Source: Chiloscyllium plagiosum
Lineage: Eukaryota
Length of the DNA stretch: 50,000 nucleotides
Direction of reading: 5' to 3'
NCBI RefSeq assembly: GCF_004010195.1
Contig: NW_025214737.1
Coordinates: 1 to 50,000, forward strand
Both the position numbers and the translations under genes were made by a program. The notes under the pieces are model-generated. The model ran no database searches. It saw nothing but the letters and a program-made list of their open reading frames with translations, and was not told the DNA's origin. Shown here piece after piece: positions 1 to 50,000 of this stretch (its first letter is position 1; the number at the start of each line of letters is the position of its first letter).

Positions 1-81
1 AAGAAAGACAAGAAAATTAAGGAGGTTAAAATATTGTTACGTGAACAAAGCTTTTTTTTTTAATGGTAGACAGTGCTTTGC

Positions 82-141
82 ATGTTGTGAATGGTTGTGT
101 TGATATACTTTCTTCTGATGTTGAAGGGAATGATGACCTAA
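82..141 (-). CDS. Candidate 60-nt Ser/Thr-rich exon (xRSSFPSTSEESISTQPFTT) with non-canonical GC donor
   Basis: cactgacag|TT AGG TCA TCA...ACA ACA T|gcaaag; open, phase 1-1; paralog of 1204-1263. Confidence 0.5.
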
Positions 142-489
142 CTGTCAGTGATAAAATTGTAATCAGAGAAGAAAGCAATCGTTCAGTTGCATAGTCAGAT
201 CAAATAATGAAGATCCGTTCAAAGCGTTAAATAAAAAGATGATCAACATAAAGATATTTCATCTACACATATTATGCAGTGATCTCAACACCGAAGTTTG
301 CACACTGTCTTTTATAAATAGTTACAAGGCCTTTTTTTCAACAAACATGTTCATTTTACCATTACAGAGTATGTAAAATTGTTTGTTTCAAATTCAGTTT
401 TCGGGTTCTCAACTTTGAAGATCACTGTGTATGAATTCTGATTTATGACAGGATATACTGTGAGGATTTGTAATTTATTCAGTTCAAAC

Positions 490-695
490 TGTTGGCTCGA
501 TGGCTAGTTTGCCATCCGAACTGACTCCAAAAGCCCGAGTTCAACTCCCAGACCGGCTGTATTTCCTATGAAGATCCTTCCTTCTTATTCTCTCCCCTCA
601 CTTGAGCTATAGTGAAACTCAGATGCAGCTCACTGACATTTGTCTATCTCTACTGTGTGTACAGCACTGTAGTCTGCTTTTCATGTGGTAACTTA
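490..695 (+). mobile_element. Old tRNA-derived SINE remnant (copy 1, inside duplicated unit)
   Basis: A/B-box-like head (ttggctcgatgg...gagttcaactccc) followed by a body shared with 1568-1750. Confidence 0.55.
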
Positions 696-733
696 TTTCA
701 ATTATTTCATGGCTAGATTGCAATTAAATATAC

Positions 734-823
734 CTGATATTTCAGATGGTGTAGAGGTAATCTCAGACGTGGTTGTGTTTGGGGAAGTGCTTCCTATCGA
801 GGTCCCTGAAGTTGTCTGATGGT
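734..823 (-). CDS. Ser/Thr/Pro-rich mucin-like exon (xHQTTSGTSIGSTSPNTTTSEITSTPSEIS)
   Basis: tattttattcttag|AC CAT CAG...ATA TCA G|gtatat; 90 nt, open, phase 1-1, good polypyrimidine tract, sequon NTT. Confidence 0.75.
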
Positions 824-1203
824 CTAAGAATAAAATATCAATGAAAACATGTAAAACTCAATTTTTTTAATACATTGAGCAAAATTAAAGAAAAAAATTC
901 ACGGAATTGAAATAAAACTGATCCATTACTGTAATCCTGCCAATAAAAGATGCCAAGAAGCATTTAATGTGAGTGAGATGGTTTCACATGAAAAGATCCT
1001 CCATGATAGGTAAAGTTCCACATGAATTTTCATAAATTTCAGGCATTTTCTGAGATTAACCTGTTATGAGATTTGTTTTATTAAAAAGGGCAAGAATATA
1101 AAGGAGGATAAAATATTGTCTGTGTGAGAAAAACTGGTTTTTAGTAGATAGAAGATCTACTAAATATTTTACGTTAATAGAAGACGTGATGGTTGTGCAT
1201 TGC

Positions 1204-1263
1204 AAGTTGTGAATGGTTCTGTTGATGTACTTTCCTCTGATGTTGAAAGGGATGATGACGTAA
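1204..1263 (-). CDS. Candidate 60-nt Ser/Thr-rich exon (xTSSSLSTSEESTSTEPFTT) with non-canonical GC donor
   Basis: catcaacag|TT ACG TCA TCA...ACA ACT T|gcaatg; open, phase 1-1; same length and frame as the paralog at 82-141; donor is GC rather than GT. Confidence 0.5.
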
Positions 1264-1567
1264 CTGTTGATGTTAAAATTGTAATTCGAGAAGGGAAGCC
1301 ATTATTCAGTTGCATAAACAGATCAAAGTGTTAAATAAATGAATGATCAACAAAATATTTAATCAATATATATTATGCACATGATCTCAACACTAAAGTG
1401 TACACAACACCTTTTAAGAATAGCTACCAAGCTTCTTTTCAAAAATATGCTCATTTTGCCATTGTAGAGTATAGCAAATTGTTCTTATAACCACTTTGAA
1501 AATCATTGTTTGTTTTTTGATTTATGGCAGAAGATACCATGAAGATTTGTAATTTAATCAGTCCATA

Positions 1568-1750
1568 TTGTTGGCTCAATGACTCCAACTGACTGGATTC
1601 AATTCTCAGACCAACTAGTTTCCTGTAAAGGTCCCACCTTCTTAAACTCTTTCCTCGCCTGAGGGACGGTTATTGTCAGATGAAGCTCGCCAACATAACT
1701 ATCTCTAATGGGTAGTCAGCACTATGGTCTGCAGGAAGTATAATAATTTC
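1568..1750 (+). mobile_element. Old tRNA-derived SINE remnant (copy 2, inside duplicated unit)
   Basis: ttggctcaatg...ggattcaattctc...cccaccttctt...ctcgcctgagg...cagcactatggtctg; same position in the unit as 490-695. Confidence 0.55.
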
Positions 1751-1781
1751 AACTCTACTGTTTGATGGCTAGATCGCAAAC

Positions 1782-1880
1782 CTGTTGTTTTTGGTGTTTT
1801 AGATGCAGCAGAAGTATTCTCATGAGTGGTAGCTTCTGTGGAATTGCTTCTTTTGGAAATCTCAAATGATGTCACATATT
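1782..1880 (-). CDS. Ser/Thr-rich mucin-like exon (xYVTSFEISKRSNSTEATTHENTSAASKTPKTT)
   Basis: ttcatag|AA TAT GTG...ACA ACA G|gtttgc; 99 nt, open, phase 1-1, sequons NST and NTS; lies inside supplied ORF 1705..1890. Confidence 0.7.
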
Positions 1881-2243
1881 CTATGAACATGTGAGTTGGA
1901 ATCGGTTTTTAATCATCTGTCTTTTCCTGGATCACAACAGAGTTTAGTTGAACCAGAACTCTCTAAATTTAAAGGGCTTCTTCCATGTTCAACAGAATTG
2001 CCAATCAGAAGTTTCATTTGCCCTGGCAGTTCCCACAGAACCTATTGAGTAAAGCATTTTATAAAGTCATAATGTGCAGTTTCAATTCATGCTCCTCCAA
2101 AGACTATTTGACCATTGAAATATCTGGACCGTTGATTCGAATATCGAGTTAGGACTTATCTGCTGCTTGTTTAAAGTATTATTTAGTATTATGAAGATTG
2201 AATCTTAACAATTATAAAGCATTGTAAATTCCAGTGGTTTTAC

Positions 2244-2285
2244 TTGTTGAGGATGACATGGTTTCATTCGTAGATAGTTCTGTTG
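2244..2285 (-). CDS. Candidate small Ser/Thr-rich exon (xTELSTNETMSSST)
   Basis: aacag|CA ACA GAA CTA TCT ACG AAT GAA ACC ATG TCA TCC TCA ACA A|gtaaaa; 42 nt, phase 1-1, N-glycosylation sequon NET. Flanks are homologous to the 60-nt exons at 1204-1263 and 82-141. The acceptor is ambiguous (alternative AG at 2296). Confidence 0.45.
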
Positions 2286-2324
2286 CTGTTGTTTCCTGAT
2301 GTTGATGATAAAAGTGTAATGAGT

Positions 2325-2790
2325 AAAAAAGTGTTATTACACATCTCTGAAGCAAATGGGACTTAAGCCAAGTTTTCCTAGCTCAGAGATAGGGACACTA
2401 CCATGATGCCACAACAGCCCTGCTGGGGTAAGTTCAATATTTTTCTAATCAACCTCTTCAGAGATCTTATTACATCCAACTGGAACAGATGGGACTTGAA
2501 TCTAGGTTTCCTGGCTCAATGATTGAGACACAAGAAGTCTGGGTCAAAAAGTGTGGTGCTGGAAAGTGCAGCAGGTCAGGCAGCATCCGAGGAACAGGAG
2601 AGTTGACGTTTTAGGCTTCATCAGGAATGTTGATTCTCCTGCACCTTTGGATGCTGCCTGACCTGTGCGCTTTTCTAGTGCCACACCAGTGCTCAGTTTT
2701 TCCTTGACACAAGAGCTCTGAGCCTGGATAATCAACTTGTTCAGAGATGTTATAATATTCTCCTATGGTTTTCGGCTGAACTGAATGAGA
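2325..2790 (-). mobile_element. Tandem copies (about 3) of a short tRNA-derived SINE, interrupted by a Penelope-derived palindrome
   Basis: Recurring atgggactt..a.c.a.gtttcct.gctca.a.at (2357, 2489) and taatcaac.t.ttcagagat.ttat (2447, 2729); minus strand gives a tRNA-like head. Confidence 0.55.
2543..2690. mobile_element. Penelope-derived inverted-repeat element (family P1), hammerhead cores decayed
   Basis: gtgtggtgctggaaag.gcagcaggtcaggcagcatcc...ggatgctgcctgacctg.gcgcttttctagtgccacac; same family as 18272-18459; remnant cctgatgaagcctaaaacgtc on the minus strand. Confidence 0.75.
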
Positions 2791-3641
2791 TGCTTATGTC
2801 TTCCGCCCATGGACCTTCCATGACAAGTGATGTGTGATGACAAGTGATGTGTGATACCAAGTTTCAACAAAGTTGAATATTTGTCAAAGTGGCCTGTTCT
2901 GAGTCTATGTTTGAAGAAAAAAATGGAATATGTTTGCGTAAGCTTTTTTTTTTGTTCAGTAATTAAATATTGATTGAAGAAATGACTGTGGGTGCTGCAA
3001 CAAGAACAATCACTTCTGTGGGTCCTGAGTTTCAATTAATTCTATGAGACAGGAAAACTAAGTTTGAAAATATCCAAGAGGTTCAAGCATGTTGATTGTG
3101 CCGTAGATGTACTTAGTATTGATAGCTGATTTGATATTATGGAAATAGAATTCAAAGAGTATACATAGACTGAATTTTGAAAACATAGATGGTATTCACA
3201 ATTTTTAAATATATTGAGCTAGAAATTCCAGTTTCTGGTGGAAGAGGTTCTACTTACAGTAACCCAAAAAATTATCCACTTATCTGTCAGTGACCTTTTT
3301 GGGCTAGATTCCAAGTCTTGCCTCTCCCAAATGGATTCATCAAAGTAAATCAGGGAGGAACCCACTTGTTACAGGAATAGCTTTGCATACCAAGACACAC
3401 ACCCTTTAGTGTCATTTGCTGTTGTTTTTGAAGCATTAATGGTCACAAAGACACTTTGGCAGTGATTGGGGGAGGTTATGTGTCTGAATTTAGTGAGGGG
3501 GGAGGGTGGAAAATAGGTGCACAGTGAGTTGCATAGCAGATGGTTAGGAATTTTACATGTTGCAGTTTTGGGAGGAGGGGACAAGGTCCAGATAGCCTTC
3601 ACACTGAGCTTCTGCTCATCTTTCTAGTGGGAGCATCGTGT

Positions 3642-3995
3642 CAGGGAGACAATGGTGTTATTGCTGGATTGTTAATCCAGAGACACAGGTAATGTTCTGG
3701 GGACCCGGGTTTGAATCCTGTCACAGCAGATGGTAGAATGAATTCAATGAAAACCTGGAATTAAGAGTCTAGAGATGACCATGAATCCATGGTCGATTGA
3801 GAGGGAAAAAAACCACGTGGTTTACAAATGTCCCTTGAGGAAGGAAACTGCTATCTTTACTTGGTCTGGCCTATACATGACTTCAGACCCACTGCAATGT
3901 GGTTGTCTCTTAACAGCCCTCTGGGCAATTAGAGGTGGGCAATAAATGCTGGCCTAGCCAGTGACCCTTGCATCATGTGGGGATATTAAAAAAGA
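3642..3995 (+). mobile_element. tRNA-derived SINE whose 3' tail matches the LINE at 26770-27420
   Basis: B-box gggtttgaatcc; ends gggcaattag...gggcaataaatgctggcctagccagtgac...A-rich. Same tail at 16265-16330 and 25938-26015, and reversed at 26775-26850. Confidence 0.75.
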
Positions 3996-4071
3996 AGGCC
4001 AGCCTTCCTGCCCTTGTCCAAATTAAGCTTGAAGGTTGCCCATTGTCAATCAGATTGTGTTATGATTGAAT

Positions 4072-4320
4072 GCCTACAGTGTGGAAACTGGCCCTTCAGC
4101 CCAACAAGTCAACACCAACCCTCCAAAGGTTAACCTACCCAGACTCATTCTTCTAACTAATGCACCGAACCTACACATCCCTAAACACTATGGGCAATTT
4201 AACATGGCCGATTCACCCTAACCTGCGCATCTTTGGACTGTGGGAGGAAATCCGCATAGACGCTGGAAGAATGTGCAAACTCCACGCAGACAGTCACCCG
4301 GTGCTAGCCACCATGTCACC
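4072..4320 (-). mobile_element. HE1-type SINE (partial)
   Basis: Reverse complement of the 13011-13327 copy, with internal deletions. Confidence 0.85.
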
Positions 4321-4464
4321 CCTGTAACCTGTTATTTTACTTGAAGCTAAAGTGGTTGAACCATTGTTTCAGTGGCTCATGGTTATGATTATGTCCTACC
4401 AGTTCTGTGCAATATTAATGAAATGAATAAACTGAAGTTTTGGGCAGACTAGAGGAAAAAGTTA

Positions 4465-4760
4465 TATAAAATTGCTCCATGGATGAGGAATTTCAATAAC
4501 ATGAACAGATTGGAGAAGCTGAGGTTTTTTTCTTAAATGTGTAAAGACTAAAAATAGACTTGCTAGAGGTTCTTAAATGATGGCATGTTTAAGTTCAATA
4601 AATACAGTAAAACTGTTTCCAAGGCTGAATGAAGTGAAGAATGCAGGATAAGGCTTTTGGTAAAAGAATCCAAAGCAACATTAGGAAAGTCTTTTTGATG
4701 CTTCAGCTCGTTGGGACACAAAATGCACTGACCCTCCAAAGAGTAACCTTAATGATTGAG
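4465..4760 (+). mobile_element. Old CR1 LINE 3' fragment
   Basis: Decayed 'Y..RLEKLGLFSL..RRL.GDL.EV.K' region, similar to 31615-31900. Confidence 0.55.
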
Positions 4761-7290
4761 AGGGTGCATACCAATTTAATAGTAAACATCAATAGGTAAA
4801 ATTGGGCAAATAAATTACAAGGTTATAGATTATATTAGACAAGTAGGACTGAAGAAATCATTATGACTTGAAATGTTCACTGTGTTTCTCTCTCCACAGG
4901 TGCTACCAGACCCGCTGAGTTTTTCCAGCTTTTTCTGTGTTTGAGCCAACTACATCCTGTGGCAAAGCTAATGGACTGTTAGCAGAAACATAATGTTTTA
5001 ACTAAATGTAAGTCAACATGAATACAAGTAATCCTCTTTATATTACGTCGTACTGCTGCTGTCAGCACTTATCCCACTGGACTGCTCTGGCCTGCAATGA
5101 TGCTGTATCACATCTATACTATGTTAATAAGGCCAGTAAATCAATTCATTGCTTTAACAATTTTTTGTGTGAAAAAGTGCTCCTAAACTCTATTCAACTC
5201 TCTTGGTCACAATTTTAAAGTTACAGCCCCTATTCTAAAATCACAGGGAATACGCTGGGAAATTTTAATTCTGTTCTGGTTAAAACAGGGCATGAACAGA
5301 ATTATCGTGTGAGCACAGCAAAGAAACCTGCAGAAAAGAAAGGCAATAATGTTGCTGTCTGACAGAAACTCACTTATATCAGAGTGTTGTGTTGCAGATG
5401 ATAAAAATAATTTGGTAGAGAGATTTATGAATAAACCAAAGGAGATGGAAGGATGTTATTCCAGGTAGAAGAGGCACTACAATCAGCAATTGAAATCATG
5501 AACAGGAAAGGAAAGGTAATAGCTGATTGTTGCTTTAGATATCAATGAGAAAATAGAAGACACAATATTAGAGGAAGACTGCATCTTGGTTTCTTGTGCA
5601 TTTAGTCTGATATCAGGATATCTGATCATGGCTTTACTAATGATTATGTCTTTACTGTTGAAATAATGGATATGTTGGAAATTGTATCATGAGAACTGCA
5701 ACTTTGGGTAGAACTTTGTTGGGGCATTGAGGGTCTCACTTGCTGGCTGCATAGAAGACTGGCAAGAGACACCCTGCCAGTTTTTGTGAAGGGCCCCAAA
5801 TCAGGCAGTGGTGAGCCAATGGTGGGCATTCCCCAGAATCAAGCTCTTGAGAGCTGCTGGTCAGTCACAGGTTGACAGCTTTTTTGCTCAGCAGCGCCTC
5901 CAGGGCAACAGCAAAAACACTCTTCCATGGTCTTAAGATTGCAGAATAACCCAGGCCACTAGTAAGTTATGTTGGAGGCTTGGTTTTGTAGGCTGGGATC
6001 AATGGACAGAGAGGTGCAAAAGATTTAGTTGGAAGAGTTGGCTTTCAACTTGTCCTGTTGTCAATGTCCAGTCCCTCAATAAGATGTAGAATGTTATTGA
6101 TTGAGAGTCACCATCTCTGGACCCTGGAGATAATGATCTGCCCACAGTTTTATCGAATATGCATTGATTATGGTGACAACTCCCCACATTGCCTTCCCCA
6201 ACCCCCGCCATGCACATCACATGGTAACAAACCTCCTCCTGCGTTAATACTAACAGGAATGGGAGATAGCCTTTCAGTGATCATTAATCGTTCAACCAAC
6301 ACTCGATTGGCAGTAGGTCAAGCAGTTCAAACATGGGATTTGCCTTTCAGAACTTAGTTCTGGAAAGGAGGTTGGCAAGGTTCAGGAACATATGAAATGG
6401 AAACAGAAGTAGATCATTGACCCTTCAAGCCTACTCCACTATTTAATAAGATCATGGTTGATCAGTTTGTGTTTTTAATTCTGCATACCAATTAAGGATG
6501 AGTCATTGAATTTGCAGAATGTCTCTTCACATTTTTATGACATCCTGTGACTCACTGCATTTGCCTTGAAACCTTTTGTTGCTCAAGTCCATTCTTTTGC
6601 ACATCATCCTGTTTCTTTATTAGATTTCACTGATTATAAATTCTTTTGACTGCTTGTACTTCTTTTGTCATCTCCCAGACTTATTGGGGCTACTCTCTTT
6701 ATATCAGAACATTAGCAGGGGCTTCTTTGCAGTTAGTCCTAATAAAGAAAAGGACCCAACAGCCAGGTCTCAGTAACATTTATCAGGTTTCACAGAGGTT
6801 TGATAAAAACATATGCAAGAAAAATAAAAGTGAAATAGCAAAATTTTCCAAAATTTGAATTGGAGGAAATGTTGCTAGACTGGTTTTTGCACCTATCCGT
6901 CTCTATTCACACACACAATGATGATCATGCCAGGTGAGTCAAAGTAATCATGCCTGCAGCATTTCACATATATTTTTGACTAACGAGGCATGTTGAAAGA
7001 AAACTCCAGCCAAAGGCCGGAAGGTAAGATTTAAAAGAAAGGAAAACAAAAGGATTTTTAAGAACTAATATTTCTGTGCAATGTTTTGGCCAATTTATCA
7101 GAATAACTATTATTTTCTTCTTATAGCACTTGCATTTAAAATAATAATGTTCAGGTAAAGCATGCATTTCTTAGCAGAAATTTTATACCAGCCCACCAAT
7201 ATATTAGCTACATGAACTATACATGATGAATGATCAGACCTATTATTCTATTCAGTGGTTGTACCTATACTGGGTAAGAATTTCAGAATT

Positions 7291-7578
7291 AGTGGAAGCA
7301 GGCCAATTGGTCCAACAAGTCCACACCGATCCTCTGAAGAGTAACCCACCCAGACCTATTCCCCCACCCTATATTTACTCCTGACTAACGCACCCAACCT
7401 ACACATCCCTGAAAACAATGGGCAATTTAGCACAGCCAATTTGCCTAACCTGCATATCTTTGGGTTGTGGGAGGAAACAGGAGCACCCGGAGGAAACTCA
7501 CGCAGGCACTGGGAGAATGTGCAAACTCCACGCAGACAAATGTCTGAGGCTGAAATCAAACCCAGGTCCCTGGCGCTA
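7291..7578 (-). mobile_element. HE1-type SINE
   Basis: gggcaatttagca...gtgggaggaaac.ggagcacccggaggaaac...gaatgtgcaaactccac. Confidence 0.9.
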
Positions 7579-8084
7579 TGAGATAATGTGCCTCCCCAAA
7601 TTAGGAAGCATAAGGAATCACCATCAATTAATCTTTGGGTGAATCTCATCACAAATTCCTTTCGCCTTAGTTTTGTTTTTTTCTAGCTTTGATATTTTTG
7701 CTAAGCCATCCAGACTTCAAGTTTTATTTCAGATCACCAAAGGATCGTGTTGTTAGAAAATTAGGCAAAAACAGAAAGCTAGAACACATGGGAAGCCTCC
7801 CTGTGCTGACTTTCTTAATCCAACATGATGCCTGATTGTAAACCCATGAGACATAGCACTGAAAGGGGTCCATTCAGTCCATTATGTTTGCTTGTTGACG
7901 TTCCTGTCTTATTCCCATCACCTTTGATTCCCTTAATGATTAGAAATCTGTCTATTCCAGCCTTGAATATACTAAATGACTCAGCCTTGGTTAAAATTAT
8001 AATTTCAGATTTTGTTTCCAATAAACTAATCTGGTTAAAACTGGCCTCCAGTTCCCCTTAAAACTGCCTACAACTTGAGGCCTG

Positions 8085-8615
8085 TGTGGCAGGAAGTGGT
8101 TGAGGCCAAACGCCAAATGTTTTCAAGAAGGAGACAAATGTAGTTATAGAGTCAGAGACGTATCGCACAGAAACAGACCCTTCAGTCCACCTCGTCCAGG
8201 CCAACCAGATTTCCTAATCTAATGTGATCCCATTTTCTAGCACCTGGCCCATATCCCTCTAAACCCTTCCTATTCATATACCCATCCATATACCTTTTAA
8301 ATGCTGTAATTGTATCAGACTCCACCACTTCCTCTGGCAGCTCATCCTATACACTTACCACTTGCTGCATGAAATATTTGCCCCTTCGGTCCCTTTTAAA
8401 CTTTACCCACTCACTCTAAACCTATGCCTTCTCGTTCTGGACCCCCCAGCCTTGTTTATTTACCCTCTCCATTCTTACAACTAAAGGGGTCAATGGGTAT
8501 GGAGCAAAAGTGGTGACAGGGTAATTAGTTAGATTATGACCTATGATCAGACTGAATCACAGAGAGGGTCAAAGGGCCAAACGCCTACTTCGACTTCATT
8601 TTCTAAGGTTCTATG
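8085..8615. mobile_element. Nested CR1 3' ends: minus-strand copy (about 8145-8475) inside an older plus-strand tail
   Basis: atagagtcagagac..cacagaaacagacccttc tail matches 9865-10200; flanks end in ttctaaggttctat. Confidence 0.7.
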
Positions 8616-9044
8616 ATTTTAGGTTATGGCTGCTATGATTTATCTGCCAACGTGCTTTTAATGCTCGGAAATACCTTTCTTTTTGCTACTTGTACTCTTC
8701 CACATTTGACTAAGGTCAAAAATGTCAACAATAACATTTTGACTGTTTGTATTACTTAATAATGTACTAAATATCTACTTAGTTCCTTTGTAAGGATGAG
8801 ATTTGTGCAGCCTCATCATTAGTACATACCTTTAAGCCAATATCTATAAGTTTTCTTGGCAGCATTTTCGAAGACCATAACCTCGATCACTGGGGGAGCT
8901 GGGGCAACAGACACCCAGAGCACCACTAGTTCCATATTCTTTTCATAGGCACATACTATCTCGATTTGCCAACATCCTGAAACTCCCTACCCAATAGCAT
9001 GTGAGTGTACTTATAGACAGTTCAAGGAGACAGCTCTGAATCCC

Positions 9045-9222
9045 TCCATTACAGAAACAGGCCACTCAGCCCCGATTGAATCCATATCAACCCTCCAACG
9101 AGCATCCCACCCAGAACCATCCCATCTTTGTAATCCTGCATTTTCCATGGCTAATCAACTCAACCTACACATCCCAGGATACTATGGGAAATTTAGCATG
9201 GCCAATCCACCTGACCTGGGCA
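9045..9222 (-). mobile_element. HE1-type SINE 3' fragment
   Basis: acctacacatccc.ggatactatggg.aatttagcatggccaatccacct. Confidence 0.75.
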
Positions 9223-9864
9223 TATTTACATTATTTTCACTATTTTTGCACAACCCTAGTACATAATTTGTGATGTAATTGAATTGCTGTATTAAAGTTG
9301 TACTTTGACATGGTATCACTTCCAGGATACATTACTACTATTATAATGCCCTTAACATTGAAATTGGACAGTTAATTGCATAACAACATATAAAATGCTC
9401 ATGAGTGATTGCTGGACAATCACTCACCCCATCCATCCTAAAGATCTCAACCTCCAACTTCATCGATCACCAACCCTAAACAATCGCCTCTACAGTCACT
9501 TCAAGATCCACTAACAGGTTGATTCACTGGCATGTTAGGCTCCACAGGAATGATCCTATCCTTACTCTATATTTTCTCTCATGTTTCTAATTTCACACAC
9601 AAGTCTTTTAATAACCTTAGCCAGTTTAATATGTTCTCATTTTCTGGTCTTAATTGTCTTCTCGACCTAACTGTCCAAACATCCCCATTCTCTGCACTTC
9701 AAGAATGGCTTCAGGACTTTCCTTTTCTCTCTTGAGCAATCTGCAACGATTCTACATTCATTCTCAGCCTAGATGGACATATTCTTACATGTAACAAATT
9801 CTCCTTTAACTCAACTCACTCTTTCTAAATATAAGTTGTTGCCAAGGAAAGCAATAATGCTCAC

Positions 9865-10825
9865 AGTCATAGAGTCTTAGGGATATACAGCATGGAAACA
9901 GACCCTTTGGTCCGACTTGTCCATGCTAACCAGATATCCTAAGTAAATCTAGTCCCCATTTGCTAGCATTTGGCCAATATCCCTCTAAACTCTTCCTATT
10001 CATGTACCCATCCAGATGCCCTCTAAATATGGAAATTGTGCCAGTCTCCACCACTTCCTCTGGCAGCTTGTTCCAAAAGCACGACCCTCTGCATGAAAAA
10101 GTTACCCTTTGAGTCCCTTTTAAATTTTTCGACTCTCACCTTAAACCTATGCCCTCTATTTTTGGACTTCCCAATCCTGGAGAAAAGGTCTTGTCTATTT
10201 ACCCTATTCAAGCCCCTCATGATTTTATAAATGCCTATAAGGTCACCCCTCAGCCTTCAGTGCTCCAGGGAAAATAGATCCAGTCTATTCAGCCTCTCCC
10301 TGTAGCTGAAACCCTCCAACACTGGCAACATCCTTGTAAATCTTTTCCAAACCCTTTTAAGTTTCACAACATCTTTCCTATAGCAGGGAGACCAGAATTG
10401 CACACAGTACTCCAAAAGTAGCCTACCCAATGTCCTGTACAGCTGCAAGATGACCTCCCAACTCCTGTACTCAATGCACTGACCAATAAAGGCAAGCAAC
10501 CAAATGCCTTCTTCATTATCCTATCTACCTGCAACTCCATTTTCAAGGAACTAATATCTTGCATTCTAAGGTTTTGTTGTTCAGCAACACTCCCCAGGAC
10601 CTTACCATTAAGTGGATAAGTCCTGCCCTGATTTGCCTTTCCAAAATACAGCACCTCACATTTATCTAAATTAAACTAAACCTGTCACTCCTCGGCCCAT
10701 TGATCCATCTAATCAAGATCCCATTGTACTTCCAGGTAACCTTCTTCATTGTCCACTACACCTCCAATTTTGATGTCACCTGCAAACTTACTAACCTTGG
10801 CTCCTATGTTCACATCCACATCACT
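9865..10825 (-). mobile_element. CR1/HER1-type LINE, RT C-terminus and 3' UTR, frameshifted
   Basis: ORF pieces SKFAGDIKIGGVVD (xADD motif), LEYCVQFWSPCYRKD, RGHRFKVR; tail (catagagt)n. Confidence 0.9.
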
Positions 10826-10969
10826 TACAGGTACCTGCCTTTTCATGGAAAATGTAAGACATGCTTTACATAGTTTGGTTGTAGGCACGAGTCTGACTTG
10901 CAGGTCCATGGATCATTAACTTGCACTTCCACCTTTCAAACATGCCTGATAATGTGTCTTACTTCCAGT

Positions 10970-11190
10970 TGTAGAGTCATAGAATCATATTGCACAGAAA
11001 CAGGCCCTTCAGCCCAAACTGTCCATGCTGACCAGGTTTCCTAAACTGAACTAATCCCATTTGCATGCATTTGGCTCATATCTCTCTACACCTTTCCTTC
11101 CAATGTACCTGTCCAAAAATCTATTAAACATTGTAATTATATCCACCTCTACCACTTTGTCTGGCAGCAAGTACCATCTCATCACCACCC
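10970..11190 (-). mobile_element. CR1 3' end fragment
   Basis: gtagagtcatagaatcat...cagaaacaggcccttc tail. Confidence 0.75.
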
Positions 11191-12230
11191 TCCCTTCCTC
11201 AACCTCCCTGCCCCTCTGCTTCTGAGAACAGGTTAGCGGCCAATATTTTCTGCAAGTCCACCAATTCCCACAACTAATTGATTGCATTTCTTCCAACCCC
11301 ATTTGCTGCAAGGACTTTATTCCAAACTCTCAGTTTCTGTGTCTATGCCCATTCTCACAATGCCACTTTCCACACCAATACTTTGATATGTTTTCCTTTA
11401 TCCTTATCTGGGTATTTCTCCTGACATGGTCAATAGGGCCCATGACTGTATCTGTTTCAGTGCGTCCATATCTGATCACATCCCTTCTTCTACTACACAG
11501 AATCACAATAAAGTGTTTCTTCCACTGACCTTCCACCTCACCAGTCCTTGCATTCAATGAATTATTGTCTGCCATTTCCACTACATCCAGAATGGCACTA
11601 TGATCAATAATATCATCCATTTCCCTCTCTTTTCAGCATTCCAATGAAATTGTTTTCTCTCTGACATTTTGATCCATTCCTCAGGCATCCTGACATCTTC
11701 CTTTCCCATTGTATTTTCCCAACACCTGCCCTTTCTTCTCTCCTTCTCTAGTCTGAAACATTCTTTCCCAGTGAAACTGAGTTGTATTTCTAGTTTGTTT
11801 TTTGCTTGTTTTTACCTCACTTGTATAATTTGCATTTTCATTTCAATTTAGGTTTAGATTAGATTCCCTACAGTGTGGAAACAGGCCGAAGAGCATCCCA
11901 CCCAAACCGATTCCCCTCTGACTAATGTACCTAACACTAAAGGCAATTTAGCATGGCCAATTGACCTAACCTGCACATCTTTGGACAGTGGGAGGAAATC
12001 GGAGCACCCGGAGGAAACCCACGCGGACATAGAGAGAACGTGCAAACTCCACACAGACAGTTACCCAATATCATCTAACCCAGTCCCTGGCGCTGTGAGG
12101 CAGCAGTGCTAACCACTGATCTACCCTATTTAGTATTCTGCATTAATTGTTTACGATGCATTCCTCTCCTCATTGGGAAGATCAACATGGATTTGGTGAC
12201 AACTTACTGAAATAGGAGTGCATGCTTCCA
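11190..12230 (+). mobile_element. Decayed Penelope-like element (RT end / GIY-YIG endonuclease) split by a SINE
   Basis: 12130-12210 translates LVFCINCLRCIPLLIGK..., resembling the Penelope EN motif LVYCIxCxxCxxxYIGET; heavily degenerate. Confidence 0.55.
11854..12119 (-). mobile_element. HE1-type SINE inserted in the Penelope remnant
   Basis: (ttaga)n tail, HE1 core, head gcagcagtgctaaccactg. Confidence 0.9.
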
Positions 12231-12519
12231 ATGAGCCACTTACTCGAGTGTGGAGTTCCCAGTAGACTCCATGCATTAGAGTAGCAGTGATAATACTCCA
12301 GCTGGGGTTTGATCAGTAATTCAAAGAGGTGCTATATATCTTCACTGTTTTTGCATTGCAGCCCTAGTTCTGGTTTCTTACTTTGCTGCATTTAATGCCA
12401 ATGCCACTATTAGATGGAGCATGTTCATGCATGCATGCACAGAATCAGTGTTTTTTCACATTACAATGCTGATGCGATGGGAGAGGTATATTGCAGAGAG
12501 GGCTGAACCTCTGCTCAAG

Positions 12520-12660
12520 AGGCCTTTGAGCAGAGAGGTTGGTGTCAGGTCCACAGGCCTTTGAACAGAGAGATTGGTGTCAGGTCCACAGGCCTTTGAG
12601 CAGAGAGGTTGGTGTCAGGTCCACAGGCTTTTGGGCAGAGAGGTGGGGATCAGGTCTAGG
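12520..12660. repeat. 35-bp minisatellite, about 4 copies
   Basis: Unit aggcctttgagcagagaggttggtgtcaggtccac starting at 12520, 12555, 12590, 12625. Confidence 0.95.
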
Positions 12661-13010
12661 GCCTTAATTTTAATTGTCCCGTGATTAGTGCAGTCATGTA
12701 TCCAACCAGTGGCCACTTTGATGGCAGACAAAACATCGTCCACTTGATTCAAAGCTTAGAGTGCACACTGAGTTAGAAACCAAAAACATAACTGCATTAT
12801 AAAAAGCAAGGAAGATATGCAGAATGTTTCTAAATTACTGATTAAATGCCACATGCAGCATTACCTCCATTCATTCTGCAAGCAATTCTGAGCTCTGGAT
12901 CACCTTTCTCTGTAGTTAGCCATCCACACTACTCCGGTAAAATCAATGCAGTTATTTTTAATCACCCTTTTTAATGTCCAACTCTCCATGCTCATATACA
13001 AATACATTGA

Positions 13011-13327
13011 GGACGGCACGGTAGCACAGTGGTTAGCACTGCTGCTTCACAGCGCCAGAGACCCGGGTTCAATTCCCGCCTCAGGCGACTCTCTGTGTGG
13101 AGTTTGCACATTCTCCCCGTGTCTGCGTGGGTTTCCTCCGGGTGCTCCGGTTTCCTCCCACAATCCAAAAATGTGCAGGGGTTAGGTGAATTGGCCATGC
13201 TAAATTGCCCGTAGTGTTAGGTGAAGGGGTAAATGTAGGAGAATGGGTCTGGGTGGGTTATGCTTCGGCGGGTCGGTGTGGACTTGTTGGGCCGAAGGGC
13301 CTGTTTCCACACTGTAAGTAATCTAAT
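13011..13327 (+). mobile_element. HE1-type SINE, full length
   Basis: Head ggcacggtagcacagtggttagcactgctg (A box), gggttcaattccc (B box), core gtgtggagtttgcacattctccccgtgtctgcgtgggtttcctccgggtgctccggtttcctcccac, CR1-like tail ending taatctaat. Confidence 0.95.
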
Positions 13328-13493
13328 TGCCTTTTGTTGTGTCCACCACTCTTTCTCTGTCTTTGTACTTGCTTAAACCTTGTAACATCACTAACTTTTC
13401 CAGTTTTTTTAAGTTCATGGTTCAGAAACGTTAGTTCTGTTTCTCTCAAGACAGATACTACCTGACCAGTTGAAAAATTCCACCATTTCCTGT

Positions 13494-13674
13494 TTTATTT
13501 TCAGTCTGTACAGCAATTAGCTTAGGAACAGCACCCTGCTTTGATTGTGATTGGTCAGTCGACTCAGAACTGACCCTTCATCCTTGTCAAATGAGTTACA
13601 GAATCCTGACAGTGCAGAAAGAGGTCATTTGGCTCATCAAGACTGCACCAACCACCCAAAGATTATCTCTCCAG
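13494..13674 (+). repeat. 181-bp direct repeat, copy A (copy B at 16371-16551)
   Basis: Ungapped match with only a handful of substitutions. Confidence 0.95.
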
Positions 13675-14150
13675 ATCCTATAACCCTGCATTTACCATGG
13701 CTGATCCACATGTCTGGATACTATGGGACAATTTAACATGGCTACCCAACTTGCAGATCTTTGGACTGTGGGAGGAAACTGCAGCATTTGACAGAAAGTC
13801 ACACAGACATGGGGAGAACTTGCGAACTCGACACAGTCATCCGAATGTGGAATGATCAGATTTCCTACAGTGTGGAAACAGGCCCTTCGGCCCAACAAGT
13901 CCACACTGACTTTCCGAAGAGCAACCCACCCGGACCCATTCCCCTAACACTGCAGGCAATTTAGCATGACAAATTCACCTAACCTGCACATTTTTGGACT
14001 GTGGGAGGAAACTGGAGCCCCCGGAGGAAACCCACGCAGACACGGGGAGAATGTGCAAACTCCACACAGACAGTTGCCTGAAGTGGGAATTGAACCCAGG
14101 TCCCTGGCGCTGTGAGGCAGCAGTGCTAACTGCTCAGCCACCGTGGAGCC
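13595..14150 (-). mobile_element. Two adjacent HE1-type SINEs (about 13595-13842 and 13856-14150)
   Basis: Two successive HE1 cores in reverse orientation. Confidence 0.85.
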
Positions 14151-14279
14151 CATGTCTGTATACAGTGTAGTGAATTGACTGGGATCAAACAATTAAGGTT
14201 TGTAAAACATTGTAAGTAAAATCCACCAAAGTGGAAGTAAGAATTGAACAAAAGAATTTCAGGGAATATCTATGACTTG

Positions 14280-14400
14280 GAAGTGCTGATGTTGGGCTGG
14301 GGTGGACCAAGTTAAAAATCACACAACACCAGGTCATAGTCGAGCCGGTTTATTTGGAAGCACTAACTTTTGCTTCAAAATAAACCAGTTGGACTATACC
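14280..14400. mobile_element. Penelope-derived inverted remnant (family P2), ribozyme core deleted
   Basis: aagttaaaaatcacacaacaccagg...tttatttggaagcacta / aataaacc.gttggactata; matches 14890-14980. Confidence 0.7.
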
Positions 14401-14738
14401 CCAATACTATGATCGTGGAAGATTGTGAGCATTGTTGGATCAGCTGGGATCACACTGAGCAGACTCGATGGATGCCCACTTTTACACCTACGTCTTATGA
14501 TCCTTAAGGGACAAAATTGCTTCTGATTAATTAAACGTTCAGAGTTATTTTTACTAAAACATTCATTTTCAATTTATTCTTTGGTGTATTTAAATATTGT
14601 TGGAGGCTTTTTTCGATCATAGATCTTCGACACTTTGTACAAACAAATACAAATCACTGCAAACTATTGAAAAATCTCAGAAGCAAGCACTGAAGCTGTC
14701 AAATGATTGATTCCGAAGAATACTATTTAACGATTGTC

Positions 14739-14988
14739 TACTATTTAATTATTTAAAGACTCAGCAGACAATCAAGGTATTTTTCAGTGTACAATTTCAG
14801 TTACCTCACACTGTAAATTTTTGCTATAAATTCTGTGCCTTACAATAGTGTCCTCCACAACCACCTGATGAAGGAGCGGCGCTCCGAAAGCTAGTGCTTC
14901 CAATTAAACCTTTCAGACTATAACCTGATGTTGTGTGATTTTTAACTTTGTATACCCCAGTCCAACACCAGCATCTCCAAATCATGAC
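14739..14988 (+). mobile_element. Penelope-derived terminal-repeat fragment (family P2) with 18-bp TSD
   Basis: Flanked by tactatttaacgattgtc (14721-14738) and tactatttaatgattgtc (14989-15006); homologous to 49380-49552 and 17950-18112. Confidence 0.8.
14862..14896 (+). ncRNA. Minimal type I hammerhead ribozyme motif (intact core)
   Basis: cac-CTGATGA-a-GGAGC-ggc-GCTCC-GAAA-GCTA-gtg: stem I cac/gtg, 5-bp stem II, loopless palindromic stem III (AGCT), predicted cleavage after CUA at 14893. Confidence 0.75.
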
Positions 14989-15147
14989 TACTATTTAATG
15001 ATTGTCAAAAAAGAAACATTATCTAGCTGCTTAAACATTTCATGGCAATACGAATAATTAAGGGGTGCTTCGCCAAAAGGTGAAGACATTTGCACGTGTT
15101 CAAAATGATCAATAAAACGATTACAGTTTTCAGCAAGTAACTCTTAC

Positions 15148-15220
15148 CATTACTGTTACAGGGCACTGTGCTAAATGACCGCTGAGCCAATGCAAATAAT
15201 AGAATGCAGAAGAGCCACAT
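15148..15220 (-). CDS. First coding exon (signal peptide) of a mucin-domain cell-surface glycoprotein gene; best candidate CD45/PTPRC, alternatives endomucin/CD34-like
   Basis: Minus strand reads caagATG TGG CTC TTC TGC ATT CTA TTA TTT GCA TTG GCT...AAC AGT AAT G|gtaagag. This gives 24 codons +1 nt (73 nt), a hydrophobic leader MWLFCILLFALAQRSFS and a strong phase-1 donor at 15147. A pyrimidine-rich acceptor (gtttcttattgtctag, ending at 15271) lies 50 nt upstream of the ATG. Confidence 0.75.
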
Positions 15221-15270
15221 CTTGTACCCAGCTGGGGTCAGTTCTTTCAAACGTTCTTCCTCCCAAAACG

Positions 15271-15760
15271 CTAGACAATAAGAAACAACATGTGGACCGA
15301 CAACATGCTAGAAAATAAGAAGCAGCAACATGCCACACTTATGTTGAAGGTGAGACTTTTTTTTTCCTGGTAGAGTATGTATATTGCTTGGACAGAGGCG
15401 GAGTTATGATGCTTTCTGTTCACATTTTATCTCCGAGTAACTTATTTGAGTCGGTGTCAAACCGGTTTTTTTTTGTTGTTTGCATATTTTATATGAATGT
15501 GTTTCGTTTCCTTGTGCAAGTTAAACGCTGCTCAGATTCAATCACCGATCTTCTTTACCCATTTCAAGCCTCGTATTTTGGACTTTGATCTGTCATTGTT
15601 ACCAATCACACCTTCAGAAATCGGCTAATTCAACAGCTTCACTTTCTTTTTGTCCAACTCACTTTCCACTGTTGGCAGACTTCTCCGATAAGATGTGGAG
15701 AAGGAAGAGTTGGATATTTAATAAACCTTAACTACCACAGTAAGACTTAATTCGAATTTG
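15271..15760 (-). promoter_or_regulatory. Putative promoter / 5' non-coding exon region of the minus-strand gene
   Basis: Repeat-free island with more CpGs than the surroundings. Two candidate minus-strand donors: GG|gtaaag at 15558 and AAA|gtgagt at 15662. ETS-IRF composite match GGAAACGAAA at 15511-15502; RUNX match TGTGGT at 15739-15734. Confidence 0.45.
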
Positions 15761-16370
15761 TAAAGCACTGAACTTTTATTATCTTAACGTCAGAAACCTA
15801 ACTGAACCAAGCACACAAATGCTGAGGCTAAAAGAACAGGCATCAGCTTGCTGCAATAAGTCAGGGCTATAATGAACTGTCCATTTCGTGAATGAATGGA
15901 GCTTCCACAATACTCAAAGAGTTCAAAACAATCCAAAAAATCAGACCAATTGATCTGCACATTAAATATTTCTCTATTAGCGCAACATGGTGAAATATCC
16001 ATACTATACACAAGATTCACTGCCAGCTAAATTATTCAACAGTTCCTCCCAAATCAACAATTTCTATCACCGAGAGGAAAGGAAATGCGTAAATGCGGAT
16101 ATCATCACCTCTGTGACCCCCTCCAAGTCATCCACCCCTTCTGTCTATAGCGTGTTTCTTTGTAAGTACCAAATGCTAAAACTTGTGCCATAGCCACCTT
16201 ATGGGAGCACATTCATCATGTGGACTACAATTCAAGAAGACAGCTTGTTATTACTTTCTTAATGGCAAGTAGGGATGGTCTATAAAGTTTGCCAGTGATG
16301 CCCCAAATCCTGTGTATAAATAAATAAATATTCCCTAAAACATTGCAAGGTCAGTCAAAATTTAACAAAA

Positions 16371-16551
16371 TTTATTTTCAGTCTGTATAGCAATTAGCTT
16401 AGGAACAGCACCCTGCTTTGATTGTGATTAGTCAGTCAACTCAGAACTGACCCTTCATCCTTGTCAAATGAATTACAGAATCCTGACAGTGCAGAAAGAG
16501 GTCATTTGGCCCATCAAGACTGTACCAACCACCCAAAGAGTATCCCTCCAG
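16371..16551 (+). repeat. 181-bp direct repeat, copy B
   Basis: Matches 13494-13674; offset 2877 bp. Confidence 0.95.
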
Positions 16552-17200
16552 GCTGCAGGAGTAGGCCATTCAGTCCCTCAAGCCTTCTCCACCATCCAGA
16601 TCATGGCTGATTATCTGTCTTTGCTATTCTCCTGCTCTCATCCCATGTCCCTTCATGTAATTAGTCTCGAGAAACCTATCAATCTATATCTTGAACATAT
16701 TCAAAGACTGATTTTCCACAACATCCTTTATAATAGATTCTAGTATTTCCTCCACTAGTAACCACAGATGCATGTCTGTAGTGCCTTATCTAATATTCTG
16801 CCTTCTTCCTTCCTGAATAGAGGGGCGACATTTGTAACTTTCCAATTTTCATCCAATCTTCCAGCATCAATAGCATTATGAAAGATGACCATAAATATTA
16901 TTAATTCTATCATCACCTCTTCTGATTCTTTTGGATGAAAATCACTGGCACCTGGATATTTCATTACTTTCAATACTACTAAGTTCTCCAGTACTACTTT
17001 CATTTGCCAATAATAATTTCTTTCAGTTTCTCATTCTCACTGATCCCGTGGCTTGTTGTTATTTCTGAATAATTTCTTCTGTCTCATCTGTGAGGATGAT
17101 ACAACTAATAAATTAGCTTCTCTGCCATTCCCCTGTTTGCAACTACAATTTCTCCTGTAATAAATCCACATTTGTTTCTGCTAATCACTTCCGTTTTACT
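16552..17200 (-). mobile_element. Old CR1 fragments
   Basis: ORF 16755..17003 KYPGASDFHPK...ENWKVTNVAPLFRK resembles CR1 'KSPGPDxxHPR...DWKxANVxPxFKK'. Confidence 0.75.
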
Positions 17201-17261
17201 CACATAGAATCATTGAACCCTTGCATTATGGAAAGAGACCATTCATCTTGAACGACGTAAA

Positions 17262-17600
17262 AGATAATCAGAGGGTTAGATAGGGTGAACAGTGGGAACC
17301 TTTTTCCTCGGATGGTGAAGGCTAACACAAAGGGACATTGCTTTAAATTGAGGGGTGACAGATTTAGGATAGATATTAGGGGTAGTTTCTTTACTCAAAG
17401 AGTAGTAGGGGCGTGGAACAACCTGCCTGCAACAGTCTTAGACTCGCCAACATTAAATGGGCATTTAAATGGTCATTGGACAAACATATGGATAATAATG
17501 GAACTGTGTAGGTTAGATGGGCATCAGATTAATTTTACAGGTCGGCACAACATCGAGGGCCAAAGGGCCTGTACTGCGTGGTAACGTTCTATGTTCTATC
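17262..17600 (+). mobile_element. CR1 3' end
   Basis: TKGHCFKLRGDRFRIDIRGSFFTQRVVGAWNNLP; ends gttctatgttctat. Confidence 0.9.
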
Positions 17601-17949
17601 TCACTAAGGCTGCACCATTCCCCTGAAGAGCATCACCATTAAAGATTTTACAATTTATTTTTCTGTTTCTCAATAATTCACATCTATGCTCCACCCGTCC
17701 TTTAGCACATGTCTTTTTGTGCTAAATTCTGAAATTTTTCCAATCCTCAGTCCTACTACATCTTGGCAAAGATTATACAGTTCCTCCTATGATCTAATAT
17801 AATCGTTAATTGCCTTTCTTGGCCATGTTTGATTCAGTTTTCCTGCTGAGGTTTTGTACCTTACAGGAACTTATGTTTGTTACAAAAACATGCATCAATT
17901 CTTTAAACACTAGCCATTGCTTCTCTTCCATCACGCATTTCAATGTTTT

Positions 17950-18112
17950 AGAGGTGCCAGTGTTGGACTGGAGTGTACAAAGTTAAAAATCACACAACAC
18001 CAGGTTATAGTCCAACAGTTGACAACCACCTGATGAAGGAGCAGCGTTCCAAAAGCTAGTGCTTCCAAATAAACCTGTTGGACTATAACCTGGAGCTGTG
18101 TGATTTTTTAAC
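17950..18112. mobile_element. Penelope-derived inverted-repeat element (P2) with mutated hammerhead in the loop
   Basis: Arms about 17982-18018 and 18075-18112; loop cacCTGATGAaggagcagcgttccAAAAgctagtg (GAAA changed to AAAA). Confidence 0.8.
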
Positions 18113-18271
18113 ATGTCAATACATTTTCTCAATCCATCACAGCCAACTTTCCAGCCACATCTAGCTTCCTTTGTTTAACCTTAAGACCCATCTTTAGATT
18201 GAATGTATTGTTTTCAAACTTAATTGAAAATTCCATCATATTGTGGTTAATCTTTCCAGAAGAATTTCTGC

Positions 18272-18459
18272 GAGGAGAAAGTGAGGGCTGCAGATGCTGG
18301 AGATCAGAGCTGAAAATGTGTTGCTGGAAATGCGCAGCAGGTCAGGCAGCATCCAAGGAACAGCCCTGAAGAAGAGCTTATGCCCGAAACGTCGATTCTC
18401 CTGTTCCTTGGATGCTGCCTGACCTGCTGCGCTTTTCCAGCAACACATTTTCAGCTCAG
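18272..18459. mobile_element. Penelope-derived inverted-repeat element (P1) with 14-bp TSD
   Basis: 57-bp arms 18307-18363 and 18401-18457 (1 mismatch); TSD agaagaatttctgc at 18258-18271 and 18460-18473. Confidence 0.85.
18366..18396 (+). ncRNA. Minimal hammerhead ribozyme motif (one stem II mismatch)
   Basis: CTGAAGA-a-gagc-ttat-gccc-GAAAC-GTC; predicted cleavage after 18393. Confidence 0.6.
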
Positions 18460-19339
18460 AGAAGAATTTCTGCAACAACTTTATTAATTCACTCCTTCAC
18501 AATGCATAATACTAGATCTAAAAGAACCCATTTCCTAACTGGTTGCTTAACATACTGTCTGGAAAACCACTTTGTACAACCTTCAGGAATTCACCTACCA
18601 CAGCATTCATGGTCATTTAAATTGCCCAGTCTATATCTAAATTGAAATTAACCAAGACTATTGAATTACTCCTGTTTCATGTAGCTCCAATCACCTGATT
18701 TATACCATGCATTTATACAAATATGTTTGGTGGCCTACAAACAATTCTACCAAGCTCTGTCTAAACATTTTCCATGCCCTGTTTTTCCCATCCTCCTTGT
18801 ACAGGTCCCACATGTCCAGAACCCGTCGCAATACCCCTGAGATGTAATGCCCCTGTTTTATTCCATTTTTGCAGCAGTGCTTTCTATAATATTTCTATAA
18901 CCACTAGCACACAGTATTGGGAGTAACATTTAATGTTTTATTCTTCAATCATTTTCCTGGTTTCTTTACCACTGCTTTCAGATCCTCATCCCTATTTGTA
19001 CTTTTATCATTGGTACAAATGTAGACCATGAGCTCTGGCAGTGCTCACTCCCTGAAAAAAAGTGACTGGTGACATCTTGGTGACCTCCTTAACACTGATA
19101 TCAGAGAGGTAACATATCATTCTGACGTTATGTCCATGTCGCAGAAACATCCATCCATTCCTTCAATTATTGATCTCCTACTAATGCTTGCTTTCCACTC
19201 TTCTTCATTGCCAAATATGTAGCTGGGCTGGTTGTTGTATCACAACTTTGACTCCTTCTACATTCCTCCACACTCTCCCCACCAACAAAATGTAAAATCA
19301 TTTAGTGAATAAGATAGATTCAAGGAACTCCTGCCAAAG

Positions 19340-20175
19340 GTATGGCAAAGGGATTGCTGCTGGGAGTTGAACTCTTGATAACTTGTAATAACAATTTGGA
19401 TGAAGGGATGGAAGGTGTGGTAGCTAAGTTTGCTGATGTCATCAAAATAGGTCAGCCAGTGAGCTGTGAAGAGGACATAAGGTGCTCACAAAGAGATGTG
19501 GATCAGTTACGTGTGTGGGCAAAGATCTGGCCGATGGAGTAGGATGTGCGAAAGTGCGACATTGTGTATTTTGGCAGATTAAAAAAGGAGCATTATCTAA
19601 CCGTGAGAAACTGCAGAACTTCTGGTCGCCCAGTTATAGGAAGGATATTATTAAGCTGGAGAGGGTTCAGAAGAGATTTACCAGGATGTTGCTGGGTATG
19701 GAATGTTTGAGTTATAAAGAAAGGCTAGGACTTTTTTTACTGGAGTGTAGGAGGTTGAGAGGTGATCTGATAGAAGTTTATAAAATAATGAGAGGTATGG
19801 ATAGAGTTGATGGTAGTTGTCTTTTCCCCAAGATGGGGAGTTTCAAGACGAGGCAGCATATTTTTAAGGTGAGAGGAGAGAGAATTAAAAAAGACATGAG
19901 GCATTTTTTGTTTTACACAGAAGGAATGGTGACTGCAGGTACAATTATAATGTTTCAAATATATTTGGATGAATACATAAATAGGAAAGGTTTGGAGGGA
20001 TATGGGCCAGGAGCAGGCAGGTAGGACTAGTTTAGTTTGGGGTTATTTTCGGCATGGACCCGTTGGACCAAAGGGTCTGTTTCTGCACTGTATGACTCTT
20101 TGACTCTATAACTCTGAGATGCTGAGAGATCTGGGTGTCATTGTACATGAATTACCAAAGTTTAGTATGCAGGTT
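19340..20175 (+). mobile_element. Older CR1 RT fragment interrupted by a younger CR1 3' end (about 19620-20112)
   Basis: VAKFADVIKIG (older copy); FWSPSYRKDIIKLERVQKRFTRML and tail tatgactctttgactctat (younger copy); the older copy resumes ctgagatgc.gagagatctgggtgtc. Confidence 0.85.
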
Positions 20176-21029
20176 TCTTTAGTAATGGATTTCTATAAAT
20201 TAATTACTACATGGAAAACGTTTAAACACTAAATCCCACTTACTTCCCAAAATAATGTCAGAAATTGTATATCTCACCTATAGAATCATACTTAATGTGT
20301 CCTTCACTCTGTTTCACATGCCCGTTCCATATTTGAATTTGAGAAAATTAGAGGTGTTTTTATCATTCGTGCAAAAAGTCTCATAAATGATGCAAAGATA
20401 ACTTGCTTCACAACATCACACGTAACCCAAAGCAAATGAAGAAAGCAATACAATTTGGTTGCATTGTTTTCAGTGGTTCCTTTTCAAATGAGTTTGCATC
20501 ACTAAATACAGCACTTGCCATGAATCAGTGAAAGATGGCAATGTTTAGAATATGTTTACAACATGACTTTTGTTTGTCTAAATACTCATTGGTGTATTTA
20601 AGAATGGTACCTGGATGCAATTTGTTTAAAACAGCTGAGAATTGGTTTATCACTAAAAATAATTTTTAGTCAATGTCTATAATTTCATCTGCGAGTAACT
20701 TGATTTTAAAGAAATGAGAATGACAGGACCATTTGCTGCTTGCATTCTTGAATAGCAATCAGCTTTTAACTAAACTTAAAAGCAAATTATGTTCAGTGGC
20801 TTTTGAAATGTGATAATTAATGTCTTTGTAATATCAGAAATATCCTAGAAAACGATCTCATTCCAAGCAGGCCAGGAGGAGCACCCTAAATTTCAAATGG
20901 CTGTCAAGGCCTGAATTTCTTCATTTCTGGCTCATTCTGAAAAATTACTGGTTAAATCTCCATGATCGTATACCAGGTCACCAATGCCTTGTTTTTCAAA
21001 GCAACAAATCATGTGGCTGTTGTGGTCAA

Positions 21030-21640
21030 CATAGATATATAGATAATAGGTGCAGGGGTAGGCCATTTGCTCCTTCGAATGCGCTATCATTCAATATGAC
21101 CATGGTTGATCATGCAATTTCAATATCCCACTCCTGCTTTCTCTCCAAACACATCGATCCATTTAGCCACAAGGGCCACGCCCAGCTCTCTATTGAATAT
21201 ATCTGACGAACTGGTCTCAGCAGCTTTCTGTGAGCAAGAATTCCACAGGTTCACAACTCTGAGTGAAGAAATTCTTCCTCCCTTTAGTCCTGAATGGCTT
21301 ATATGTAAGTCTTAGATTATGCCCACTAGTCTGGACTTTCCTAATATCAGGAACATTCTTCTCGCATCTAGTCTGTCCAGTCCCATCAGGATTTTATGTT
21401 TTTATGAAATCCCACCTCATTCTTGTGAGTACAATTCTAGTGAGTACAAGCCAAGTCAATCCAGTCTTGCTGCATATGTCAGCCCTGTCATCCCAGGAAT
21501 CAGTCTGGTGAGCCTTTGCTGGATTCCCTTAACAGCAAGAATGTCTTCCTCAGAACAGGAGACTGCCCACAATACTCAAGGTGTGGCCTCACCAAGGCCC
21601 TGTAACCGCAGCAAGCCATCCTTCCTCCTATACTCAAACA
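21030..21640 (-). mobile_element. CR1 3' fragment
   Basis: gactgcccacaatactcaaggtgtggcctcacc is the reverse of VRPHLEYCxQ; typical tail. Confidence 0.8.
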
Positions 21641-22131
21641 TGGAGTACTATTGCTTTCACCTCAATGGCTGGCTTTCTATAGGTACTTATGGTAGTTAAA
21701 GTGCCCTCAGATCATCCAGGAGTCTATCAATTGCAAGGGATTTCACCCTCTCAATCTCAAGCTAATTTGTGACCATTGTCAGGATGTGTCTGTACCAAAT
21801 AGTTTGTGTTGCTACAAAGCTTGTGTCTCAGGATTCTCTTCTGCATTTTGGAATGAAAGTCATCCTTGTCATTTTTGGGAATTTAGAGCTGGTTGTGGTT
21901 TCACATTAGCTATGAGTAATGACTACCTGACTCTGGCAAGTTTCTGCAAACGCCTTTTATTGAACTATTGTACATAACAATGTTCTTTCAGTACATCTTT
22001 CACTAATACCAACTATTCCATTTTACTTCGTAGTCTCTTGTGCATGACTATCTGATGTGACTGTTACATCATGATATACATCACCATTTCATTATCATAG
22101 CAATTTTCATTATATTACATCTCCTCCCAAG

Positions 22132-22430
22132 TACAGGTACACAATCCTGAAGGGTTCTCGTGAAGTTTTTTCTCCATAACAAGGCTGTTTGGCATGCAAG
22201 CAGTTAACCCAACTCCACTCCCACTTGACCCACATCACTCAGATGTGACATGGGGGCGTGGCCCAATACTGGCAGGCCTCAATTCTGTCTCACAGGTGCA
22301 TCTGCTGTTCGGTAAGATTTTTAAAATTTCACCGTTAAACTGTCACTTATTCTGAAATCCGAAAAATTCCAAATTCCAAAAACTAAATGGTCCTGAGGGT
22401 TTCGGATAAAGGATTGTGTAGAGCACTGTA
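22132..22430. mobile_element. Non-autonomous Tc1/mariner (pogo/Tigger-like) MITE
   Basis: TA-CAG...CTG-TA ends; tacacaatcct (22138-22148) inverted with aggattgtgta (22410-22420); subterminal ttccgaa/ttcgga-like motifs. Confidence 0.6.
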
Positions 22431-22949
22431 TCAGCCAATGTTTTGCAATAACATTATTTTACTAGATCTTCAAAAAATATACATTTTCACCTATCCCTAC
22501 ACACTTGACCCCACCACACTGCATGCCCTCCTCAACCCAATGTCCAAATTTCACTGATCAAGTTCCTGTGGTACATTCACAGTTCACCCTGATCTTATTT
22601 TCAGCACCATTGATGGGAATGATGCTCATCATCCATTTCTGTAACATAATTAGCCTTATTTGAGGCAAACAGTGTTATTCATTTCTCATATTCCCATATT
22701 AATTTGCTCTCACAGCCTTGAGTATTAATGTTTTTCCATCTGAACATTCCCACCAGAATTTAAACATTATAAGAACATGTTAGCTTCTCCTGTTTAAGGA
22801 ATGTGCTTTCTGACTTCTGACCCAAATCTTCTGGTTTAGCACCAATGTTGATAAAATCCTTGCGCTATGCTTGGAATATAAAAGTTCTTATATTTTCTCT
22901 TTTGGTCATTCTCAGTTGTTACACACTATTATTCTATCTTGAGATAGCA

Positions 22950-23230
22950 TCCCTACAGTGTGGAAGCAGGCCATTCAGCCCATCGAGACCACATTAACCC
23001 TCTGATAAACATCCCATTTCGACTTGCCCCCACATCTATCACCATAACCCTGAATTTTCCCTAGGCCAATCCACCTAGTAGGCACATCCATGGACAGTAT
23101 GAGCAATTTAGCATGGTCAATCCACCTAACCTTCACATCTTTGGATTGTGGGAGAAACCGGATGACTGGAAGAAACCCAAGTGGACATGGAAAGAAAATG
23201 TGAACTTCACAAAGACAGTCACCCCACGGT
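22950..23230 (-). mobile_element. HE1-type SINE (diverged)
   Basis: ccctacagtgtggaagcaggcc...gcaatttagcatgg.caatccacctaacct.cacatctttgga. Confidence 0.85.
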
Positions 23231-23736
23231 AGAGTGATATTTCATCTGAGGTTTTGCTGTGGCAATTAAATATTCATTTTTAGCCTTCTGTCCATAAGTA
23301 ACTATGCCACCAAATATCTGTTACTCAACAATGTTGAGGTAATTAAGTAAAGCTGAATTCCGATCATGATTCCTGGTCATTGATATCTTCATGGTTCTCA
23401 CTTTCCTCTTGGCTTCTCCATCGCTCAATGCATGAAGAGGAGATTGTGTAATGTGATGAATTCTGAATTCTGTTGTAAATCTCTGGATGTATTCATTCCT
23501 GAATTTCAGATCATTGATTCAAACACTCTCATTTTGAACCCAGTGAATGGAAACAATTTTCTTTGGTTCTTCCATCAATGTTTCAGCTGTTGTTGTGTGA
23601 TTTAACATTTGTAGGAACATTTAATCACCTGGAAGAGTAGTTTACTATGATCAAATATGCGTTCTCTTGAGAATTGAGGAGATATAGTCCCAACATTTGC
23701 TATGTCCTGTGTGGGAGTTTTAAAAATACCAAGGGT

Positions 23737-24490
23737 TAGAACAGAGAAAATAGAGAATAGAACATAGAACAATACAGCGCATAACAGGCCCTTCGGCCCT
23801 CAATGTTGCGCCGACCTGTGAACTATTTCAGCTTGATCGCCCTACACTATCACATCATCATCCATGTGCTTATCCATGGATTGTTTAAATCTCCCTAATG
23901 TGGCTGAGTTAACTACGTTGGCAGGCAGGGCATTCCACACCCTTACCAATCTGAGTAAAGAACCTGCCTCTGATATCTGGCTTAAATCTATCACCCCTCA
24001 ATTTGTAGCTTTGCCCCCTCATACAAACTGACTTCATTATCCTAGGAAAAAGACTTTCACCATCTACCCTATCTAATCCTCTGATCATCTTGTATGTCTC
24101 TTTCAAATCCCCTCTTAGCCTTCTTCTTTCCAATGAGAACAGATCCAAGTCTCTCAGCCTTTCCTCATAAGACCTTCCCTCCAGACCAGGCAGCATCCTG
24201 GTAAATCTCCTCTGCACCTTTTCCATTGCTTCTACATCCTTCCCGAAATATGGCGACCAGAACTGTAAGCAATATTCCAAGTGTGACCGCACCAGCAGTT
24301 GCAGCATGATATTGCGGCTCCAAAACACAATCCTTCTACCAATGAAATCTAACACACCATTTGCCTTCTTAACAGCACTATCAACCTGGGTGGCAACTTT
24401 CAGGGATCTTTGTACATAGACTCCAAGATCCCTCTGCACACCCACACTACCAAGAATCTTTCCATTGACCCAGTACTCTGCTTTCCTGCT
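23737..24490 (-). mobile_element. Relatively young CR1 3' fragment
   Basis: 213-aa ORF: QRDLGVYV...HLEYCLQFWSPY...KVQRRFTRMLPGLEGRSYEERL; tail (atagaac)n. Confidence 0.92.
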
Positions 24491-24614
24491 TTCCAAATTT
24501 GTCAGCTTCAAGGAGACCAGGATTTGAAAATTTGCATAAAGGGGATACATTTGGAAGTTTATTCATCTTTAATCTTAAGCTTACTTTGTACTATTTACAT
24601 AAATTGAAGTCATG

Positions 24615-25940
24615 GTAGAGGAGCTGGCCATTTAGAATGCCCATTCTGTGACATATGTGAATTATGGACAATTTACGTGATTTAAATGAACACATTTGCA
24701 GGAAATGTTAGCTGGTGCAGCAACTGAGGATCAGGTTTCAAAACTCAAGCAATGGCAGGATTATGGGGCTTCTGCAAATTTGAGAGTTACATGGATATTG
24801 TTTTCAGAGAGGTTTTCACACTGCAGGTTAGGGGTATGAAGGCACGTACTAATGGGTGACCCACTGTCCAAGAGAACCAGGCAGGGACTGTGGGAGTCCC
24901 CTGAGACCCTGCCCAGGAGTTGTTTTCCTTCCATTCCGGATACTGGAGTAAGCAATAGTTGCTCTGAGGAGTGCAGCAAGCTCCAGGCACGTGGCATTGC
25001 AGGTGGACCAGCTGTACAGGGCAGAAGGAAGAGGAGTCAAAAACAAGTACTGATAGAGCATTCCGTAGGTGGAAGGGGCAAGTTAGGATGAAGAAATAAG
25101 AAATGTACAAATGAATACAGATAGCTTAGACAAATGGACCATTAATGCGGAGGAGTATGATGTTATCAGTTTTGGTTGGAAGAATAGAAAGGCAGTCGAT
25201 TTTCTAAATGAAGAGAAACCTCAGGGTGATTTAGTACAAAGGGTTTTAGGTATCCTCATGCATGTATTGCAGAAAGCCAGTGTGGAGGTACAGCAGGTAA
25301 TAAGGAGGGCAAATACGATTTTAGCATTTATTGCTAAAGGAATAGAGTATAAAAGTAGGGAGGTGTTGCTGCAACACCTCCCTACTTCAGTATTACAGCG
25401 GTGGAAAGGACGATGGATGAGGACTTGCCATCTGAGGTAGTTTGGGCTGAGGTTAGGAATAGGAAAGGTGAGGTCACCCTGTTTTGTCTTATGAAGAGAG
25501 ATTGAGCAGTTTCAGCCTGTACTTGCTGGAGTTTAGAAGGGTGAAAATAGATCTAAGTGAGGTATATAAAGTGCTAGTGAGGATTGATAAAGTATACATA
25601 GAGATGTTGTTTCCTCATGTCGGTCAATCAAGAACAAGAGGTCATAGTTTTAGGATGAGGGGTAGCAGATTTAAAAAAAGAGATGAGGAGAAATGAATCG
25701 TCTGAAAAGAGCCATGAATCTTTGGAGTTCACTACTCCAGAATATGGTGGATGCAAGGACATTGAGTAAATTTAAAGAGGAGATAGACATATTTTTAATT
25801 AATAATATATTAAAGGGTGATGGGGAATGGGTAGGAAAATGAAGTTGAGGCTGAGATTGGATCACCCATGATAATATTAAATGGCACCCCAGGCTCCAGG
25901 AGCTGAATTTCCTATTCCTGTTCCCAGTTCTTATGTTCTC
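24615..25940 (+). mobile_element. Internally deleted CR1: decayed ORF1 start (about 24615-25070) joined to RT C-terminus and 3' UTR
   Basis: Cys-rich CPFCDICE...HICRKC remnant typical of CR1 ORF1; then QRVLGILMH...AFIAKGIEYKSREVLLQ, SYEERL, RTRGHSFR. Confidence 0.7.
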
Positions 25941-26295
25941 AAGGGAAACTAGGGACAGGCAATAAATTCTGCCTCAGCAAGTGACGCCCATGTCCCATGA
26001 GTGAATAAAAAAAATGCATCCATTACCACGGTAGCTTTCTTTAATGTCCTAGGATTCATTCCATCAGGTCCAGTCTTTAATCCCATTCACATCCATCCTG
26101 CTTTTTCTCCCATGATCGTCATTGTATTTATTTCCTCACCTCCTTTTACACCTTGATTATTTAGTAATTTTGGAATACTTCTACAGTGGTATTTTCTACA
26201 CTGAAGACTGACATAAAGTATTTATTCAGCTCATACGTCATTTCCACAACATAGCCTGTACGTGAATGCATGCAATATAGTCAATATGATAGAGT

Positions 26296-26328
26296 TCCTG
26301 AAGAAGGGCTTATGCCCGAAACGTCGAT
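26296..26328 (+). ncRNA. Minimal hammerhead ribozyme motif (intact core)
   Basis: CTGAAGA-a-GGGC-ttat-GCCC-GAAAC-GTC; loopless palindromic stem III (ACGT); predicted cleavage after 26325; stem I weak. Confidence 0.7.
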
Positions 26329-26387
26329 TCTCCTGTTCTTTGGATGCTGCCCGACCTGCTGCACTTTTCCAGCAACACATTTTCAGC
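26298..26387 (+). mobile_element. About 90-bp Penelope-derived insert (P1) with 18-bp TSD
   Basis: TSD tcaatatgatagagttcc at 26281-26298 and 26388-26405; sequence matches 18366-18457. Confidence 0.88.
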
Positions 26388-26769
26388 TCAATATGATAGA
26401 GTTCCAAGTGCAGATTGCTCTGTAGAATTGTGACACTGTAGCAATATCACGGCCCTTGTTGAAGGAAGGGCAGAACATTTCCTGGTTATAGGTGTTAAGG
26501 AAGATAGGAAAAGAAGAAAGGGAGGTGAGGTGCTGGTATTGGTTAAAGAGAGCACTCCGGTCCTGGAGAAAGAGAATGTCTGAGGGGATTTCAAGGACAG
26601 AATTGATTTGGCTAGAGCTAAAACAAAACAGATCCAGTTACAATATTTGGTGTAGTCTACAGATTACCAATTAGTGAAAAGGATGTAGAGGAATAGTTAT
26701 GCAAGGAAATTGCAGGGAGGTGCAAGACAGTAGATATAATTGGGGGACTTCCTGGATATAGGCTGAGAT

Positions 26770-27420
26770 TTTTAAAATTCATTTGTGGGGTGTGGGAGTT
26801 GCTGGCTGGCCAGCATTTTATTGTGTGTACCTAGTTGCCCTTGAGAAGATGGTGGTGAACTGCCTTCTTGAACCGCTGCAGTCCACCTACTGTGGGTTGA
26901 CCCACCATGCCGTTAAGGAGGGAATTCCAAGAGTTTGACCCAATGACAGTGAAGGAATGACAAAGTATTTCCAAGTCAGGAAGGTGAGTGGCTTGGAGAG
27001 GAAGATGGTGGTGCTCTCATATATCTACTGTCTTTGTCCTTCAAGATGGAAGTGGTTGTGGGTTTGGAAGGTGCTGTCTGAGGATCTTTTATGAATTCCT
27101 GCAGTTCATCTTGTAGATAGTATATACTGCTGCTACTGAGCATCAGTGCTGGAGGGAGTGGATTCTTGTGGATGAAGTGCCAATCAAATGGGCTGCTTTG
27201 TCCTGGATGGTGACAAGCTTCTTGAGTGTTGGGATTGCACTCATGTAGGCAAGTGTGGAGTATTTCATCACATTCCTGACTTGTGCCTTGTAGATGGTGG
27301 ATAGACTTTGAAGAGTCAGGAGATGAGTTACTTGCTGCAGTATTCCTCGCTTCTGACTAACTCTTGTAGCCACTGTGTTTATGTGAAAGCCCAGTTGAGT
27401 TTCTAGTCAATGATAACTCC
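26770..27420 (-). mobile_element. Second CR1/L2-group LINE family, 3' fragment
   Basis: LSTIYKAQVRNVMKYSTLAYM...LKKLVTIQDKAAHLI; tail shared with the SINE at 3642-3995. Confidence 0.8.
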
Positions 27421-27699
27421 CATTTGCTTAACCAATCAGTACCGCTCTGTCAACTGTTTGTATCCTTTTTGCAACTTGCTATACTACCTATTTTTGTGTC
27501 AGCTGTAAATCGAATACACAGCCATGTCATTAATACGTATTGTAAAGAGATGTCATCCCACCACCGATCTGTGGAAAGTCACTAGTCAGAGGTGACCAAC
27601 CTGAACAAGAATTCCTTATCTCCACTTGCTGTATCCAATTCTATATCCAGGCCAATATACAAGCTCCAACACCATGCAATCTTATCTTAAAACTTAACC

Positions 27700-28730
27700 T
27701 TACGTGATGTGGTAATTCTATGGCTTTAAGGGGTGTATTTTGTCCTGGTGTTTTTTATGAAGAGAGATTACGACAGAGGTGTAGAGTGGTCTGCTCCAAG
27801 CCAATAAAGTAAACAGCTTGTCGTGACTTTGATGAAGAAAGACTGAGGCATTCAGTGTGGGAAAAAAGGGACTGAAATGGACTGTGGTAGTGAATGTTTG
27901 CATGCTTAGAGTCAATGTAATGTATGTGTATTGTAATTTACTAAGAATGGAAAACTAAAGGTTTTTACAGATGAAGCCATCTTTATATAATGATGGTTCT
28001 TTCTTTTTCAGGGGTGTTTGCATCTCAATACTACTACAGGTGTATTTGTCCTTTTTTCAGGAAGGAAGGTTGAGACAGAGGTGTTGTGCAGTCTGCTCAA
28101 AACCAATAACGTAATCAGCTTTTAAGGCCTTGGGTTTGTTTTTTAAAGTTGGAAAAATAGAAGCAGTCTGAATGAGTGAGTCAAACTCTGACACAACCAA
28201 GATTTTTAGTTTTAGCTTTCAGCAGTTTTGGGGGTTTTAAAGCTGGGTTAGGAAGCTCTAATTCCTCTCTCTGTTACAGCTAAAAGCTGGGGTTCTCTTC
28301 CTGCTGCGAGAATTGCTTATGAGACTATTTTACTGAATTTGTCTTTGCTAAGCTGTATTTATGGGATGTGTGATGGTGTTGCTCCTTTACCCAGATTATG
28401 TTGTTCTTGGTGGGGTTTTTTCAGAGTAACCAGTGATTCTGAAAAGTCTGGCTTGGATGGGGTTTAGGGCCAATTTGATTATAACTAACAGATATAAACA
28501 AAATGAAAGTGGAGTGGCTAGTTCTCCCAGCTCAGCTTTTCTCAGGTTTGATTTAGGTTTTGGCAGTCTGTTTATTCACTGAAAGCAGGCAGGCAGTTTT
28601 GAGGCTGCTGGTCCAAGAAACAGCTCCATGGAAGAAGGTGTCCCATGCTGAATCCCTCCCTCTCCTGTAAGACCCTGTGTTTGATTATACCTTTTGAGCC
28701 AAAGATTATTTATGGGGATTGTTGCAAGGA
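27700..28730. mobile_element. Cluster of related LTR-like fragments beside the Gypsy pol remnant
   Basis: 27730-27820 resembles 28038-28122 (ggtgtattt.gtcc...gacagaggtgt...gtctgctc.aa.ccaataa.gtaa.cagctt); 28200-28365 resembles 28540-28725. Confidence 0.55.
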
Positions 28731-28734
28731 TTCT

Positions 28735-31360
28735 TACAACGGGTGCAACATGTACAATTTTGAAATAGTCTCATATTCTTGTCTTTAAAACGTTCTATGA
28801 ATGTAAGCGGATTGTGATCTGTGTACACAATCCTCTCAGACACATTGTTCATGACATACACATTAAAATGTTATAAGGCCAGTATCAAACTTAATTGTTC
28901 CTTTTTAATCGCGGAGTATTTTCTCTGATGGACGATGATCTTCTTTGAAAGTAACCAACTGGCAGTTCAATCCCATCCTCATCTTCCTGCAGGAGGACAG
29001 CACCAAATCCGATGTCACTAACATCGATGGCGATTTTAAAAGGTTTTGAAAAGTTTGGTGTAGCTAAAACTGGTTTGGTGGTTAATATGGCTTTCAAATG
29101 GTCAAATGTCTCCTGGCCTTGTTCTGTCCACTGAAACGTTGTGTTCTTCTTCAGCAAATCAGTTAACGATGCCACTACACTGCTGAGGTTTGGAACAAAC
29201 TTCCGATAGAATCCACTGCGTCCTAAGAATCAAAGCACCTCTTTCTTTGAGGTTGTTTGTGGAAATTCCTCAATGGCCTTCGTCTTTGCATTCTGTGGGG
29301 TCAACCTTCCATGACCGATGTTATGTCCCAAGAACATCGCCTCTGCTTTTGTGAATACTGTTTTATTTAAGTTTATCACCAGTTTTGCTTCTCGTATTTG
29401 TTCAAAGAGCTCTGAACTGTCCCTTGTGATCTTTCCAGGACTTACTACAGATCACTGCATCGTCTAAATAGACTGCACAGTTTGTTAACCCAGCCACAAC
29501 TCTGTTCATCAGTCTTTGCAATGTAGCGGATGTGTTCTTCATTCCAAAGGGCATCACTTTAAACTGATATAACCCATTTGGGGTTATAAACGCAGAAATG
29601 TCTTTTGCCGTCTCTGAAAAAGGTACCTGGCAGTAACCACGCATTAAGTCCAACTTGGTGATGTAACTGACACCACGCATTAAGTCCAACTTGGTGATGT
29701 AACTGACTTGTCTGACTTTCTTGATACAGTCCTCCAATCTAGGAATTGGATATGAGTCTGATTTTGTAATGGCATTGACCTTCTGATAATCCACGCAGAA
29801 TCGTTGAGTCCCATCAGTTTGGGAACTAAGACGTTTGGCGAACTCCACTCACTCTGGCTCAGTTTGATGATGTCCTCGTTGAGCATGGCCTCCACCTCCA
29901 TCTGGACCTGCCTGGCTTTGAAAGGATTAAGCCAATAAAGGTGTTGTTTTATCGGAGCAGCATTCCCTACGTCAACTTCATGTACAATAGCATTAATCCT
30001 TCCCATCTGATTCTTACATACGTCCTTATACGGCTGTGACAAACCTTTCAACTGCGTTCTGTGCTCCTGAGACAGATAGCTTACTAACCTATCCCTGTCC
30101 TCAAGGACTTCATCATTTTTTAATCTATTTTGAGGGACATCAAAATCCGCATTATCTGGATTTGATTTCTCACTCTGTGGGGCAGTAACTAACACCTGTT
30201 TCTCGAGTTCTTTCTCTCCAGTTTAATACAATTTCAACATGTTCATATGACACACCCAATACCTTTTTTTTTCTATCTGGTATCTTTACTAGATAGTTAA
30301 CCTGACTCAAATTTTTCTCAATTTGTTTGAGGCCACTAAATCTGGCTTTGAAAGGATCTCCTATCACTGGTGACAGTACTAACACGTCATCCCCCTGGGA
30401 ATAAGACCGATCTCAGAGCTTTTACCTGCCACCTATTTCATTCTATGCTATGCCCCCTTTAGGTGCTGTTTAGCTAACTCACCTACTCGATTTACTCTCT
30501 CACTCACCTCCGATACATAATCTAAATGTGAGATCTCCGACTTTGGTCCCATCAATTCTTCTTCAATTAATTTCAAAGAGCCTCTCACTTCATGCCCAAA
30601 TATTAACTTGAAGGGAGTGAACTGAGTAGATTTGGGTGGGTCATCTCTAATGACAAACAATACGAATGGGATACCTTTATCCCAATTATTCAGGTAATCC
30701 TGACATGATGCTCTCCACATGGTCTTCAAGGTCTGATGCCACCTTTCTAAAGCTCCCTGGGATTCAGGATGATACGCCCTGGATTTAAAGTGTTGTATAC
30801 CTGAGTTACCCATAACCTCCTTAAACAGCGAGGCAGTATAATTTGACCCTTGGTCTAACTGAATCACTCTGGGAAGCCCATTCCATGTGAAGAAAGCCAC
30901 TAACCCCTCTACTACCCCTTTTTGCCTTTATACTCTGTAATGGAATTGCCTCCCGAAATCTGGTAGGCACATCCATTATGGTTAACAAGTACTGGTTCCC
31001 ACTTTTAGTTCTCGGGACGGGACCGACACAATCAATTATAACCCACGTGAAAGTTTTCTTCAAATGTGGGAATTAGATACAAAGGTGCTGGCTTTATTAC
31101 CGCCTGTGGCTGACATTTGACATGTATGATACATAAGGGCAAAAGTTAACTACATCCTTGTGCATTCCAGGCCAATAAAAATGTGTTTTACCTTAGCCTG
31201 AGTCTTTTGTATGCCTAGGTTGCTACTGGCAACACAATCTGGTGCACTTCGGCCCATTTCTCCTCTGCACTAGCCCCGTGGTCTCCATTTTTGTCTTAGG
31301 ATTCTATCTTTAAGATAAGAACCCTTGGGAATATTTTCTGCCTCCTTTTCAGAGTATGCT
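28735..31360 (-). mobile_element. Gmr1-type Ty3/Gypsy pol remnant, order integrase - RT - RNase H, frameshifted
   Basis: INT: IDCVGP, QLDQGSNYT, YHPESQGALERWHQTLK, GPY/F-like FKARFSG (31063-30170). RT: RFCVDYQKVN, VMPFGMKN, YLDD (29848-29402). RNase H: FKIAIDVSDIGFGAVLLQ (29175-28891). Confidence 0.9.
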
Positions 31361-31399
31361 AAATCGGAAATTTTCAATTTCTTTAAGGACCTTAAGCTC

Positions 31400-32060
31400 A
31401 TAACATTTGTTTAAAGCCAAGTCGTTTAATCAATCAATTTACATCTGGAACACAATATCTTACAGTAGCCTTTAAAATAAGAAAACATTAGGGTATAGGC
31501 TATCTCCTTAATATATTTTGAGGGGATATGGTCTCTTGTCCATTACAGTGATGTACCTTGTTGAATGCTTTTTGGAAGCCCAAATGCAACGCATCTACTT
31601 ATACAATGTTTATCAGAATAGTTACAGGAATGAGAAACTTCAGTTACAAAGATAGGTTAGAGAAGTTGGGACTCTTTCTTGGAGGGGATAAAGCTCAGAG
31701 AAGATTTGATTGAAGTTGTCAAAATCATGAGAGTCTTGGGCAGAGCTGACAGCATGAAACTGTCAGTGAGAATAACAGGGCAAGGATTAAAAGTGAATTT
31801 GCAAAGAAAGTGAATGTAATCTGAGAAAGCAAAATGTTTTCACATAATGTGTGGCTCACGTCTGAAATACACTGCTGGAAGTGTGTTGAAGTCAGGTTCA
31901 AGCAAGCATCGAATAGGGCATTAGGTGTTCATTTAATTGAAATAATGCATAGAGTTCTAAGGAAAGGGCAGGAGAATGGGACTAAATCATAGCTTATCCG
32001 GAGAGCTAATGCAGACACACCTGGCTGAATAGCCTTCTTCTACACCATGACAATCCTGTA
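31400..32060 (+). mobile_element. Old CR1 3' fragment
   Basis: ggaatgagaaacttcagttac...aggttagagaagttgggactcttt = GMRNFSY..RLEKLGLF. Confidence 0.7.
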
Positions 32061-33384
32061 GTTCTCACTAAAAATTGCACAGATATGGCCGGATGATATG
32101 AGATCTTCATTTATTTTGAAATTTTTCAGGCACCACATGGATTGTTGTATATGAGCATCATACTTGGCTAATCCCAAGAAACCTCCATCAATTCAGGCGA
32201 TGGAAAGGGCAGTGATTACTCAATAGATTTGACATCAATACTATCTTTCATGGTATCTTTTACCTTGATAGATTCTTTTGATGTTTATTTTCTTGTTTTG
32301 AAGTCTTTGGTTGATCATTTTCCTTTTCAGATTTCATCTTAAAGCGCCAATTTGTAATTAAATTAAAGCCTTCACTGTTGCTATCATGGTGATATCACAA
32401 GTCTTGTGGATTGGGGTTCTGTTCTACACAATGGAGAGATAACAATCCTTGTCTCTTCTAGTATTTTGTGGCCTGTAATGGCTTCCCCTTATTTCTGAGT
32501 GACTCTTGTTTGACTCTGGTAAGTTTCTGCAAACTATTTTGCTTACACTATTGCTCATAATACTGTCCTTTGTAAGTACATCTCTCACTGCTACAGTCTA
32601 TTTGATTATTTCTTCACAGTCTCTTGCTTGGAACTGGTCATATCATTGTTACATTGGATAAATATCACCATAGCCTCTTCGTGTCTGATCTCATTGCACT
32701 GCACAAAGTTTCCAGCGAGCTGCCACAAGGTGCAGTCGCAACATTTACAGCTCCACACAACATCAGGAACTCCCTTCTTAGAGACATAGGCTCCCCTAAA
32801 GACCTGGCTATTGACGGTTTAAGAAATTATACCCGTGAGCCCAAGAATAAATAAAAGAGAAGCCATAGCACAAGTGGGTAATAATGGAACAAATTATTGG
32901 ATTGCTCCAAATGCACTTCATGTAACTTGACGTATCTGGATGCACACTTTAGTATGAACCATCAGTGCTGTCCAAAATAGTCCTAGTTTAATACGCTCTT
33001 GACAACATCTCTTTGCACAGAAGAGGGAGCTGCAGTAAGAGGGACATGCAGAATGACCAGCAGCTAAGGTGAAGGACGGGGGAAGGCTGGAGGAGCTAGT
33101 TGTGACCATGGTGCCTGCAGCCACACACCTGGTTGTCAGTGAAGGCCACAGCAGATTCTTTCATGCAAGTTTCACTCAAATACATTGGATTGAGATCATC
33201 AGGCAGGGCTATCAAAAACCCTTTGTGCTCACTCCCAACCAAAACAAATTTATTCCAAGCCAGCCAACAAGAATTACATCCAAGTCCTCTCTTCCTCAAA
33301 GGCTAATTATCCTGTTGATCAAAACCAATGTAACTAAAGGCTGACATGTCTGATGACCTGTTTCTTAGGGTCTTAAAAACTCTG

Positions 33385-34020
33385 ACTGCAGAGATAGTGA
33401 TGCATTGGAAACTTCTTTATTGCAAAGGGTGGAGAAAAAACGTCGAGGAGATTTGTTGCAATTGTATACAACTTTGGTAAGGCTACATCTGTGTGGTTTT
33501 GGTCTCCTTACTTAGAGAGGATTGTACTTGCATTGGAAAGAGTTAAGAGGACATTTGCACATTCCTGGAATGAGGGGATTGTCAGATAAGGAAAAGTTAA
33601 CCAAGTTGGGCTACATTCATTGAGCTTAGCAGTATGACAGGTGGTCTGATTGAAATATATAAGGATCTAAGGGGTTCGATAGGGTAGATGCTGAGAGGAT
33701 GTTTCCCCTGGTCCAGGAATCTTGAAATAGGAGATTCCTTTTACAAATGCAGTGTCTCCCATTTAAGTCAGAGTTGAAGAGGAATTTCTTAATGAGCTGC
33801 TAACCTTTGGAATTCTATTCTACAGAATGCAGTGTGGTCTAGGTCACCTAATACATTTAAGGTGAATGAAAACTACTTTTCCTCTAAAAGGAAATCAGTT
33901 GCTTTGAGGGGAATGTGTCAAAATGGACTTGCAACAACAATCAGATCAGCTATACTGTTATTGAATGGGGGAGAAGACTGAATAAGTCTTCTTGCCACTG
34001 TTTCTTACAGTCTTGTGCTC
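33385..34020 (+). mobile_element. Old CR1 3' fragment
   Basis: ttgcaattgtata...ttggtaagg.tacatctg...ttttggtctcctta; ggtctgattgaaatatataag. Confidence 0.7.
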
Positions 34021-34326
34021 TAAACACCTGAATGTTATTCTCTATGTGAATGGATGTTTCAACCAAGTAAGATCAAAGAAAATGCAAGATTTAAACATCA
34101 GGGTCATAACATTGCGATCTCAACCTAAATGAATCCCTTGTGGTATTATATTGTTTTTTCATCCACTTCCCTTTATTCTTACATGGATCATGTTTTGAGG
34201 CTTGAATTGAGCTGGAGGCAGGTTGTTCTTAAGACTATCTCATCATCACATATGCAGGGGGAAGGCCAGTCAACAGGCATGAGGCAAAATTGTGCAGCTG
34301 TGTCCAAGATAGTGTGATACTGTAGA

Positions 34327-37170
34327 CACAGAACATAGAAGAGTACAGCACAGAACAGGCCCTTTGGCCCACGATGTTGTGCTGAGGATTAATCCTAATC
34401 TGAAGTAAAATAACCTAATTTACACACCTCTGAATTCACTGCTGTCCATGTGCATGTCCAGCAGTCGCTTGAATGTCCCTAATGACTCTGCTTCCACCAC
34501 TACCATGCATGGCAATGCATTCCATGCATTCACAACACTCTGTGTAAAGAACCTACCTCTGATATCTCCTCTATACCTTCCTCCTAATATTTTCAAACTA
34601 TGACTCCTTGTACCAATCAATCCTACCCTGGGGAAAAATCTCTGGCTATTGCCTCTCATTACCTTGTATACCTCGATCAAGTCACCTCTCTTCCCCCTTC
34701 TCTCCAGAGAGAAACGTCCAAGCTTAGTCTTCGTAAGACAAGCCCTCCAGTCCAAGCAGCACCTGGTAAACCTTCTTTGCACCCTCTCCAAAGCCTCTGT
34801 ATCTTTCCCATAGTAGGGCGACTAGAATTGGACACAATATTCCAAGTGTGGTCTCACCAGGGACCTATAGAGCTGCAGCAAAACCTCGTGGCTCTTAAAC
34901 TCAATTCCCCCTGTTAATGAAAGCCAAAACATCATATGCTTTCTTAAAAACCCTATCCACTTGGATGGCAACTTTGAGGGATCAATGCACTTGAACACCA
35001 TGATTCCTCTGTTCCTCCACACTGCCAAGAATCCTGTCTTTAATCCTATATTCAGCATTCAAGTTTGACTTTCCAACATGCATCACTTCCCATTTATCCA
35101 GGTTGAACTCCATGTGCCGTTTTTTAGCCCCGCTCTGCATCCTGTCTATGTTGCGCTGCAGCCTGTAATAGCCCTCGATACTATCAACGGCACCTCCAAC
35201 CTTTGCATCATCGGCACATTTACAAACCCACCCCTCAACCTCCTCATCCAAGTCATTTATAAAATCTACAAAGAGCAGAGGCCCAAGAACAGAGCCCTGT
35301 GGGACACCACTCACCGCTGACCCGCAGGCAGAATCCTTTCCATCTACAACCTTCTGTCAGCCAAACAATTCTGTATCCAGACAACCAAATCTCCCTGTAT
35401 CCCATGCCTCCTGACTTTATGAATGAGCCTACCATGGGGAACCTTATCAAATGCCTTGCTGAAATCCATATCCACCACATCCACTGCTCGATCTTTGTCG
35501 GCCTGTCTCGTCACCTCCTCAAAGAAGTCAATAAGATTTGTGAGGCATGACCAGCTCCTCACAAAGCCATGTTGACTGCCTTTAATCATGCTATCACTTT
35601 CCAATTAGTCATAAATCCTACCTCTCAGAATTCTTTCCAAAACGTTGCTAATCACAGATTTACTGGCATGTAATTTACAGGGATTTCCCTATTCCCATTC
35701 TTGAAAAGAGGAACTACACTAGCCTCCCTTCAATCCTCCAGTATGACTCTTGTGGAGAGTGAGGAAGCAAAGATCTTCGTCAGCAGCTTAGCTGCCTCCT
35801 TTCTCATTTCCGGGAGCAACCTAGGATAAATCTGGTCTGGCCCTGGGGCCTTATCAATCTTAATGTTTGCCAAAATTTCCAGCACATCAACTTCATCAAT
35901 TTTGATCTGTTTCCCAGCTCCTCAAAGTTCTCATTCACAACAAGGTCCCTTTCCTTAGTGAAAACTGAAGCAAAAAAAACTCATTTAGGCCTTCTCCATC
36001 TGCTCAGATTCCACACACAAGTTCCCTTCGTTATCCCTGACTGACTCTACCTTCTCCCTGATCATTCTCTTATTCCTCACCTATGAGTAAAATGCCTTTG
36101 GGTTCTCTCTAATCCTCCCTGCCAAGCCTTTTTTGTGCCCACTCCTGGCTCTCTTCAGTCCATTTCTGAGCTCCTTTCTAGCAAGCCTGTAATCCTCTAA
36201 AGCTGTGCGAGATCCATGCTTCCTCCATCTTACGTAAGCTGCCTTCTTCCTTTTGCCGAGAAGCTCCTCTGTTCTCATCATCCAAGGCTCCTTAACCTTA
36301 CCCCTTCTTGCCTGTCTCAGAGGAACAAATTCATGCATCACTCACAACAACTGCTCCTCAAATAGTCTCCACATGCCTGCTGTACCCTTTCTGTGGAACA
36401 ATTGCTCCCAATATGTACTTCCCAACTCCTGTCTGAGAACATCATAATTTCCTTTTCCCCAATTAAATATCTTCCCTTAGTAACTGCTCCTTTTCCTATC
36501 CATGGCTACGGTAAATGCGAGGCATTTGTGATCACTGTCACCAAAATGTTCTCTCAACCCGAGATCTGACACCTGTCCTGGCTCATTGCCGAGCACCAAA
36601 TCCAAAATGGCATGTCACCTCGTTGGCCTGTCTACATACTGAGTAAGGAAACCCTCCTAAACACACCTGACAAAAACGGCTCCACCCAAACCATCTGCAC
36701 TAAGGAGGTTCCAGTCGATATTGGGAAGTTGAAGTTACTCATAACAACAACCCTGCTACATCTGCATTTTTCCAAAATCTGCTGGCCTATGAGTTATTCC
36801 ATCTCACTACTGCTATTAGGGGGTCTGTAGAAGACCCATAATGAGGTGGCTGTTCCCTTGCTGTTCCTAACTTCCACCTATACTGACTCAGTAGACAAAC
36901 CTTCCTCGACAACCTTCGTTTCTGTAGCTGTGATGCACTCTCCGATTAGCAATGGTACACCCCCTTTACCTTTTACACCCTCCCTGTTCTTTTTAAACAT
37001 TCTAAACCCTGGAACATCTAGCAACCATTCCTGCCCCTGTGAAATCCATGTCTCCATTACGGCCACAACATCATAGTCCTGAGTATTGATCCATGCTCCA
37101 AGTTCATCACTCTTATTTCTGATACTCCTTGCATTAAAGCAGACACACTTTAACTGATTCCTTTGTTTCA
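34327..37170 (-). mobile_element. CR1/HER1-type LINE, most of ORF2 (APE endonuclease + RT), frameshifted
   Basis: KCVCFNARSIRNK, VAVMETW; SQHGFVR..SCLTNL, DFSKAFDKVPH, SGVPQGSVLGPLLF, CADDAKVGG, RPHLEYCVQF; tail acagaacatagaa. Confidence 0.95.
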
Positions 37171-37179
37171 TCATGTGAA

Positions 37180-37929
37180 ACACTTTACAACTTCATGGAT
37201 TGAAAGAATCAGCAATAACTCTTTCTGGAATAAACTATTTCTTGAGATGAAAGAAACAAGGAGAAACTGTTTATAAAGTAATAAAAGCAATACATGATTT
37301 TAACCATTCCTGGAAAGAAAGAGCATAAACAAGCTGTTTCCTGGAAGAGCGGAGATTACAATTGCCTGATTATCTACTGCTTCGTGACAAATGCACAATT
37401 AAGACTGCCTGCAGAGGGAATGTTCTGAAGTAAAGGAGTTCATAACAGGATCAGCTGTGTTTTAAACAAGCAGCTAAGTCTTAATGTAACAAAGAACATC
37501 AGAGCTACTTCTGATAAGAAGGCAAGCTACAGACTTGAGGTCTCTAGAAATGTGATCAATGTTGGGGATCAGAGAATCTAAAGAATCATCAACGATGTCA
37601 CACCACAAACCGGAAAGAGAGAAAATTTTATAAGAATCCAATTTTTTAAGAATTCAGTGGCAGAACTTCGAAGAACAATACTGCGCAATGATCAAACTGT
37701 GGGCAATTCCACAGACAGATCCTGTTGGTTGGAATCCTGGCCATTAATCCACTATTAATTAGGTAAATAGCCAAGTTAGGTTGTAAGATTTAACTTGCTT
37801 ACTTGAAGAGTCTTATTTTGGTTGTTACGTGCAATAAAGTTTAAATCATTGTTTCAGTACTTGACTGTCTATGAGACTTGTTAATAAGTAGCTGAATTGA
37901 AGGTAACTTGTGGTGATTAACCCACAACA
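37180..37929 (+). mobile_element. LTR (left end probably truncated by the CR1)
   Basis: AATAAA at 37833-37838; ends ...cacaaCA at 37929, directly followed by a 2-nt spacer and a PBS. Confidence 0.6.
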
Positions 37930-37931
37930 AT

Positions 37932-37952
37932 TGGCATCCCTGACTGAGCTCG
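37932..37952 (+). other. Primer-binding site, tRNA-Asn-like
   Basis: TGGCATCCCTGACTGAGCTCG vs the complement of the vertebrate tRNA-Asn 3' end TGGCGTCCCTGGGTGGGCTCG (17/21, reference recalled from memory). Confidence 0.65.
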
Positions 37953-39240
37953 GATAAGAAGTAACTTTTCATTGCTCTGGAGTTGAATCTGCCAGCCTTG
38001 TATTCTCAGAAAGCCTGCCTGAACCTGAATTAAGAGGCAGTTAACCACCTGACAGCCCAGAATTCAATGGGGAAATGAGGATAGAGTGATCAATTTTCAG
38101 ATTTAATTGGAACATTTAAATTTTCTAATATTGAATTTGACATTGGAACTTAAGCTTTAATCATGGCAGACGATCAAGATAGCTTTCTTAACTAATACTT
38201 GAATAAGAAATTGCCAAAGTGCATAGAGTATTGGGAAGCTTGTGATGTTATGAGCCTCAGGATAGAATCAGTCAGCAAGTCCGTGGGAAAGCACATACCC
38301 AAAGACGATGGAACAATAGGACTGTGTTATCTTTTTGCAGAAATTTGGGGCATAAAGTGTACATTTAAGCAGAGAAATGCTGAAATAAATTCAAGTCAGA
38401 AAATGCAGAGATAAAACAAAAACTTGATGCCCAACAGCCTGTCATTTAGGAAAAATGCAGTTTTCCTGTCAGAAATCGCAAAATGAAATGGAAAGATTAA
38501 ATCCCGAGAGATTGTCAATCAAGAGAAGATAGTTTACCTTTCAAATGGTCAAAGTCAATTTGGGACAGTGAACAGAAATTAAGAGAAGGTGCAGAGAAAG
38601 TTCAGGAGTCAGAAGTGAAGACTCAGGAACTGGCAAGTAAATGTAAAAATCTCCAGGAAGCACTGAAAGTCCTGCATTAAGTATAGCTTGAGCAACATGT
38701 GCAGAATGCTGACCATTGTAAATGCCAATGAGAAATTAATGCCTTGATGCCCCAGCTTTCCACCCAGAGAGGGTGTCTCTGTGCTTGAGGACCTGATCCG
38801 GGAATGAAAGCAGTGATTCTGATTGGGTAGTGTTTGAGGATGAAACTGCATACTATTCAGATCAGGGCAGGGAATATGATTATAATCCTGACCCCAGCGC
38901 CACTCTATCATATTCAGATAAAGGTTCCTTCGATCTACCTATACCAGTCTGGTACAAGCCCAAAGTAAAGATAAAGATTTAATGAAAATCCAACAACACA
39001 AATGAGAGTAAGGCAATTGACCAGTAAGTGGGCCATAAACCAGATGTTTCAAGAAGTGAAACAAACAAACGACAGAATTTGAAACTAGATTGGTTAAGAG
39101 TGTGGATAAATTCGAGAGTCAGACACAATAAGGGGCTATCACCTGGCGTGTCAGAAGATAGCCCTTCTTTTCTGACATGCCTTAGAAGGCCTGGATAGAG
39201 CATTTATTGAAAACCAGGCCCCAAAACCCAATTGTATCCC
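37953..39240 (+). mobile_element. Leader and decayed gag-like region of the LTR element
   Basis: Purine-rich, follows the PBS, ATG at about 38163, multiple stops; cut off by the CR1 at 39245. Confidence 0.45.
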
Positions 39241-39244
39241 ATAT

Positions 39245-40425
39245 AAGTTCATAGATTCATACAGCCCAGAAAAATAAAACCCTTTGGCCCATCAAAACTG
39301 CACTGACATAACTACTACTAAAAGTGCACTCATCCTGATTTCCTCCACTTGACTCATAATTTTGAATGTTATGCTATTTCAGTTGCTTATCCAAATATTT
39401 TTTAAAGGTTGTAAGGTTTGCAGCCTGCATTCCCTTCCCAGCCAGTGCATTCCAGATTCCCACTAGCCACTGAGTGGAAAAGCTTTTCCTCACATTCCCT
39501 CTGAAGCTCTTGCCCCTTATCCTAAAACTATGCCTTTAGCGACTGACCCCTCAACCAAGAGGAGCAGCCGCTCTCGATTCACTCTGTCCATACCCCTCAG
39601 AATCTTATATGCCTCAATCATGTTTCCCCTCAGTCTTCTCTGCTCTAAAGAAAACAATCCAAGCCTATCTAGTCTTTCTTAATAGCTTAATTTCTCCATC
39701 CCAGTCAACATCCTGGTGAACCTCCTCTGTAACCCTTCCAGTGTTATCACATCCTTCCTGTAGTGAGGTGACCAGCACTGCACATAGTATTCTAGTTGTG
39801 GCCTGCCAGCTCTCTGTACAACTCCAACATTACCTCCTTGCTCTTATACTCTATGCCACGACCAATGAAAGCAAGTGTCTCATATGCCGCCTTAACTCTC
39901 CTATTCACACGCTCTGTCAACTTCAGAGATCTGTGAATAATCACCCCAGGATCCCTCCATTCCTCTCAGCTACCCAGTGTACTACCATTCATTAAATACT
40001 CCTCACCCTGTTACTTCTTCCAAAGTGCATCACTTCACATTTTCCAGGGTTAAAGGCCATCTGCCACTGGTCTGTCCTTCTGACCAACCCATCTATATCT
40101 TTCTGTAACCTACAACCATCTTCTTCACTATTAACCACTCTACCAATCTTGCTGTTGTCTGCAAATTTGCTAAACATTCCCCCTCCATTTCCATTTATAT
40201 CATTTATATATATAACAAACAATAAGGTCCCAGTTCTAATTCTCATGGTACACCACTGGACACCATCCTCTAGTCACTTAAGTAGCTTTCTACCATGACA
40301 CTTTTGTGTCTGTCACTAAGCCAGTTTCTGATCCAGCTCACTCAGTTTTCATCAGTTCCATGTACTTTAACCTTCTCAGTCTCCCACATGGGACCTTGTC
40401 TAAAGCTTTGCTAAAATCCATATAA
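39245..40425 (-). mobile_element. CR1 RT and 3' fragment
   Basis: LLFVIYINDI...SKFADNSKIG...FNPGKCEVMHFG. Confidence 0.9.
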
Positions 40426-40427
40426 AA

Positions 40428-40675
40428 AGTGGTTAGCACTGCTGCCTCACAACGCCAGGAACCCAGGTTTGATTCCAGCCTCGGGTGACTGTGCAAAGTT
40501 TGTACATTCTCCCCGTGTGTGCGTGGGTTTCCTCTGGGTGCCTCAGTTTCCTCCCATAATGTAAAGATGTGTAGGTTAGGTGAGTTAAAGATGCTAAATT
40601 GTCCATAGTGTTCAGGGATGTGTAGGTTAGGTGCATTAGTCAGGGGTAAATATAGAGTAATAGGGTAGGGGAAAG
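40428..40675 (+). mobile_element. HE1-type SINE (partial)
   Basis: agtggttagcactgctgcctcaca...HE1 core. Confidence 0.85.
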
Positions 40676-40687
40676 GGAGGATTATGT

Positions 40688-40782
40688 TCCTGGTGAAGGG
40701 CTTACACCTGAAAAGTCGACTTTTCTGCTTCGTAGATGCTGCCTGACAGGCTGTGCTCTTTCAGCACCACACTCATTGATTC
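40688..40782 (+). mobile_element. Decayed P1 Penelope-derived fragment
   Basis: cctggtgaagggcttacacctgaaaagtcga...gatgctgcctgac; core mutated. Confidence 0.7.
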
Positions 40783-41139
40783 AAATAATTAAGGGACATT
40801 TTTGGTGGAATGACATCTGGAATTGTGGATATCTGGAAATCTAAACACGGCCAAGTGGGATCATATTATTTCACATTTTGTTGTAATTCTGTTCAGAATG
40901 AGAATTGTAATGCTGAAATAGAGTTTATTATTCTATTTTTATTTTATGCATCTTTATTTCTTTGTTCATCTTTATTATTCTTGTGATTTATTTACTGATT
41001 ATTGTTATTCTGTAATTAATTTATTGATTATTGGTTTGCATATATCTGTACCACTTTACACAAACCGGGACACATATGCATCTTAGCCTCCATTCTTAAT
41101 ACCCTTTCACTGACTTCCAGGATGCCAGCCTGTTCACGG

Positions 41140-41295
41140 GCCATCAATAGACTCTTAATCCAAGTTTTGCATTTAATATTGAATTCAAATTCCACCATTT
41201 GCCATGGCAGGATTTGAAATCAGATCTCCAGTGCATTACCCGTGTCTCTGGTTTAATACTCAATTGATAATACCTCCAAGGACATCGCCTGCCCC
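41140..41295 (-). mobile_element. 5' half of the SINE family seen at 3642-3995
   Basis: tagactcttaat.caagttt..attgaattcaaattccaccat.tgcc..ggcaggatttgaa is the reverse complement of 3710-3772. Confidence 0.7.
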
Positions 41296-42254
41296 AAGCA
41301 TCCATTTTTTTGAAACTATCAATCACTGGCTTCAAATCGCACCTGATTGGCAGGAAGGACGTTCATTGCTGAAGAAAGCACATTGTACATCTTGGCCTCA
41401 AGCAATCAGAAGCATGATATTAGGTGTAACTAATTCCCTCCTTGCCACATTAATGAAGAAATTATCAAAACACTGAAAGGAGGAGCATGAGATTTCCAAT
41501 TCACAATACATTCCTTAGCCAGTAGTGGAAGGCAATACTTCACAGCTTATATTCTCACATTGAAACATTATTATGAGTGGACATGGTCTGTGATGTGGAA
41601 AAGAGCCTTTTCTTTTTAAAAGGGTTGCTTTCATCGTGGCTTACTAGCAGTATTCCAATCCCAAGGTGGAATTAAAACTTTGGTTATACAATTTAAGATT
41701 GGATAATACAATACACCTCAGAACTCCCAATCTGTGAGAGCATAACATAAGGCTTCATTGTGATGGAATTCCTCACAAATGATCTGCTCATGAATCTCAC
41801 ATGGAGATCACGATGGTTAAGATCCTGGGTATCACAGTTCAAGGATCCCTGACATCAGAGATTACCTGCAATCAAGAGTCTGTAGCTTGTGAAAGATGAG
41901 TAATGCTTGGTGATTGCAAATATTTCAACTGGGAATGTCTAAAGAGGCTTTTCATTTCTCCCATGGGTGTGACTTAACCAGGTACCCAGGTCCACCAGCA
42001 ACATTTGTACTATAGCATATCCTTTAACAGTGCAAGTCAATATATATTTGCAAAAGTGAAAGATTATGGAAAAGAATGTACTGTCCATGCCACCTATATG
42101 CCCTCAGTAAATTATTATTCCTTTGCCTCCTGCAATATATAAGTTCATACCTGAAAATCAAACAGGTTGCCTGCTGATCCAGCTCAACAATTGCTCATCC
42201 AGATTCCCATCCTGCACATATGGCACCAGTATCTCTGGGCATAATGGACAGTGA

Positions 42255-42886
42255 ACACACACACATATCGACCCATGCACGCATACACACATTCACACAC
42301 ACATACACATACACATTGACCCATACATACGCACACACACACTCCCATACATATTCACATTCACACACACACACACTCACTCAAAAACACATAATCACAC
42401 ACACACACTCACACACACACTCACAGTCACACTTACACACCCACACATTCAATATTCACACACACGCACTCATACACACTTTAACGGGCGGCACGGTGGC
42501 TCAGTGGTTAGCACTGCTGCCTCACAGCACCAGGATCCCAGGTTCGAATCCAGCCTTGGGTGACTGTCTGTGTGGAGTTTGCACATTCTCCCCGTGTCTG
42601 TGTGGGTTTTCTCCGGGTGCTCCGCTTTCCTCCCACAGTCCAGAGATGTGCAGGTCAGGTGAATTAGCCATGCTAAATTGCCCGTAGTGTTAGGTGCATT
42701 AGTCAGGGGTAAATGTAGGGGAATGGGTCTGAGTGGGTTGCTCTTCAGAGGATCGGTGTGGAATTGTTGGGCCTGAAGGGTCTGCTTCGACACTGTAGGG
42801 AATCTAACCTAATCTACATACACACACTCGCTCACTCAAACACGCATACTCTCACAATTACTCACTCACACATGCACACACACACA

Positions 42887-42920
<34 letters not shown>
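42255..42920. repeat. Degenerate (CA)n/(CT)n microsatellite field split by an HE1 SINE
   Basis: CA-rich tracts at 42255-42480 and 42817-42920. Confidence 0.9.
42486..42816 (+). mobile_element. HE1-type SINE, full length
   Basis: gggcggcacggtggctcagtggttagc...ggttcgaatcc...aatctaacctaatcta. Confidence 0.95.
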
Positions 42921-43823
42921 CTTCCTAAGCCCACAGACATTGGCATCCAACATGCACTACGCTCTCAGCATCATCATGACACATCCTGGATCCACTTAGA
43001 GTACATTTCTGTGTACTGGGGTCCACTCCAGTGCTGCACTTCGGATCGTATTGGAATGTTGTTGTCAGGAGTGAGATCCATTGCATTGAATTAACCAGGA
43101 GGCATTTTAGAATTCCTCACTTGCTCTCTTTGCACTCACTCACTTTGTGGTCACACCATGCCTCCTTGTCTTGCCCTTTGTCATTTTGTCCCCTCAGCCA
43201 TGCCTGAAAGGCTCACAATTCTTCTGGCTTGCTTTGCTGCTTAGCACAGATACAACGCCAGGTAGCTGATCATGGTTATCTGCAGTCTGCAGTCACAGGG
43301 TTGGACATGCTTGCTGTATGGTATTTGTTATGTCACTCTCACACGTACCGCATGCACAGTAACCTCTACAACAAAGATACTGCATGTGCGTCAACAAAAT
43401 AGTCATGTATGAAAGTCTAAGAGGAGTGGTTGTCAGTCACATCAAGGGGACTGCTGTCAGTCAGGGGGTCCTGGACAGGACATTCAGTGATCACAGTCCA
43501 GAGACTTGGCTATGGGCAGTCACCTGCCAGGGGCTGGCAGGTCAGGGGTACATATCATTACATTCAAGGATATTGCCACAGTTAGTCCTGCAGGCCCATT
43601 GCAAACATTCAGGAGATTTGTGGAACATCATTCAGGGATCGAGATCCAGGGTCTGATAAGTCATCAGTCGGGGCAGGAGTGTGGAACCATGGTCAATGGA
43701 ATTGAAATCAAGTGGCATTTAGTATGGAGTCACTGTTGTGGTAGGCAAGTGGGTAAACTCAATGCTGGGTTTTGGAGGTAGCAACCTGAGATGTAGAGGG
43801 CTTAAAAATCAAAAAGTGCGGCA

Positions 43824-43951
43824 CTTCATCAGGAATAATGAAGGGCTTATGCCCAAAACGTCGATTCTCCTGCTCCTCGGATGCTGCCTGACCCGCTGTA
43901 TCTTCCCAGTTCCGATTCTGCTCTCCAGCATCTGCAGTGCTCACTTTCTCC
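43824..43951 (+). mobile_element. Decayed P1 Penelope-derived fragment
   Basis: cttcatcaggaataatgaagggcttatgcccaaaacgtcgattctcctg...ctccagcatctgcag. Confidence 0.75.
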
Positions 43952-44469
43952 ATGTAGAGGGGATAAGGATGGTGAAAGGGGAAATTCAAAATTTAAGGAG
44001 GAGTGGGTGATAGGACATTGGAGGATATGGGATACTGCAGGAGGGAGAGTTTGTGACAGTCACCATCATTGCTTTTCTTTGTCAATAAGATTGAGACATT
44101 TAATCAGCTGCTCCTGGTACAACCCTCCCTTCCACTTTACTTCCTACTTTAATGCCGAAAAGGCAAATTCAGACCAGCCTGGTGGAAGAGTTTCATTAAG
44201 AGGGTGTAGTTGGGAACCCTGATACTTTCCCATCTCTGCACCGATTCCCATTCACACAACATGAGCATCACTGTACAGGCCAACATTTACTCCCCCTTGA
44301 CAACTGCCTTTGAGAAGGTAGTGTGAAGTACTCATAGTGCTGTTAGGAAGGCAGGTCCATCATGTTGACACAGCAAAAAGGCACATAAATAGATCTAGGC
44401 TATTCTGGATGGAAATGAGGAAAAACTTCAGAGATACAGTTGGGAAATTTATTTGCCTTCCCTGCATTG

Positions 44470-44700
44470 AAGTCAAGAGGACATTTGTAACTGATTGAAG
44501 CCCTCATGGGTGGCTGATTGTGAAATGCTGCAAAGATCTCTGGCAGACCCCTGGAATGAGCCAGCAACACAAACATGTACAGCCACTTTTACCATAGGTG
44601 CCACTGGCATGTGGATCTTGAGACTGTGATGCCAGATCTTCCATTATGGATCGCTGTGCAATTTTCCCCTGACCTGACAAAATATCCTTCCTCCCCTGGA
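44470..44700 (-). mobile_element. PIF/Harbinger (HARBI1-like) transposase remnant
   Basis: One minus frame reads PVAPMVKVAVHVCVAGSFQGSARDLCSISQSATH, resembling the Harbinger HTH motif 'GSFQ...GD..GISQS'. Confidence 0.6.
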
Positions 44701-44824
44701 TGTCTGAATCAGGATGGGCAAAGAGATGTACCCTTTCAAAAAAACTATCTCCATCCTCCAAGTTACTTGGGTGTTGGCCACTCACTAGGTGGAGAACGCC
44801 CTGCTCATCATTTTTCTGCTGAGA

Positions 44825-44940
44825 TGTCATAATCTTGCCCCTCAAGTCACTTTTACATCTTTCTTCTCTCACCTTAAAAATACGCCCCCGAGCTTTGAAC
44901 ACCCCCACCCTCGAGAAAAGACCTTTGCTATTGTCCATGG
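44825..44940 (-). mobile_element. Short CR1 fragment
   Basis: SKGLFSRVGVFKARGRIFKVREERCKSDLRGK. Confidence 0.7.
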
Positions 44941-45464
44941 ACTTTCTGTGGCTCACCTTTCTCACTTTTGAAGAGTGCGATATGTTTACAACCTCTCCAG
45001 AAGCCTTCTGTTAGCTCTAAAACTTTCGCCGTCGTAAATCATACAAGCCAAGTTCTGGAAATGACATGAATGAAAGTTGCCTCAGATTACAATCATTTGT
45101 ACTTTTTGAATGTCTGTAAGTTTTGTGAAGTGCACATGAGTAAAATGCATTTCACCCGTGTTCCCGTGAAATCTTTAATACAGATGTGGAGGGAGGACGT
45201 ATGAATCCAGGGCCCTACTGCCATTTTGAATAAGAAACAGGAGTTTCCATGACTCCACAAAAATCTGGTCCTGGGTCAATGGCAATTATAAACCTTCAGA
45301 TTGTTCATTTGTATTAGATGTTATTTATGGGTCTCAAGGGATATGTAACATGGCAGTGATACTCCATCCTGGATTCATCTCAGCAGTAAACAGCAATGGC
45401 ACATTTTTCACTTTGATCCCCAGTATGGACTGTTCCACCTTCTCCTAATTTGTGGTCAGGATAT

Positions 45465-45560
45465 GGAGGTGTTGGACTGGGGTGGAAAAAGTTAAAAACC
45501 ACACCACACCAGATTGTAGTCCAACAGGTTGAACTATAAGCTGGTGTTGTATGATTTTGA
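45465..45560. mobile_element. Decayed P2 inverted remnant
   Basis: gtgttggactggggtgga.aaagttaaaaa.cacac.acacca...actataa.ctggtgttgt.tgatttt. Confidence 0.7.
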
Positions 45561-45844
45561 ATCTGTGGTGGTATGCTTTGTCCTTCCTCATCTCTAAACA
45601 CTCACCCCATCTTCTCTTCTTTTGCATTGTCCACACCAAGCTTCTGCGTCTGGGTCAAAACATGAAATCAAAGGCCATGTAAATAAAGTTCCAAACTGAA
45701 GATGTCATTAAATGTTATTAAATGCCATTTCAAACATAGATTTGAATAATTAAACTAAGTAAACTCTGTCTCATAATTAAGAACAAAATGAAAACTAACA
45801 CCAACACAAAAAAAATACAATGAGCAATATAGTTATCACATAAG

Positions 45845-45995
45845 TTCTAACATTTAAAAGAAATTTGGATAAGTACATGATGAAGAAAGGTTTGGAGGGA
45901 TATGGGCAGGTGAGAGTAGTTTAGTTTGGGAACATAGTCAGCATGGACTGGTTGGACCAAAAGGGTCTGTTTCATTGCTATATGACTCTATGACT
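45845..45995 (+). mobile_element. CR1 3' end
   Basis: Matches 19950-20108; tail tatgactctatgact. Confidence 0.8.
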
Positions 45996-46350
45996 GTTGG
46001 CAAATTTAGAAATAGAATGTGAAACTGACACAGTAATCATAAACATAGTCAAAAGCCACATTCATTCAACTGTCTTTATCTATAAAAGCAGGTGTGGTTT
46101 CCAGGCAACTTAACCACACAATTGGAAGATTCAGGTTTATCAGGATTCATTGGATTTCCCAAATCAAGACAACACAGGTCTCAATTCTCCTGCAGGTGAA
46201 GTCAGCAAATATTTGAATGCCCTGGGGCTGAATCTTACATTCTTTTGACTGAGTTTGAGTTTGACATTTTAAAAGTTTACGCATAGGACATGGGTGTTGC
46301 TGGCTAGACAGCATTTATTGCTCAGTTAGATGGCGCATGGTGGCTGAGTG

Positions 46351-46676
46351 GGGTGGCACGATGGCTCAGTGGTTAGCATTGTTGCCTCACAGCGCCTGGA
46401 GCCCGGACGACTCGGGTGATTGTCTGTGTAAAGTTTGCACATTCTCCCCGTGTCTGTGTAGGTTTCCTCCAGATGCTCTGGTTTCCTCCCACAATCCAAA
46501 GATGTGCAGGTCAGGTGAGTTGGCCATGCTAAATTGCCCATAGTGTTCGGTGCATTAGTCAGGGGTAAATAGAGGGTCAGGGAATGGGTCTGGGCGGGTT
46601 ACTCTTTGGAGGGTTGGTGTGAGCATGTTGGGCCAAATGGCCTGTTTCCATACTGTAGGGAATCTAATCTAATCTA
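46351..46676 (+). mobile_element. HE1-type SINE, full length, inserted in a LINE tail (46285-46325 and 46677-46709)
   Basis: Head, core and (aatct)n tail; flanks join as cagcatttattgc / tagttgcc.ttgagaaggtgg. Confidence 0.92.
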
Positions 46677-46709
46677 TTTCCTGTTCTTAGTTGCCATTGA
46701 GAAGGTGGC

Positions 46710-46940
46710 TGAAATAATTTCGTAGAGGCCAGTATCCTGTCACTATGTTACCCTTTACACATGCAGAGCCCTTGACACTCAGTCAGCTCCCTCAGAGCCA
46801 ACTCTCAATGTGAACAAGAGTCTGACACTCCTATTCCTATCTGTTAATTAGGGCTTCCAGATTGGATCAGAAAAACAGGCCCAATAAGGGAACTCATATA
46901 CTATGATGCCCACCTGGCTAACCTCATTACAATTACCACA
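46710..46940 (-). mobile_element. 3' LTR of the Mag-type Gypsy element
   Basis: Minus strand begins TGTGGTAATTGTAATGAGG right after the purine tract agagggcaagggaa and ends ...attattTCA; 231 bp. Confidence 0.7.
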
Positions 46941-48750
46941 TTCCCTTGCCCTCTGAGGACATCAGCCAGTTGTTTTTTTTTTGTAGCTCCCCCTAGGGTG
47001 TTTTAACATCGGCTCAGGTTCCTCCAACACTGCCTCAGATACGGCCAGTATGTAACAAGCAGTAGCTCACTGCGTTTGCCCAGAGTCTTCCGGAAGAAAT
47101 TCACTCTTCTTCAGGCGGCAAAGACATCAAGGTGGCAACATCTGCCGTGTCCATCTCAGATTCCAAGGTATCATCAAGCTGATGGAGAGAGCTGATGGGA
47201 CAGTCAGAAACGCTGTTGAGGCGCCAGGCACATTTTGCTCGTGCACCGTTTGCAAGTTTGCAGCTTTCATATGGTCCACATGCTCCTCCAGGATCATCGC
47301 ACCTACCCTGACCTGATATGTTAGTGGACCTGATCTCACATCAAACATGCTTCTTACCCATGCAGGGCCATTACTGCGTTTCTGCACCAAACTTCATCCC
47401 CTGAAGGAAAATTGTTTCTCTCACGCAGGAGAGTCTTATGTCCATTGTTCATGTTCTTGATGCCATTTCACCCTCCCCCTGCCAAGTGCAGGAAGATCAG
47501 ATTTAACCTGATGCAGAGCCTTCACTCCATTAGCAACTCTGCTGGAGCTGTCCCTGTAGTTGCATGTGGGGTGGTGCTATCATCAAATACCAGGTCAGTT
47601 TGGTATCTAGTGAAGATGTGAAATGTTTCTTTAAGCCTGTCTTCAAAGTTTGGACTGCTCTTTCTGTCAGATCATTTAATGATGAATGGTGTGGAGGTGT
47701 CCTTACATGTTGAATACTATTCAATTTTAGGAGATATTCAAATTCCCTCCTGGTAAATGATGGTCCCTTATCTGTGACCAACTCTTCCAAAAGTCCATAT
47801 ATTGAAAAAGATACATGAAGGTTTTCCAACATCGTCCCCATGTTTAACAAATGAACTCATTTTGAGTGGGCATTTATAATGACTAAGAAAGTTGAACCCA
47901 TGAAAGGACCTGTTTGGTTGACATGTAACGGAATCCAGCGTTTACCTGACTATTTCCAGGAATGTTGGGGAGTTGTTGCCAGTTATTCTGGGCAGTGTAT
48001 CACCAACGAAGCCATGTCTGCATCCAGTCTTAGCCAGCAGATATAACATCTCACCAACATCTTCACTTTGGAAACCCCTGAATGATCATGGTAGAGTTCA
48101 GCCAGTAACTGGCAGTGATTTTTGCTCGGGACAATCACTTTTGCTTCCCATATGCTGTCCTCGACTGTGATCGGTCTCTCCAGGTCCAAAAAGGTTTCAG
48201 TTCTGGTTGTGATGGCCCTTTGTTTCCCCCATCACCACTATCTGTTTTAGTTTTGCCAGGACTGGATCTTTCTGCATCCAAAGGTTGATATTGTCAGAGG
48301 TGTCTCAAAGTGTGTCCACAAGATTTAAAACTTATGGATTCTTCCAGTGGTGGTACCACCAATGGTGTGTCTGCCAGTGGAAAACAGCTCGATCCATCTA
48401 CATTTACTACTGAACCTCTCAGGCAGTGTAACAGCTTGTAGTTATACACACTTAGCATAGAGCCCACCGCTGAATTCAGCCTGAAGCTACAGGCAACACT
48501 ATCTTGTCCTCTTTAAGTAGACCTTCCAGTGGTTTATGGTGCATTATTTTCATAAATGTACATCTCTAAAGGTATTGCTGGAAATTCTTGACTCCACATA
48601 TGACCATTCAATCTTCCTTCTCTTTCTGAGCATACTTACGCTCTGCATTAGCCAAAGTCCTGGATACATATCCTTTTCACTCTTCCACTTCATTGGGCCA
48701 CCTATGTGCTAACACTACCCCAATACATACAGGGAGGTGTTGAATGTGGA
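46941..48750 (-). mobile_element. Mag-type Ty3/Gypsy pol remnant (RNase H - integrase, canonical order)
   Basis: RNase H: YVSRTLANAERKYAQ.EKE, HKPL.GL. Integrase: AELYHDHSGVSKVKMLVRCYICW, LVTDKGPSFT..EF, PHHSSLNDLTERAVQTLK. Confidence 0.85.
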
Positions 48751-49148
48751 CACACAATGCCATTAGATAGGGAATTCCAAGATTTTAACTGAGCAACAGA
48801 AATGTTTGCATATTACCACTCAGCATCTGGACATTCAGGAAATTCATGCTCCTGTTCTTGCTAAGGCTTGAACCAATACCTTGCAAAGCAAAGGCGGGTT
48901 TTGTTTCAGCCTCAATCAGCAACCCAATCTTGCCAGTACTTTGCTATGACATCAAACGCAATGACCTTTAAATCGGAAGGTTCTGTATCTATTTGACATG
49001 TGTGAAATGGGCACCCGATGGCCCATTATGGTGATTGATTAGGGCTTCTCAGGAAGCACTCTCTGCATGCGTCTGAAATTTGTTTTTGAACCCAATGCAT
49101 GTGAAGGTCAGGGAAGCAATGCCTTTCCCAAATTGTGTAGGTTCTAAC

Positions 49149-49552
49149 CCCAGTGTTTAACTGGGGTGGACTTAGAAATAGAACCAGTCTGGCTCAAGAT
49201 TGGGATACAGACCGACTCTAACCTCACACTGTTAATGCATTGTCTGAGCTGAAATGTCACTTTTTTACATAAACCTTAAATTATCTCAAGAATATGACAT
49301 GAAAGAAGTTCTGGGATTTACATATTAACGAACCGAAGCCTGCAATCCGTTCGAAAAGATGAAAGACGTAACAACAATCTAGGTTTTTTTCAATATATCA
49401 TCTCAATTGCATGACACTGTGATCTTTTGGTATAAATTCTGTGTCTTATGATCCTGCTCCACAGCTACCTGATGAAGGAACAGTGCTCTAAAAGCTTGAA
49501 CTTCCAAATAAACCTGTTGGACTATAACCTGGTGTTGTGATTTTTAACTTTA
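49149..49552 (+). mobile_element. Longer P2 Penelope-derived terminal fragment, hammerhead decayed
   Basis: 49380-49552 is colinear with 14770-14950; core ctacCTGATGAaggaacagtgctctAAAAgcttg is mutated. Confidence 0.75.
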
Positions 49553-50000
49553 CCAAATTGGTTTGCAAGTCACCACATGCGCATGACAATCAGTTTCTTC
49601 AGGCAAGTGTTTAATGGGGCCATTGGAAGATGTCATATAAGGTAACTTACATATTTTACTTCCCCTATTATACAATTAGGGGGAATAGTAGAGCTCCTTT
49701 AGGCAAAAAAATACAAACTGCTGGCCACCACCACAGCACTGCAGCCGTAATGTCCACTCCATCTCTACTGAGACTGGCCTTATGCACCCTTCCTCCCATC
49801 TCGACCCCCCACGCATCCCCAGCTTCCACCAAAAGAAAACCATCACTTTCTTTTGCCAACTCTTAAAATTGTTTGTCATAAGCAGTTTTAGGCTGAAGTC
49901 ATCCTCACTTCTGCTTGCCTTAGCCAATCCTACCAGCAACTGTGTTTTGCATTTCTCTTTCTGCATTGCTAGTGTTGAGATGGAGGAGTTACCTTGTGAA

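Follow-up and report, generated by a model that had tools for sequence, protein, structure and literature searches.

Five small Ser/Thr-rich segments lie within 2.3 kb at the left end of a 50-kb stretch of DNA from the shark Chiloscyllium plagiosum (hereafter the window, meaning the whole stretch analyzed), which is repeat-rich vertebrate DNA with a GC content of about 40%. The locus raises the question whether these segments are exons of one glycoprotein gene, how they multiplied, and which of them are still in use. A preliminary description had regarded them as a mucin stalk made of five symmetric exons. Its inventory agrees with ours, because five small open segments of 42, 99, 60, 90 and 60 nt were recovered on the minus strand (Table 1), the phase-1 reading of which yields a Ser/Thr content of 44-68%. 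However, the assignment as symmetric phase 1-1 exons holds in canonical form for only two of the five, the long segments L1 and L2, whereas the three short copies A, B and C could be spliced only at sites that deviate from the consensus, and in each of them one ancestral boundary is damaged.

The clustering of such frames is difficult to ascribe to chance. Among 37,230 stop-free 19-codon windows in all six frames, the Ser/Thr tracts over B, L2 and A rank as the top three, with L2 and A tying at 0.63 Ser/Thr with one unrelated tract. That the segments never were exons but represent reading frames which by accident are rich in Ser/Thr, within an AT-rich intron that was duplicated, appears hardly credible. 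The splice scores, which were calculated with rough weight tables, are indeed moderate, and over 13 codons accidental tracts elsewhere in the window are about as rich in Ser/Thr; however, five tracts occur in 2.3 kb on a single strand, C is enriched at codon position 2 (0.53-0.68 vs 0.06-0.21 at the other positions), L1 and L2 are flanked by AG and GT in one phase, and the sole indel of the long pair measures 9 nt.

Table 1. Features of the Ser/Thr cluster and the upstream signal exon, in window coordinates (a slash marks the exon end).
Feature	Position	Strand	Remarks
Duplicated unit 2	1..848	-	Homology reaches the window edge (base 1)
Short copy C, core	82..141	-	RSSFPSTSEESISTQPFTT; possible ends GT +33 (109), GC +60 (82), GT +101 (41)
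SINE-like insert, copy 2	485..700	+	A/B-box-like motifs at 493/538
L2, 90 nt	734..823	-	AG...GT, phase 1-1; HQTTSGTSIGSTSPNTTTSEITSTPSEIS; sequon NTT
Duplicated unit 1	1084..1897	-	From the acceptor of L1 to a point about 120 nt beyond copy B; nhmmer extent and alignment
Copy B, tail	1173..1203	-	Homologous to the coding tail of A; TTITSSIN in shifted frame only; ends at ancestral GTAAAA
Short copy B, core	1204..1263	-	TSSSLSTSEESTSTEPFTT; possible ends GT +33 (1231), GC +60 (1204), GT +91 (1173, out of frame)
SINE-like insert, copy 1	1564..1755	+	Antisense to the gene; A/B-box-like motifs at 1572/1596
L1, 99 nt	1782..1880	-	AG...GT, phase 1-1; YVTSFEISKRSNSTEATTHENTSAASKTPKTT; sequons NST, NTS
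Short copy A	2244..2285	-	Reads TELSTNETMSSST; ancestral GTAAAA donor kept
Signal-peptide exon, coding part (probably first coding exon)	15148..15220	-	MWLFCILLFALAQRSFSTVPCNSN + 1 nt; donor ATG/GTAAGA, strong, phase 1
Candidate acceptors near the signal exon	15270, 15307	-	

A candidate gene on the minus strand

We infer that a gene on the minus strand, coding for a glycoprotein that is either secreted or a type I membrane protein, has its 5' end in the window. The ATG of the putative signal-peptide exon stands in a good Kozak context and is followed by a hydrophobic core. It is the sole place in the window where a Kozak ATG, a hydrophobic core and a strong phase-1 donor are combined; by these criteria, which were chosen post hoc, 0.2 matches are expected per resampled window and at least one was found in 10 of 60. 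The exon is located 13 kb upstream of the Ser/Thr cluster on the same strand, could be spliced in frame to L1 or L2, and is what one would expect at the start of a gene for a mucin-stalk protein, a support for the mucin reading that the preliminary description had not invoked. Strand, phase and position suggest that the signal exon and the cluster belong to one gene. Pfam searches with 290 of the 359 repeat-poor open reading frames of at least 45 aa gave no sign of another host gene over the upstream 35 kb; 12 frames matched, ten to transposon domains and two by sub-threshold chance hits. The 69 frames outside the scan fall mostly within 1-15 kb or on the strand opposite to the LTR element mentioned below.

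The region 15250-15800 on the minus strand contains IRF-like, RUNX-like, GATA-like and TATA-like words and is a putative promoter or untranslated first exon. Upstream of the signal exon, AAAGTGAA at 15645 is a putative IRF-like motif, accompanied by GAAA-N-GAAA at 15510. Moreover, the signal exon is flanked on both sides by a direct repeat of 181 nt (13494-13674 and 16371-16551, 95.6% identical), which is much younger than the exon duplication.

Tandem duplication and its age

The proposed tandem duplication of a two-exon cassette was borne out by blastn (73-793 vs 1195-1850, E 4e-72), alignment and profile searches, which agree that a long exon, the following intron and a short segment were copied together. 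An nhmmer profile of both units starts about 20 nt ahead of the long-exon acceptor and extends on to base 1 of the window, and further units may exist past the left edge, as had been suggested before. The stated homology of the introns 142-733 and 1264-1781 was confirmed, with 393 of 510 positions identical (77%, z 30.8 vs shuffles) and a Jukes-Cantor distance of 0.27. Their alignment of about 560 nt contains 16 gaps, 15 with a length not divisible by 3. Mutual homology between long and short exons was undetectable (p 0.07-0.79).

A period of about 1.1 kb had been described for the whole array. The segment spacings of 1022, 1057 and 1122 nt are in line with this view for one duplication and a third short copy, but the other introns, from A to L1 and from B to L2, show no alignable homology (p 0.43-0.53). 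In addition, nhmmer revealed no additional long-exon, intron or SINE-like copy across the window, and none to the right. Hence, the data show a single duplication and, in addition, a third copy of the short segment, not a long array. A relaxed scan of 2290-15140 for more Ser/Thr-rich phase 1-1 exons returned one match of 27 nt, which lies inside a repeat. Three stretches (about 3114-3087, 3041-2950 and 4480-4330) were considered as decayed extra copies and then discarded, because their local scores were equalled by 53, 9 and 19 of 100 shuffles, respectively. The stretches 2950-3114 and 4330-4480 on the minus strand have the faint look of decayed Ser/Thr exons, including a strong acceptor at 3041 and a GTAAAA donor at about 4340.

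Both homologous introns carry an insert of about 200 nt, the copies of which are identical at 137 of 187 positions (73%). The preliminary description had named it the same SINE at the same position. The place is indeed shared, and both copies, which are antisense to the gene, have heads resembling the pol III A and B boxes, on which the designation as SINE-like is based. Compared with degenerate A and B box patterns, copy 2 has 1 + 1 and copy 1 has 1 + 2 mismatches; Rfam and ARAGORN found no tRNA match in the insert. Its identification as a SINE is plausible. A third copy was not found within the 50-kb window. Since the position is common to both introns, the insertion is older than the duplication, in agreement with the order of events proposed before.

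The distance between the introns also permits an age estimate. Whale shark and zebra shark are reported to differ by a dS of 0.061-0.111 over about 50 My (PMC13100897), and the intron distance of the present locus corresponds to 2.4-4.4 times this value. Assuming similar rates and no gene conversion, the duplication would be roughly 120-220 million years old and thus not recent. Hence, the term lineage-specific expansion, which had been used for the locus, was too strong, and an age of this order implies that the duplicated arrangement should be common to many sharks.

The long exons

The earlier statement that the long exons diverged strongly while keeping frame, phase and Ser/Thr content is supported by their homologous AG and GT ends, their open reading and the presence of only a single indel of 9 nt. 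L1 and L2 are identical at 59 of 90 positions (66%), the 31 differences include no stop, and their homology is significant against a codon-keeping null (p 0.0005). Their identity is lower than that of the intron (66% vs 77%; p 0.024 by Fisher's test, without correction), their dN/dS is 1.06, and 19 of the 29 aligned residues are altered in Ser/Thr status or identity. Regarding the N-glycosylation sequons, which had been described as kept, each long exon possesses some, but N12 and N21 of L1 and N15 of L2 are non-homologous, the residues aligned to these Asn being T, I and E. The splice sites are moderate, with acceptor scores of 3.2 and 2.8 and donors exceeded by 11% and 7% of the background GT sites.

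When neutral decay was simulated with intron rates, both copies kept dinucleotides, frame and open reading in 3.4-3.8% of the runs, while all features were kept in both copies in 1.3-1.4% with the exons' own divergence. These values (p 0.013-0.038) moderately favour a function, and the long exons are probably functional. A dN/dS near 1 cannot separate a free spacer from dead DNA. Owing to phase 1-1, L1 and L2 could be skipped in frame, and the combinatorial skipping proposed before may occur.

In this regard, it should be considered that the whole cluster could be dead, either as pseudoexons in the intron of a live gene or as part of a pseudogene, in which the Ser/Thr bias persists via slow mutation. 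We regard this as unlikely. A dN/dS of about 1 in both the long and the B/C pair would be compatible with it, as would the finding that no database protein contains any of the exons, which is weak evidence. Moreover, slow substitution in sharks has been reported (PMC10587355, PMC13100897), with a per-generation mutation rate of 7e-10 given in the former source. However, the long pair keeps its splice dinucleotides, frame and open reading to an extent that neutral decay seldom produced in the simulations, and the signal exon looks intact with its strong donor.

The short copies

The boundaries of the short copies present a different picture, because each of them lost one end: A lost the acceptor, B the frame to the GT donor, and C the donor itself. 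Copy A is paralogous to B and to C (p 0.0005 vs triplet and Markov nulls, which provide the valid test, since the nhmmer match to A is circular with A inside the model). Its tail is likewise related to that of B (NETMSSST vs TTITSSIN, p 0.001-0.0025), a codon-for-codon match requiring the shifted frame; the tail of B carries two insertions of 2 nt. The GTAAAA donor is kept in A (2244) and B (1173) and deleted in C. We infer that the ancestral short exon was about 87 nt long and of phase 1-1, with the acceptor as in B and C and the GTAAAA donor as in A and B.

The boundaries given before for the 42-nt candidate were not confirmed. Copy A is 26 nt shorter than B at its 5' end, where the ancestral B/C acceptor is missing. 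The first AG (2295) is the better one and gives a 52-nt exon of phase 0-1, while the AGs at 2285 and 2279 are in phase 1 but poor; the second AG, needed for the 42-nt form, is purine-flanked and scores -2.9. Both 60-nt candidates end at GC instead of GT (CTT/GCAATG in B and CAT/GCAAAG in C), with 4/9 and 5/9 consensus matches. Natural GC donors are reported to be on average closer to the consensus at the other positions and stronger there than GT donors (PMC3167603), and B and C do not show the otherwise near-consensus donor expected of GC-AG alternative exons. Regarding the other possible ends, about one in three background GT sites scores higher than the GT at +33, the use of which would assign 27 nt of Ser/Thr codons to the intron. 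The GT at 41 in copy C, giving 101 nt, is in phase 0 and lies past a run of 10 A; with one more A, a 102-nt form of phase 1-1 would result.

On the other hand, the cores of B and C look constrained as well. They are identical at 53 of 60 positions (88%, while the intron has 77%; p 0.047 without correction for the nine segments that were compared) and belong to a gap-free block of 99 nt, which ends 9 nt past the GC, where indels resume. Both copies have three sites in common, namely the AG of the acceptor, a GT at +33 and a GC at +60. For the 60-nt form the neutral-decay p is 0.018-0.052, close to the values of the long exons, with the GC end chosen post hoc. Five of the seven differences change the residue, dN/dS is 0.88, and Ser/Thr amounts to 10/19 in C vs 13/19 in B. 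From the gap-free and highly similar core and the decay values it follows that a new weak donor, GC +60 or GT +33, may have been adopted before the duplication.

If so, all five segments could be live, with the short exons serving as regulated cassettes, in a manner resembling the CD45 exons A/B/C, through a weak donor gained prior to the duplication; in one variant B and C would be used as 33-nt GT-ended forms. We consider this rather unlikely. The gap-free similarity of the cores, with indels restarting just after the GC, and the three shared sites would be explained by such a scenario, and weak sites are in general typical of alternative exons. However, the GC sites are far from the consensus expected from PMC3167603, the alternative GT is weak and strands Ser/Thr codons in the intron, copy A would require its purine-rich second AG, and the dN/dS of B and C is not much below one. 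About even chances are given to the reading that the long exons persist and drift while the short copies with their lost boundaries are dead or marginal; the loss of one end in each short copy suggests that they are dead or included at a low level.

Proposed history of the spacer

In this preferred reading of persisting long and failing short exons, the signal exon (phase 1), an intron of 12.9 kb and the following Ser/Thr exon cluster would encode an O-glycosylated N-terminal spacer. One tandem duplication copied a long exon, the insert-bearing intron and a short Ser/Thr segment, and the more diverged copy A lies upstream. L1 and L2 would be live symmetric exons, the sequence of which is free to drift while frame, splice dinucleotides and hydroxyl residues are kept, which would mean that the spacer is selected for length and glycan load above sequence. 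The symmetric phase would permit copies to be gained or lost without frame shift. The short copies would go back to a single ancestral exon, symmetric and about 87 nt long, and might now be dead or show low inclusion via weak substitute sites. In such a history, spacer exons would have arisen, drifted and in part died.

Database and literature searches

The searches with protein queries have to be seen in light of the short, low-complexity sequences; they covered the signal exon, L1 and the B/C pair, and four queries were padded with flanking codons. For these reasons, the blanks represent weak evidence. The signal-exon frame gave 7 candidates among 5.8 billion proteins, none of them at E<=10, and 0 matches at E<=0.001 among 1.84 billion representatives. 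In the protein database, the L1 frame returned 8 candidates and the B/C alignment 284 candidates, none usable. In the ESM Atlas, the signal exon had no usable match, and the best value for L1 (0.79) belonged to bacterial hypotheticals at chance level. A 6-kb query against RNA datasets produced no match, which is uninformative, because the exons account for only about 3% of the query words. Literature searches, made for an unnamed gene and outside subscription journals, found no paper on shark CD45 exon structure or on this locus.

Comparison with CD45 and other mucin-type genes

CD45 comprises a signal exon, a long intron and clustered Ser/Thr-rich exons of phase 1-1. Three variable O-linked exons in horn shark CD45 were reportedly described by Okumura in 1996, and the extra N-terminal exons of catfish CD45 are said to have arisen by exon duplication. 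The shark locus resembles vertebrate CD45 in the phase-1 signal exon, which is not CD45-specific, and in the symmetric Ser/Thr-rich exons L1 and L2. It differs in that the window is without Cys-rich, fibronectin III, transmembrane and phosphatase exons (Pfam, 290 of 359 open reading frames), which would lie past the left edge, and in its smaller exons compared with the mammalian A/B/C exons. The short, low-complexity queries gave no match to CD45 proteins. CD45/PTPRC is a possible identity of the predicted gene, with clearly less than even odds.

The combinatorial splicing of the N-terminal exons 4/5/6 (A/B/C) has been reported for human CD45 (PMC2213029), and splicing of exons 4-6 for Atlantic salmon (PMC6362898). 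For channel catfish CD45 (PTPRC), thirteen alternatively spliced exons are on record (Kountikov et al. 2004, PMID 15236932, as cited in PMC7844397), and isoform expression is the subject of a follow-up paper (PMID 20547174, as cited in PMC11426453). Catfish CD45 is a fish gene the O-glycosylated N-terminal region of which reportedly contains more small exons than its mammalian counterparts; its splicing was reportedly established from cDNA, whereas two clearly intact exons and three damaged copies are deduced for the shark locus from the genomic sequence. It is quite improbable that the locus represents a shark leukocyte sialomucin, possibly CD45, with an ancient and fully live array, GC-switched short exons and diversifying selection on the long exons, a view of L1 and L2 that derives from their faster divergence compared with their own intron. 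If such a fully live array existed, cartilaginous fish would have a parallel to the multi-exon CD45 of catfish, and nature would provide a test of how very weak GC donors are used. Moreover, if the gene is CD45, the locus would tell something about which isoforms are available in the most ancient lineage that possesses adaptive immunity.

Mucin stalks with small symmetric exons are also found in endomucin, the CD34/podocalyxin family, CD164 and the adhesion GPCR ADGRG2. These other sialomucins share with the shark locus the signal peptide followed by small phase-1 Ser/Thr exons and the rapid sequence turnover, while the alternating two-exon cassette with the shared SINE-like insert is specific to the shark locus. 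As in the duplication of symmetric mucin exons, homologous exons and a flanking intron are arranged in tandem, with canonical phase 1-1 in two of the five segments. The locus thus adds one further, modest example to a process already known, the duplication and turnover of symmetric mucin exons, and what can be learned from it in general is limited for this reason. Provided that the long exons are live, it offers a clean natural experiment with the duplicated intron as an internal neutral clock, in which spacer exons keep frame and splice sites and change their residues freely, while their partner exons lose boundaries.

Repeats elsewhere in the window

A broken LTR retrotransposon occupies 28709-30927 on the minus strand, with integrase fragments upstream of reverse transcriptase and RNase H in reading order, which we take to be the order of Gmr1-type Gypsy elements. 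Second integrase fragments at 47533-48231 on the minus strand comprise an H2C2 zinc finger and the core domain, both below the Pfam cut-offs. A broken LINE with endonuclease and reverse transcriptase fragments is situated at 34985-37192 on the minus strand, and related LINE 3' ends are scattered in the window. Long degenerate CA repeats at 42260-42480 and 42815-42920 flank a SINE copy and yield false Thr/His-rich frames. An Rfam match to MIR533 at 2553-2684 (37 bits vs a gathering threshold of 80) was rejected as a microRNA and attributed to the hairpin of a palindromic repeat at 2551-2686. Such short palindromic repeats are dispersed over the window and were observed at 2544-2686, 18274-18460, 26297-26390, 40689-40779 and 43839-43951.
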